Source: Raillietiella orientalis
Lineage: Eukaryota
Reading direction: 5' to 3'
NCBI GenBank assembly: GCA_036172245.1
Contig: JAYWIR010000023.1
Location: 1 to 64,000 of the forward strand
Length of the DNA stretch: 64,000 bases
Every line of letters starts with the position of its first letter. Position 1 is the first letter of the stretch. Both the position numbers and the translations under genes were made by a program. The notes under the pieces were generated by a model. That model worked only from the letters and a program-made list of their open reading frames with translations, was not told where the DNA came from and did not search any database. This document shows, piece after piece, positions 1 through 64,000 of the stretch.

Positions 1-1593
1 TGCCGTTGGGGGACTACTCCCCTGCGGAAGCGTGGTCCAGCTGCCTCCAAAAAGTCGAGACGGCGATCGGCCCGTTCCTGGAAGGCAAGTTTCACTTGCC
101 GGAACGGGCCGCGGTTTGGAACGCCTTCGCGGCCCCCATCTTCCGCCCCTTGCTTTTTGTTTGCCCCGCCCCCAGAGAATGCAAAAAGAGGACGAAGGAC
201 CTCCTGAGGATTGCCTTTTGGGGAAGATGGAGGCCCCGTGTCCCGTTTTAGGACTTGTGTGCTCCGCGTCGGGATGGCGGTCTCGGCCTCTTGACGATGG
301 AGCGAGTAGAGATTCAGCTGCGATGGCGAACTCTCGCCATCGCAGCGAAGTTATGGAGCACCCCTTGGTGCATTCGGGCCCGACTCCTTGCCAGCCGTGT
401 ATCCGGGACGGAGGGTCTCGCGTCTCATCTTCTATGCCGTGGCTCGAAGATCAAGAGATGCGGACTTCTTTTGGGACGCATGGCAACTCTGGCTAAGGAT
501 AACGGCTGGATGGTATGCAATCCCACCAACTCCTCCGCATGGCTGGAGGAGACAGCTGGCACGTGGGAGAAGTCTAATGAAAAGAATGAAGAAATGTGGA
601 ACTGCCTGCGACACGGCGCCTATTCCTGCTGCACTCTTCGGAAGATACTCCAGTGTCCCGCGAGAAGCACGTGGGCAGAGACAACCCCCCTAGCTACGGC
701 GATGTTCTTCTTGAGGAGGGCGCTTTCCAGCAGCCGCAAGCCTAGGTGGCAAGTCTCCTGCCGCATTGCAGGCAAGGAGAAGTTGATGTGCGGCTGATCC
801 ACGGGGGAACTGGCGGACGCCACTACCCCTAGTGTTCAGTCGAGAGGACTTAAGAGATGGAGCGAGCTGCTCGGCATCCAGCCGGTTGACCTGAAGTGGT
901 CCCCGGTATTGATTGGTTCAAGGATCCTCCCCCTGAAGTGGCAGGAGTCGGCGCTTCTGTTGTTGCATTGAGGTCTACCCTGCAACGCACGCCGCCACTA
1001 CTGGACCTGGGGTCGAGTAGATCCTGCCTGCATCAGGTGTGGGGAGCAGGAAACCCTCCCCCACCTCCTTGTCGATTGTGCTGCCCTCCGACCCCTGTGG
1101 GAACGTCTTCGTTTCTCCCTACGGATCCAGGAGGGCAGCCAGCCCAGAGACGTTTTTCGGCTTCTTTTCGTGCGAGATGCCCTACGACCAGCCGCATCCC
1201 TGGCAGCACTTTGCTGCGTCGGGGGGATCGTGACGAGCTGGAGTGATTTCAGAAGACCGAGCCACGAGAGGGGTTCCGTCGAACTCGCGGTCTTCTACCT
1301 GAGGCTCGCAACCAGATGGTTTCACCTCTGAATCATTCGGGCGGACCTCGAGAGCATCCTGGAAAGAATTGGTCCTCCTCCCATTGGACCGTGATCCCTT
1401 TCCAGCCCTCCAACTTCTTTTTGTTTTTCTGTTTTTATTTTTCTTTTTGTTTTTTTCCCCACCCCCTTCCGCTGCCGAGGAGAGTCGCGCCGGTCTGCGT
1501 ACCGGCGACCCGGCAGGTCCAGTTGTGTTGGCCGTAGTAGGGCCTAGTACTACGAATTGTAAAGAGAGTTTACAATAAACGCCCCGGCGCGAC
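1..1593 (+). mobile_element. 3' part of a decayed L1/Tx1-type non-LTR retrotransposon (ORF2 C-terminus plus 3' UTR); runs off the left edge of the window
   Basis: Translation gives the post-RT motif FWGRWRPRVPF*DLCAPRRDGGLGLL (LCxPxxxGGLG). A C-terminal CCHC finger CIRCGEQETLPHLLVDC lies at ~1030-1080. In-frame stops are present, and the reading frame ends ...GPPPIGP* at 1394. It is followed by a T-rich tract and AATAAA at 1574-1579. Confidence 0.85.
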
Positions 1594-1794
1594 CGGGTGG
1601 CAACGTAGAGGGAGGAGAGTCTCATAGTCCTGCGGGTCTGTAAGGACAAGTGATCCAAGACAATCAAACTTTTGCGCTGACCTAAAAATAGAAATTCTGT
1701 CAACGAAAAAGACTTTATTATGGAATTTTTTCTATGTAAAATATTTTAATTATAAAAGTTCCGGCTCACCCGGCTGAAAAACCAGGGCGGCGCT

Positions 1795-4607
1795 CATCAG
1801 CATGCCCACCTGGTTCGAAATCCCATGCCTGTCATCAGGAGGTCCTGGAGACGTTTCTGAAGACCACCACGATCTGAAAAGTCGCCGACTGGGACAGCCT
1901 GAAGCACAGAATTCATTTGTTTGCAAACATGCAATTCAGAGACAAGAGACCGAGGCAGGAGGCGTACCGGGAGCTGAACATCCAAGATTGCTCCCTCTCA
2001 AAGTACTTTGATCAGTACGAGAGACAGTACGTCTTCTATAGCGTAAAAGGGGAAGTCGGCGTCCTGGAGAAGAAGAATCTGGCGACGGACATCTTCTGCA
2101 TCCAGTACGGTGACCACAGCCGACACATGTCGGAGGACATCGTGGACGCCTTTGAGAAGCACTACATTGGACACTACCGGAGACAACATCTGTGTCAGGC
2201 CATGCAGAAGACCTTCTTAAGCCATCTTGAGAAGACGATAGACGTCCTCCAACAGAGGAGAATGGAGGAGGATTTCTCTGAAGAATAGGTGAAGACTGCA
2301 TTCCAGGAATGACGCAAGGATGTGGCGGCAGGTTCTGACAGTGTTCCTATCAGTCACTATCAGGGGTAGCTACCTGCACGCCTACCTCCGTTAATTCCAC
2401 CAGTTGATCCTCTGCATCCGACAAGGAGGACGACTGCCGGAGTCCTTCTACGAGAGCAGGACGAGATTGTTGACGAAAGGAGGCGATCTATCTAGGATAG
2501 CCCAATGGAGGCCGATCTCAATCCTTAACTCGGATGCCAAGTGGTTGGCAAAGATCTAGGCCAATCGCTTAGGCAAAGTTATGTTGAGGCTCATTTCTCT
2601 TGTCTAGACATGTGCGGTTCCCGGACGCCACATGTTGGACAATGTTAAGTGCGCACAAGCCACCGCGGGACTTTGCCGATACGTCGGCGAGAACCTGGTG
2701 CTGGCGTTCACAGACATGGAAAAAGCCTTCAACACTATCGATCACAAGATGCTGCTGAAGATTCTGGAAAAGCTGAGACTTCCGGAATACTTCAGCAATT
2801 TCGTGGAAATGATCCTCTGGAATCAACGTTTCCGGATCAAGATCAACGGAATAGACACAGTAGCCATTCGGATGGAACGAGGAGTTCGGCAGGGCGACTC
2901 GATAAGTCCGATGCTGTTCGTTATCTACATGGAGTCCCTGTCTTCTTTCATCAAGAAGAGCGGGAGACTACGTGGGATTAACATCGACGACCAGAAGCAC
3001 GCCTCTCGCCTACGCCGATGACCTGCTCTTCTTCATCAGGGGAGAGAGGGATCAGCAAGCGTTCCTGGATGTGGTGACTCTAATAGAAGAAGGATTGGAT
3101 CTGAAGATCAACGCCCAGAAGAGCCAGCTTTTGCCCGTCGGAATCCTGGATCTCTCCTCTCTCACGAGGAGAGGATTCCGAACGGTGGATACGGCCAAGT
3201 ACCTGGGAGTCTACATCGGCGGCAAGTCTGCGTCGAAGCTACTGTGGACGGAAATCTTGGGAAAAACGGCAAAAGAAGCAGCGAAATACACCCGACTAGA
3301 CTTTCGCATCAAGCAAAAGGCCAACCTCTGGAGTAGAGTACTCCTTCCAAAGCTGCTATTCGGAGCGGCATTCGCAAGAATGAACAAAGATACCACGAGG
3401 GAGTTTGAAAAGCTGCAGAGAAAAACACTGTGGGGCCACTATCGCCCAAGAGTCCGACTAAAACCCCTGTGTCGTCCCAGGGAAGAAGGCGGTTCCGGGA
3501 TGAAGTCGCTTGCACACTCCATGGAAATCATGGATTCGCGACACATCTTGGATATCGCTACTCACTGGGATGACTGACCGTATGCGGCCACAAAGCCTAC
3601 GCATTGCTGTTTAACAACTCGAAAGGCCTGATGACTGCGCTGCTAGGCCGAGCAGGAGAGTGGAACACCATCGACCCAACCTGGAGGAGGAAGCACCGGC
3701 TGGTGCGCAAGCACAACACCAAGATCGTGCCGAGAAGCAGGGAACTCTGGCAGGAAGAGTCCATCCTGGTGATCCTGTGGATGCTTCCGGTCCCTCCGGA
3801 CACAAGAGGCTGGATCTACCAGCGGCCCAGATTTACCCTGCATAGAATCCAGGAATGGAGACGCGGAGGATACCTGCATCACACTCGTATACTTCGGTAT
3901 ATAGAGATGATGCTAGGTAGGTTCACCCATAAGACCCGCGAAGTCTGGATAAACCACAACGACTTCGCGTGGTCTAGGGTAACCGAGATGAACCTCCGGA
4001 AGATTATCAAGGACCAGGACCAAGACACCAGTGCCCTCCAAGAAGCCACCGATCGCTACGGGAGTGACAGGATAGACCTGTTGGCGATCGGTACGACGCT
4101 ATGGAGGGGTGACCTTCCGTCGTACACCCAGGACGACCTCCTGATGTTCTATCATGGAGGAATCCAGAGCGGGTTCATGCTCAAGCACTTCATCGGAATA
4201 AGGGAAGATGAAGACCTCACGGCATGTGGAGACATCGATACGAGACTTCACGTCTTGACGTGTCCCACATTGCTAACGACAGGCTGCTCCTGAAAAGGAT
4301 CATAGGACTAAACAACAAGTCTGTGATGGAAATCCTCTCCGGGATGTTCCAGGGAAATGGTGATGTTCCCTGCTACAATCCCATGGTAAGAATGACCATC
4401 GCCCTATTCATCACCGCCATACTTGTGCGGTGGTGGAAGATGAGGAAAGCCAGAAAAGCCCCACCCCCGATGGAGATTCTGCAAGGACTCATCAAGACGG
4501 AGATCGGCACGAGGAACTGTGGACGAATACATGCCTGGACGTACCGAATCATCCTGAAGAGGATTGAGGACGACGCCCAAGACCAAACATCCGGAAACCC
4601 ACCCTGA
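1795..4607 (+). mobile_element. 5'-truncated, decayed L1/Tx1-type ORF2 (linker, reverse transcriptase, C-terminal domain)
   Basis: RT motifs WRPISILNSDAK, DMEKAFNTIDH, GVRQGDSISPMLF, YADD (3011-3022, after a frameshift), KYLGV and LCRPREEGGSG. Several stops and frameshifts; no endonuclease domain is visible. Ends ...GNPP* at 4607. Confidence 0.93.
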
Positions 4608-4699
4608 GTGCAGAACTTGTTGCACCCCAAGGACTTCCAAGCGGGTGGTATAGTGCCAGTAATGTGAATGTGATTTTAGTATGAATGTGACGTAAAACT

Positions 4700-5983
4700 G
4701 GAAAAATAAGTTTACCCCACCCCTTGTGGGACTTGGAGAAAACTGCCGAGTCTTCGATAGGGCGCCTGTATGCAGCGTGCTTTCGCGCGACGACGCTGCT
4801 TTTTACGGCTTTCCTAGCTGTCAAAGTGGGCCCTGCGCTGTATTGGGGCTCTCGGGAACTCGAAAGAGACAACGAAATGGCGCAGGAAGTGCTCACACTG
4901 TTGCCATCTTCCTGCTTTCCTACCTTTCTGTCCAGGGGTTTCGGGATATTTCCTAGTTCCTGGCTCCAAGAGGTGCTTGCGAGTTCGGCAGCGAGGGCGG
5001 GAGCGCTACGCGTCGAGCCCTGGCGCTCCTTTTTAATTCGCTTCCCTGCTGTGATTTCTCCCTTTCGGGGCGTTGCGGGCGGGGACGCCTGTTTTTTAGC
5101 AGCGTATTGCTTGGCTCTTTTGCCAAGATTTCGTTGACACTGTTCTTTCTTGGGCGCAGCGGCCTTTGTGCATTGGTTTCTTGGACACGACGAAGTTCCG
5201 CTGCTGCCCTTTTTTTTACAAGTTCCGGGCACTTTTTAATTTCGTTCCGGAATCTTTGCAGTAGCAGCATTTCGGGGTGGGACATTTCTTCATTCGGTGC
5301 CCCTTCTTGCCGCACTGCTCGCACGCGCGAGATTGGCCTATGAACCACAGGTGAACGACCGTGCTGTTCACCTGCAGCTGTTCAGGCACGACACGCCTGT
5401 TCGCGACGGTGATTCGCACGGAGGCTTGTCCAATGTGGACAGAGAGGAAATCCCTCATAGGATTCGGTCTCCTGCACAGAGCGTGCACGGTGGCTAACTT
5501 CGCCAGCATGCTCACGACATCGTGGTAGGAGATTTCCGGTTCGATGTCGCACAATTGAACGACAAAAGAGTCGTCCATCACGGAAGGCAGGACTTCCTTG
5601 CCACCGATGGATAACGGAGTACAGAGAAGACTCTGCACAAGTGCCGCGTTTTTACACCGTATCTTTGTGTATTCCATCCTGCCTGCAGGCATGATGGCAA
5701 GGAGTTCCTCCTCGCGAACGCCTATCCGGACGAGTTCATCGTTGAACTCACGCACGGTCTTCCCCTTAAGGGGCCCAATGACCATATAACGGAGAGCAAG
5801 CATGTAGCTGGATGCTACATAGGCCTGCAACTCCGCATCTAAGAATCCTGGTATCTGAGAGGTAACGGCGGCGTAGCTCCTCACCGAAGGCGAGAAAACC
5901 GCCACGGAGGATGCGGCCGCTTCCAGTCCAGTTGAAGCGGATTTAACGGCTTGCTCCTCCACACTATTCTGAGAAGTGGACAT
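4700..5983 (-). mobile_element. Non-LTR retrotransposon ORF1 (gag-like, two CCHC zinc knuckles), frameshifted
   Basis: ATG at 5983 (MSTSQNSVEEQ...), an RSYAAV motif, and knuckle CEQCGKKGHRMKKC. A second knuckle CYCKDSG[H]EIKKC is restored by one base at ~5246. A basic low-complexity tail follows; the 3' limit (4953 or ~4700) is uncertain. Confidence 0.8.
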
Positions 5984-6453
5984 CTTGCACAACGCTGCTT
6001 GGCCAACTTCACGGAAACACACAAGTGCGAGCGAAAACGCACGCACAAAGATGATCAATCGCGGACGCGGAGAGACGCCAAAACACGTCTCCACTGTGCG
6101 AGCGCAGGAGATCGACAACCGCTCCGCTACGAAATCGGCATACAATGACGTCAGGGCCGCTGAACCTGCCGTCGCGCATGCGCCTACGCCGCGATCAAAT
6201 CGCGAATCGAATCCTCCATCTCCTCATCCTTAATGCTCATCCTAAGGATAGCATTTCCAAATTTTCGCGTCCGCAGAGGCGAATAAATATTTTATAACTT
6301 CTACAGAAGCGCGGGGTATTAGCCCTCCTTTATGTAAGCCGCAATTTTTGCGGCGACGTTTGTCACCCCGATATACCGATGCAATTATTATTTTAATTCA
6401 TTGTAAAAATAAATTATATAAATAAACGCCGGAGGTCGCCGCAATTTCTGAAG

Positions 6454-9400
6454 CATCTGCGCGCTACTCGTCAGGTGTGCGTGCGGCAAGAGGTTCATAC
6501 TCCTTCAATGCGGAACAGCACTGACGCTCCCCTTGAGGGATGGTGGGGAGCCCTCCCTCCACGTGATCCTCCTTTTCTTCGCGGCCCACCGTCACCCGGG
6601 TGAGCCCGCCGTGCAACCGATCTGTCTCGGTGCAAGGGTCATCCGGTGGATGCCTTTCCGCGAGCGTCGCAGAGCCTCCGCAACGAGGAGGAACTGCCGG
6701 GAACACGGCAGTCCGTCTGCAGTCGACGCTCCACTCTCCACGTGAGCTCACCTCCCTTCCCGACCGCAGCGCGGACGACCGCAGAAAAATCAAAAGAGAC
6801 TGCGAGAATAAACACTTTCCGCTCCAGCTGAACACTCGCGGATTTCCAACGGCGGCACGCTCTGCCACTCGACGGTTCGCGTCCGCCGGTCGCAAAGCCC
6901 GGCCGCTACGAGCGTGCGCTCGTTGCCCGAAATTACAGCAAGATATGGCGGAAACCGCTAACGTTCCCTCTTCCGAGGACAGCAACTTGGCTCCAGACCC
7001 TGTCGCCTTCGCCCGCATGCCGGAAATGGCCACGGCTTGCGCAGAGCATTTTGTTCGCTGATGGCCTTGCGCAATCCGGGACGGCTGGCGCTCTGCTGTG
7101 CGAGTTCCTTGTGGCTGTGGCAAGCGCGTGCTCCTGAGAAGTGCCGGCGGCCCACCTGCCCGATCCTGCTCCTGGAGTGGGCAAGGGATGGTTGATTAAG
7201 GTAGTAGGAGTTCCTTCGCCGCCCGACCGAACATCTGTAGGAACCTATAGACTTTGTGTGCGTGGACAAGCGCGCACAGCCGCTGCGTGTGCAAAAAAAA
7301 GGAGTCATGCGTCCCGGGAAATGGGACAATGCGGAAACGAAAACGCCATATCACGGGGATCGCCGCACCCGAGCCGGACAGGGAACGTGCACCTCCTCCC
7401 ACTCTTCGATCTTCCTTGACGGAGCCCACCTTTCGCGCCAGCCTTCTGCTTCTTGTTCTTTGGGCAGTCCTTTGCCCTTGAGCTTCGAGCGAACTTCCAC
7501 TCCAGAGGCGGCGCTCACGCCTTCGTCCATAAGGCGGCTGCGTTCCTCGCAGAAGCAAAGACCGCTTTCCGGATGGCATGTCCCTACGGCAACCTACCGC
7601 TACCTGCCACACCAGGGAGCCGTGGCTCCCGTTCCCACTGCAGTTTCCTGGAATGCGCGGCTTTCCGTACGCAGGAGCCTCCAGACTGCTCCAGCTTCCT
7701 TTCCAGACTGAAGGTCGCTCTGCACTTGTGGGGAGGATGAAGACTGGAAAAATGTTTACGGCAAGAGGCTGTGAAGCGTCTGCGGGCAGCGCAGTTGGCG
7801 TCACGGGTGCAACTCCTCCTGAAGACCTGCGCCCTTCCATGCGTGCGCGCTGCGGGTGGTATCCAAAAACGTTCACGTGGACCACCTGCGCGCACGTCGT
7901 TCGCATCGAAGAACACGGATGAAAGTCGCGTTTCTTCCGTGTTCTGGACATCCAGGAAGCGACCAACTGCATCCACTTCGCTACGAAGAAAAGCAGCGGG
8001 CGTCGGGGACGTTCTTAGCCCCATCCGTAGCAGCGCTTCTTCTCGGTCGCAAGCGTGTCTCCCAGAACCCAGCGCGGGCCGCTTAATCTCCCAACGGACA
8101 AGCGCGTCCAGGGATGGGGAAGTCATCACAGCTCTCAGCACCTTCTTGCCCCGTGGAAGTGCCCTAAAAGGTTCCAGGAGCGTGGCGGCTGCATCGCTCG
8201 GACTGGGCGGCAGCTGAGCCGTCGAATCGCGTTGTGCAGACCAGCGCTTGCGCGCTTGCACGCAGAGTACGAGGACGCGCGCCGAATACGCGGAACGGGG
8301 ATGAGCTACTTCCCCGTTCCGCATCCCATCCGGAAAATCCGCCTGTGGTCGCCACAGCGGCCAAAGAGGGTAGGAGTGGGTAAGATGGTCTCGGACATCT
8401 CCCTACAGGACAGCTTCTCTCCTCCAGCTGCTCGCAGCACCTGCACCTCCGGCGTGAAGTGGCTACATCGCCCCGGGCATCATATTCCTCGCCACGGTCG
8501 TTTGCAGCATCCCGCGTTTCACAGGTCGGTTCTGCGCCTCTCATCACGCGTGGGGCAGCGACGAAGAGCCCAGCGGACGTACCAGCCACTCTGGTAAACT
8601 GACGAGTTCACTCGTCCTCTTCGCTTCTGTCGAGACGGCGAGCGACGCGGAAGCGTGTGAATGCCAAGCGACTCCCGCTCTCGGCGCGCGAATCCCACGG
8701 GCCACGTAAACCGACCCCCACGAGGTGCCCGGACCGATGGCCTGCGGGCCCACTGGCGGATATACGGCACGGAATGGTACAGAGACCGAGGGACCATCGT
8801 TGGCCTTTTTGGCAGACCGAGTGCAGCGCAGCCGCAAGCAGAGAATGGGACGCCCCCAGAAACGTTCGTCGCATCCGACAAGGGACGTACCCGTTATCAA
8901 ACGCGCCTGCGGTGCTCCCGGCGGGGTTCGAGCAGTCTTCTGGGACACCGGGAGGAGACTTAAAACGCGGAACCACCTCGTCAAGCCTCTTTCGCGAAGC
9001 GGCGCGCGCTCTCGCGCCGTCGCGGTGTTTTGAGAGAGATAACGTGGACACGACGAAAAGCAACGCCGCATTGTGGCGATTTCCCGAAATCCCAAGAGGG
9101 GGGCCACGTGATTGCATGCCGTGGTTGTTTCGGGGGCAGTGCGGCCTCTCAAGCTCTAAACCAGGTTGCCCTTGACCGGATGTCACGCAACGGGACGCGC
9201 TTGCAATCAGCGACCCGTGTCGCAAGCCCAGAAGGGCAATGCATCCCGCGCTTCTAAGCACCAACTCTGCAGGACAACGGGTGACAGGGGACCACACAAC
9301 GAGTGAGGCCATTTGGTTGGAGAGCCGGAAGAGTCCGAGCTTTCATGGTGCTTGGAGGAAGGCGAGTCCGCGAGCGCGGTGGACGCGTCCTTCACGGCGA

Positions 9401-9774
9401 GAGTGAATCGTGCTGAGGGAGGAGCCTCGGGCTGAGCTCCCGAACGCCTCTTTTGCAGAAGCGTGCGCCTCGGATGATGGTGGCTTTTTCGGAGGCGTGC
9501 GGCAGAGGCTGAGGATGCACCAGGATGCATGTAGCAGGTTTCGTGGTAGGAGGGGGAGCGAAGAATGTGGACCCCGTCGCGTTTTCGAACTCGTCTCCCG
9601 AAACCTTCCGGAGAAAGGCCAACTGTGGAGCAGGGGCAGGGAGGCAGGCATGATCCCTGCGCCATTGCTTCGCTGCAGTGGAGGGAAGGATACTGCGGAT
9701 GCTGCTCAGACGTCCGACGAACCGTATCGACGGCGCCCGGACGAGAGTTGGCAGGGATCTTGTAGGCGTGTCAG
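6454..9774. repeat. Direct segmental repeat, copy A (~3.3 kb)
   Basis: Matches 11466-14785 at a constant offset of 5,012 bp (e.g. ORFs 7196..7972 vs 12208..12984 and 8608..9312 vs 13620..14324). About 98-99% identical in the core by eye. Confidence 0.97.
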
Positions 9775-11465
9775 TTGACTCCCGAACTGCCCCCACATCG
9801 CCGTGCACGCCAGAGCTCCAGTGACACGCGCTGGCGAGCGGAATAAGCGGTCCTGGTGGCGAGTCGCCAATTTCCGTTCCTCTCCACGACTGGATGCGAG
9901 TTTCAATGCTCTGAACGCCTTTGGGGAGGGAACCGTCCCGCATTCAGCAGCCGGACGTGGTCGCGCGTAGGCTAAAGTGGGAAACGGGAGCCTTGCGGGT
10001 GGAATGGAGAGACAGGGACGCGAACGCAGAAGGTGCGCGAGAGGACCCCTCACTTCGCGCTGGCGCACGAGGAGGGTACGTTGGCACGAGCAGCTCGGCA
10101 AAACTCTTCCGTGACAACGGAGCGACCGAAGCGATGCCAAGCAACTCCCTCGTCAGGAGAACGCGCGCCGGGCTACTTTTACGGGTGAAGCGCTGCCAGG
10201 AGACGCGAGCTCGCCTGACGAGAGCGAGAGAGCATTCCCACCGCGAGTCCACCCTGCCCTTTGCGACCGGACCTGCCCGCGCCGTCGGTTTCGAGACAGG
10301 CACCCGTTCGCCCTCTGACGCATGCCCGCGTAGCCGTAACCTTTCCGGGTGCGCGGTGTCGTAAAAGGACGCTGCTCGCCCCCAGCAAACAACAACGCGC
10401 ACGCAGTCGATCCGTACCGATGGTATCGACGACGCGCGCTGCTCCAGTTGAGAAGATGGGGATAGTGGTACAGGGAACGATGGTTCGGTGATTCCTGGCA
10501 GAGCCGGGGAGCACGATTTCGGCGTTTCCCTCCTGAAGGGATGTCAGGGCCCAGGGCAGCTGCCTCTCTTGCTGCACCCGACGCTCGTCTCCCGCGCGGA
10601 ATCGCGCAGCAGGAAAGGGGCCTGAAGGGCGAATTTTCCAGCAGTCTCGTTCGTCCGACCGGTCCCTTGGCGACCATTCGGATGGATGTCTCAAGGCGGC
10701 GGCCCCACCCGTTGGCCTCCGGCCCGACAGGGCCAGGAGATGCTCGTTTCCCTAGCAGGCTTCAGCCGACACCAAGGACTCCGGCAAGAGTTTGCAGCCT
10801 CCTTGGCGGCCAACTCGACTCCTCGCGCCTTCCCGTTCCCGGAAAGGCAAATCTTCCTGGAGCGACGAGGCGGCCTCCGCGAGGGTGCGGACACAGAAGA
10901 GCGGAGCCCGCAGGTGCTGCCAACGGAGCGCGCGGCGTGATCCTCTACGGCGGCGCGCAGGAGGGAAGGAAAAAGGAAGCACCGTCCTTGGAAGACAGGA
11001 CGCTGCCGCTGCAAGAGAGCTTCCCGGGGACGGTTTCGTGCTAGGAGCAGCAAGTGGAAAGGAGCAGATGAAAGAGAGAGAGGGAGGAACGGCTACCGCA
11101 AGCCGAGAGCGCGGCGCGGGACGGATCGGAGGGTCGCGTGTTTGGTGTGAAGCTCAGGAAGGAGGCGTTCCAATATGGAGAACGGCGGCGTTGTGTCGAG
11201 AGGAGTCCTGTTGTTGGGTCCGGAACCCAGGAGCGAGTTCTGGACGGGACTCCCTCCGGAGTCCCGGAGACCTGCGCCTCCACTAGGTCGTCCTTCCCCG
11301 TACTCGCTTATCCGTCGCCGACGCACGAGCGGCGTTTCCGTTGCGCGCCAGACGCAGCTGACCGCAGGAGCCAACGAGTTCTGCTGGGATAGGCAGGAAG
11401 CGCCTCCTCTGCACCGCCACGATTCGGTCCTTCTGCACTTCACCGCGCACTTAGCAGACGCTCCG

Positions 11466-14400
11466 CGTCTGCGCGCTGCTCCTCACATGCGCGTGCCACG
11501 AGAGGTTCATCCTCCTTCGATACGGAGGAGCGCTGACGCTCCCCTTGCGGGATGGAGGGGAGCCCTCCCTCCACGTGATCCTCCTTTTCTTCGCGGCCCA
11601 CCGTCACCCGGGTGAGCTCGCCGTGCAACCGATCTGTCTTGGTGCAAGGGTCATCCGGTGGATGCCTTTCCGCGAGCGTCGCAGAGCCTCCGCAACGAGG
11701 AGGAACTGCCGGGAACACGGCAGTCCGTCGGCAGTCGACGCTCCACTCTCCACGTGAGCTCACCTCCCTTCCCGACCGCAGCGCGGACGACCGCAGGAAA
11801 ATCAAAAGAGACTGCGAGAATAAACACTTTCCGCTCCAGCTGACCACTCGCGGATTTCCAACGGCGGCACGCTCTGCCACTCGACGGTTCGCGTCCGCCG
11901 GTCGCAAAGCCCGGGCGCTACGAGCGTGCGCTCGTTGCCCGAAATTACAGCAAGATATGGCGGAAACCGCTAACGTTCCCTCTTCCGAGGACAGCAACTT
12001 GGCTCCAGACCCTGTCGCCTTCGCCCGCATGCCGGAAATGGCCACGGCTTGCGCAGAGCATTTTGTTCGCTGATGGCCTTGCGCAATCCGGGACGGCTGG
12101 CGCTCTGCTGTGCGAGTTCCTTGTGGCTGTGGCAAGCGCGTGCTCCTGAGAAGTGCCGGCGGCCCACCTGCCCGATTTTGCTCCTGGAGTGGGCAAGGGA
12201 TGGTTGATTAAGGTGGTAGGAGTTCCTTCGCCGCCCGACCGAACATCTGTAGAAACCTATAGACTTTGTGTGCGTAGACAAGCGCGCACAGCCGCTGCGT
12301 GTGCAAAAAAAAGGAGTCATGCGTCCCGGGAAATGGGACAATGCGGAAACGAAAACGCCATATCACGGGGATCGCCGCGCCCGAGCCGGAGAGGGAACGT
12401 GCACCTCCTCCCACTCTTCGATTCCCCTTGACGGAGCCCACCTTTCGCGCCAGCCTTCTGCTTCTTGTTCTTTGGGCAGTCCTTTGCCCTTGAGCTTCGA
12501 GCGAACTTCCACTCCAGAGGCGGCGCTCACGCCTTCGTCCATAAGGCGGCTGCGTTCCTCGCAGAAGCAAAGACCGCTTTCCGGATGGCATGTCCCTACG
12601 GCAACCTGCCGCTACCTGCCACACCAGGGAGCCGTGGCTCCCGTTCCCACTGCAGTTTCCTGGAATGCGCGGCTTTCCGTACGCAGGAGCCTCCAGACTG
12701 CTCCAGCTTCCTTTCCAGACTGAAGGTCGCTCTGCACTTGTGGGGAGGATGAAGACTGGAAAAATGTTTACGGCAAGAGGCTGTGAAGCGTCTGCGGGCA
12801 GCGCAGTTGGCGTCACGGGTGCAACTCCTCCTGAAGACCTGCGCCCTTCCATGCGTGCGCGCTGCGGGTGGTATCCAAAAACGTTCACGTGGACCACCTG
12901 CGCGCACGTCGTTCGCATCGAAGAACTCGGATGAAAGTCGCGTTTCTTCCGTGTTCTGGACATCCAGGAAGCGACCAACTGCATCCACTTCGCTACGAAG
13001 AAAAGCAGCGGGCGTCGGGGACGTTCTTAGCCCCATCCGTAGCAGCGCTTCTTCTCGGTCGCAAGCGTGTCTCCCAGAACCCAGCGCGGGCCGCTTAATC
13101 TCCCAACGGACAAGCGCGTCCAGGGATGGGGAAGTCATCACAGCTCTCAGCACCTTCTTGCCCCGTGGAAGTGCCCTAAAAGGTTCCAGGAGCGTGGCGG
13201 CTGCATCGCTCGGACTGGGCGGCAGCTGAGCCGTCGAATCGCGTTGTGCAGACCAGCGCTTGCGCGCTTGCACGCTGAGTACGAGGACGCGCGCCGAATA
13301 CGCGGAACGGGGATGAGCTACTTCCCCGTTCCGCATCCCATCCGGAAAATCCGCCTGTGGTCGCCACAGCGGCCAAAGAGGGTAGGAGTGGGTGGGATGG
13401 TCTCGGACATCTCCCTACAGGACAGCTTCTCTCCTCCAGCTGCTCGCAGCACCTGCACCTCCGGCGTGAAGTGGCTACATCGCCCCGGGCATCATATTCC
13501 TCGCCACGGTCGTTTGCAGCATCCCGCGTTTCACAGGTCGGTTCTGCGCCTCTCATCACGCGTGGGGCAGCGACGAAGAGCCCAGCGGACGTACCAGCCA
13601 CTCTAGTAAACTGACGAGTTCACTCGTCCTCTTCGCTTCTGTCGAGACGGCGAGCGACGCGGAAGCGTGTGAATGCCAAGCGACTCCCGCTCTCGGCGCG
13701 CGAATCCCACGGGCCACGTAAACCGACCCCCACGAGGTGCCCGGACCGATGGCCTGCGGGCCCACTGGCGGATATACGGCACGGAATGGTACAGAGACCG
13801 AGGGACCATCGTTGGCCTTTTTGGCAGACCGAGTGCAGCGCAGCCGCAAGCAGAGAATGGGACGCCCCCAGAAACGTTTGTCGCATCCGACAAGGGACGT
13901 ACCCGTTATCAAACGCGCCTGCAGTGCTCCCGGCGGGGTTCGAGCAGTCTTCTGGGACACCGGGAGGAGACTTAAAACGCGGAACCACCTCGTCAAGCCT
14001 CTTTCGCGAAGCGGCGCGCGCTCTCGCGCCGTCGCGGTGTTTTGAGAGAGATAACGTGGACACGACGAAAAGCAACGCCGCATTGTGGCGATTTCCCGAA
14101 ATCCCCAGAGGGGGGCCACGTGATTGCATGCCGTGGTTGTTTCGGGGGCAGTGCTGCCTCCCAAGCTCTAAACCAGGTTGCCCTTGACCGGATGTCACGC
14201 AACGGGACGCGCTTGCAATCAGCGACCCGTGTCGCAAGCCCAGAAGGGCGATGCATCCCGCGCTTCCCAGCACCAACTCTGCAGGACGACGGGTGACAGG
14301 GGACCACACAACGAGTGAGGCCATTCGGTTGGAGAGCCGGAAGAGTCCGAGCTTTCATGGTGCTTGGAGGAAGGCGAGTCCGCGAGCGCGGTGGACGCGT

Positions 14401-14785
14401 CCTTCACGGCGAGAGTGAACCGTGCTGAGGGAGGAGCCTCGGGCTGAGCTCCCGAACGCCTCTCCTGCAGAAGCGTGCGCCTCGGATGATGGTGGCTTTT
14501 TCGGAGGCGTGCGGCAGAGGCTGAGGATGCACCAGGATGCATGTAGCAGGTTTCGTGGTAGGAGGGGGAGCGAAGAATGTGGACCCCGTCGCGATTTCGA
14601 ACTCGTCTCCCGAAACCTTCCGGAGAAAGGCCAACTGTGGAGGAGGGGGAAGGAGGCAGGCATGATTCCTGCGCCATTGCTTCGCTGCAGTGGAGGGAAG
14701 GATACTGCGGATGCTGCTCAGACGTCTGACGAACCGTATCGACGGCGCCCGGACGAGAGTTGGCAAGGGGCTGTCGGTGTGTCAC
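11466..14785. repeat. Direct segmental repeat, copy B (~3.3 kb)
   Basis: Near-identical to 6454-9774 and separated from it by ~1.7 kb of unique GC-rich sequence. Confidence 0.97.
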
Positions 14786-17700
14786 TCACCGAATTCAGTG
14801 CCGGTAATGTTCGGCTTCGTCTTGGGATTCGGCTCTCGAATCAACGCCTTCCGTGTACGCAGTTGCCGTCATTCCACCTTGAGATGGGGCGTTTGGTCAC
14901 TTGGGTAGTGCGCAGGCGAACTTAAATTCCTCTTCAATGGCAAGCAACAAAAGGTTGTCTCTCAACACATCGCGGCCCGATCTTAAGCTCTGGACAGACC
15001 ATTACGTCTGCGGCCTTTAGGAGCAGCATTTTTCCGTGATGCCGAAGAAAAGTTGGATGTTTAGCTCTCACATGGATGAAGAGAGAGGTGCGCGGACTGC
15101 AGGTGCGCTAGCGGAGCCGGACGAAGTGGGAGGTTGCTTCCGCAAAGCGCCTTTCGCACGCACCACGCCCGTCATAGCCGTCGTTCTTCCTTTCCTCAAA
15201 TTTACTTCAGCCTGTGTGGCCAATGCTGTTTGAACGACTTGCTGTCGTGCAAAGTCAAGGAGCCTCCACTGTGCGGCGATTCGCGCTGGGGAGTTTCCTT
15301 CACTTCTTTGTTCCTTCAAATCAATCCTCCGCCCATTTCGTCGTCCTTGTAGCCGCGCTGCAAGTGTGCGGGTGCCGGTGGTGGGCCTTGACCAGAGCGT
15401 CTGCTCACGAGCTCCAGGAGCGCGTTCTCACGGCAGCGCGGGTGCGTTTTGCAGTCGCCGAGGGTAGGAGGCGCTTCTTCAGCCGCATTCCGAAGGGATG
15501 CTTTCGCAAGGAGGTGGCCGTCACGAATCTCGAACTCAGGATGCGATGGCCGGCAGGACCGCCGGAGCCACGAGAACGGATGGACGCGGTTCGCTTGCTT
15601 CCTTTGTTCCGCATCCCGAGGCAGCGCAAGAGGGACGCCGGCGAGCAGGGAAAAGTACAGAGAACCTGCGTCTCGGCTAGCACTTGGCCGAGGTGGACTC
15701 AAAGACAGGCGCGCGTCCCCAGAGCATCACCACGGGCGAGGGAACACGAGGGAGAGGAGGCTGCTCCCAGCGTCTCGGCCGTCCCGATGACCTCGCTCTC
15801 CTTGCCGAGCCCCGGAGAGATCGCAAATATGGATAGGTGCGAGACGCGAAGGGACCCGAGGAAAGTCCCTCTCTGCCCTTCGGGGGCCGATGGAATACCC
15901 CGTCCTGTGCGTGTGACCATGACCGCTGTCGAAACGCCCGAACGGTGCCCCAGGGAAAGGAATGGGAGACGACCAAAGCAGTGAGCGAGCACGGAGTCAC
16001 GCGCGAGCCCGGAAGACGGCAGAGGGAACCCTGAAAATCGAAGGTGCCTGTGCGATCGGCGGGGGCATTCCTCCGATGGGAAAAGCAAAAAAAAAAAAAC
16101 GAAGCCGGGGTCTTAAGCGGATGGTCTGCGGGACGGAACACCATCCGAATTATCCGAGAGTAGACCGCAAGAGCGGATCTTCTTTTCGATGGCACTTCTT
16201 CAACTCAGAGGACGCTTTCTTCGCGCGCAAGAGATGTGCACCCTGCGCGTTCCGGAAGAAGGGGCGCTTCCGTCGAGCGAAAGTGGCAGCGGCACCCGGA
16301 AAGCGACGCACTCGACTCGCATGGACAAGAGGAGACTCTGGCTCCGGGAGACGTGGAAGGGGGGACAATGAAGGAGAGGGGGAAATCGTGCGTTCGCGCA
16401 ACGGAAGGGTCCTCCGCACATGCTCGGGTCGCGTCCAGCTACCGACTTGCATCTCGGTTCCACGAGAGTCGCAGCGAACTCATCAGTGCGTGAACGCGGC
16501 GGAACGTGCGATTCCGTGAGACCATCGAGGGACTCGCAGGTTCCCGAGTGCTAGCGCGGAAGGCAGCAGGTGCGGTGGATGCTGCTGTCGGGGCAGTAGG
16601 TACACGGTTGCCAGGAAAGAGCTTTTCCGAAAGGTCCCGCCTCTGTCCGGCGTCCGCTCTTCCCTCGGCGGATTCCGGGAGCACCGCTCACGTTTACGCC
16701 GCGGACGAGTCCTCATCCCCCGGAACGGCCAGCTTACTCTACGAAGTACCGACAGCGTCCTTAAGGCTAAGCAGCTGAGCCCGAGAGAGTACGCCCCGGA
16801 CCGCTGCCACCACGGCCGCAATCGTCCGGCGCACCGGCGCGCGGATGGGATCGCGAGCGATCGCTCCAGTGTGTTGACGCGTGCGCATCCATCGGCCGAC
16901 CCGAGTTCGCTCCTTCAAGACCAACTGCAGCGCGAACCCATCACGGACTTTGCACTCACGGTGACACGTCCTTGCCACCGCAGGCACCCTAATTGATCCC
17001 TTCCTGCACCATCACCCGTCGCCTCCCTCGCATCGTCCTGCGTCACCAACCTTCGTCGCCAAAGCGCGCGTCTGCCTCTGCCATCACCCTTGTCGGGGAA
17101 TCCGAGGGGGGAGACGGCAGCCGTGTGACGTCACGCGTCCGCGGTCCAGCGCCATTCGAGGGGCAACGCGGGAACGAACCTTGGGTCAAGCGAAAAGGCC
17201 CCCTAGGAGAGAGGAAAACGCAGAGTCCGCCTTTCCAGGTCGCGGAATCTGTTTGCGCAGCGCCCGATCCGGAACCCTTTGCTCCCCCGCGCGATAGTCG
17301 CATCTGCCAAGCATTCGAACGAGGGCGACACCTCCGCCTTCCGCACCTGTCGCATGGCAACGATCGGAGGCCAAGCGTGGTGCTCCGCAGCTTTCCCCTT
17401 TCGTGGAAGGTTTGGCGACGGTCCCCCTCCCCTCCCGCCCGCCGAATCCTTCCCGAACGAGCGCCGGGCGAGGGTGCGGATCTGCTTGGACCGGGCGGCA
17501 TTTGCTCCACCGCGTTTGCCCGGTGCGTGCCTTTGGGCTCGGACCGCGGTTTGCTGACAGAGGTGTGGAGGATGAAGAGGCGCTCATGCGCGCAGGCAAA
17601 GAGAAAATTTTTCTCCTGTCGACGAAAAAATTGGAATTTTCGAGGCACAGGTCCTCGAACACAAGGAATCGTCGTCTAGGCAACGTTGCCGTTGCTGGTA

Positions 17701-18099
17701 AGTTTTTTCAAGTTGCGGGCGAAATTTCGCGTGTCTCGCGCGGTGCTTCCACAGCGGAGAAAGAAAGAAGAAAAAAGTTATTCCACTTGAAGCTGCGTAT
17801 TCATCGTTTTTTTTTTTTTTTTTCATTCTTTCTTCGGTAACCAGCAGCAACGTTGCTTTACTTCCATAAACTCAAGTGCACATCTTTGCTGCGGCATTTG
17901 CCAACAAGCTCGAATGCAGATGATGCTCGTAACCTGTAAGGCATGAAATGTCATCCGCCGGCGCACCTGAGTTAACCATTCGGCTATTTCTTCGGCGTAT
18001 TCGAGGAGGAACCGCAGCGTAGCGTGCAACCCTTGCGCGATTCTTTCAGGCCGCTTCCTGAGAGTGCTGGGCCTGAGGACGGGAGCAGCTGCAAGACAG

Positions 18100-18191
18100 A
18101 TGAGGGGTCTCCACGTCTTCCTCCTCGTGCTTGCCGGCCACGTCTTGACCGCGTGTGCAGCGCCACCGAGCAGCGGGTCTCCGTGCTACAG
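18100..18191 (+). CDS. Putative first coding exon encoding a signal peptide, probably spliced to IDE paralog 1
   Basis: ATG at 18100 gives MRGLHVFLLVLAGHVLTACA-APPSSGSPCY: basic N-region, hydrophobic core, A-x-A cleavage motif. It ends in a strong donor AG|GTAAGC in phase 2 and is preceded by an acceptor TTCTTTCAG at ~18049. Confidence 0.7.
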
Positions 18192-21100
18192 GTAAGCCTC
18201 ATTTCGTCTGCTCCCCATTCCCGGGAGGATCCTGCATCCGGTCGCGTCTGCGTGAGTATGCCGACCGCTCGCCCTCCTTCCGTGTTCTCGTTTGTCTGTC
18301 CTTTTCCGCTGTTGTTGCAACTTAGGTTGTTGTTGTTCTTGTCGTTTTGAAGTGACGACTTGGCGCGCGCTTTCTTGGTTCGCGAATCGCGTCGGTTTCA
18401 AGGCAGGATAACTGCAGGCTCCGAAGGACGCCACCGTGTTGGTGGGCGGCCTTCGCACGCGGACCGGTCCGCGGCGCGCGTGTGATCCTAGGACTGAAGC
18501 AGCATCTGCAGCCTGACTACGACTCAGGCGTTTTCGCCCTTCGACACACATCACCGTGGAAACGCGAAGCAGGGAGGCGTCGCTGATGACGTGAGCGGGC
18601 CCGTTCCCGGTCAAGCGAAATTCATGAGGCTTCTTCCCGTGCCATTAGGCTGCGGGAACGCGCGGAAGGCCCGCGTTACTCCCTCTGCCGCAGTGTTTCG
18701 TCAATGCGCGTCCCGGTTTGACGCAGTCGGCGTGCTTTCCTCACGGGAGAAGGCGACGGCAGGCACGTGCGCGAGAACGAAGACCGCCTGACCGGCCGGT
18801 GCGCGTTCGCGCACGCGTCCTTCTCCCCGACGCGGCAGCCGAGGGAACGGGACGAACGGCACCCGCGACAGTGGCGACCGCGGCGTCGTCTGGAAACGGA
18901 ACTGCACCGGGAAGCGCACAAACGGGAAAGCACCGTTAGCGGCGCCGCTTGCGGCCCGCAAGTGCAGTTAGGGCTAAAAGAACGGAATTCCTGCAAGAGC
19001 TCTTCCTTTTGCCTTGCGTACCGGGTGCCCGCAGAGATTTCTTTCGAGGGAGCGGAGACCGGGGAAGGGTTGGGGCCGCCCTTGAAAGCATCGGCGACCG
19101 GCGTTCCGTTGGAGTGCGGTGGCTTGCACCAACGAGTTGCGCGGTCATCCGCTTGGGAGCGCCGTTCTCCTCAGCAGAATCGCAGGCGAGCTCGCGAGAT
19201 CGATGCACGACAGATGAAGCGCCTTCTCGAAGTGACCCCGTCCTGCTGCCGCGCCACCGTTTCTTTTCGGGAAACGCGCAGGGTTCCCTTCCACCAAGAG
19301 CGTTCGCTGTTCCTCTGAGGTTCGTACTGCGCGCCGAGCTCCCTGCAGATGCGCCCGCGCGACCGACGACGCGCGCCGCTGGAAATTCGCAGAACGCGCT
19401 CGCGTTCCGGAGATGATCCTCCTCCTTTCCGTTTCCTGCGCGCGTTTCGCGATCACCGAGTCGCGCCAGCGGCCGTTCCCGTTCCCGCTTCGAGGTAGAG
19501 TTCGGGAAGCGCTTCTCTCGCAGTCCTCCCGGACTAGGCGATGGAAGCGAAGAGGAACTGCATGTGGCACGGCGAGCGGGCATTTGCGTGCCCGTCGACG
19601 GGGATGGGCGGTGAGCGAGGAGATGCGCTGGGCAAGCCCGTCCGGAATCCACTCAAGAGGGTACGATCGCTCGGGAATTCCCTTACGACCGCTTGGCTGG
19701 TCTGCAGAGGGGAAAGCCGGAAGGAGAAGACCTGATGTGGAAGACCACATGGTCACGTCAGCCACCCGAGGCGATGCGCCGAGAATGGGTCGGAAGGCGA
19801 GGGGCTGAGCCGCCGAAGACGTCCCTGCATCTCATCTCAGGCAAAGGAGCTGCGAGGATCTGCTTCGAGGTCGCCGGTGGCGGAGAGGGAAGAGAAAGAG
19901 GAAAGCGGGGGTGAAAGACGAGCGTGCAGCTGCCGGCGACCCCCCGCAAGCGAGTCGTCTCGCAGTCCGCGCCGCGTTCCGCGGAGAGGAAGGTCCTCGG
20001 GAAGACTGCCGGGCGCGGATGGAGCAACTCGCCTCTCTTGGCGTACCGAAGATGGCGGAGCCAGGAAACTTGCGCGAAAGGCAGGACGAGGGCAGAGCTG
20101 AGCAGAGGACACGCGCACTGGACCCCTGACGACCGTTGCGATGCACACACCGCGTCCAGCGTTCCACAACCTCGGGTGCAGCGAGGGAGCGTGATGGCGT
20201 CCTGTGCGGAAGCGGGGTCGCGTGCTTCACCGATCCAAGAGTGAACTCCGGCACAGGAGGTCCATCAGCAATAGCGGCTGTCTTGCGTCGACGATAACGG
20301 AATCCAATCGCGGTCCGGGCGCAAAGCAGCCGGCCGCACGGGGAGGTGGAAAACGTCGTTGGATAGCCCTCCCTCCCGCCCTCCTCCGGCTAGTGTGCGC
20401 AGAAAGCGCCCTGTTGGCTCCAGTTCGGCGGAACAGCGCCTGCGTGCTCGAGCGTTTCCAGCTGGCGGAAATGGGCGCGCGACCGTAAGCACTTCAGCTG
20501 ACGAATGGGCGGCGACCTAGCTGTTGCAAGCGCCTCGAGCTGCTCGCGCGTCGACACGGAGCTGTGACCCTCGCCGCCAGTCCCGGAGTCGCGCCAGAGT
20601 TCGCGGTCGACCTGCGCCAACAGCACGGCGGCTGCAGGTTTGTCCGCTTGGACCGGGCGTCATCGGGAGCAGTGCGGAAGGCAGCTCTTCGTTCGTTCAG
20701 AAGTGGATTGGGATGGATCCACGGAGAACAGCTTCTGGAGCACGGTAGCAAGCGGTGCTCCTGATTCGGCGCACCTCTGCGTTCCCCGGGGAAGCATCCC
20801 GGCACCCGCATCGGAATGCTGCGCACGTAAAAGGGAAGAAACGCAGGCGCGTCGCACCGCCTTGGGAAGTTTCCTGGTTGGCGGCGCCACTTGACGTGCA
20901 AGGACCAACACCAGCGCCGTTCCCGTTGCAGGCGATCAGGTGAAACTCTTGAAGTTCGCGGGGAACTCGTGGCGCCCTTCCTCCGTATCTTCCTCCACCG
21001 TCGCACGCGAACAAAACCGAAGAAGCTGCTCGATTCTCGAGGACGCATGCCGCGGAACGAAAGCGAGCCTGGCCAAAGACCGTGGAGCCTTCTTAGCGTG

Positions 21101-23705
21101 TTCTCTGGCAGCCGCAGAGTTTCCCATTTCCCATCTAAGAGAAGATGCGATCCGTGAAGGCTGGTGCGATTTCCGCAAGAAGCAACCATCGCGAGTCTCC
21201 GACGATGGAAGCATGCGCGCCGTTTCTTCTGGTGGAAGCTCTGGATGGCAAAAGATCACTTCACGGCAAGACTGAAAGGCACAGCACGTTCCCAGCGGGA
21301 AAACATTCTCAGGTCTTAGCAACTACGTGTTGCAGCTGATGTCAACGGTGGGAAGATGCGATCGGCGGGTATCTTCAGTGGCAAGTTCGTCACACGTGAA
21401 ACGTCAAGGTCTGCATCCAAGAGATTCTGGTTCGCAGTTTCCCTGCAGCCGTCGCTCGCATTCAGAAAATTTCAAGGATCGCCGTCCTCTGCGAGGAACA
21501 GCCGTCTTTCACGATGCTCGTCGTCGCGCGTAGCAGTTTGTAGACCTTCGACTCGGCGGGGCGAAAGAGCTTCTGCCGTGGGGCCAGCGAAGTTTCGCTA
21601 GGGGGTATTCGAGCTGCTGACTCGTTACTGCTTCCGAACGCCCAGGATGCCGACCACCCGGTCCAGCGTGTACTCCATCGTGGCTGCTCTCCGGAGCAGG
21701 CTCGGATTGCCAAGATGAGAACGCAAAACGCACTCCGGGAAGCTGACCGGACTGTCTTTTGGCTTCAGCGCGAGCGTGACCGCCCAGTGGGTGGACGATT
21801 CTCTAGGAGACCGCTGCTTCATCGGACTCTGCCACCAGCCAACTTCGCTGCGGAACCACCGCCCGGATGCCGGAGGCGGATGTCAGCATGCGCGTCCCGT
21901 CGTTGGCACGTTCCATTTTCAGGAAAGCGTGCAAGTGTCGTGGCTGCTGGCGTTCCGCCCGACCCCACTTGCGGAGCCACGGGCCGTCCAGCCAGCCTAG
22001 ACCGGATCGTACCTTATCCCGCCGCCATGCTCGCAGCATGAGGGCGCTTCCGCCGAAGAGCGGCGCCAATCTTACGCGTTTCTGTTCAGCGAGCGTTTCG
22101 CGGGGTCCGTCGAAACGTTGGCACGACAACCGGACGCCAGCGTCGCTCGACTCGCAGATGGGGAGCCACAAGCGAAAGCGTGGCCCCAGCTGGTGTCTTC
22201 CGTTGCTCCAACGGTAGAACCCTCTCAGTAGGAGGGGAGAGCCGACGGAGAGGGAAGCGCTTTTTCGTTGTCGCTGCCGTGGCTCCCGCCTCTCACTATT
22301 TTAGAAGATGCCATGAGCGGCATGTGGACGTCGGCGCAGGAGCGGGCTTTTGCAACGCCATGCAGTCGTCGAGGACAGGGAATCGAGTATGTAGCGGGGG
22401 CAAGGAGGGAAAGCTGCGTGCACAGGGCGCTGGCACCATCCTCCGTTCTGCCCGCCTTCTTTGGCACCGGGCTCGCTGGAGCGCACGTGAAGGCATTCCG
22501 ACGCAAAGCAGCTCTGCAGGGGAGCATCCTCCAACTCGAAGAAACGTTGCGAGGGCACCGACTTCGGAGTGGCCGCGTGGTCCGGGGCGCTCCGCGTGTC
22601 GTCTGTGCCTCCGGGAGCAACTCAAGGCGGAGAGGAGTGCCGCAGGGTTCGGTTCTCTCGATTGCGTGGCAGCGCTCCCCAGATGATTGTGGGGGCAAAC
22701 GCGCCCGCTTCAGAGGGCACCCGATCCGTCCGTCCCAGAAGGAGATCGGTAATTGAGTGCGCGTTGCCGACTAGCGGGTGGCTCCATCTGCCAGAAAAGG
22801 TCGTCTGCCCAAGACACTCTGAAGACCCGCATCCGCTCTTTCAGGCATAGAACACGCAAGTGGTACGCAGGGAAAGATTTTCGGGCTCCTTCCGAGAGAT
22901 CTTGGAAAAAAGAGCTGTCCTGCTTTCAGTGCGCGACTGCGGACGTTCCCATCGCCTGCTCCGGGCTCGCAACAAGGGCTGGTGCCGTGGCTGCTGCCTC
23001 CGCTCACGTGGCACAGGGAGCCGTCACGCGTGAACCGTTGTGGGGGGTCGTCCAAGACATCCTGGTTCGCACTGGTACCTGTGGCTGTCGCTCGCATTCA
23101 AGAAATTCAAGCCGGCGCTTTCGGCGTTCGTTAGCAGCCTCGTCCGCCCGTTCCTGTTCGCGCACAAGCGGAAAATCCCTCCCCTTTCTCGCCCGCGCAG
23201 GGGGGACGTTCGTCGTCCCGCCACCTCGCGGCCGACAACGCTCGCTCGCACACGGCATGGGTTGCGGATTGCTGGAAGGAGACCCTACGGGGTCTGCTTG
23301 GGCCGCGCCATTCGGAAGAGCGATCCGTGCCGTTTTGTCCGAACGTGCTCTCCTGGTGCGCATTTGGCCCGTCCCACTTCCTTATTTGCGTTCCTGCGCT
23401 CCTGATTTTCGCATCAGCCGCATCGCAGAATCCTGGGCCAGCTCTCCCTCCCTGCCGGGACTGGTATGCCCCCTCGGGCGGAAACGGTAAACCGCAAAAC
23501 ACGTCTGGATATCCGGAAAGAAAGCTGCGCGGATGCTTGCGACACGTGCCGTGTTCTTCCGCGAGTTGGCGAGCCCATGGGAACGGCAGGGGGTCGCTCT
23601 TCCGCTCAGAACGGCAACTCGTACCCCGCCTTTCGGCCATGGACTCGCCGAGCGGTCTTTACGAAAAGAAGCGTGGCTGCCTTTCTACTTTGTGCTTATT
23701 TCCAG

Positions 23706-26700
23706 CAACAGCAATGCCTTTTCCGGAGGCGGTGACGGCGTGGCGAAGAGAGTCCGGGACATAGTCACCAACAAATTGGACAACCGACTGTACAGGGGTC
23801 TGGAGCTGAAGAATGGCATGACGGTGCTGCTGATAAGCGATCCGACCACGGAGCAAGCCGCAGCAGCCATGGCTGTGGGAGTAGGTGAGCACCGCGGACG
23901 GATAAGACGGGTGGAGCCTACCTGCACCCCCATGGCTCTTGCAGGCTACATGAACGATCCCGACGACGTGCCGGGATTAGCGCACTTTTGCGAGCACATG
24001 CTTTTCCTGGGGACGAAAGAATTCCCCGAAGAAAACGGCTACTCCAAATTTCTGTCGGAGCACGGAGGTTACTCCAACGCGTACACCGCGACCGACTTGA
24101 CCAATTTCTATTTCAACGTGCAGCCGCAAAACCTGGAAGAAGCCTTACACAGGTACCGCGTTGCCGAGGTCGCGGTTGGAGGACGTGCCTCCAGCAAGCC
24201 GCTTTAGATTCTCGCAGTTCTTCATTTGTCCGCTTTTTAACGAGGATGCGACCGAAAGGGAGGTGAACGCAGTGAACCTGGAGCACGAGAAGAACATTCC
24301 AAACGACGACTGGAGGCGATTGAATCTGGAGACGAGTTTCTCGAAACCTGGTCACCCTTACGCCAAATTTGGGACAGGTTCATAGCCTTGTTATCTGTTG
24401 GCCAGCGAGCGCATTTCTTCCCACGCAGGTAACAAGAAAACCTTGCTGGACAGTCCCAAAGAAATGGGCATCGACCCTAGGAAGCTCGTGTTGGAATTCT
24501 ACGTCAGGTGGTATTCGTCCAACATCATGTGCCTCGTGGTTCTGGGTGCAGGTACACGTGCTGATCGATGATGGTCAACCACGTGCTCTCACGTGATGAA
24601 TCTTTCAGAGACACTGGACGAGCTGGAGAGGATGGTGGTTCCAATCTTCTCTCACGTGCCGAACAAGAACGTCAGTCTTCCGCGATGGTTGGACCAACCG
24701 TACGGAGAAGAACAAGTCAAGAGGATGATGGCCATGATTCCGATCAGGGACTTGCACACCCTCCGGATGCACTTTCCCATTCCCGACCTGCAGGAATTCT
24801 ACAGCGTTCGAGTGAGAAGTGTTTCTTTTCTTCGCGGAGCACCAAGTTCTGCCGCGCTTCCCCCGCACTGTCGATGCGCAGACATTTTCGCGCGGGTCAG
24901 CAAAGAAGCACCGGGTCAACCGCCGCTGTGATTTTAGCCTTTCGCTTACCTAAGCTATCACATCGGCCACGAAGGAAAAGGAAGCCTTTTGTCGGAACTG
25001 AAGCTGGTCGATCGCTGGGCTACTTCGCTCTCGGCACAGGATGGCGTGGGGGCTAGAGGATTCGGCCTGTTCACCGTTGCGATCGACCTCACCGAGGATG
25101 GCATCGAGCACATCGACGATATCTTGATCAAAGTGTTCCAGGTACAAGGTCCGAGTCACGGTGCGAGGACTGTTGCCGTAGTACATCGCGATGCTGAAGG
25201 AGGCGGGGTTCCAGCGGAGGATCTTTGATGAGATCCAGCAGATGCGCAAGCTCGCCTTCGAATACAAAGACAAGGAGGATCCCATCGACTTCGTGCGCGA
25301 CACAGCCAAGTACTTGATGGTAACGACTGTGCTCCGTTTTCGAAAGCTACACCACTCCCCAGGACTATCCTTTAGAGGACGTTCTGTCAGGACCGTATCT
25401 GCTGCGTGAGGCCGATGTCTTGCGGATCAAGCAGGCTCTCGGCTATCTGAAGCCGACCAACATGTGGTAAGTCGCGGCGGTCCTGCTTTCGCGAGCGGCC
25501 CCCGATGGGCGAACTCCCGCAGGATGCTTGCGATCAGCAAGAAGCTCGCGATTGCTCCTGGATACGTCTGGCTCACGGATCCGTGGTACGGGACGCAGTA
25601 CAGCGTTCGGAGCTTCAACGCGGCCTTTATCGAGGTACGTAGTCCAGGTCCTTCGCTGGGCGGGCGTACCAACGGGTTGCCTCCTGCCGGTCAATTAGCC
25701 GCCAGCCCTCCCTTCTTTTTTTTTTTTTTTTTTGGTTCGCTAAGTACCTCAGAGCCAATCTCGTGCCTCGCGGTGCACGTAGCTCTTTTCTTTTTTTTTT
25801 ATACGTTAACACACTGTTTTGTTTCCACGCCTCTCCGCCCGCGGAAACCCGCAGGAAGGCGTGTATTTCTTCAGGATAGGGGGTACCCCGGGATGGGGTC
25901 CGCCCTGTGAATCCAGGAAGGTCTCGGAGTCCGTTCCTCTCACGCTTGGGGTGGGATTCCCCCCTGACGGGGGGAATGTACCTCCAACCCTGGTTGTCTC
26001 CGAAGGGGAACCCCGAAGGGAATCTCCTTCCTCATTCTCTCCGGAGCGACACTCCCCGTAATGGGGGGTGGTCCTCTCCATCTCAACTTCTCCGAAGGGA
26101 ACCCGGAAAGGATCCGCTTGTAGAAATTTCTTCTCCGGAGGGAACCCGCAAGGGAACGGATCCTGTTCACTCCTTTGAAGAACCCCGAAGGGACGCTTCG
26201 GAAACTCAGAAGGGGCGCTGGAGCTTCCCATAGGCGAATCGCTCTCGCTTGCTTCCTTGCAATCCGTAAAGAGGCAACGACTCGGAGGGACCCCCCTCAA
26301 CGGGGAGGGTCTGCTCCTTTGAACAACTGGAGAGGTGCCCGTGAGGGCTCCTGCTCCATCTTGAAACCGGAGGGGGGATCCGCTCTCCGTTGCACGACCG
26401 GTAGGGGAACTCTCCACTCTTTTATTCCTGGGAAGACCCGAAGGTCGACTCCCATTGTTCCGGCCTTCATCGGGGGCCTCCGGCTGACGACCACCGGTGC
26501 CACGTCCAAATGATTAGACCAACCAGCGCCGTTGCAGGAGAAACTCGCAATCCGACGACGCAGTGGCGTCAGAGTTTCTGCCGAAGTATGCGAACCCGCG
26601 ACTCATGGTGTCACACGCGGAAGCCTTAACCACAAAGCCTCCGACGCGGGCAGAAATCCTTCCGGTGTCCGGGCCTGGTGAGGTTTCCCATGTTGAGTCA

Positions 26701-29700
26701 AATAAAGCCGCAGGCTCCACTCCTGGTGGTGCCCTTTCGTCAATTCCTTTAAGTTTCAGCTTTGCAACCATACTTCCCCCGGAACCCAAACACTTCGGTT
26801 TCCCATAAGCTGCCCAACGGGTCACGGTTTTAACGCCGGCGGATTGCTGGTTGGCATCGTTTATGGTTAGAACTAGGGCGGTCTCTGATCGCCTTCGAAC
26901 CTCTAACTTTCGTTCTTGATTAATGAAAACATTCTTGGCAAATGCTTTCGCAGTAGTCCGTCTTGCGACTATCCAAGAATTTCACCTCTAACGTCGCAAT
27001 ACGAATGCCCTCGTCTGTTCCTATTGATCATTATCTCGAGTTCCGAGAACCAACAAAATAGAACCGAGATCCTTTTCCATTATTCCGTGCACCACTATTC
27101 CGGCACCATCGTCTGCTTTGAGCACTCTAATTTTTTCAAAGTAAACGTACCGGCCATCCGCCGACACTCGATGAAGAGCACCGACGGACGTACCAGAGAT
27201 TTCTACTCGGATCGATCTGGGATTCGCCAGGATGACGATCCGACCGTCGCAAGCCAAGATCCAACTACGAGCTTTTTAACCGCAACAAATTTGGAGTATA
27301 CTTATGGAGCTGGAATTACCGCGGCTGCTGGCACCAGACTTGCCCTCCATTAGATCCTCGTTAAAGGATTTAAAGTGTGCTCATCCCGATTACGGGGCCT
27401 CATATGAGTCCCGTATCGTTCTTTTTCGTCACTACCTCCCCGTGCCGGGAGTAGGTAATTTGCGCGCCTGCTGCCTTCCTTGGATGTGGTAGCCGTTTCT
27501 CAGGCTCTCTCTCCGGAATCGAACCCTGATTCCCGTTAGCCGTTAAAACCATGGTAGGCGCATAACCTACCATCGACAGTTGATAAGGAAGACACTTGAA
27601 AGATAAGTCGCCTGTACGAGACCGTTGCGATCAGCCCAAAGTTATTCAGAGTCACCAAGAGTTTCTGGGTCCGCGAAGGGAACGCGTTGGTCCTGTTCTA
27701 ATAAAAGCCCTCCATCCGCAAGGACGAAGTGTTGGAAGAATGTATTAGCCCTCCTTTCTTGGCAAGGTGTCGGAAGCGCTCCTACGAGGTAGATGGAGAT
27801 GCTGGCGGAAAGGGAGTCTCCCTGTTGAACCTGCACGCTGGGCGCCCGCGCGAAATTTCCAACGGTGACGGCGGCAAATGGATGAGACGGCGGCAAGACT
27901 TCGGTGCGGTCAGGTCCGTTCGCTGAGTCCGCTTCCGACGACGGAAGCGCTCACGCTGGAGGCGATGTCCCGCGCACACCCGCGTTCTTCCGTTCTCGAA
28001 GTGCTCCGCGATAACCAGAGCGGGCAGCTGAGCGACGGATCGGAAGCGCACCTCTCTGTCCGAAGGCGAGCACTTTGGCGCGGGAGGAAAGGAGGCGTGC
28101 GGTTCCTTCGCTCCCTTCGCCGCAGCGCTCACCCGCAAACGATGGATGCCGCTGCGAGGGAACGCACCGCCGCACCTCGCTGCGCGAGGGGCGCGCGCGA
28201 CGCTTTCCTCGCCGGAGCTTCCTCGTAGATCGCGCAACGGCACGCCAACGGCACGGATCGCGGGAAGCCCCCGCAGCATCGGAAGTCTTCCCTCTGGAGC
28301 TGGGAGGGTTGGGATGCAGGCCGAAGTGCAGAGCCCCCTTCCGTGCGGTGCTTTCCGACATTTGGGAAAGGATGCGCTGCTGGATGGTGATCTCACCCGA
28401 CGATGCTTTCCAGGCTCTGGGCGGCGTTCCTGCTCTCAAGAATTTCTTCCCTCCGTCGCCGAACAAGTTTATCCCCCGCAGCCTGGACCTGTATCCTCTA
28501 GCGGCAGCACCGCTGCCTTGGCTGCCGCCAGAGAAGGAGAGCCTGCCTCTGTATCCGTATTTGCTCCACCAGTCCCCGCTCTTGAACCTTTGGTACAAGC
28601 AAGACAACGAGTTCCTCACTCCGAAATCTCTCCTCTTTCTGGAGATCAAGAGTCCTGTGTCCTACGAGGACCCGAGGCACACCTGCATGCTCATCCTGTT
28701 TACGATGTTCTTAAAGGACTCTCTAAACGAGGCCTCGTACGAGGCCGGCTTGGCGGGGCTGGGCTACAACCTCAAAGCGACCAAGTACGGAATCACGGTC
28801 AGTGGGAGGGGACACGGGGATCCCGCCGGGACTGAAGAGGGAATTCCATAACGCAAAACCGCCGCTGCAGATGACGCTGAGCGGATACAGTGACAAACAG
28901 GACACGCTGCTCTCTCAAATCCTGGAGAGGATGGTTGCCTTGCACGTCGACCCGAGTCGCCTGGAAGTCTTCCGGAGGCAGGTACTGTTGCAGCGGACGG
29001 GGTTGGTTCGGCCACTCGCGGCGCGCGCAGCTCGGCAGGAATCTGGCCAACTTCCTGTTGGAGCAGCCGTACGTGAAGAGCAGCTACTACATGAACGCTC
29101 TGCTGGTGGAGAAGGTGTGGACGACGGAAGAATTGCAGAGCTCGTTGGAAGGTGAGCGATCGGGGCCGCTCGCTAACGAACCTGCACGAACGCCCTGGCA
29201 CCGCAGGAGTCACCGTCGAGGACATGCGTCAATTTCCTGCCCGCTTCTTCGCCGACGTCTTCCTCGAATGCTTCATCCACGGGAACGTCAACGAACAGGT
29301 CAAAGTCTGCTTTCGAAATTAGCTCCTCACTTTGTTCTGGGCGGTTCGTTTCCCACGCAGAGGGCGCAACAGGTCCTGCGATTAATCCAAAGCAGCTTCC
29401 GCGACAGCAAACCGATCCCGAAGGAGCAGATCACCCTTTACAGGGAGTACATCATGCCCGAGAGTGAGTAGCTGAGCCGTGCAGGAAGCAGCGGTAACTC
29501 GGATGCAACCACCAACAGAGTCTTCTTACCTGTACACGCTGCCGTACGATGCTCACAAAATCCATGCCGTCGAAGCGTACTATCAGTACAGTCCCGAAGG
29601 CAACCCCAACCACGCTTTGATGCAGCTTTTTGCTCAGATCGTTCGAGAGCCCGCGTACAGCATCCTGCGCACCAAGGTGGGGCGGGCGCTGCGCTTGCTT

Positions 29701-30440
29701 GCCATCTTACTGACCATGTTCGTCGCCCCGCAGGAGCAGCTGGGTTACATCGTGCTCTCCTCCATCCGCAGAATGAACTGCGTGCAAGGGCTGCGCATCG
29801 CCATTCAATCGGACAAGGATGCGGCTTACCTGGACCAACGGATCGAGCACTTCTGGCGATGGTTCCAAGTAGGCTAGGAGGCGGTCCTCTTCGTCCACGG
29901 CTTCATTCTTTCCTCAAGGGGTACCTCCTCAACATGTCGGAGGGAGAGTTTGAAAATCACAAGGCCGCACTGCGGAAACTGCTGCTGAGGAAGCCCAAGA
30001 AGCTGGCCGAGAGGACCGGCAAGCTGTGGGCGGAAATCGCGAACCACGAGTACAAGTTCAACCGCGACACCCTGGAAAGCGCCGACTTGGGCGTGTTGAC
30101 CCGCGAGGACGTGCTGCTGTTTTACGAGGTAGCTGCCCCTCCCTTAGCTTCACGCGCGTTCCCTCTTTCATCCTTAGAAATACGTGAGGAAAGGTTCGCG
30201 GTTCAGAAGGAAGCTGTCCGTCTACGTCATGCCGTCCGGACACAACGGGACGTCCGCGCGACCTCAGGACGGCGACGCTGTAAGCTGCCCTTTCCTCGCT
30301 CTTTTCGAAACGGGTGGGAACGTCCTTTTCAGCCGCATCGTATCGAGAGCATCAAGGACTTCAAAAGCGACCTCAGCCTCTGTTCTTTGCCCAAGCCATT
30401 CTATCCCGCCGAACTCTTCAAAGTCCATCATTACGTGTAG
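23706..30440 (+). CDS. IDE: Insulin-degrading enzyme-like metallopeptidase (insulysin, M16A), paralog 1, GC-rich; about 19 exons in this span, plus the probable exon at 18100-18191
   Basis: Motifs [28 protein letters not shown] (HXXEH zinc motif), [41 protein letters not shown] and LRTK/EQLGYIV. GT-AG introns are mostly 40-75 nt, with one large intron at 25635-28413. Stop TAG at 30438-30440 (...KVHHYV*). No disabling lesion was found when joining exons by eye. Confidence 0.93.
25704..25717 (+). repeat. Left target-site duplication of the intronic 18S-SINE insertion
   Basis: AGCCCTCCCTTCTT, running into T18 (25716-25733); 13/14 identical to 27747-27760. Confidence 0.8.
25791..26654 (-). mobile_element. 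tRNA-derived SINE-like element, copy 1 (~860 bp, with A-tail)
   Basis: The minus-strand head TCTGCCCGCGTCGGAGGCTTTGTGGTTAAGGC...GGGTTCGCATAC has A-box-like and B-box-like motifs (B box 26586-26597). The body is homologous to 45345-46040, and the A10 tail reads as T10 at 25791-25800. Confidence 0.75.
26655..27749 (-). pseudogene. 18S rRNA: Internal 18S rRNA fragment (~1.1 kb), decayed; not a functional rDNA unit
   Basis: The minus strand carries GCTAATACA, GTGCCAGCAGCCGCGGTAATTCCAGCTCC and AAACTTAAAGGAATTGACG, ending at CCGGACACCGGAAGGATT. Both 18S ends are missing, and there are substitutions at normally conserved sites (GACGAAAGGG for GACGGAAGGG, GCTTTATTTG for GCTTAATTTG, CAGAGACCG for CAGATACCG). 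Confidence 0.97.
27747..27760 (+). repeat. Right target-site duplication of the intronic 18S-SINE insertion
   Basis: AGCCCTCCTTTCTT, starting where 18S similarity ends (AGC microhomology). Confidence 0.8.
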
Positions 30441-33400
30441 ACAAACCGATGCTCCCCTCACCACCATTTCGTCCACCCGTGCGAGACTCGTGACATGCAC
30501 GAACCTTTTTTTTTTATCCGTCATCCCGCCATTTGATGACGTCCGCGTCCTATCCACCCTTGCTCCCGTCTGGCCAACCGGTCAGCAGCAATGACTGGGA
30601 TGCTCGTCTGAAGCAGCTGGAGAACCAACAGCTGGTCGCGCTCGTAACCTCGGCGACAGGAAAAGTTTGCTCAACGAACCTACTTGGGGCAACGGGACCG
30701 GGCGTTCCCAACATGCGCGGCAGCGCCTCCGACCCACGCTGCCGAGCGTTGCTTGTTATCTGGAATTGAAATGACGACCCTCGTGCGAGATATCCACCTC
30801 GTGACGTTTTTTCGAAATATACGCAAATGCAAGGGACAAACAGTCCGGACGTTGACAGCAGTCGACATCCAAGCCAGGTTTCGGTGCGTCGCAGTGGGAA
30901 CAAAAGAAAGAGCTTGGTCCGTCCGGACTAAAGGAGCATGAAAGCTTGCTTCGGGTTCTCGAAGGACACGGAACTCTCTTATCTCCAGAAAGAGGACAGG
31001 TTGCCGCTGCTCTTGGTTGTCTGTGGAGTCTTTCCCTGATTGACGGACGTAGCAGCAACGGGACAGGCAACGCAATGCTGCCGTAAGGATCCAGATTTTC
31101 CGTATTTCGCAGCGTCTGGTGCCTTTTTTTCCGGATGCTCGGAACGAACTCGCGCATCTCTGCATAAGGAAGGGCGGAGAATGACCAGACGCTGGACGCT
31201 CAGTCTGACGTGTTGCCTCCACGTGCGAGTCCCGTCTCTAAAGACGGCGCGGCTGCCGGGAGGCTTTGCCTTCGTGCGGCCACGCGGCTGGGCCTCGTAC
31301 GCCCGCTGGGTACCTGTCTTTCTCTCGAGTGGCAAGTGCAGGTCGATGTGCCTTCCAGCATTTTCCAGCCGAGTTTCCCGCATAAGAACGTCTCGCGAGA
31401 TGTCTCTTCCAACCGAGCAAACGGTGCTCCCCCGTGAAAGGGGAGCATTACATCCAGCAGCCTTTTTTCTTGCCCTTTTGTCTCGACTGCCAGCGCTGAT
31501 CGTGGAATAAGGAAGTGCTGCTCGTGTTCGGTACGGAAAGTGTCGCGACCTCTGCCCGGATAAGCCGTGATCGCTGCAGGGAGCGGCAACTTTCTGGGGC
31601 GGCGCATCCGCTTCCGCAGTAAAGGGTTCGTCTTGCAAACTGTTCCTCTTTGTTTGGTCGCCACGGGATAGGAGATGGGGCAGAGAAATCGGAGGCTTCC
31701 GGAACGAACCGCATCGTGTGCGCCGCTCGTCGCCCTTGCGATTTCTCCGAAATGTGCAAAAGAGTGTTTGCCAAAGCAGATGGGAGCGGATGCATCTCCA
31801 GCAAGCAACGAGGACGAACGCGGGCACACGGGGAACAAAAAGGAAGGGATGCCGGCGTGCATGGTGCTCCCGTATGTGGTGAGCTGGAATTCGGCGTCTG
31901 CTCGCTTCGCAGTAGTCAACGTCGTCCAAGTCTTTGCGCTGCTTCCGTCAATGAAGATGAAGCTGTTTGGCTCCACGATCTTCTTCGCATCGCAGGGACC
32001 TTCGTGCCGATGTCCGTTGTTGTTTGAGATCGCAGCACTCGTGGGTTCTGGCTTGCGAACTGGGTGGAGGACGTGCATGGAAGATGCCTCTGGCGCATCG
32101 CAAGACATCTGCAGAAGCGCAGAAACGATCGCCGAAGAAAAAGAACGGCCTGGTCGCGCTCGCTGCTCTGACTCGGGAACGAAGCTTCCGTCTTTGCTGC
32201 TAGCTCGAGGACGCACGTGGAATTCGGGGACTTCGGGAAACGCCCGGAGTGCCAAAGGGCGTGCTCTCCTCGCGGACTTGCGGCTCCTGCAGCAGAAGCA
32301 GTAGCGTTCGCTCGTTCGTTGCCAGTCTCTTGGAGAGCATGCAGACTTTTACGGAAGTGGATTCGATAGCTCCGTTTCCGAATCCGCAAAGGAGCAGCCA
32401 CTGGCTTTCCGTTTCAGAAAATGGAACGACCGGAGCAAACACCGACCTGAGGTCTGGGAGGGTCAGGAAAGTGTGCCCTTCGATCGACGTCTGACAGTAG
32501 GGCCTGTGTTCTGGCAGTTGCGGCTAGGGCGTTCGTTCCATTCGAACCTGGATGCTATGGCGAAATGCTGACGTGCAGGCGGCTCCTTGGAAACGTTTCA
32601 CGTTAAAGGGTGCCATCGTGCCTTTTCCCTTCCATCAAGACGAAACACTGCTCGAACCTCACGTGCATGTGCACCACGTAGATGGAGCGTGGGTGAGTGG
32701 TAAAAGGTGAAACGCTCGTCCCCGTGTGTGTGCGCGTGTTAATGGCAAAGTATGGGGTTGTATTGGAGAATAGTTGTTCGGAATAGAGGCAACAGATGGC
32801 ATGTCGTTACTTGGGCCATCGTACGGGCGTTTTTCTTTTGCTCTTTTCTCCCCCGCAAATCGTGGGTGGACCTCATCTTCGTACCCCACGCGCTTCGATG
32901 GCCCAGGAAAGCGTTGAGGAAGCGTCAGAGGCATCGTATGGGAAAGCATGCTCAAGATGACAGCCGATGGCCGTGCGTAGCGGGGAAGGCGCCCGAGGGT
33001 GGAGAGAGGCAAAACCGTGGGAGACCTCCAATAGCCCCTTTACGAAACCTTTATAGGATCTCAATACCATAGCACTGCGCCTCGGAAGGAGCTGAGATCA
33101 TCCTTCCAACAGGCAAAGGGAGGGCAGCTTTCCTCCGAGGAGCGGAAGGCGACATTTTGTTGGAGATGCGATTGGCTTCCTATCCAATCCAATTCGGGAT
33201 GCTCTCGAGTGTGCAAGAGCACGCTCTCCGGTTAGACGACAGTAGCAATTGCGAAGCTGCATCCCACTGCGCAGCTTCATCCACTCGCTCCATGGCTGGC
33301 ATCCGGACAAATGAGGTCCATTGAAGCTTGTCATACGTGAGCGAAACTTGGGAAACCAGAACGAGGTTACTCAGAAGTTGAAGACCGCAGACCTCGGAGG

Positions 33401-34866
33401 AATTGGATCGTTGAGCGGTGCAGGCTTTTGGTTTGGTTTTCTCTTTCCTCCAGGAAAAATGGGACTTGCGGAGGACTTGTGCAACCGTTGCTGCGATCAA
33501 TTCGATCTCGTCGAGGCGATTCGTGGCTAGGAGGGAGACGCCGGGCAGAGTTTATCGAGAGACGCTCCCATGCATCCGTCCGACTTCGAAGGGAGGGATG
33601 AATCGAACGGGAAAAGAATTCACAGTGCACGCATATCGTCCTGGGACAGCGTTTTTTCTGGGAGAAGAGCATGTGTCCGAATGGAGAGATGTTTCGGTTG
33701 CCGATCATTGCATGGAGAGACTCAAAATGACTCATGAAGTCTTTGAAATCGTTCTTTGAGTTTTGCAACTGATTTGCAACCGAACCGCTTCCTAGGGACA
33801 TTCATCCCGAAGTGAACTGCGGTTGCTAAAGGGATCGGAGGAACCCAAGAAGTGTGCAGCGCGTCGCCTCGGAAGTGCGGAAGTTCGCATGGTAAGCATT
33901 TGCAGCTCACAAAGGCCGTAACCTCGGATACGCTTGCTGTGGAATGTCATCGTGCTGGTGGCGATAGCACGTGCGTGGGCAGGAGAGAAACGAGTGAGGA
34001 AAGCAGAGCAGTTGTGGAATGGATGCAGAGGGCACAAAGTTCCCTTTTCTTCGATGCCGGCAAAGAGTGTTTCGCTTCCCTTATTGGGAAAAAAAAAGAA
34101 AACGTCTCAAATCTGACTCAAAATGACGTGCTCCAGATGTGCTCGTGGCTTTCCAATGTTCGGAGCCCCCATTCCTGGCGGCTTGGTTTCGCTCTCTTAA
34201 TTAGCGCTGCCTTGGCAAAATGAAGGTGCTGTTAACTTTACTTTGGTCGCGCCACCGGCTGTCTTGTATGTTTGCGTCTAGAATGCCCTCTGGAGGTTTC
34301 CACTTTCCTGGTCTACTAAGGTTGTGGTTGCTGCTTTGCCTTTGTTCTGTGTAAAGTGGTCTTTCCATCTTACGCACAGGATTGTTCTCCAAGCTTTCGA
34401 AATGGAACGACCAGGGGGAAAAGTGAGAACATTCTATCGGTTGCTCGCGTGGATCTCCGTGTCAAGTCCGTGGACGGAGCGTGTCTTTATCGGAGAGTAA
34501 CCAAGTGCATGAAAGATCACTTTGCAGGTCCTGCATCTCTGCTTGCAGTACGTAGCGAGACGAAAGCATCAAAGTATCCTCGAGAATGTGCCTCGTGTGT
34601 GAGCCCTCGTATGCTTCTGCTGACGTGTTTATATAGATTCTTGCAGGAGCCCTAAGCATGCTGAAAAACCCCTTAAATTTCCCATAAATTGCAAGTGTTT
34701 ATAAATCCCATAACTTTTTTATCCCCGTTTTTACGGTCTGTGAGCTCTCCGTAAACTTTAATTGTAGGCATGTTTCGTTTATTGATTTCAGCTGTTTAAT
34801 TTATTGAGGAGGTTGACTATTAGAAGCATAAAAAAGGCCAATACTTGCCAACCAATTCTAAAGAGA

Positions 34867-37800
34867 ATGGTTATGATTAAAGCAAATGACATTATTAACT
34901 ACACCTTGGATGATATCATTAAATCGAACTCAGACAAACGGTTGTATAGAGCTGTTGAATTAAAGAATGGCATGAAAATTTTGCTTGTAAGTGATCCGGA
35001 TACTGACAAAGCAGCTGCTGCAATGGGAGTTAATGTAGGTATGTATTCCATAGTCTTATAACTGGGTTTGCATTTAATTGAAAATAAATTTAGGTCATTT
35101 AAGTGATCCTGATGACATTCCTGGCCTAGCCCATTTTTGTGAGCACATGTTGTTTCTTGGAACAAAAAGATTCCCTCAGGAAAATGAATTCTCTAAATTT
35201 CTGTCAGAGCATGGTGGTTCTACCAATGCATGCACCTCCACTGATACAACAAATTTTTTTTTCGATGTATCTCCACAACATTTGACTGAGGCTATTGAAA
35301 GGTAATAACTAATTTCTCTGTCTAATATTTATTACCTTGTGCTTCCATATTTGTTGATGTCATTGTATATTAAGAAATCGAACTTTCTTTTCAGATTTGC
35401 TCAGTTTTTCATTAATCCTCTCTTTAATGAGGACTCAACTGAAAGGGAAATAAATGCAGTTCATCTTGAGCATGAAAAGAATATTCCTTTGGATAACTGG
35501 AGGTGGATACAACTGGAAAAGCAGAGTTCAAAGCCTGGTCATCCATATAGAAAATTTTGCGCAGGTAAAAAGTATTTGATTGCAGATCCATATGCGGTAC
35601 TTAGCATTTATATTGTTTATCCTACGTAGTCACACCACAATGATGGCCTCTAACTTTGAATTCATGAATTTGAAAACAAGATTCATGAATTAAAAGTTGG
35701 AGCCATCAATAAGATTTATCCATTCATGGATGAGAATTTATGATTTTTTTCTAACTTGTTTGCTAATTTTGAAATCCAGCATATTGTGGGGAGTATATGT
35801 ATAATGCATGTTGGAACATACGTCCTTACACTAGTTGCTATTTATTTCTTCAATTTTGTACTTGATTTGTCGATTATTGAGGTTTTGCACATGGAAATAA
35901 ATTATTTCTTGAGGATACACTCGGGAAACACTATATGTGAATAGAAATAAGTAATGAACTGCTGAAAACTTATGAGAGTTAAAGGAAGAACAAAGCTTAA
36001 TATCAGTTTTTATTGTGAGTTCTAACACTCTTAACTTATTCATTAATGGGTTTGTATTATTCCAAACCCATGCATTATCAAGTGAAGCAGGTGACAAGTA
36101 AAACGAAGATGATATCCTTCTATAATTTTCTAAGCATGCAAGCAATGTTTTTCCATAAGCTGAAATATATGAATTCATGAGTTACTATAACCAAATTAAA
36201 GATGAATTGCTAAAATACAAATAGCATATGTAAAAAGAACTTATATAATCATACACTCAATGATGGAAGTTTGAAATAATTTTTTTGAACGTTGGATTGC
36301 ATCGTGTTCTCCAAGTGGACAGTATTGAGTATCTTTAGGAACTTGGTTGCAGGCAAAACATTTTAAAAAGAGAAATTGCAATATACCCATAGCAGGATCA
36401 CCTTAGTTTCAACAGAGAAGCAGAATTTGAGACTTTTCAATCAAGTTTAGAATGATGAACAGTTTATGGGATAATTCGCCCAGTTGAACAAGTACAAAGT
36501 ATACTTTTCATGCTCAGAGTGGAGGAAAGAAGAGCATATCCAAAATTCAGAGGAAAATATTCTTCAGTGTGGTGGATTATCTATCTTGTTTGTATTGTTA
36601 GGTTTGCTGAAAAATTATGATAGTAAAGCAATTCTTTGGTTTCGAGTCAGAGGATTCAAAGGCATTGTGGTGGAAAAGGGGAGTCATTCAAGATGCAAAT
36701 GTCCATATCAAGTGTGAATGTTTTGATTGCATTGTGACATTCATGCTGATATCAGAACAGTGATAAATTATCAAATATGTGAGATGTCTGATATAGAATG
36801 CAACATTAAACTCCTGTCTAACCATATTTTAATTTCAATTTTAATTATTGTACTTTCAAGTTTTAACTTGAAGTACATGCTGTGTAGTGTGCATAATATG
36901 TTTTGAAGTTTATCACTCATGAAGAGAGCTTGTTGTCTACATTGTGATAAACAACAGCATTCTTTTATAAATATGTGTGAAAGCTGCTCATAAGTAATCA
37001 CAATGTAAATCCACGATTAGCAAATATGGTCAAAATTTTGAGAAAGCAATGTGAATGAGAACGCAAATTCAGGGAGGGTTCTTAAACTGATGGAGTGTTC
37101 AATGAATGCAATTTTGCATTGATTTTAATGTGCCTCTTACACTAGCAGTATAGCAACTTTATGGTGGCGACTGCTTTTTCCCTGCATTTACAGCAATGGT
37201 TATTCATTCTCTGATCATTGTGATTGTATAGGCAATTAATACAAACAAGGAAAGCTTTCTGTATCAGTGGAAGAAGAAATCGAATGTTATCGATCTATTT
37301 GGTTAAGCAGATGTTGAAAATATTGTTAAAGACCTAAGTTTTGATTTTTTTGTTTATTTTTAGGAAACAAAAAAACACTTCTGGAGGATCCACTTAAAAA
37401 TGGAATAGATGTAAGAAAAGCCTTGCTAGAGTTTCACAAGACTTGGTATTCATCTAATCTCATGTCTTTAGCTGTTGTAGGCAAAGGTATGCATTTCAAA
37501 AGGCTTTTTGATGTTTGCATTTTTGTCTTTTCTCACGTTTTTTCTCTCACCTTTTTCAATGTTAGCCATTGAACTTGTCTTGTTCCAGAATCATTAGATG
37601 ACCTTGAAAGAATTGTGGTATCGAATTTTTGGGAAGTAAAAAATATGAACTTACCTCTTCCGAAATGGTTGGATCATCCCTTTCAGTCTAATGAAGTCAA
37701 ATCAATGATGAAAATGGTCCCAGTTAAAGACATCCACAGGATCATAATTCTTTTTCCGATTCCTGATTTGCAAGAATTCTATAAGTCTTCTGTAAGTTCT

Positions 37801-40800
37801 ATTTACATTAAATTATAAAAGTTATGGTTGAGAAATTTTGAATACATTATGATTACATTAGCCAGGAACATACCTTTGTCATTTAATGGGTCATGAAGGC
37901 CAAGGGAGTTTGTTATCAGAATTGAAACTGAAAAAAAAGTGGGCTACTGCTCTTAGTGCAGGAGAGGTAACAGTTGCAAGAGGTTTCGGATTCTTCTCAA
38001 TCTTTATAGATCTTACAGAAGAAGGCATTGATCACTTTGAGGAAGTTGTAGTCAAGATGTTCGAGGTAAAGAATGATACTGATTAGAGGGGATATCTTTT
38101 TGTTTATAGTACATAGCCATGTTGAGAGATGAACTACCACAACAATGGATTTTTGAAGAAATGAAGCAGTTACATGATATCCGTTTTCAGTACAAAGATA
38201 AGGAGGAGCCCATTAAATATGCACGGCATTTAGTGCGATTCATCCAGGTGCAATCAATGTATGCTACCTAGGAGATATCATTGACATGTCTTTCAGCTGT
38301 ATCCTCTTCCAGAAGTGCTTTCCGGACCTTACTTACTTTATGATTACAATCCTCAACTTATCAGCAAGGTTCTCAGTTATCTGCATGTAGATAATTTTTG
38401 GTGAGCTATTTGCTAGAAATAGTGATAGTACATCTTCTGTAGGATTAATGTTATCAGCAAGAAGTTCGAGAATTCTTCTTTGCTCACTGAACCATGGTAT
38501 GGGACACAGTACAGTCAGTCAAAACTGGACAGTAGTTTTATTGAGGTAAACTTTTAAAATTACATTTTAAGGATGCTTTACTGTCATTGGGAGTAAGCTG
38601 TTTGTGAACAATTACGCGTCAACACAAATTTTTCAGGGAATTGACGAAATTTCAGCTGGATTTCGATGTTTTATGAAGACATAATTTGGGGATTTTTCTA
38701 AATATATAAGGGTAGTAGTTCAGGTATGGTGTATGACGTATTTAAATGTTGTATTTTGTGTATTAATGTTTTGTTTTTCATTTTGTGAAATATTTGCAGT
38801 TGGTTAGCAAGGGTTCGTTTGTTTAAAGTATTTTGTTTCCCAGAAGAAAAATGACTTTTTATTTGAAGTAGCAAACTATTTTGTAATTGCATTTAGGTTG
38901 TACCATCGAAGGTTTACATGGTTGAGCTACCAGCATTTTGCAGGAATGTCTGTAAGGCAAAGATTAGCCTCATTCGTTGAGGACTTCAGCACATTTTTCT
39001 GCAGCTGTGAACACCTCGTTTTTGCATGCTAATAAGATTAAGAAATGAGATTGCTTGAGATCTTAAAGCCTCTCTGTGTGTTATTGCCATCTGAGTTTGT
39101 GTATGTCAGTGTGGTATATTTCTAAATGCTATGATGGTAGAACTGATATTCTTTATTCACTATGTTCCATCAACGAGCAGAAAGATAATTATGCACGTGA
39201 ATGTAATCTGTGTAATTAATTTTCAGTGAAGCAATTTTAATGATGCATACCAATTATGCACATGAAAAAGGTGAACTCCATTTGATCGCAATCCACAGTT
39301 CCTTCACAATGACTTTTTGCTCATAAATAAATTTATTTTGCAATGTGACTGCATATTTTAACAATATTTTAGTGTTAATGAATGCACAACAGGTTGATAT
39401 GATGAGGGAAATACAATGAAAGCCTTGTTCTGCTTGCAGAAACTTCGTACAGTTTCCAAACGGGACTGCTTTTTCCTTCCTAAAAAGAATGAATTCATCC
39501 CATCCAATCTGGAATTGTGGCCTCTGGAAAGCATCAGCACTGCACAGAATAATCTTGTCACCTGTCATCCAGCATTGTTGGAAAAGTCTCCTTTAATCCA
39601 TTTTTGGTACAAGCAGGACGATGAGTTCTTTTTACCAAAATCTATTCTAATTTTGCACGTGTTGAATCCGCTATGTTATGTGGATCCCTTGCATGCCAAC
39701 ATGCTGTATTTGTACATCCAGCTGTTGCACAATTCACTCAATGAATATACTTACAATGCTGAGTTGGCTGGTCTTCATTTTGAGCTGCAGGCTACAAAGA
39801 ATGGCTTGATGGTAATTAGTAAAAGCTGAATTGAGAACCTACTGTTGGCATGATTTCTAGTTGACTGTTCATGGTTATAGTGACAAACAAGACATCCTAC
39901 TGCTGAAGATCCTGGAGAGAATGATGTCTTATGTGGTGGACAAACAGCTGTTCGTGGTATTTAAAGAAAAAGTACGCATGTTGTGCTGCTGGCTTATTTA
40001 CTTATGCATAATGTGCCTACAGTACAAACAGGATTTGAGGAACTTTCAATCTGAGACTCCCTACGTGCAGGCGACGTATTATGTGAATGTGTTACTTACT
40101 GAGAAGATATGGACCAAAGGGCAGTTGTTGCATGCTGTAGAAGGTACACATCTTACATAGCTCAAAGGACCAGAAGCTAGTTTTGTGCTCTAGATGTTTC
40201 TTCTGATCTTTTGCAGTCATTCATTGGGGAATTTTTCTCTAGTGTCTTCATCACTTGCTTGCTTCATGGCAATGTGAATCTTGAGGTATTTCTGTGGTAC
40301 ACTTTTCCCAGCGTGCGACGCTTTTTCTTTCCAGAGAGCTGGGCATGTGTTGGAGATTATTGAGAAACACTTTCACAATAGCAGACCATTGCTGGAAGAG
40401 CAGTGTATCAGGAGCAGAGATTACAAGCTTCCCAAACGTAAGTTCTTCCATCCAAGTCCTTAATTTGCTGTTGGCAGAATCAGCCTTTCGTTTTTCTGTG
40501 AACAATGCTGTGCATCCCACTCATGCTCTTGCCGTTTATTTTCAATGCACTGTTAAGAATTCAGCCAACAATGCGCAACTTGCTCTTCTAGCCCAAATGC
40601 TTCATGAGCCTGTATATGATGTCCTGCGGACTCAGGTGAGTGAGTAACACAGTTGGTAGTGCAGTCCATTTTTTCCCAAATGTGCTATAGGAACAGCTAT
40701 GCTACCTTGTCCTGAGCAGCTTGCACAAGCTGAACTGTGTCCACGGTTTGCGCTTCCTGATCCAGTCAGACAGAAGACCCGAGTATGTCAATGAGAGACT

Positions 40801-41554
40801 GGAATGCTTCCTGAGGTCTTTCTTGGTAAGGAAGAGTTACCGGACGCTTTGCCTCCGCGCGTGCTTTAAACCTACCTTAGCCTTTTGTTTTGCATCGAAC
40901 TTTGGCGAACCACACAGCACACTTTGCAAATTTCAATTCTTTATCATTTGCATATGGTTTCCCCTCAGGAAGAGCTGCAGCATATGGATTCTGAAGAGTT
41001 CCAAAACCACAAAAAGGCCATCATCTCCCGCCGTTTGGAAAAACCCAAGAAACTGATGGAGCGTAGTTTCAAGTTTTGGAGTGAAATTAACAATCAGGAG
41101 CACGACTTCGACCGTGACATTAATGAGATGGCTATCCTGGAAACACTCACCCAGGATGCAACTGTGGAGTTCTTCAAGGTGTGTGATCAGTTCCCTGCCT
41201 TGACCTTTTCTTACTTTTCATTTTGAATCTGCTTGAGGTCATGGTGCTTTCAGACCTATATCCTCAGGGATGGGTCAAGGAGGCGTAAACTGTCGGTATT
41301 TGTGTTGGCGGCAGCAGCAGCGCGAGATGTGGACTCACTGACCTCGGAGTCTTACCAAGAGCAGGTGCTTGTCATTTCATGTGAAGTCTTTTCCGAACTG
41401 ACTCGCTCTTTCTTCACTCCCTCCCTTCCACCCCCCTCCTTAGGCACAAGACATCATGAATGTGATGGAATTCAAGCAAGGACTGAGCCTGTACCCATTG
41501 CCAAGACCAGCACACTCTTGTGAAAAGTTTCTGGTCACAGCCTCACCTCCCTGA
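34867..41554 (+). CDS. IDE: Insulin-degrading enzyme (insulysin, M16A), paralog 2, AT-rich; about 19 exons
   Basis: Motifs [76 protein letters not shown] and LRTQ/EQLCYLV. Last exon [20 protein letters not shown]...ASPP* with TGA at 41552-41554. Intron positions match paralog 1. The start codon is uncertain. Confidence 0.94.
35641..35708. repeat. Imperfect inverted repeat (~32-bp arms, 4-nt loop) in an IDE paralog 2 intron
   Basis: TGATGGCCTCTAACTTTGAATTCATGAATTTG-AAAA-CAAGATTCATGAATTAAAAGTTGGAGCCATCA. Confidence 0.8.
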
Positions 41555-44500
41555 AGATGCTCACCTGTCACCACTCCCTCTTACTGAAAGTCTGTGCCGA
41601 GAAGGGTTTTCCACCGAAGGATTAAAATCAGCGGATCCCCTAACTGGTGATTCCTCAGGTTGCTAACTGTCTACAGAACTACAGCCTGGAGGGAGGGTGG
41701 GCGTTGGGAATACCGCGAGGTGGTTGTCGTTGCAGTCAGGAGCCACGTATAGCACTCACAAGATGTATTCACAGGAAGGAAGGGCTGGGATTTTCGTTCC
41801 TCCCGGGGGGGGGAGCGAATCCATTTAGATGGGGAGAGACTATATGCAAGTTACAGAATGCCGGAAGACTGAAGGGAATGTCGCTTGCTCTCTCGGCTAA
41901 GGATGTTTCGATTACCGATGATCAGCACTCCCATCCATCTAGGAGAAACGAAGGGCTCGACCAGTACGGATGCGAAGAATGAATTTGCGAAATGTAGCCG
42001 ATTTTCCAATAGGTTTCCCGAAGGCGTTGGAGAAATGGCTGTCACGACCTGCCATCGAAAGAACTTGGAGACTTCTTTAGTGAAAAGTCAGCCATCTTAC
42101 AAAGGAACCGTGCATAGTCTTAGGCGACTCCTTGCTCCCCTTCGTCATCATTCTCTGTACGATAATTGACACTGGAAGATATAAGAAAGTGGAATCGAAG
42201 CTAGATCTCGCCCGGTCGATCATCTTCAAAGCAGCTGAATGAAGAACAAACCCTTTCTTCAGCATTTAGCTCCCGCCGCGTCCCCAGATGCGTGGGCATC
42301 GCCTCCCTGTTTGGTGTTCTCCGAACCGCCTTGTTCCTCGTCCAAGCCTCCCTTCGATAGAGGTTAGGATTGGCTAAGGAAACCGAAGATAAGGACGGAC
42401 AGTGGGCTCGCCTGTGTCTGATTTTCGAGCAGACGCGAGCGCGAGCGGCCCTACTCGTAAATAATGGAAATCAATTTGGCGTGGATTTAATTCAGTCGAT
42501 TTGGAGCAGTCGAAGATGAAGATAACAGCAAGCATCTGAAAACGGGAAGAGTAAGCCCTTCCTGACATCCTCTAGTGGCCGATTCCGTTTGTCGCACTTC
42601 TTCGATTTTTGCCACTGCAGAGGAAAAAGTCGGAAAAGCTCCCTCCGCGTGCGGCATACGGAAGAAGACGCGCGCGATCGCGTCTGCTGTTAAAGCAGAC
42701 ACTTGGAGAAGCGCGTCCTACGAATTCTTCCTTCCTGGGCAGACCATCGAGTCTTTTCTTCGTACGCCAACTGCAAGCATACTTGGCAAGCAGCGTGCAC
42801 TCGTTTCCACTGCCAGTCCTCTCAAGTGAGTCGACACTGATTCGCACATGCGAATCTGTGAATGATGAGGAGAATGGGGCTGTTGTGCGGTGTGGAAGGG
42901 AAGCGGCATTTGGATAATGCTCGTGCTGCGGTCTGCGGCTTTGTTCTTCGCACCCATGTTGCAATGTGCAGTGGCCTTCTGTTTCAGGGAAGACATTAGA
43001 GAAGGTGGAGCATCTGTGAAATTCACCTAAATCTTGTTTCGAGGATGTCGTTTCCGTTAAGTCTGCAGCGTTTTGTAGGGATAAGATTGCTGGAAGGCTC
43101 AAGGGTGATTTAGTGGATGTCCAGGCTTCTGGACTCTTGAAAGTGCAGTATAGCCCTTCTGGCCCTTTCTCATCCGGTTGTGCGAAAGCGTTTATTTCCT
43201 TAAAAGCAAACTTACAAAAACTGAGAAAAAGAGTTCTCAAGGGAAGCACACGAAAGTCCGTTGGGAGGTACACCGCCACGCAGGGAGTCCGGAATGAAAA
43301 AGAGGCTGTCTCCTTTTGTGACCTCGATGCTGCGAGCGTAGATGCAGATCAACGCGTGCCGCCAAGATGACAAGATGGCACGTATGCAACCCAAGGTTGC
43401 GATCACCTCTTCTTATACGAAAGCCCATCGCGTACGAAGCATCGGGCAAGTGTTGCAGTGTCCTCTGGATGTAGCAGCGCTGAAGCCAGCCTTCGCCACA
43501 GTCCCCCTAGGGCACCGTAGTCCATCAAGAGGTGCGGGAACGATTCGATCGTCACGCACCAGGAACAGTTAGGAAATGCAACTCCTCAGGAAAAGAATAG
43601 GGAATACAACTCCTCTCTGTATACTGGAAACTCCAGTAAGGAAAGAGCATCCACCAACTCACATCTCCATTTGAAGGGGAGCACTGAAGTGTCACAGAAG
43701 GACAAGGATTGGCACTGCGGGGGACACTGACGAAGGAGTTCTTTTGCCATGGAGTGGCAAGGGGACTAGCTCATTTGTCCTTCAACCATCTTGGGGTTTG
43801 GTTACTCTCGCAATGGTTCAGAACTCCCATCCTGTCAGTTGGCTACTGTCATCGCTTGCCCTGAGAACAAACAGCACTGCAGCATAAGATGTGACGACCA
43901 GTCTGGATCGCTTCCTGGAGTCCTGCCACAGTACATCTAAGGAAATGCTACATGGATTCTTCTGAGCACGAATTTCTGGGCCACTTGGGAGATGGACAGC
44001 CAATTTCCATGGTCCCCTGCCGCCAGACTTTGAAGTCATTTGGATGACAAAAGATCCACCGATGCAACATCGAGGCAATTTGCCTGAGGATATCTGTACC
44101 TCTTTGCCTTTCAGGGGTCATGCAGCACCATGGAAAAAAGTCCCTCAAGGCCTGCGAAGAAAAACTAAAAAGACGCGGTCGTGTCTGGGGAAGGCGCTTT
44201 CTCACAGCAGTGGACAGGAAAGACTTTCTCCAATGAGTGACACAAGAGTCCTATTGAGTCCCCACCAGCAAATAGTATCCTTCTGAGCGAGCGTTGAGTG
44301 TATCTATAAGGCTAGTTATGTTGGTCAAAGAGCGAGACCAGTTCTCAAGGCTGGCATGTTTTGGGAAAGATAGGTCCTTAGCGTATATTTCGTTTGTAGT
44401 TACGCAAAAACGTTTTTATAAAACAGGATGGGTGGTAAAATCGTCTTAGCATGCTGCACTCTTCGAGCGTTGATAGGTCGTATGCTGAAAGAAATATAGT

Positions 44501-45196
44501 CTCTTTCTTGAAACTTTCGAGTTGGAAATATGGACGCAAGATTCGGTACCAAAGAGAAGTGACACGTACTCCTCACCAGCCAGCATGGAATTATCAAATT
44601 TCCTTGCAAATCAGCATTATGAGTGTTTGATTTTGAGCTCAGCAATGCCCAACATATCGCAAAAAGTACCACCGACAAGCAGCAACTTGGTCTGACCCAC
44701 TCGAATTCCTCTAGCCCTTAAATCATACTTCATCAGGATCTTTGATTATCACGAAAATCATGGAATGACCACAATCTAACCGAAACGATCACACATACCC
44801 TATATCCACTCCACCAACCTTACAAACCTTACAGACCACTAAAACCGTATTTCACAAATACTGATTTATGGTTACTTTATATCCACCAATCACACCTTGC
44901 ACGTGAGACTCGAGTCGATTTACGCGAAACGTTTATGATGCAAAATACGATTATCCCTAATGTAATAACTTTCCAGGCTCTAGAGAACCGTTAAAGACTA
45001 TCATATCTCTACAGATTACGTTCTACGAAGTCTACATTTGATGTTTACCATCAACACCTCCTTGCTACTCTGCCCTTCCATTAACCCCATAATCATCACA
45101 CCACTTCTCCCTCATGCCTCTTTCGTTGGACCTGCTCTTTAATTCCCTCTTCGTCTTCGTGATACCCTTTCATCCTCTTCCTTGATTGTGTAGCAT

Positions 45197-46040
45197 AATT
45201 TTCTTTTCAAACGTGAGATCATGCAAAATAGCAGGTATGCTCTAGGTGTGACGAAGAACAAAAACAAAATGCTCCACTCAGGAGTTCCCTCATGATGGAA
45301 ATCCTTTCTTTGTCTTCGCAGCTCTTTGACACGATTCCATGCCACCCGAGGATGGGTAATTCTTCAAGATAGGGGGTACCCCGGGAGGGGTCCGCCCTAT
45401 GAATCCGGGAAAGACTCGGAGTCCGTTCCTCTCACGCCTGGGGAAGGATCCCCGGAAATGGAGATCACCTTGGTTGTCTCCGAAGGGGAATCCCGAAGGG
45501 AATCTCCTTCCTTATTCTCTCCGGAGCACCCCAAGGGGATCTGCTCCATTCTTTCTTCTCTGAAGAGACCCCGGAAAGGATGCGATCCTGGAATTTCTTC
45601 TCTGGAGGGATCTCCCGCAAGGGATCCGCTCTTCTTTTTACTCCTCTGAAGAGAACCCAGAAGGGACGCTTCCGAAATTCAGAAGGACGCAGCTTCCCCG
45701 AAAGCATCGGCTCGCTTCTCTGCACTCTCTGGAGAAGTGGTGGCGACACACCTACTCCATCAGTACGACGCAGAGTGTCCCACCCGGAATACGGGGCCCG
45801 CTCCTTCACAACCGGAGGGGAAACCCCCCACTCCGTAATTCCTGGAAGGACCCGGAGGTCGACTCCCATTTGTCCTGGCCCTCATCGGGGGCATCCGGTT
45901 TCAACCAGCGTCATCTCGTGGGGTGAACTCGGAACCCACGACGCGCTGCGTCGATTCCCTTCGGAGTATTCGAACCCACGACACTTGGTGGCGCCACGCG
46001 CGTAGACCACCGTAACCACACGGCCTCCGACGAGGGCTGA
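45197..46040 (-). mobile_element. tRNA-derived SINE-like element, copy 2 (homologous core 45345-46040)
   Basis: Minus-strand head TCAGCCCTCGTCGGAGGCCGTGTGGTTA...GGGTTCGAATAC (B box 45966-45977). It shares blocks with copy 1 such as GATAGGGGGTACCCCGGGA, CTCGGAGTCCGTTCCTCTCACGC and AGGTCGACTCCCATT. Candidate 9-bp TSD GTGTAGCAT at 45188-45196 and 46041-46049. Confidence 0.75.
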
Positions 46041-47206
46041 GTGTAGCATTTGGCATCTGTTTGGGCGGGTGCACGTTCACTTTTTACGGTAACCAGTGTG
46101 AAGTGATGAACTGTTGAGGGCTTTCTCAGCTCGTCACCTTTGCCTGCACAGTGTTCTCACTTGCAGATTAATACCTACATTACTTCTGGTAGGAGAGAAG
46201 TATTCCTTGACTGCTTCGCTGATCAGTGATGACAAAAACTGAGTCACATATGTGGTCCTTTGTGCTTCTGATGTGTTAAGCAGAAGCATTAAGCTTGCGA
46301 GAAAATCACAACTGGTCAAACTTGTCACAAGGACGGTACTTAATTCACGGGAGCACACTAGATTCCACAATTAGGAGCTCCTGGCAGACAGTTTTAACAT
46401 CATCACAGCGAAAGGCTACCTTTATGTTTTGAGGTGCCAAGGAATACAAAGCCACACCAAAGGCGGGAAACCGCGAAAGAAGCAAATTTTGCTAACAATT
46501 CCGTTTTTTCCCTGCGAACTAAAATTTTGTGAACCGGATCATGAAGTCAGAAAGCGAAATGGCCATCTTTCTCTATTCAATCAGTCTAATTTGAAACGAT
46601 GTTGCGAAAAAAAATAAAAAATAAAACAGGCATGCAAATAAATCGCAGGACATAAGAAATCTCGTGCGTGCCATACCACAAGCTCGAATCAGCGGCAAAG
46701 AACTCTTCATGAGCTGGGATCTGTTGTGCTGGTGGCAAACATTCTTCCGGGTATCTGTCCTCATTCGAAGTGGGCACTTTGAGTGAGACGGCACGGCGCT
46801 CTGCATTAAAACCACTTTACAAATTCATCATGCACGCAACAGGGTAAAGCAACTTAATAAAGTGCATCTAAGCAAAAAACTGCACGTGGTAACTACTAAA
46901 GTGCAGGCCCGTGCCTTCAGAATCTATTCACTAAGAAACCGCATCTTAGTAACCGTCAGGTTCTTCGATTCGCAATTACGGGAGGTGATCAGCGATTTTC
47001 TGCTAAAGCAAATGTAAAAATCACGAGAACACATGTTTAAAAACAAATATCTGTATAGTTATACGACGGAAGTCACCCCCCGTATGTGAACTACAGTGCA
47101 TCTAATCCGGAGTCACCTATAAATCTGTCCCCTTTAATCAGAAAATCAATGTATTTGAGCTGTCGAAATTTACTGCAAACTTCTGTGGTAATTGTATAAA
47201 ACACCT

Positions 47207-49490
47207 TCAACAACTTCTGCCTTCTATTTGGTGGGCTAAAATTACACATGGCAAAATGAACTAGGCATTAAATTATGACGTGCTTACAGAGCTTAGGAAT
47301 TCTCAGGGCTTCTAGGTCTCCAATAGTGGCCTGATGCGCCAATCCATGGAACATATACTCTACAAAAAGGATTTTATCTTCTCCAATACATGGGTCATAG
47401 AAGCCTGGTAAATAACACTAGAAAAACCATCAAGGTTTACCTTGAGAATTCCATAATACAACCTTTGAAGATTCATGCAGAATAAGTTGCGAATTTTTCA
47501 CTAAGCACTGCAATGGAACCGTCACATCAATAATCTCAGCATCCTCAGATTGACTGAACCACCAATAAAAATGATTGAATCTTGGCCAACCTGTTAGCAT
47601 CCTTGACCAGACGGCCATACAAAGCTTTTGTTATCACAAGACCTCCTTTGGCACTCTCTTCTGTCACAATTCTCTCCACCGTTTCTTTCATTAGTGCGAT
47701 GGCAGCTTGTGCTTCACTCTTTGTTTCTGAAATTCTGCACAAAGCTGTCATCCTCTATGCTATAAACTGACAAACCTCGAAGCCCTCTGTTCTTGTTTCT
47801 TTTTCTTTTCTTCCTGTTCCTGCCTTGATAAGTACGGACTGACAATGAACTTTTTCACAGCAAAATAACAGACAAGAGGCACTAGGGTTCCATATACTAT
47901 GCATGCAGGAAGAATCTCATCTGATAGAACAACAGGGAACAGAAAATTATAGTCGCCTCGAATTAGTCTGGAAAGCATACATGAACATGAAATGGCTTCT
48001 TAACAACATGGTGTGCAATTATGCACCATACAGGAGCAAATGTGCAATTTCCTTACTTGACTTTTAAGATGACACCAGATGTTGATCCGACAGACACTGA
48101 TGCTCCCAAAGTGCTGTATTTTGTGATTTTCTTATCTGCTCCATACTCAAAAAGAGCACCAAATGTACCCACCCTATAATCATGGAAGGAATTATAATTT
48201 CACTGGAGTAGACTTACTTGGTATTCACATGGAGTTGGATATCAAAGTCAGGCAGTTTGTGTGTGTATGTGACTGAAATGTAGGAATGGGGAAGGCCAAT
48301 ATGTAAGGAACAAGATGTGTGGATCCCACCACGCTCATGTGCTAATGAAGTACTTATGCCACTTTGATGACCTTCTTTCCATGTTAAGGTTCCAGTGGTG
48401 TTCTTGTCCAGCTGTGTCACCAATGCTGCTTCCAGTGTGCAAATTGTTTAAGATCAAGCTAACTTACAGCAGTTTAGCCCAAGCTGCAATCCGTCAGATA
48501 CAGAAGACAGCATTCCTGCCAATGTCACATAACTGAAGCAGGCTGAAGTACAATGCCTACAGCTCTACACACAACTAGCTTACCTTCTTTTGGCTAAATA
48601 ATAAGACAATTTAACACTGGAACAAGGATTACTCCCAAGAGATAGTTCAGCTTCTCCAGCAGCTTTGGAAGACAATGCTTTCCAGATAGCAACACCTATC
48701 CCCCCTGATCCTATCCCATTTTGAGAATGAACTGAAGCTGATAAAGTAGCCATGTCTCTAATAGTAAGTGGTGCATCCACAGACTGATGTATTGAGATAC
48801 TGCTGATTTCTAAATAAGGCAACCACCTTGAGATCAAACATTATCAAATGAAATACGTAAATTGAACTGATAACCTATGCTCATCATATGGATCAGTGTC
48901 AAAGAGATCTCTTGCGTTAATCATCACTGTAATGGTTCCCTTGGGATTGGTACGCTGCATTAACCTTCTCTTTTCTCTTTCTCTAAGTAAGAGTCAATAA
49001 GATTCTTCAATGGTCACTCAGCAAAAGTTACCTAAGCAGATTTTCATACTCTTCTCGTATTTCCTGAGGAGTCTTATGCCTTGGAACTATCTCCCAGCCA
49101 TCTGTCTCCAAACCCTTAATTCCCAGAGTATCATATATTGCCCTCTTGTGCGCATCACACAGGACTACATGTCGTATCACAGGTAGTTGTCGAACACCAA
49201 ACATCAAACCATACCTTCATAAGCTCGCTTCGCTTTGTTGAAAATGATCTGCGCTTCCATCTTGAGTTTTTCATCTTGATGTTTATCTGGATGGTACAAT
49301 CTGCTCATTTTTCTGTATGCATTTGTTATTTCCTCTGTAGTAGCCTACATAAGACAAAATAATATTAACAAAGTAGGAAAAAAAGTTCGACTTTAATTCT
49401 AAAATTTCTAGTGAAGGTTACCTGTTTGGAAACATTCAGAAATGCATAGAAATCATCAGAAACTGACTCTTCTTCATTTTCCTGATCCAT
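47207..49490 (-). CDS. DNAJC11: DnaJ homolog subfamily C member 11 (multi-exon)
   Basis: Starts [20 protein letters not shown], with a J-domain containing LYHPDKH, then KRAIYDTLG and RTNPKGTI. C-terminal [19 protein letters not shown] and [15 protein letters not shown] (TGA at 47209-47207). Confidence 0.95.
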
Positions 49491-50390
49491 GACAAATGCA
49501 GTTAAAGAAGTAATATAGGTTTATAAATTTTGCACATCAAAGTATTTAACTGAATTTTAATGGTGCATTTATTACACTTCTATAACAATACATATCATTA
49601 CACTTGAGATAATCGATCATGATTTGCGAATACAGTTAACTTACAATACTGATGAGTGGCTTAGGAATCATCATCATCTGATGTACTCATCTGTTCACAA
49701 TTAGAACTTTATGAAACACTATAAACGTACAGCCACTACTTTGTGTATATAAATGCACATTACACTGTGGACTTTGAACGCTTAATAAAAATTTTCAATT
49801 GACCCACTGTTTTAAATAACTCCCCAAAAGAAGCAATGCCAGTTTCTGAAGTCACCTAAGACATCATATGTTGCACACATAATGAAGACACATGAGAACT
49901 GAACTAAATGAAAACACAAATGAGAAATCTTTATTGAACCAAGCAAATATGTGTATCTCACATACGAGGTAACAACTAATTGTTGTAGTCAACAAGCAGT
50001 TCTCATTTTCCAACAGATAAGTAGAAATTGAAATTACAAGCATTACATTAAACAGACATAACCAGACGAAAATATAAGACATATTTACTATGTATACTAA
50101 AATAACGAGCATACAGCATCTCTGTATAAAAATAGAGAGTAGGGCCAAGCATGGCTTCTTATATTAAATGTTTTAATACTGTTAAATACTAAGATAAAAA
50201 CTTTAAAATAAGCAGAACTCCAAGAAACCAGTTGCCACAGGGACAAAATCTGGCAAGGATGAAAAGACTTTGAAAGGAAAAATGTACATATTCCCGATTC
50301 TGGAAGGAAATCCATGCTCAACTAGCATATTCACAGCCATCAGAAAAATTGGGGCAAGGACATTTAAAAAATGAATTAATAAAAATGAAA

Positions 50391-53300
50391 TTAGCTAGTC
50401 AGTTGAGAAGAAAGTACAGCAGATAGGAAACCTGTAGACTCCTTTTTTTCATTAGCTTGAGACTGTGCTAAAGCAACAGAAAGACACTGCACCCATTCTT
50501 CTGCATTTTTTCCATCTTTGGGCTTTAGAACAAAACTTCTGTCATCAGTGAAGATTTCAAATGCTTTGGGAATATTCCGGATACCTTTGCTGATAGTTTT
50601 TACACTACGAATTTCATTGATCTCTATGAAGCTCCTATCCTTTTTCTGAAAAAGGTAATGAAATCTAATCTCTAGGTAATTATTTTCATTCAACTCACAT
50701 ATCCGCGGTACGATAAATGTCCAGCAGACAAAGTGAAATAGCGTGTCTTCCACCTCTTGAAGAGCTTCCATTTACCTTTTTTCTCTTTGAGCTCACCCTC
50801 AATGACAGGCTCTTTACAATTTATGAAACCAACGGCTCGATCAGGATGATTACACAGGAAGCAACCCCACAGCTGATCCATACCATTGTATTCAAAGACA
50901 TCAAAAAAGCGCACACTGCGAAGTTCTAATAGCAGTACTTCTTGATCCTGCAAAAAAAAGTGCCATTAAACCCAAAAGCACATGCACAAACATCCCACAT
51001 TCATCCCAGTATTCCTGCGAAATGTAAACAGAAAAGAGCCATAATACTAATGGCACACATACTACCTTAGCTGAGGGAAAGGCTGAAGTGACCAATGTTA
51101 GAAAGGTATTTCCATCACACTGCAGCATGTCCCAACAATACTTGAGGCTAGTGACACAAGTATCTCGGCTACTGAAAGCTAAATTAGCACGAGCCTGAGA
51201 CGCTTTTTAAACAACACCCCTGTAAATACAGCACACTACCTGTAAGGAGAGAAACATAAGATGTACCCAAAGTCTAGGATTGCGAGTCTTCAGACTAAAG
51301 AATGACTTATGATAAAGACAGTGTTCCCGCTGGGCTTGGCAAGTGAAATTTAATTTGGCATGCTTGCTGTTCTTCCTTTCTGTAGAACATAACTGCAGTT
51401 TCTTTTTTCATTTTAAGGTATTCTTAGTTCTACCTTCAATAGTACATTTGACAGGTAGAGGCAATTTCACACCCACTTTCTGCATATACGCCTTGATCTT
51501 ATCCAAATGCTTCTCACAGAAGCTCTGAATGGTATCTTTGACTGGAATAGGTTCAAATACACTGATTCGCTATAAGAAGACAAAACATGGAACCTATTAA
51601 GACATCTTATTGGGGAACTCCTACCTGTACCTGTAGTTTTACTGGAGCATTCTCACATTCTTTAGAATCAGTTATGACAGTGACTGATGTGTTGCTGCAA
51701 AGTGCCATTGCTGAGGCTGGAGAGACCATCCTTTTGGAGTTTTCTACAGAAGACTGTGGCATACTATCCATCACTTATAGAAATCCTCACAACAATAATA
51801 AACAAATTAAATAACGTACCTGTAGGCATGTGATAACTGGGCACAGTCTTACCAGATAAGATGGATCCTGCAATGAATCAGATATCTCACAATGCATGGT
51901 TTCATCACTTACGGCAAGGAACTTTTGTAAAACTGACAGCACCATCAAGCTCTTCCGATCTTTAAAAACGTTTAAGAACATTTCAGCAAATGCATACACC
52001 TACCCAATCAGCTTTTTGCTCACACCATTATCATACAAACTAAAAATACTACGATTTGGTGATGCCAATCCAAAAGTGTTGTGACTATCAAGAACAGATA
52101 GTGACTTATGAATGGGCATCTGGCTAGAAGTAAGTTTGGATAAGCTCTTTTGAAGACCTAATGTGGATCCAACACGTCCACTTATTGGAAAATCTGATCA
52201 CTTATTATAAATCTAAACTACTGGAGGCAGAAGATATTTACTGTGATTTACATAGGAAGTTGAACCAATCCTTGAAGTGCTTTTCAGTTGATTAGACACT
52301 TTCAATTTACTTCCGGGATCCACTTTAATTACAGTAATACTGCTTCCAGGAGCAGGATTGGGAGAGCGAATAGCATCATATTCATTATGTAGCTGTTGTA
52401 TACAAGCCTGGACAGCAAGAGATCCTTTGTTCTGATATTTGCTGACTTCAAGAACTAGTTTTTCATTCAACAATGAGGGATAGGTCTCACACAAGGATAC
52501 CAACTGAGTGAAAGGCATAGTCATATGATTTACATCAACTCGATGCAATTGCTCTAGGATGTACTGAATTGCCAAACGAGCTTTTTCCTGAAGGATAGTT
52601 ATTACATAGAAGCTTATAACAAACCCTGTTAATTAACAATACCTTATTAATTCGACCCATTGTGCCAATGATTTGCATTGCAGGGAGAAGACACTGTTCA
52701 TTTGTATCAACTGTTGCTTTCAACCTTGAAAACTGATCAATAAAGGCTTGTGGTTTCAGATGCACTATATTTTGAAGAATTTTTAATGTTATTAAAGCAG
52801 TGGCAGGATGTGACAAACAATCAAACAAGTGGATGAGACTAGATTCTAAAACCTAAAATAAAATGCCTCACTATAATTATAATTCAATCTGTTGAAGACC
52901 AAAAATTACTCAGGAAATACCACTGCAACTATCTTACTTACCAAATTTTTACATCACAAAGCAGCCTGAGGAAATCAGATATTAGCGATGGGTTTTTTGA
53001 ATTTGAATAAGAAGAAATAGAAATTTTGAAGTTCATAAACGCACACAAACATTCTAAAATATTCGAAAATTCACAGAGAAGAAATGTTTCTATCTCATGG
53101 TGAATTCTAACCATTCATTGTAATAAATTGAATGAATTCGTAAAACGAATTCGAATTTTGAAAAAGAAAATCTTTACTGTTTGCCTTCATAGCATTTCAA
53201 TTTAAAAAACGCACAAATGAATACCTTTTCCTATTTGAATATAATTCATTTAGAAGATCCATTTAACTTGTCATTTTAAGTAAACATCCTATTTCCCAAA

Positions 53301-55198
53301 AATCACATAATGAGCAGTCTTGATATTCAAGATGCTTTTGGAATCATAATTCCTGATCATACACTGCAATCAATTCAACAACAAGGTAACTCATGGGACA
53401 CCATAAATGAATAAAGTGATCAATTGGTAAAATTTGAATTTTTACTTTGATCCCTAACTCGAAAGGAGATTACTTAATTGAACAGCATGAAATATCAAAA
53501 GCTTTCTGATAACGATGACCAGTGTTCCATCAGTTTTATTCTAGGTAAACAAGTGTAAAAAATGTAGAAATAAATGCCAAAAAGTCATAAAACAATTCCT
53601 TTCAAAAGGAAACTAAGCTATCAATCCCAAAACAACTTAATGAAATTAAAAGTCTTCAAGGAAACTTTGCATCTAAAAACTTGAAGCATAGTGATAGCTC
53701 CTAATAACACAAAACCACAAAATAAATGCCATGCCATACAGCATCTTAAAAACTACATAGCATACATGGTACACATATGACACCATCTTTTCGAAATGCA
53801 ATCTTGATTTTTTTTTGTTGCAAAAATCACAATTCAGTTTTCCCTGAGCTCTTAGTTTCAGAATGATAATAAAGATATGAAATGAATGAATGAAGTGAAT
53901 AATAAGCTTTAGATAATGAAATTTTCTGAGAAACTGTAGTTAATTTGCCAACCTATTAAGTTTGTGATACTCAGCTTATTGAACTGAAATTCCCTATCTC
54001 AACCCACTCCTATCTATCAATTAGGAACATATACCTGTCCCAAACAAAACATAACCTAAAGTGAAAATACAAAAAAGTGCTCCATATGCTTCATATATAT
54101 CAGTTAATGTTTAATGAATACAAAACATTTTACTTGTACTCACGAGTGGTTTTGTTGTTGATATACAATGTAGCAGTGTTAAAACCGCTAAACGTTCAGA
54201 TATCTCACAGTGAGGGAGCAATAAAACTAATGATGCAGCATGTTCATTTATAGGTTCCTGATTGATAAAATATACTTCAGGCAAAACTCTAGCTAAGCTA
54301 TAATTTCCTAAACAAAAGTTCACTTGCAAAAACCATGTGGGTATCCTTACCTCCAATTATGGAATCAATAATTGGCTGGATGTAGCGAGCCAAAATTTCA
54401 GCACTATCCAAAGCAGCTAAACATAGATATGCTGTCAAGTTTCTATTCAATTCTTTGTTTCCTTTACAAAGAAATTTCACTGCCACAGGTATTGCAATTT
54501 TCATTACTTCCCTTTTGTTGTAGTTCTGAAAGCTCATTAACTGGAATACTCCCACATGCCATAGAACTTACCAAAAATATGCACGAGATGATCTCTGAAG
54601 CAATTTTGGCATGTGGCATATCTTCATCGTTACAGGAAGGCTTCAGGTCATGAAGCAAGCAAGATTCCAACAAACTAATAAGAAATGGTGCATTTATTTC
54701 TACAGTTGATGTTTCCCTAAAAGACATCTTCTTGGAAGATTTCTCTACAAAACAAGCTTACCTAATGCAAGTAGTTATCCTGGTTATACAAATTTCAACA
54801 ATACTTTGATCATTTGCATTATGAATATAATTTATTTGTGATGTGATCTCATTTATTTTCTGAAGTACTTCTATAACACTGGATACAATCTCTTCATCAG
54901 GCAACAGAAATAAGTTTCCTGCCTAAACACAAATATAACGCACGAAGAGTTAGTACTGGATTATCATTTTGGGAGAAATAATTATGATTTTTACATTGAA
55001 ATCATGGTACCGAAACACTATGTGAAGGGTCAAATGTACGCCACTTGACTACGGAAAAATAACGCGAACGTTACGTTCTGTGAACATGTACCATGAGATC
55101 TTTAATTACTGGAAGTTTTGCTACTTCAGTTTTTTCTCCGATCATCTCACCTTGGACAGATCCTTTTTATTCAAAACTTCTGCAAATAAATGATGCAT
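50391..55198 (-). CDS. melt/VEPH1: Protein melted / ventricular zone-expressed PH domain protein 1 (multi-exon)
   Basis: First exon 55198-55151 MHHLFAEVLNKKDLSK, then AGNLFLLPDEEI, NDQSIVEICITRIT and PHAKIASEIISCIF. C-terminal PH domain WGCFLCNHPD...IEGELKEKKGKWKLFKRWKTRYFTLS...IPKAFEIFT...AEEWVQCL. Stop at 50393-50391. Confidence 0.95.
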
Positions 55199-58100
55199 GC
55201 TTTACTTTATTCTCTTTCTCACTAAATCGTAAGCAGAAGTTTTTTTTTTTTTTCAGTGACATAGTCCTTCTTCAGAAACTAGAATCAGGATATGTAGAAC
55301 ATCAAAGAATTATTCACTACTACTAACGAATTCAACTGAAGTTACACTCCATGCACGCCTGTCACGTGCAATCCGCCCTCCGCTGCAGACGACCGCATGT
55401 CGTACCAAATGCTCGAGTCAAATGCAAAATGCACTCTGGGAAAACGTCAACGTGTGCAGCTTGAACCCACACCAAGTCATTGCTAACAAATTTCACTGTG
55501 ATAAATTACATCTTAAGTGACTTGCTTTCTTATGGAAAGCATTATTTTCAATCACACTTTTGTCATCATGATCATCACCGCAATTTCCCAATCCTACACA
55601 GAAAGAAAATGAATCTTTCAGTAGTACGATTAACTGGCTAATGAAACGAAAGTATGATAAGATTAAAGCAGCATTCCGAAGAAAAATGCTAATTAATATA
55701 ATTTAGGGTTGAGTTTGAATTTTTATTCCCTAAAACGCTTTTCAAAGCAAAAAAAATTTGCAGAATGAAACAGAATACTCGCCTTCACCACAACCTCATT
55801 GTCTTGAACAAGTTAAGCAGAAAAGCATGCAATATATGTTAAATAGCTTATTTTTTGGAAACAAGACTGAATTTGCATGGTTCGAGATGCAAAAGAGATG
55901 GTATTTAAATAGATAATGACAGATAGGGAAGCTCAGTGCAAAAGAGTCTTAACCTGGAAGTTCAACTAAGAAGTAAAATATACAACATGACCTTTCATAC
56001 CAAGTAATATTTTATTTGCTCAGAATGAAAGGTTATTGTATTCTTATTATAAAGCTAGCCGATGGCTAATTCATGGAAATGTTTTCATGGAAAGTTTCTA
56101 TTCGTTGAAAGAAGATAGAATGAAGAAGACATCAAAAGATATATATTGGAATCTGATATTATTCAGATAATCGAAAGTCCGTTTACAAATGTTTTCTCGG
56201 ATAGGTTTCAAAATGCAAAGCTTCTTGGCTTTGAATTTTGCGTCCATTTTTTAAAAGTTGTAGTTTTAGAAAAGAAAGCAGTGAATCTACCTTTTTGCAT
56301 GAGCATTTATTAAACATTTTTAGGAGTCCAATATACTTATGCCAATGCAGTTATAGCGTCTGAAAAAGGATCTAATTTTTATAATAGCGAACACTGATAG
56401 GGTAGTGTTCTTTCTCTGAGAGATAATCTACCTTTCGGGAGGGAAAATAGATTTCAAAAGTCAAATTGCACTTTTAAAAAGTACTCTGCCCGCAATATCA
56501 AAACAATCTCATCAAAACAATCCAGAACAGGAGGTATTCAACTTTGCTGAGCCAAAATCATCAACGAAGCATGAAGTGATGCGAAGACGGAAGGCACCGA
56601 ATGAATTTGGAATTTATTGGAGCAGTCGAGCACAGGTTACAGAGGTCGAAATGTTTCCACGAAATCTTCAATTTCGGTGGATCTCATAGGACCAATATGA
56701 CTGTGCATGCAGAAGTTCGAGAGTATGCTTGAAAAGAGTTTCAAGTAGTTCATCGTTCCGATGGACCCTTGAGACTGTCGGTGGATGACCTTTTTTCTTG
56801 TACAGATTCCTCAATCATTCGAAGTTCGGGGTGATGTTTCCGTTGTACCATAAACGAGTTCCTAACGGTAGTAACGTGAAAATCCTGAAACGTAGTTTTA
56901 ACCGTTTAAGCGGATCTTCAAGATGTGCCTCAGCATCCTGTTGCATTTTGCCGCCAATTGGATCCTGGTTTCTCGCACGAAATGCCTTTTTTTTTTTTTC
57001 TTTCCACCGTCGAGAATTTTGTTTTGTTTTTTTGTTTTGCTCATGCTGCAAACAGAAAAGCTGTGATTTTCGTAACCCGAAAAGGAATTTGTGGTCAAAA
57101 GTTTCTGAAAGGAATCTTTGTAATGAATGAGTTGGAGCGTATGGAAAACATTTCAGTGTTATCATAGTGAATTCTTCGATGCCACGTAAACCGACGTTTT
57201 TTTCTGCACTTGGCTGCAGTCAGTCAATCACGAATTCTTCCTGCTCGTAGCCTCATGGATTTATAATATAGATGAGTAAATAAGCAGCCAATGAATGCAC
57301 CTTTCCTTTCATAGTCATGCTTTTTCAAAAGTACAAATGTTTCATTTGTGCGCTCTTCTTCTTTGATTTCCAAGTACCATACATAACTCATAACTGCTAT
57401 GCGTATTTGTAGACTTTTGTGGAACCGCAAGAAACAGAAAAATTCGGTCACGCTAACGAGCTGATCCTCTCGGATCAGCATACCTTCGAGGGACCTGCGT
57501 ATCTAAATGGATCGCTACTAATGTGTATAAAATGCATTTTTATCGCTCCCAATTGAAAGCCATTATAGATTTACAAAATCGGTTTCTCAATCATCAACTG
57601 GAATGGGCGAATTCCCTCCAAAACTGGAATGCTTTCATGTGAGAGGGAAAAGAGGAATCTCCACCCAACACTGAGCAAGAAACGAATGCTCGTTGTCCAA
57701 TTTTGATCCGAGTGCGATTGGCATTGAGCCTCCATTAAAAAGTTCATTGCTTGCGTGGTGCTTTTCCATTTCCCCTTTCTTGTAGTTGCAGCATTTCATG
57801 TAATGTGACGCTTATTGGAAGAACAGGCCGCCTGAGATTTGCCTTCCTGCCTATTTCCTCGAGAAATGCGTTTTTCGGAAACCGAAAAGAGCAACTGGGA
57901 AGAGCTTGGGATGCACATTTTCGAGTCGCGGCAAAACTGTTGCATGTAATCGGTTCGAATCAACTGGAGAATGCTCTTGAAAGCATGATGCGAAGATTAG
58001 AATGATGCCCATTTCGTGGCCGCTGAATGTTCTGCTTACAAATTGTTCCTAAGCAGTTCGCTACCGCATTTCCTTAACTACATATGGTCTTGAGCAGCTG

Positions 58101-61100
58101 CACCGAGGTTGTCGAAATGCTCCAGAAAATACGATCAAATACGGACACGCTCTTTTTAAGTGCCGTTCGGAAGCGGAAACGATCGACACTGTGGAAGTTA
58201 AACGGAAGCACACAGCAACCACTTCCTGTAAACGTGGCAACCCTACGGCAAGCGTTCCGCAGCTAACCGCTTTCCCCACATGGACGATCCCAGGGCGATC
58301 GGCTGGGGCAGCTCTAGCTCCAGCGATGACTGGTTGCGGAGATGACCTTTGTAGGTTCGGCTGTAGGGAAGAGCGATGCAAATGCCCCAGTGGCATCGGG
58401 GGAAAAGGAAAGCCTACCAGGTTCTCGTGTGCTGCTATGCACTTTCCAAATGGGCATTTTGTGTTGTGTCATCAAAGAAAATTAGCAAGCCAGACATATG
58501 TTATAATAATATCAAGTCTGTGCACCCATGAAGCCGTGCCCATCTGAATTACTTTGCTCAACGATGAAGTAAAAATTGAGCAGTATCCAAATGCAAGTTT
58601 TCCCGTCTCCAAATCAAAGGCGTCCCACAGTTCAAGAACAGCAGAACCGGTACCCTGTCTGTAGGTAGCCGGTTGAAAAACTGCAGCATGGAGGCATCTG
58701 ACAAAAAAAGAGGGGGAAAATACGAGGGATTTGCATGAATTCGAGCTTCGCGAAAGTTCGTTTTTCTATAAAGATGCTTCTCCTTGGCCTCCTCTTTGAC
58801 AGCCGTTCTGTGTTCGCCTCTCGTGCTGCTTTTTTTTTTTTTTTTTTTTTTTTACGGAATGAGCTCAATAAACGTATTTAATGATCAAGTGGGGATTGAG
58901 GGAAGCGAAAGCAAACAATCCCTTTCTAGACTGGATGCTTCGATCTTGAAATGGGAGTCGTCTATCTGGATAGGGTGGTCAGTTTTTTAAAAATGCAGCA
59001 GACTCGATCTCCGTTGGCTTAAGGAAAAGGTAAAACACGAAAGACTTACGTCAAAAAAAATAAAATTCCAGCTTTCCATGCGATCCGAAATGCTTGGCTC
59101 CGCAAAGTTGGAAATGCAACACATAGAGAGGGGAGAAATGATACCCGCGCTGCTTTCTTCCAGGCTAAAGATTCCGAGAGCAACTCCCTTGCTTCCGGCA
59201 CCGCATCCCTGGATTCCCCACTCCTCTCTGGAAACTCATCCGTGCGCCCCGGTGGGAACTTTCGACTCGATAGAACCTTGTGCATGCGGATGCTGCTGCA
59301 CCAGGAGAAACACGATGCTCAGAGTTGCATCTGAGCATCGTGTGTGCAGCCACGCAGCCTCTCCAACATAACCAGATCACAGATGAGCTGCCACCGAATC
59401 GAGGTGCTTCAGAGTAGAGCAGTGGCCCCAGACTGCTAAACTGCACATTGCTCGAGGGAAAGTCTTTCCGGGGTGGCACTGGAGTTGTTTCCGAAAATTC
59501 TTGCAGCGACCTTCGTCCTTCAGGAGGATCCCGAGAGGAGAGTGTGCAAGGGGAAGGCTCTTCTTGTTGCTTCTTGCCGCTCTCCTACTGAGACATCTTC
59601 AGACTCCTTTTGGGTGTTCCCACGAAGTCTGTCGCTCCCCATCAGTAACTCTTGGAGTCGTCCCTGAGTTTTCTCTGCTCTGATGGAAAGGGAAAACCTT
59701 CCAGAGGTAGGGAATCGGGACCAGATGAATCTCTCCTGGTGTTCGTTCCATCAGCGTTCTAGAGAGAGAGCCAGGGCGGTTTCTGGTCTCGTTCTGGTTG
59801 TCACATTGGGGCGTTTATTTGTAAAATAAACATACATGTCTGTGGGAGAGCATTTGATCCTGCAACGTTACTTATGAATACGAAAAAGAACCTGCCGGGA
59901 TACGCGACTCTGAGGAAGGCTCCTGGAGCAAAATCGGAGAAGATCACGAAAGGAGAGCAGAGGTAGTGTGATCGTAGGTGTAGTGATAGCAGTACTGATT
60001 ATTGGTTGTAGCAGCTGGCAGCAACAGCAGCTGGAATAAGCGAGAGAACAGGGGTAGGTTGGGAAAGGGAGTGACAGTGACAATGCTGTTGACAGCAGCG
60101 ATGGTCCTAGTGGGAGTAGATGAGGTAGCATCAGTAATGGGAAAGAGGTAGAGGCTAGGACGAGATCTCCCTCTCTTACCTCTGAGAAAAGTGCCAAACG
60201 AGCCTCCCAGCATCAGAAGGGACCACCTCGTTCCCAAGGTACGAGGACTGTTGGCAAGGATGGATGCATCGGGGGGGACTGCTTAACTGTCTTCCGGGAT
60301 GCTGTGGAAACTCGGTCCAGATACGGGGGAGAGGGGAAGAGGAGGAGGAGGAAAATAGCAAGGAGGGGGGCATTGAATCTTGCTTCGCGTCTATTCTGGA
60401 AGATTTATGTTTTCTTCGCCTTAGCGTCTAGTGCGGTAGGGATGCACCGAAAGCTTTTTCGATGCTCCCCTTGATCGTTCGGTTTCCCGAATTGACTGAT
60501 TTTCTGTTTCCATCGAAGCTCTTTGATCATCCGCAGGCACGTGATTTTTCTTTCTTTCCTCCTTCCTCTCTTCTTATTCTTTTTTTCCTTGTATTTTCTT
60601 GTGTGCTTTTTTGAGGAAGCGTCTTCACGAATGTTCGATTTCGTTCTGAAACGAACGCTTCTGTGGTACAACGCTGATTCGCAACGTTCGTCCACATCGG
60701 GATGCGGGTCACGAATTCACGAAACCGAAATTCTGGGTGTCTTACTTTCCGGTTGGCTCGCTGGAAGGCACATGGGGATTCCCGATGAAGAACTTCCTGA
60801 AAGCGGAGCGCTCGGTGGAGTCAGTAGTTTCGACGCTGATAGCGGGAGATACTGCCTTTTTTTTTTTTTTGTTTCTTCCCTTTTCGTCGTTGAGTTGCGA
60901 ATCTGTAAGGGAGCAGGCAACAAGTGTGGGGAGATCAGGAAAGTGTTGTCGATCCTGTCATCGCCGGAGGGAGACGTGCACCGGAAAATGAGCTCGCTCC
61001 CATGTGTGTCTTCCGCGGACACTGAGGGCATCGGAGCAAACGGAAAATGAGTTTCGTCACGGAAAAAAGTAAGTTCATCTGGGGGTGATGTCTGGATAGC

Positions 61101-61117
61101 CGGGATCAGAGGCTCGA

Positions 61118-61147
61118 GTGCGCGCGCGCGCGTGTATGTGTGCACAC
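61118..61147. repeat. Alternating purine-pyrimidine tract including (CG)6, a potential Z-DNA former
   Basis: GTGCGCGCGCGCGCGTGTATGTGTGCACAC, 30 nt of strict alternation. Confidence 0.55.
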
Positions 61148-64000
61148 CCTGTGTTCGTAAGGGTAAAGGATGAAGGCGCCGCAAGTTGCCCTTTTGTTTT
61201 GCTCTTGCGATCCGAAACGTTGTCGTGAGCGCTCGCAAGACGGCGCACGGCTGAAACACCCTGAGGCATGGTGATCATTCTGAAGCTCAAAACGCCTCTA
61301 GCTTCAGTATCCGTTTCAGTTGTTTTGCTCGGCATCATTAGGTGTTGGCTACATATGAATCGGGAACACGTTTCGTGCCGTATGTGGTCCGTGCACTCGA
61401 AAATCAAGATCTTCCTCCGCCTAACACCCAGGTTTGAGGACCCGCGATGGGAAATGTGAAAAATTTTCGGGAACGTTACCTTCGTTTCCAAAAGAAATCT
61501 TTTTTTTTTTCTCCTCTTTTCATCTGATTCTTTTTTGTCACTAAGTGCGAGCAGCATTCGCTCGGGACCTGAAACTTCAGCATCCACCTTCCTAGTGTTT
61601 CTCGTCTTAGTATAGTCGCATTGCAGTTTGCAGTGTCCCAGCGCTTAGGGCTGTCAGTTGTGAAGGAGACGGCTGCTTCTGTGCACGCTCTGTCTGCTCA
61701 CACGGTGTTCGTTAGGTGTTTATGATTGGGCACTGACTGATTCCTAGGAAAAATGCTGAAGAATGGAGAAGCACATGCGAGAGCACTCTTTGTCACCACA
61801 CACTTTCAAATCGAAAAATCAAGTTGAAGCTGGAACACGCGAACGCACTCGGGAAATTCATCCGGAACGGAGATGATGGTGCAGCAGCGAGATGCTTGAC
61901 TTTCACCGCCACGGATGTTCTTCCGGTCAGAGCGTTCTCCGTCAGTGGCTGGACTACTTTCATGGGCAAGAACCAGCATCAGCTAGCACACGGATGCGCT
62001 TCATCCTTCCGGAGATTCTTCTGAAAAGCCACTGGCGGTTTGACTGAGAGTTCGAGGCCAAGAGCGTGCAAATGGCTGTTCCTAGTCGTACAAACCACAT
62101 CAACCAAAAGACGTTTGCTCCCAGCAGAGCATCTGTCCGAAATCCTGAATCTCTGGGCGCCGTCTCTGTAGCCTGGCTTCTGCAGTGATCGATGTGTTCA
62201 AAGCATCATTTCGGAAAGATGGCTGCGGTGGAAGAGAATTTGGCAATTCCACTGGAACAAGACTTCTTGAACACGAATCGTCTTAATGCTTGCCTCTAAA
62301 GATCAAAACGGCGCGTGCAAGAATAAAATCCTCCTAGGCATCATGCTCACTTTGTGCTTACGAATGTACACACATCAAGTGGACGCATTTTTTTTTTTTT
62401 TTTTTTTATAAAAAATGGATGCTTTTTAGAATCGATGGATCAGTGAGACAAAAGAGAGGCACCATTCGCTGAATGTTGATGTTAGAATTTTTTGTTTGTC
62501 TGCCTGCATTGTAATTCTTCCTTTCCATTCAGCCGCTGCATTCCTTCTCACCTAAAGTTGAAGCTGATCTCTACTGAAATTTCCTCCACTGGCAAACTGA
62601 CCACCATTCCTGCATTTTAATCGAAACGTAGGAGTCGGCCGAAAGGCTCTAGCAAGCGATCATGTTGAAAAAAAAAAAAAAAATCAGGGATTCAATCTGA
62701 AGAGCTGAATGTCAATTTCAGAATTTGTTCCCGCTCAAATCAACAGGTGGGTAAAAGAGACTGCTTCAGCTCTCTCCGTGCAGCTCGTCATCCAGCAGTG
62801 GGGCATTCTTCTCAAAAAAGATCCACTGTGGAAATGTTCCAATGAAATCCCACAAAAGCTGCAGTTCGAGCTGCAGGAGAGATAAGATTGATTTCGAAAC
62901 AGCATCCACTTCATCGAGAACTGTGATTAGAAGCGGGAACTCCCCCCCCCCTTTTTCCCTCCAAAACAGTCCGTCCCCAATCCTCCAGTGGAAGGGAAAG
63001 AAAAAGGCACATGAATAAAAGTCGAATTTTCAAGTGCTTTGAACAAACATGTACGAGAAACCAATCCGTAATGTCAAAGCCTCCGCCGCTTTCTGGTACT
63101 TTGATAAGAAAGAAGAGATGCCAATCACTTGGATTTTATTAATTCGGATTGGAAAATAATTGAAAGCTTTCAAAAATGATCCCGGCGCAGTCAAAAACCC
63201 TAGAAGTTTCTCCGTTTACCGACTAAGTAGTTTTTCTCCAGACTGAATGAATGCCTTGACGGATGTATCCATTTTTTGCTTGTACGCCACGTTTGGTTTA
63301 CATTTTTTGCCCTTGGGTATTTCACGGTTCCTTCTGCAATGACACATTGCAGTAATGAACGACTTCTTGCACAATCGAAGATACGAAGAAGTGGTTAGAT
63401 AACTCGTGACGTCAAAACAGTATCCAAAATCTCAAGGACGGGATTTTTTCAGATGGAGGGACCCTTAGCCCCGAAGGATGCTGTTGAAATCAAAGATAAC
63501 TTCGTAGCCGAAGATGTGTTGCCCCCCTCCCCCCCCCAAAAAAAAAAAAACAACTTCCATTGCATGGCCGGATGTGTTTCTTCCTCAAGAATTCCATCGG
63601 ACTTTCCCGAGAAGTGTTTCGTGTCCAAAAACCTACAACTCAATCCCTGTCCAACTAACGGCTTCGTGCTAGCAAAACCCTCGAATTCTGCGGCCTCACG
63701 ACTTGGGGCTCACGACGCATAGTGAGGGCGAGATTGGACAGAGGTACTTCAATTGCAGCCAACCCTTTGAGGACGGTTCGTGTCGGAAATCGAATTACCC
63801 GACAGGTGGAAACTGCTTTTCCTGGAAACGCAACGCAACGCCAAGTCGTTCAGCCATTTCAAGTAATCGCACACGTCTTCCCGCACTTTCTTCCTGGTTG
63901 TGCTCTCTCAGGCTGGAGGATTTCCGTCTCATGGAAGCGAAGTCTGCTGGTCTTCGTGCTTGGCCTGCAATCAGATAGACACGAGAGTTTGGTACAGTTC

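Follow-up and report, generated by a model that had tools for sequence, protein, structure and literature searches.

How does the protein encoded by a duplicated insulin-degrading enzyme (IDE) gene of Raillietiella orientalis begin, and could its N-terminus be a signal peptide carried by a separate upstream exon, as an earlier note on this DNA proposed? The gene, here P1, lies in a 64,000-nt stretch of contig JAYWIR010000023.1 (assembly GCA_036172245.1), to which we refer as the window. Because animal IDE has no signal peptide, the access of the enzyme to its extracellular substrates, such as insulin and amyloid-beta, is the subject of a long-running dispute. Canonical IDE starts either some 20 residues ahead of the conserved core or with a presequence-like extension, and, in a survey of the family, signal peptides are predicted for 1.7% of eukaryotic M16A sequences, for none of 308 chordate sequences and for very few arthropod ones (PMC8774118). 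To that extent the literature agrees with the earlier note, which held that animal IDE lacks a classical signal.

The window contains two intact M16A/IDE genes in tandem on the + strand, P1 (23706-30440) and P2 (34792-41554), which are 49% identical over 986 aligned positions and have 17 of 18 intron positions in common (as judged by alignment column and phase). The earlier note had put forward a tandem duplication and suggested an M16A phylogeny as a check. In the tree that we ran (a quick LG+G4 reconstruction with long branches, two bacterial rows at the root and no apicomplexan sequence), P1 and P2 are sister genes (SH-aLRT 100) within a metazoan IDE clade of 19 rows (SH-aLRT 99) that excludes choanoflagellate, fungal, amoebozoan, plant/algal and bacterial M16A. 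P1 did not group with pitrilysin or, as far as a tree free of apicomplexan sequences can speak to this, with apicomplexan insulinases. These results support P1 and P2 as animal-type IDE genes and as tandem paralogs that would have arisen by lineage-specific duplication, which bears out that part of the note. The two copies differ in several respects: P1 has the longer branch (0.64–0.69 versus 0.49–0.54 for P2) and the higher GC3 (0.75 versus 0.43), and P2 keeps an ordinary start ATG at 34867. The P2 methionine is located about 23 residues ahead of the conserved core, as in most homologs, where P1 reads NAFSGGG, and an in-frame basic, acid-free stretch, LFNLLRRLTIRSIKKANTCQPILKR, lies upstream of it behind P2’s own acceptor at 34791. 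The longer branch and the loss of the ordinary start methionine support P1 as the derived copy of the pair.

From its second exon on, P1 is a 989-aa open frame in 19 exons, with the Pfam domains Peptidase_M16, Peptidase_M16_C, Peptidase_M16_M and PqqF-like_C_4 (PF00675, PF05193, PF16187 and PF22456) and with IDE 3tuv as its best PDB match (7.4e-35). Frame and domains agree with the M16A (insulysin/IDE-type) architecture, a four-domain clam-shell of about 1000 aa. The inverted zinc motif HFCEH starts at residue 74, counted in the protein as read from exon 2 on, and aligns with HFCEH of 3tuv; the distal Glu segment (pattern (E)xxNAVxxExEKN), which in IDE supplies the zinc-ligand Glu, is present; and the Arg/Tyr pair with which the C-terminal half contacts the substrate (LRTKEQLGY) is intact. 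All three motifs were thus found as the earlier note had described them. P1 is, as read from its sequence, a complete M16A gene with catalytic and substrate-contact motifs, and peptidase activity is predicted.

All P1 exons are on the + strand. Exon 2 (23706-23884) encodes a linker and the first part of the conserved N-terminal domain (Peptidase_M16); its alignment with rat/human IDE begins at about residue 47. Spliced alignment places exon 3 (23945-24152), with HFCEH, exon 4 (24208-24377), with the distal Glu motif, exons 5 (24429-24551) and 6 (24609-24811), exon 7 (24938-25141), with Peptidase_M16_C, and exons 8 (25182-25319) and 9 (25363-25463). Exon 10 (25523-25634) ends in phase 0 with the donor gag|GTACGT and is separated by a 2779-nt intron from exon 11 (28414-28797), which encodes Peptidase_M16_M. 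Exons 12 (28871-28981), 13 (29031-29151), 14 (29207-29304), 15 (29361-29463), 16 (29519-29676, ending ...ILRTK) and 18 (29919-30128) again follow from spliced alignment; exon 17 (29734-29868) starts with EQLGY... and carries PqqF-like_C_4. Exon 19 (30178-30279) and the last exon (30333-30440), which ends in ...FKVHHYV and the stop TAG at 30438-30440, complete the gene. Sixteen of these 18 introns are 40-73 nt long, and the other two 126 and 2779 nt. The 2779-nt intron holds an 18S rRNA fragment; a micro-exon proposed by the aligner at 27793-27815 was dropped because it lies within this fragment, and the 25634/28414 junction was used instead. The window also contains a decayed reverse-transcriptase ORF: a Pfam search of the 246 ORFs of at least 90 aa outside P1 returned solely RVT_1 and P2’s own domains.

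Where, then, does translation of P1 begin? Exon 2 opens with C at 23706, directly after the tract CTTTCTACTTTGTGCTTATTTCCAG, whose last base is 23705. As an acceptor this site is good and not exceptional, with 20 of 1284 AG sites scoring as high, which counts against the splice that the earlier note proposes. The first in-frame ATG past it is at 23818, inside a conserved strand, just as the earlier note had observed. In the 22 codons ahead of 23818, P1 and P2 differ at 6, 5 and 15 first, second and third codon positions, respectively; since the differences fall mostly at third positions, these codons appear to be translated. From the missing ATG the note had concluded that a phase-2 upstream exon is required. 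While this holds for a reading that starts at exon 2, it overlooks an ATG at 23533, which precedes the acceptor within the same open frame (23491-24204), and the frame alone therefore does not strictly force an upstream exon. We also considered, and rejected from the sequence, an initiation codon supplied by a trans-spliced leader with AUG at its end: because exon 2 starts at codon position 3, the resulting frame runs into a stop.

The candidate first exon consists of an ATG at 18100 followed by 30 codons and 2 nt to 18191, encoding MRGLHVFLLVLAGHVLTACA|APPSSGSPCY and ending in phase 2 at the donor CAG|GTAAGC. The 92-nt exon of the earlier note is therefore present as described, and its join of 18191 to 23706 reads as quoted, with matching phases and a frame that stays open through the subsequent exons. 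Scored with a position weight matrix (PWM) derived from the remaining 36 introns in P1 and P2, the 18191 donor reaches 10.6 bits, the highest of 1007 GT sites (+ strand, 4000-23700), and the exon ranks first of 513 ATG-to-phase-2-donor candidates, which supports it as the best, and the only credible, phase-2 first exon among them. Its synonymous-codon score is 2.18, a value that 4.7% of non-coding windows attain and that corresponds to the 30th percentile of P1 coding windows; per codon it scores +0.073, as compared to -0.04 to +0.30 for P1 exons and -0.014 to -0.19 for rival first exons. Two observations count against it. The full codon score, -3.1, lies between the non-coding mean (-10.9) and the coding mean (+13.2) and is matched by 9.8% of null windows, and the context of the ATG, caagacagATGa, is presumably not a strong Kozak context.

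On the acceptor side, 43 of the 357 AG sites in 18230-23705 are in phase (PWM of at least 4, at least 15 open codons), and only that at 23705 leads into sequence with a positive coding score (+9.3; the runner-up scores -1.3). The putative intron 1 (18192-23705) is 5514 nt long and GC-rich, with no coding signal found and no Pfam family among its ORFs of at least 90 aa. Upstream of the exon, an acceptor-like site, cgattctttcag|G, has its last intron base at 18049, 50 nt before the ATG and with no ATG in between, so that 18050-18099 may be 5′ UTR of the first coding exon; among the 1283 AG sites of 4-23.7 kb, 29 do at least as well as this one (PWM 7.6).

The peptide encoded by the 18100 exon looks like a classical signal peptide, in keeping with the earlier note, although the call comes from our own crude heuristic, which was written after the peptide had been seen. 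It has the tripartite build: a basic n-region (MRG), an uncharged core, LHVFLLVLAGHVLT, with a mean Kyte-Doolittle value of 3.0 over 8 residues, and small residues at -1 and -3 of the predicted site ACA|A. The heuristic passes one of 206 ATGs on the + strand, that at 18100, and one of 198 on the - strand. It is not promiscuous: of 174 homolog N-termini it passes four, which include at least one bacterial N-terminus, a Caenorhabditis auriculariae model and a eukaryote-like fragment. We also simulated the 19.4-kb upstream region 400 times with a first-order Markov model. A signal-like ORF that opens with ATG and runs into a phase-2 donor was present in 8 of the 400 sequences at a PWM of at least 5, in one at 8 or more and in none at 10 or more, figures that are somewhat favourable, as are those of the heuristic, because the latter postdates the candidate.

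Taken together, we consider it probable that P1 is translated from the ATG at 18100. In P1, the derived copy of an old tandem pair, the first conserved exon would no longer have its ordinary start codon, and the separate upstream exon 18100-18191 would be cis-spliced across a 5.5-kb intron to 23706. The predicted product, about 1019 aa long with its signal still attached, would pass into the ER during translation, and the Pro/Ser/Gly-rich linker following ACA|A would meet the enzyme approximately where solved IDE structures begin. In the secretory pathway or extracellularly, P1 would cut small peptides as a zinc endopeptidase. What we infer here is the splice junction between 18191 and 23706, together with the removal of the signal, the secretion of the protein and its substrates. 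The fuller history, in which an IDE duplicate was made conventionally secreted by a new signal-peptide exon and then lost about half of its cysteines and changed faster, has in our judgement an even chance of being right.

An unlikely alternative is that the 18100 exon belongs to another, unrecognised gene, for example one for a small secreted protein whose coding signal is weak, and that P1 starts either at a weaker 5′ exon, such as 23257-23486, or, behind a non-coding 5′ exon, at the methionine at 23818. In a gene with introns as short as those of P1, a first intron of 5514 nt is unusual, which counts against the long-range splice and favours a first exon nearby, and 23257-23486 is phase-compatible, with a usable donor (PWM 7.5) and a 219-nt intron. 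However, its codon use is non-coding-like (23257-23484: -0.155 per codon, GC3 0.59), and a start at 23818 would remove about 37 conserved residues with third-position-biased substitutions. As to another gene, our codon scan of 6-23.7 kb found nothing else coding-like, a scan that small or low-complexity exons of such a gene could escape; against it stand the empty Pfam result in 18.2-23.7 kb and the status of 23705 as the sole in-phase acceptor into coding-like sequence there.

We regard as improbable a second alternative, in which the 18100 exon is used and the segment stays uncleaved or the protein is retained, so that P1 would sit anchored in a membrane, or reside in the ER, Golgi or lysosome, instead of being released. 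At 18 residues, the uncharged stretch L4-A21 is long for a signal peptide; it could serve as an uncleaved anchor, which counts against release, and two homologs (P0038 and P0069) open with anchor-like segments. Set against this are the A-x-A motif and the Pro/Ser-rich c-region directly after the core, together with a P1 C-terminus (...FKVHHYV) that has neither a KDEL-like end nor a hydrophobic tail.

More doubtful still is an unspliced 5′ end, with P1 read from the ATG at 23533 in the frame that opens at 23491. This would give a 58-residue Arg/Ala-rich extension, MLATRAVFFREL..., which could serve as a mitochondrial presequence like that of the long isoforms of canonical IDE; many homologs have presequence-like N-termini, and P2, too, has a basic in-frame extension ahead of its methionine. 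The 58 codons do not behave as coding sequence, though: their synonymous score of -10.9 is equalled or exceeded by 75.8% of non-coding windows, while no P1 coding window scores as low, GC content by codon position shows no GC3 periodicity (0.62/0.55/0.60), and the stretch ends in an acceptor-looking 25-nt pyrimidine tract followed by CAG. Finally, while GC-rich DNA yields many Leu/Ala/Val-rich open frames and the full codon score of the 18100 ORF is not clearly coding, its top-ranked donor, the near-absence of such ORFs from the simulations at high donor scores and its P1-like synonymous codons make it very unlikely that this ORF is a chance product of non-coding DNA.

Translation from 18100 is, then, the reading that we carry into a comparison of P1 with known systems. 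P1 shares with canonical metazoan IDE (insulysin; 3tuv, 2g47) the four-domain architecture, HxxEH, the distal Glu and the Arg/Tyr pair, and differs in lacking the usual methionine, in being about 40-58% identical to other IDEs and in having about half the usual cysteines. We found no close P1 ortholog against which the N-termini could be compared: a word-based search with exons 2-3 gave a best identity of 58% (N-domain), and, while a word-based search with exon 11 gave no match among 1159 candidates, an exhaustive HMMER search with the same exon gave 1064, with a best identity of 49% (middle domain). Signal-bearing M16A enzymes occur outside animals. Bacterial pitrilysin (protease III; 1q2l), which matches the P1 N-domain at 7e-17, is an M16A clam-shell with an N-terminal signal, and the toxolysins are signal-bearing apicomplexan M16A enzymes. 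The apicomplexan insulinase-like proteases also include the INS family of Cryptosporidium, for which one report gives 22 INS genes (PMC8092296). Unlike these, P1 would have an independent origin from animal IDE, with its signal coming via a new 5′ exon after duplication. The rare eukaryotic M16A sequences with a signal rest on the same type of prediction as P1; they are uncurated gene models or fragments that are not close to P1 and, to our knowledge, have not been characterised. A limited literature search for signal-bearing or venom IDE turned up no animal IDE that has been characterised as secreted by way of a classical signal.

Two features of the P1 protein sequence relate to its compartment. 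P1 has 7 cysteines and P2 has 13-14; among 117 homologs the median is 13, and 12 have 7 or fewer. The low count in P1 is weakly consistent with an oxidising compartment. The N-glycosylation sequons that the earlier note had cited (NVS, NMS and NGT) are present, but we dropped them as evidence for secretion, since three is fewer than the median of five in the 117 mostly signal-less homologs. The sites of action that the note had suggested (gut, saliva, venom and so on) are not supported.

If P1 is translated and exported as proposed, it would be a natural case of classical IDE secretion in Metazoa, and the IDE fold would work after passage through the secretory pathway. P1 and P2 form a sequence-matched pair for asking what accompanies such a relocation, including fewer cysteines and a new N-terminus. 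P1 would be an enzyme devoted to breaking down insulin-like or other small peptide hormones outside the cell, and would point to extracellular peptide-hormone control in Raillietiella orientalis.

Searches with three IDE (insulin-degrading enzyme, peptidase family M16A) proteins (tblastn) located a tandem pair of IDE-like genes, both on the + strand, P1 at ~23.7–30.4 kb and P2 at ~34.8–41.3 kb. Exons were modelled with a purpose-written protein-to-genome spliced aligner using four references, with the leftover junctions set by eye, placing the P1 exons from 23706 to the stop codon TAG at 30438–30440 (+) and giving P2 an acceptor at 34791, an ATG at 34867 and an end at 41554 (+). The open frames encode 989 (P1) and 984 (P2) amino acids, 49% identical over 986 aligned positions, and 17 of the 18 introns share alignment column and phase; the 18th shows a phase mismatch in the exon model, which may be a boundary ambiguity. 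The P1 exons carry the Pfam domains Peptidase_M16, M16_C, M16_M and PqqF-like_C_4, and among solved structures the N-domain aligns with IDE at 7e-35 and with E. coli protease III at 7e-17. The motifs that the earlier note had described as intact in P1, LRTKEQLGY (LRTQEQLCY in P2) and the N-terminal catalytic motif, of which P2 likewise has a version, are both intact. The first internal intron of P1 (23885–23944) is 60 nt long, a multiple of three and stop-free, and its retention would add 20 residues just before HFCEH; judged by homology, it is an intron.

A quick LG+G4 tree of 39 rows, with M16A from bacteria, algae, amoebozoans, fungi and choanoflagellates, pairs P1 with P2 as sisters (SH-aLRT 100). 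Both fall in a clade of 19 animal rows (support 99), in the company of its long-branched members, and their placement within the animals is weak. This phylogeny supports the earlier note's assumption of an animal origin. The best database matches are equally distant across many phyla. The window is eukaryotic, with a GC content of 52–64% up to ~33 kb and AT-rich stretches at 34–40 and 48–57 kb (33–39% GC). The sister genes straddle a sharp fall in GC near 33–34 kb: GC3 is 0.75 in P1 (23706–30440) vs 0.43 in P2 (34867–41554), and CDS GC 0.55 vs 0.41, differences that might reflect GC-biased gene conversion or an isochore boundary.

Sequence comparison marks P1 as the derived copy of the pair, since it has both the longer branch (0.64–0.69 vs 0.49–0.54 for P2) and fewer cysteines (7, as compared to 13 in P2 and a homolog median of 13, n = 117; 12/117 have 7 or fewer). 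The N-glycosylation sequons NVS, NMS and NGT are present in P1 but lend no support: the count of three (two in P2) is below the homolog median of five. The N-terminus of P2 begins where most IDEs begin. Scored with donor and acceptor weight matrices (PWM) trained on the 36 other introns of the pair, the P2 acceptor at 34791 is strong (10.0) and is followed by an in-frame, acid-free, basic stretch, LFNLLRRLTIRSIKKANTCQPILKR (34792–34866). A candidate mini-exon ending ATG|GTAAGC (33889–33891, donor PWM 8.7), joined to this leader, would yield MLFNLLRRL..., i.e. MLFNLLRRLTIRSIKK...; our guess is that the product is a presequence-like long isoform, besides the one starting at Met 34867, resembling the N-termini of many homologs.

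For P1, we reproduced the acceptor (pyrimidine tract and CAG up to 23705, exon from C 23706) and the lack of an in-frame ATG from there to 23818. Conservation with P2 and with IDEs elsewhere extends to the residues immediately preceding Met 23818, and P1–P2 differences before this Met are distributed 6/5/15 by codon position, mostly third; translation must therefore start further upstream. The claim that an upstream exon is needed overlooked an in-frame ATG at 23533, 5′ of the acceptor. A first exon at 23257–23486, the nearest alternative, is disfavoured by its score of −0.155 per codon. Unspliced translation from ATG 23533 is formally possible, as this codon lies in an open frame (23491–24204), but the 58 codons that follow have a non-coding-like synonymous score of −10.9 (0% of coding windows are that low) and no GC3 periodicity.

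The start proposed in the earlier note is an exon at 18100–18191 (+, 92 nt) encoding a signal-peptide-like N-terminus. Its ATG at 18100, its 30 codons plus AG, the donor CAG|GTAAGC at 18192 and the reading frame across 18191/23706 were all recovered. The donor (PWM 10.6) leads all 1007 GT sites of the + strand from 4000 to 23700 and outscores 36/36 training donors; the exon ranks first among 513 ATG-to-phase-2-donor combinations (4.3–23.7 kb), no other of which encodes a signal-like peptide. At 50 nt 5′ of the ATG lies an acceptor-like site (PWM 7.6, equalled or bettered by 29/1283 AG sites), and the intervening sequence contains no further ATG, so splice signals may border the exon at either end. 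Some 300 nt upstream of the exon, in an AT-richer patch (~17580–17960) of GC-rich surroundings, a run of ~20 T (17800–17822) may mark a promoter-proximal or nucleosome-free region.

Codon evidence for the 18100 exon is mixed, mostly favourable. The full log-odds score of its 30 codons (−3.1) is intermediate between non-coding sequence (−10.9 ± 6.1) and P1 coding windows (+13.2 ± 5.9), as expected given the atypical amino-acid composition of signal peptides. The synonymous-only score of 2.18 places the exon at the 30th percentile among coding windows, a value that 4.7% of non-coding windows attain; the per-codon score (+0.073) is inside the P1 exon range (−0.04 to +0.30), and GC3 is 0.80 vs 0.75 in P1.

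A crude signal-peptide heuristic (basic n-region, 10 or more uncharged residues that include a hydrophobic 8-mer, small residues at −1/−3) passes 1/206 ATGs on the + strand, 1/198 on the − strand and 4/174 homolog N-termini, the last in agreement with the 1.7% of eukaryotic M16A with predicted signal peptides given in PMC8774118. Among 400 first-order Markov versions of the upstream region, a signal-like ORF with a phase-2 donor arose in 8 at PWM ≥5, 1 at ≥8 and 0 at ≥10, figures best taken as favourable estimates and not as strict p-values, since the heuristic was designed after the peptide was seen.

We infer that this exon is spliced to P1 at 23706. P1 requires a phase-2 upstream start, which matches the phase-2 end of the exon. 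Between 18230 and 23705 there are 357 AG sites, and 43 of them are in-phase acceptors that reach PWM ≥4 and are followed by 15 or more open codons; a positive downstream coding score is seen at 23705 alone (+9.3; runner-up −1.3). A codon scan trained on P1, which recovers every P1 exon and a decayed retroelement at 1.9–4.6 kb, detected nothing convincing in 6–23.7 kb, and no Pfam domain was found there. Two points speak against the splice: introns elsewhere in P1 measure 40–126 nt, save one of 2779 nt, making a 5514-nt first intron unusual, and database searches found no close relative for N-terminus comparison.

The 2779-nt intron, ~50 times longer than its neighbours, contains a partial eukaryotic 18S rDNA fragment (three adjoining SSU rRNA matches, 26780–27831 (−), model positions 95–1116 of 1831; 351, 110 and 85 bits), which probably explains its length and could serve to identify the species. 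Adjoining the fragment is a dispersed repeat (25847–26483), 77–82% identical to a copy downstream of P2 (45344–45898). The decayed retroelement (~1880–4600, +) has RVT_1 matches in different frames (2608–3018 and 2906–3574), coding-like signal over 1.9–4.6 kb and a sole database relative, one protein at 26% identity. A 3.3-kb direct repeat in GC-rich DNA (6453–9773 and 11465–14784; 98% identical, 5012 nt apart, no Pfam matches) might stem from segmental duplication or from an error of assembly, or represent a very long terminal repeat.

On balance, we favour a history in which an old tandem duplication of the IDE gene would have been followed by replacement of the 5′ end of one copy, P1, with a signal-peptide exon. 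Signal peptides are seldom predicted on eukaryotic M16A, and then chiefly in protists and fungi (PMC8774118); among the homologs matched, a few uncurated animal gene models have hydrophobic N-termini. By descent P1 is an animal IDE, while in its mode of working it is likened to pitrilysin and the apicomplexan secreted insulinases. Its product would enter the ER, with the signal probably cut after ACA, and the mature protein would be a soluble zinc endopeptidase that cuts small peptides along the secretory pathway or extracellularly.

Follow-up and report, generated by a model that had tools for sequence, protein, structure and literature searches.

Relation to known chimeric retrocopies

Chimeric retrocopies record what the LINE reverse transcriptase (RT) meets and how its templates change, and few of them involve a large Pol I rRNA. 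Template switching by LINE RT is the documented route to directly fused, same-orientation chimeras flanked by target-site duplications (TSDs), among them a tripartite chimera whose repeats are 14 bp long and others that contain rRNA (described in the available part of PMC2104539). In the classical chimeras of this source, the 5′ partner is full-length and the 3′ partner is 5′-truncated. In the accessible literature, primate 28S rRNA/LINE-1 chimeras were first catalogued in 2025-26. The accessible portions of the reports describe 18 of them, with 83% in the same orientation and rRNA fragments of 50-482 nt, and make no mention of 18S (10.1101/2025.02.02.635956, PMC13174262); the term '18S' has 0 occurrences in the accessible text of the first of these (10.1101/2025.02.02.635956).

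The window studied here, i.e., the whole 64-kb stretch of DNA analysed, contains within an insulinase intron an insert that is a reverse-transcribed RNA copy of ~2 kb, composed of a decayed 1.1-kb 18S rRNA slice, a complete SINE-like element and poly(A). The closest known cases are the LINE template-switch chimeras and the primate 28S/LINE-1 chimeras. The insert can be recognised as a product of retrotransposon machinery, a rare one but not a new kind of element; it leaves the picture of chimera origin unchanged and shows no sign of function. The case is clean and TSD-bracketed. Three features are unusual and would widen the known range of partners and sizes: the probable primary template is a SINE, the probable second one contributed 1.1 kb of 18S, and the genome is non-mammalian. 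For the host lineage, the insert also serves as a dated insertion marker.

Like the bipartite and tripartite chimeric retrogenes of mammals and of Magnaporthe (WEIRD/Mg-SINE/MGL), as covered in the available text of PMC2104539, the insert has one orientation, poly(A) solely at the 3′ end and a single pair of flanking repeats (10-20 bp in the described cases). A SINE is a possible component of those chimeras too, and rRNAs are among their partners. They combine a full-length small RNA on the 5′ side with a 5′-truncated LINE on the 3′ side (PMC2104539, same part), whereas here a 1.1-kb 18S slice cut at both ends precedes a complete SINE-like RNA, and the insert contains no recognisable LINE sequence. 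With the primate 28S/LINE-1 chimeras, as far as the accessible text describes them, the insert shares a piece of a large Pol I rRNA that precedes a retroposon, in the sense orientation, within one TSD-flanked insertion. It differs from them in the rRNA (18S, not 28S), in fragment length (1,095 nt vs 50-482 nt), in the retroposon (SINE, not LINE-1) and in the host, which is not a primate.

Tailless rRNA retropseudogenes, according to the available part of PMC5322556, are likewise LINE-mediated, have TSDs, are 5′-truncated and end at a single-stranded position on the 3′ side. However, they are standalone, internally primed and devoid of poly(A), whereas the 18S part here lacks its own priming site and relies on the SINE poly(A). 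The rDNA-specific retroelements R2, R8 and R9 also adjoin 18S sequence, with rDNA on both flanks and one fixed site (PMC5035012, available part). The insert, in contrast, lies in a protein-gene intron and has a non-rDNA 3′ flank. In U6/LINE-1 chimeras, U6 is full length and has its natural 3′ end, unlike the partial 18S here, for which ligation chemistry would be hypothetical; RNA-ligase joining has reportedly been proposed for the U6 cases. The likeness consists in an abundant nuclear non-coding RNA on the 5′ side of the retroposon, and the U6/LINE-1 chimeras are cited as examples of alternative routes in the accessible text of 10.1101/2025.02.02.635956.

Host intron and components of the insert

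The host intron belongs to an M16 insulinase gene with Peptidase_M16, M16_C and M16_M domains and spans 25635-28413 on the plus strand (GT...AG, 2,779 nt). A search with an exon of this gene returned 1,564 candidates that share words with it, none of them at E ≤ 1e-10. The insert is antisense to this gene, begins 69 nt past the intron donor and is 2,029 bp long. Removing it together with one TSD (2,043 nt in total) yields an intron of 736 nt with GT...AG intact, in line with the ~0.74 kb of the original prediction, which had placed this value near the 894 nt of the equivalent intron in paralog 2 (38546-39439). The tandem paralog was considered as an empty site and rejected, since its protein identity is only 42-49% and the introns are therefore not comparable. 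The true empty site is expected to carry the 14-bp sequence once, with CCTTGCC and GGCGGCTAATTG on either side (minus strand). The remaining anatomy proposed beforehand, i.e., the 18S piece, the direct joint, the A10/spacer/A18 tail and the TSD, was reproduced item by item along with the introns.

The 18S rRNA fragment is internal and decayed and occupies 26655-27749 on the minus strand. The Rfam model SSU_rRNA_eukarya (RF01960) gives minus-strand matches at 27831-27511, 27420-27304 and 27292-26780, and in boundary scans credible homology runs from about model position 163 (GCUAAUACAU, 27749) to 1241 (AAGGAUU, 26655); these limits agree with the ~1.1 kb of internal 18S (27749-26655) expected here. 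Homology beyond these limits was rejected as spurious upstream of 27749, where a 142-nt insertion is needed and the posterior probability is low, and as gapped noise in the Rfam alignment downstream of 26655. Within them, the fragment is colinear with the model (1,095 nt of the window vs about 1,079 model positions). The coverage is partial, about 163-1241 of 1,831 positions, and hence the 5′ part of the insert is not a full-length cellular RNA. The final eight matched positions (uaAGGAUU) are unpaired according to the Rfam structure line. About 8-10 mismatches, counted by eye on printed alignments, fall at upper-case (highly conserved) consensus positions between model positions 606 and 1241, and a scrambled patch (27293-27303) separates two of the Rfam matches.

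The junction with the element reads ...GGAAGGATT|TCTGCCCGCG at 26655/26654. T26655 is common to the 18S end and the element head, which makes a 1-nt overlap. The two parts have the same orientation and are directly fused, with neither an A-run nor a repeat between them; homology to the second copy of the element begins within 0-4 nt of it. The joint as read agrees with the suggestion that 18S is joined without a spacer to the first base of the SINE head. Only one such junction is present within the 64-kb window. Searches with a junction 25-mer and 19-mer gave 0 matches in viral and prokaryotic collections, which exclude the host and are thus silent on uniqueness.

The head of the element is an 82-nt module (26574-26655, minus strand) with a perfect 7-bp terminal stem, TTCTGCC/GGCAGAA. 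Its fold has an MFE of -35.8 kcal/mol (z = -3.49), and 0 of 200 shuffles were equally stable. The non-coding body (25801-26573, minus strand) is recognised by homology to a second copy at 45300-46052 (minus strand), which is older and 18S-free upstream; the two copies are identical at 568 of 805 aligned columns (70.6%). From the first post-18S base on, copy 2 agrees at 8 of 11 bases (by eye), with clean homology from GCCC, 4 nt in. Judged by this comparison and by the terminal stem and stability of its head, the element in the insert appears to be complete at its 5′ end, with the joint within 0-4 nt of it. No TSD was found for copy 2 and no rRNA was detected near it with Rfam. The absence of 18S upstream of copy 2 indicates that the element can exist without this rRNA.

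The composition of the insert could also be explained by a composite family, with the insert as one of several copies of an 18S-headed version of the element. SINE heads derived from 5S and 28S are known (cited in the accessible text of 10.1101/2025.02.02.635956), and nothing supports such a family directly. The window holds one junction and a copy 2 without 18S. In addition, the 18S part is an internal slice without a known promoter, the promoter-like boxes lie downstream of it and it would probably not be transcribable. We regard a composite family as highly improbable.

The element is ~0.9 kb long, which is long for a SINE, is A-tailed and occurs in two copies in 64 kb. The 64-kb window contained no copies past copy 2, TRF found no internal tandem repeats in the element and Pfam assigned no family to its 3 ORFs. 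An element 23-mer had 0 matches in a prokaryote-genome collection and 0 in a viral collection. A metagenome scan with an element 21-mer returned 6 loci, which were rejected as chance matches with only 21-24 matching seed bases. Among the 22 sequencing runs listed, none contained half of the query words; the best shares were 0.07-0.10, and the top three runs are labelled tick metagenome RNA. These small shares presumably reflect conserved 18S words and say nothing about host or habitat.

The label "tRNA-SINE", given to the element at first, is unsupported by covariance models. ARAGORN with default settings predicted 0 tRNA genes, and the Rfam tRNA model gave no match at E ≤ 1, nor at E ≤ 10 on either head. 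With the pseudogene settings, ARAGORN recognised 0 of the 2 heads with -ps and -ps90 and 1 of 2, as tRNA-Leu-like, with -ps80; copy 2 contains a B-box-like GGTTCGAAT. A Pol III tRNA-SINE status of the element would be a weak assignment on these motifs.

Poly(A) tail and target site

On the minus strand, the body is followed by an internal A10 run (25791-25800), a 57-nt segment (25734-25790) and the terminal poly(A), A18 (25716-25733), whose last two A are common with the TSD. The predicted order of A10, ~57-nt spacer and A18 is what direct reading gives (25800-25791, 25790-25734 and 25733-25716), and TRF confirmed the T18 run on the plus strand. The 57-nt segment has no other copy in the window and is not 18S (Rfam), and its fold is not unusual (z = -1.74). 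It could belong to the SINE as its 3′ domain, derive from a transduced flank or come from a third template. A foreign origin would require two jumps or a different template for the event.

The 3′ TSD (25704-25717, minus strand) reads AGCCCTCCCTTCTT on the plus strand and AAGAAGGGAGGGCT on the minus strand, and the 5′ TSD (27747-27760, minus strand) reads AGCCCTCCTTTCTT and AAGAAAGGAGGGCT, respectively. The pair is identical at 13 of 14 positions and brackets the whole composite, so that the proposed 14-bp repeat with one mismatch around ~2 kb, with TTCTT beside the poly(T), is found at 25704-17 / 27747-60. The chance level was estimated with random 2,042-bp intervals, allowing ±10 nt at each end: an equally good repeat flanked 2 of 3,000 intervals drawn from the whole window and 1 of 3,000 drawn from its GC-rich half. 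The A18 abuts a T-rich nick site, with TTCTT|GG on the plus strand at the empty-site joint. At the other end, the last 3-6 nt of the 5′ TSD also fit 18S at the truncation point (AGGGCT vs 18S AGAGCU). Microhomology at the 5′ joint is typical of 5′-truncated LINE-type insertions.

The position of the repeats bears on the possibility that two independent insertions abut here or that the assembly is at fault, rDNA and SINEs being classic sources of mis-joins. Had the two parts inserted independently, a TSD of the SINE's own would be expected where 18S meets the SINE, and 18S would be expected past the poly(A). What is seen is intron sequence on the 3′ side and a repeat that encloses both parts. 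As for an artefact, the 18S part is altered at highly conserved positions and is therefore not made of collapsed rDNA reads. Moreover, the TSD ties this part to unique intron sequence, and removal of the insert restores the 736-nt GT...AG intron. Abutting insertions or a mis-assembly are very improbable explanations of the locus.

Probable single reverse-transcription event and the origin of the fusion

That the whole insert arose in one event of target-primed reverse transcription (TPRT) is strongly supported by the single pair of TSDs, by the one poly(A) at the terminus, by the T-rich nick and by microhomology of 3-6 nt where the 5′ end is truncated; we estimate its probability at roughly 0.85. 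The features of a LINE-mediated TPRT retrocopy are present: the TSD brackets the insert, the poly(A) lies at a T-rich nick and the content is that of an RNA copy (18S plus a poly(A)-tailed repeat).

In such an event, the endonuclease of a poly(A)-dependent LINE would nick the plus strand at TTCTT|GG, and the T-rich 3′ end would prime on the poly(A) of the SINE-like RNA. The RT would copy this RNA to its very 5′ end and, without dissociating, carry on onto 18S rRNA at U1241, a position unpaired in the Rfam consensus, with a 1-nt overlap. After about 1.1 kb it would halt at 18S position about 163, and the cDNA end would join the target via the 3-6 nt microhomology, giving the 14-bp target-site duplication. 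Since its insertion, the copy has decayed; it has no evident function.

What is observed is the parts of the insert with their order and orientation, the flanking TSD, a terminal poly(A), the microhomologies and the signs of decay; the LINE machinery is inferred, and so, above all, is a jump in place of a pre-formed chimeric RNA. For the fusion itself, we lean towards a template jump from the 5′ end of the SINE RNA onto 18S rRNA. Several points count against this scheme. The arrangement of the classical chimera is reversed here, since the SINE is complete (not 5′-truncated) and it is 18S that is cut, at both ends. The 57-nt segment between A10 and A18 has no place in the scheme, and the case for a Pol III tRNA-SINE is weak. 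Nucleolar Pol I RNAs are, in addition, under-represented among human retropseudogenes, with only 2 18S and 10 28S tailless copies in the available part of PMC5322556. As 18S is cut at both ends, a jump requires either an 18S fragment that already ended at U1241 or an internal landing; the pre-existing end at U1241 is hypothetical.

The original prediction had the RT jump from a full SINE RNA to a cleaved 18S RNA in a single event. The anatomy supports the single LINE-type integration; the jump is inseparable by anatomy from co-transcription. In the latter case, the element would have resided in the 18S gene of an rDNA unit, or beside an older 18S pseudogene, and would have been co-transcribed with it, retrocopied from its poly(A) and 5′-truncated at about 163; in a variant, an RNA ligase would join the 18S fragment to the SINE RNA beforehand. 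The insert would end up with the identical structure: 18S adjoining the intact 5′ end of the element, a single poly(A) and a single TSD. Elements residing in 18S exist, e.g., R8 of Hydra (PMC5035012, PMC3636483, available parts), and RNA ligation and template switching are both listed as routes to chimeras in the accessible text of 10.1101/2025.02.02.635956. The 18S end GGAAGGATT is rich in purines and somewhat similar to the target actually used, AAGAAGGGAGG, and a LINE nuclease might cut there. However, no 18S follows A10 or A18, and hence there is no trace of an rDNA 3′ flank; the other copy lies in non-rDNA and the observed target is an intron, which indicates that the element is not rDNA-specific. 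A pre-formed chimeric RNA also requires an extra prior event, namely insertion into an array under concerted evolution followed by transcription of that very unit. Such an RNA is a credible but unlikely source of the insert.

A narrower version of the template jump is speculative and rather improbable: an end-to-end jump by an invertebrate-type LINE RT from the 5′ terminus of the SINE RNA to a pre-cleaved 18S fragment ending in a single-stranded loop (U1241). If it is true and other loci in this genome share the 18S breakpoint, it would point to a recurrent in vivo cleavage product of SSU rRNA that reaches retrotransposition complexes, and to one way in which composite retroposons with an rRNA head might arise. 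Elsewhere, the window contains a decayed RT of the non-LTR type (RVT_1, E = 9.3e-13), which we count in favour of the proposed TPRT event with its template jump.

Anatomy and target site of the insert

The composite insert lies at 25704–27760 on the minus strand. Direct reading and, for the rRNA part, Rfam boundary scans give the following order: a 14-nt 5′ target-site duplication (TSD; AAGAAAGGAGGGCT, from 27760), 1,095 nt of 18S rRNA sequence (27749–26655), a GC-rich, non-coding SINE-like element of about 0.9 kb (from 26655/26654), an A10 run, a unique segment of 57 nt, an A18 run and the 3′ TSD (AAGAAGGGAGGGCT, ending at 25704). All the coordinates and numbers of the original prediction were borne out by direct reading, Rfam, alignments and intron lengths.

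On the plus strand, the repeats AGCCCTCCCTTCTT (25704–25717) and AGCCCTCCTTTCTT (27747–27760) are identical at 13 of 14 positions. Random 2,042-bp intervals were examined for repeats lying no more than 10 nt to either side of each end; an equally good pair arose by chance in 2 of 3,000 trials when the intervals were drawn from the whole window, and in 1 of 3,000 when they were drawn from the GC-rich half. Reconstruction of the empty site places the first nick between TTCTT and GG on the plus strand, where a T-rich end would be available to prime on poly(A). At the other end, the 5′ TSD closes with AGGGCT and 18S has AGAGCU/GCU, so that target and cDNA end share a microhomology of 3–6 nt, the usual mark of 5′-truncated LINE-type insertions.

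The 18S fragment and the SINE-like element

The eukaryotic SSU model of Rfam gives three colinear matches at the insert and none elsewhere in the 64-kb window. According to the boundary scans, credible homology extends from model position ~163 (27749) to 1241 (26655); 5′ of 27749 the alignment requires a 142-nt insertion, and 3′ of 26655 it degenerates to gapped noise. In the consensus structure of Rfam, the final eight matched positions are drawn as single-stranded. The fragment is a pseudogene. It carries about 8–10 mismatches at upper-case consensus positions between model positions 606 and 1241, counted by eye on the printed alignments (e.g., GACGGAAGGG to GACGAAAGGG and CAACACGGG to CAACAUGGG), and a scrambled 11-nt patch between two of the Rfam matches (27293–27303). 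About three of the mismatches (26655–27749, minus strand, by eye) are CpG transitions, ACGG to ACGA twice and ACGG to ATGG once, which would fit methylation-driven decay.

A BLAST search of the insert against the window revealed one further copy of the SINE-like element, at 46052–45300 on the same strand, and a profile search of the window found no third. The two copies are identical at 568 of 805 columns of a global alignment (70.6%). The second copy has neither rRNA upstream nor a detectable TSD; it is older, has no clear poly(A) and lies between two AT-rich blocks. In the same alignment, read by eye, it agrees with the insert at 8 of the 11 bases that directly follow the 18S end, and unambiguous homology begins at GCCC, 4 nt past the junction. 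The 82 nt from 26655 form a folded module with a perfect 7-bp closing stem, TTCTGCC/GGCAGAA (MFE −35.8 kcal/mol, z = −3.49; 0 of 200 shuffles equally stable). The match from the junction and this head module thus show that 18S stops where the SINE-like element starts, T26655 being attributable to either. No Pfam families were detected on three ORFs across the body of the element, and the indels between copies are not multiples of three in length.

The element had been described as a tRNA-SINE. The "tRNA" label is weak. ARAGORN found no tRNA at default settings and a tRNA-Leu-like cloverleaf in one of the two heads only at the 80% threshold, and Rfam gave no tRNA match at E ≤ 10 on either head. 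Two features speak for a Pol III origin: a B-box-like GGTTCGAAT in the second copy and the absence of TTTT runs from the 938-nt sense strand (0 vs. ~1.4 expected).

The 57-nt segment has no other copies in the window, and its folding is unremarkable (z = −1.74). After an A-run, both copies of the element show AAAGAGCT(A/G)CG, a 12-nt match with one mismatch, a hint that the element extends into at least the first part of the segment. A foreign segment would make the insert a tripartite chimera.

Origin of the composite

The original prediction held that a reverse transcriptase copied the SINE RNA and then jumped onto 18S rRNA in a single event. The TSD, poly(A) and direct joint support a single insertion, and the composite cDNA was very probably brought in by one event of target-primed reverse transcription. 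An origin by two independent insertions is very improbable: a SINE arriving later in an 18S pseudogene would leave 18S past the poly(A) and a SINE TSD at the inner joint, neither of which is seen, and 18S added after the SINE would have had to hit the precise point that separates the TSD from the first base of the SINE. Mis-assembly is unlikely as well, since the 18S part is decayed and therefore does not represent collapsed rDNA reads, the TSD ties its outer end to unique intron sequence, and a normal intron is restored once the insert is removed. Searches of metagenome, prokaryote-genome and viral collections (host not included) with element and junction strings gave six chance matches or none, and no public sequencing run matched the locus (best word shares 0.07–0.10).

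The jump itself is favoured with a probability of only about 0.55. A LINE reverse transcriptase would pass from the 5′ terminus of the SINE RNA onto 18S rRNA, landing either on the end of an RNA or on a site that was accessible; the complete 3′ partner and the doubly cut 18S fit such an end-to-end jump. A chimeric RNA formed beforehand, through co-transcription of an element residing in an 18S gene or ligation of two RNAs, predicts the same final anatomy. This origin is less likely than the jump: no 18S sequence follows the A-runs, both the second copy and the actual target are non-rDNA, and an extra prior event is required. A family of 18S-headed elements is improbable, because the promoter-like boxes of the element lie downstream of the 18S slice and presumably could not drive its transcription.

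For directly fused, same-orientation, TSD-flanked chimeras, the documented source is template switching of LINE reverse transcriptases; examples are a tripartite WEIRD/Mg-SINE/MGL element with 14-bp repeats and rRNA-containing chimeras (PMC2104539). A 2025–26 LINE-1 chimera catalogue lists 18 primate 28S rRNA/LINE-1 chimeras, 83% of them sense, with fragments of 50–482 nt; "18S" occurs 0 times in both versions (10.1101/2025.02.02.635956, PMC13174262). Human 18S retropseudogenes are rare, with two 5′-truncated tailless copies found against ten for 28S (PMC5322556). No 18S–SINE chimera was found in open-access texts, which does not imply absence from print. Overall, the locus represents a clean, new case of an already known phenomenon. 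Classical chimeras combine a full-length 5′ partner with a truncated 3′ partner, whereas in the present insert the 3′ partner is the complete one and 18S lacks both its ends. The partners are also unusual, with a SINE as the first template and 1.1 kb of 18S as the second, in a non-mammalian genome.

Host gene and neighbouring repeats

The intron belongs to an M16 insulinase gene, whose successive plus-strand exons encode the Pfam domains Peptidase_M16, M16_C and M16_M. The insert is antisense to it, starting 69 nt past the donor of a 2,779-nt intron (25635–28413, GT to AG), which without the insert and one TSD measures 736 nt; the equivalent intron of the tandem paralog (38546–39439) has 894 nt. 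No sign of function of the insert was seen. Its poly(A) reads as T18 on the sense strand of the gene, followed 19 nt later by CCTCAG (25716–25753, plus strand), resembling the polypyrimidine/AG arrangement by which antisense SINEs turn into exons. The paralogs (~23500–30500 and 38441–39826) share 42–49% protein identity and differ sharply in GC content (~55–64% around the first vs. ~33–39% around the second), the switch lying near 34 kb.

A decayed, frameshifted non-LTR-type reverse transcriptase occupies 2608–4604 and 972–1328 on the plus strand (RVT_1, E = 9.3e-13 at 2608–3018 and E = 1e-5 at 2906–3574; weak zf-RVT, E = 0.0016 at 972–1328); no similarity between it and the SINE-like element's tail was found. 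The window also contains a 3.3-kb direct repeat with parallel long ORFs without Pfam matches (6453–9773 and 11465–14784), its copies being 98.1% identical and spaced ~5,012 bp apart.
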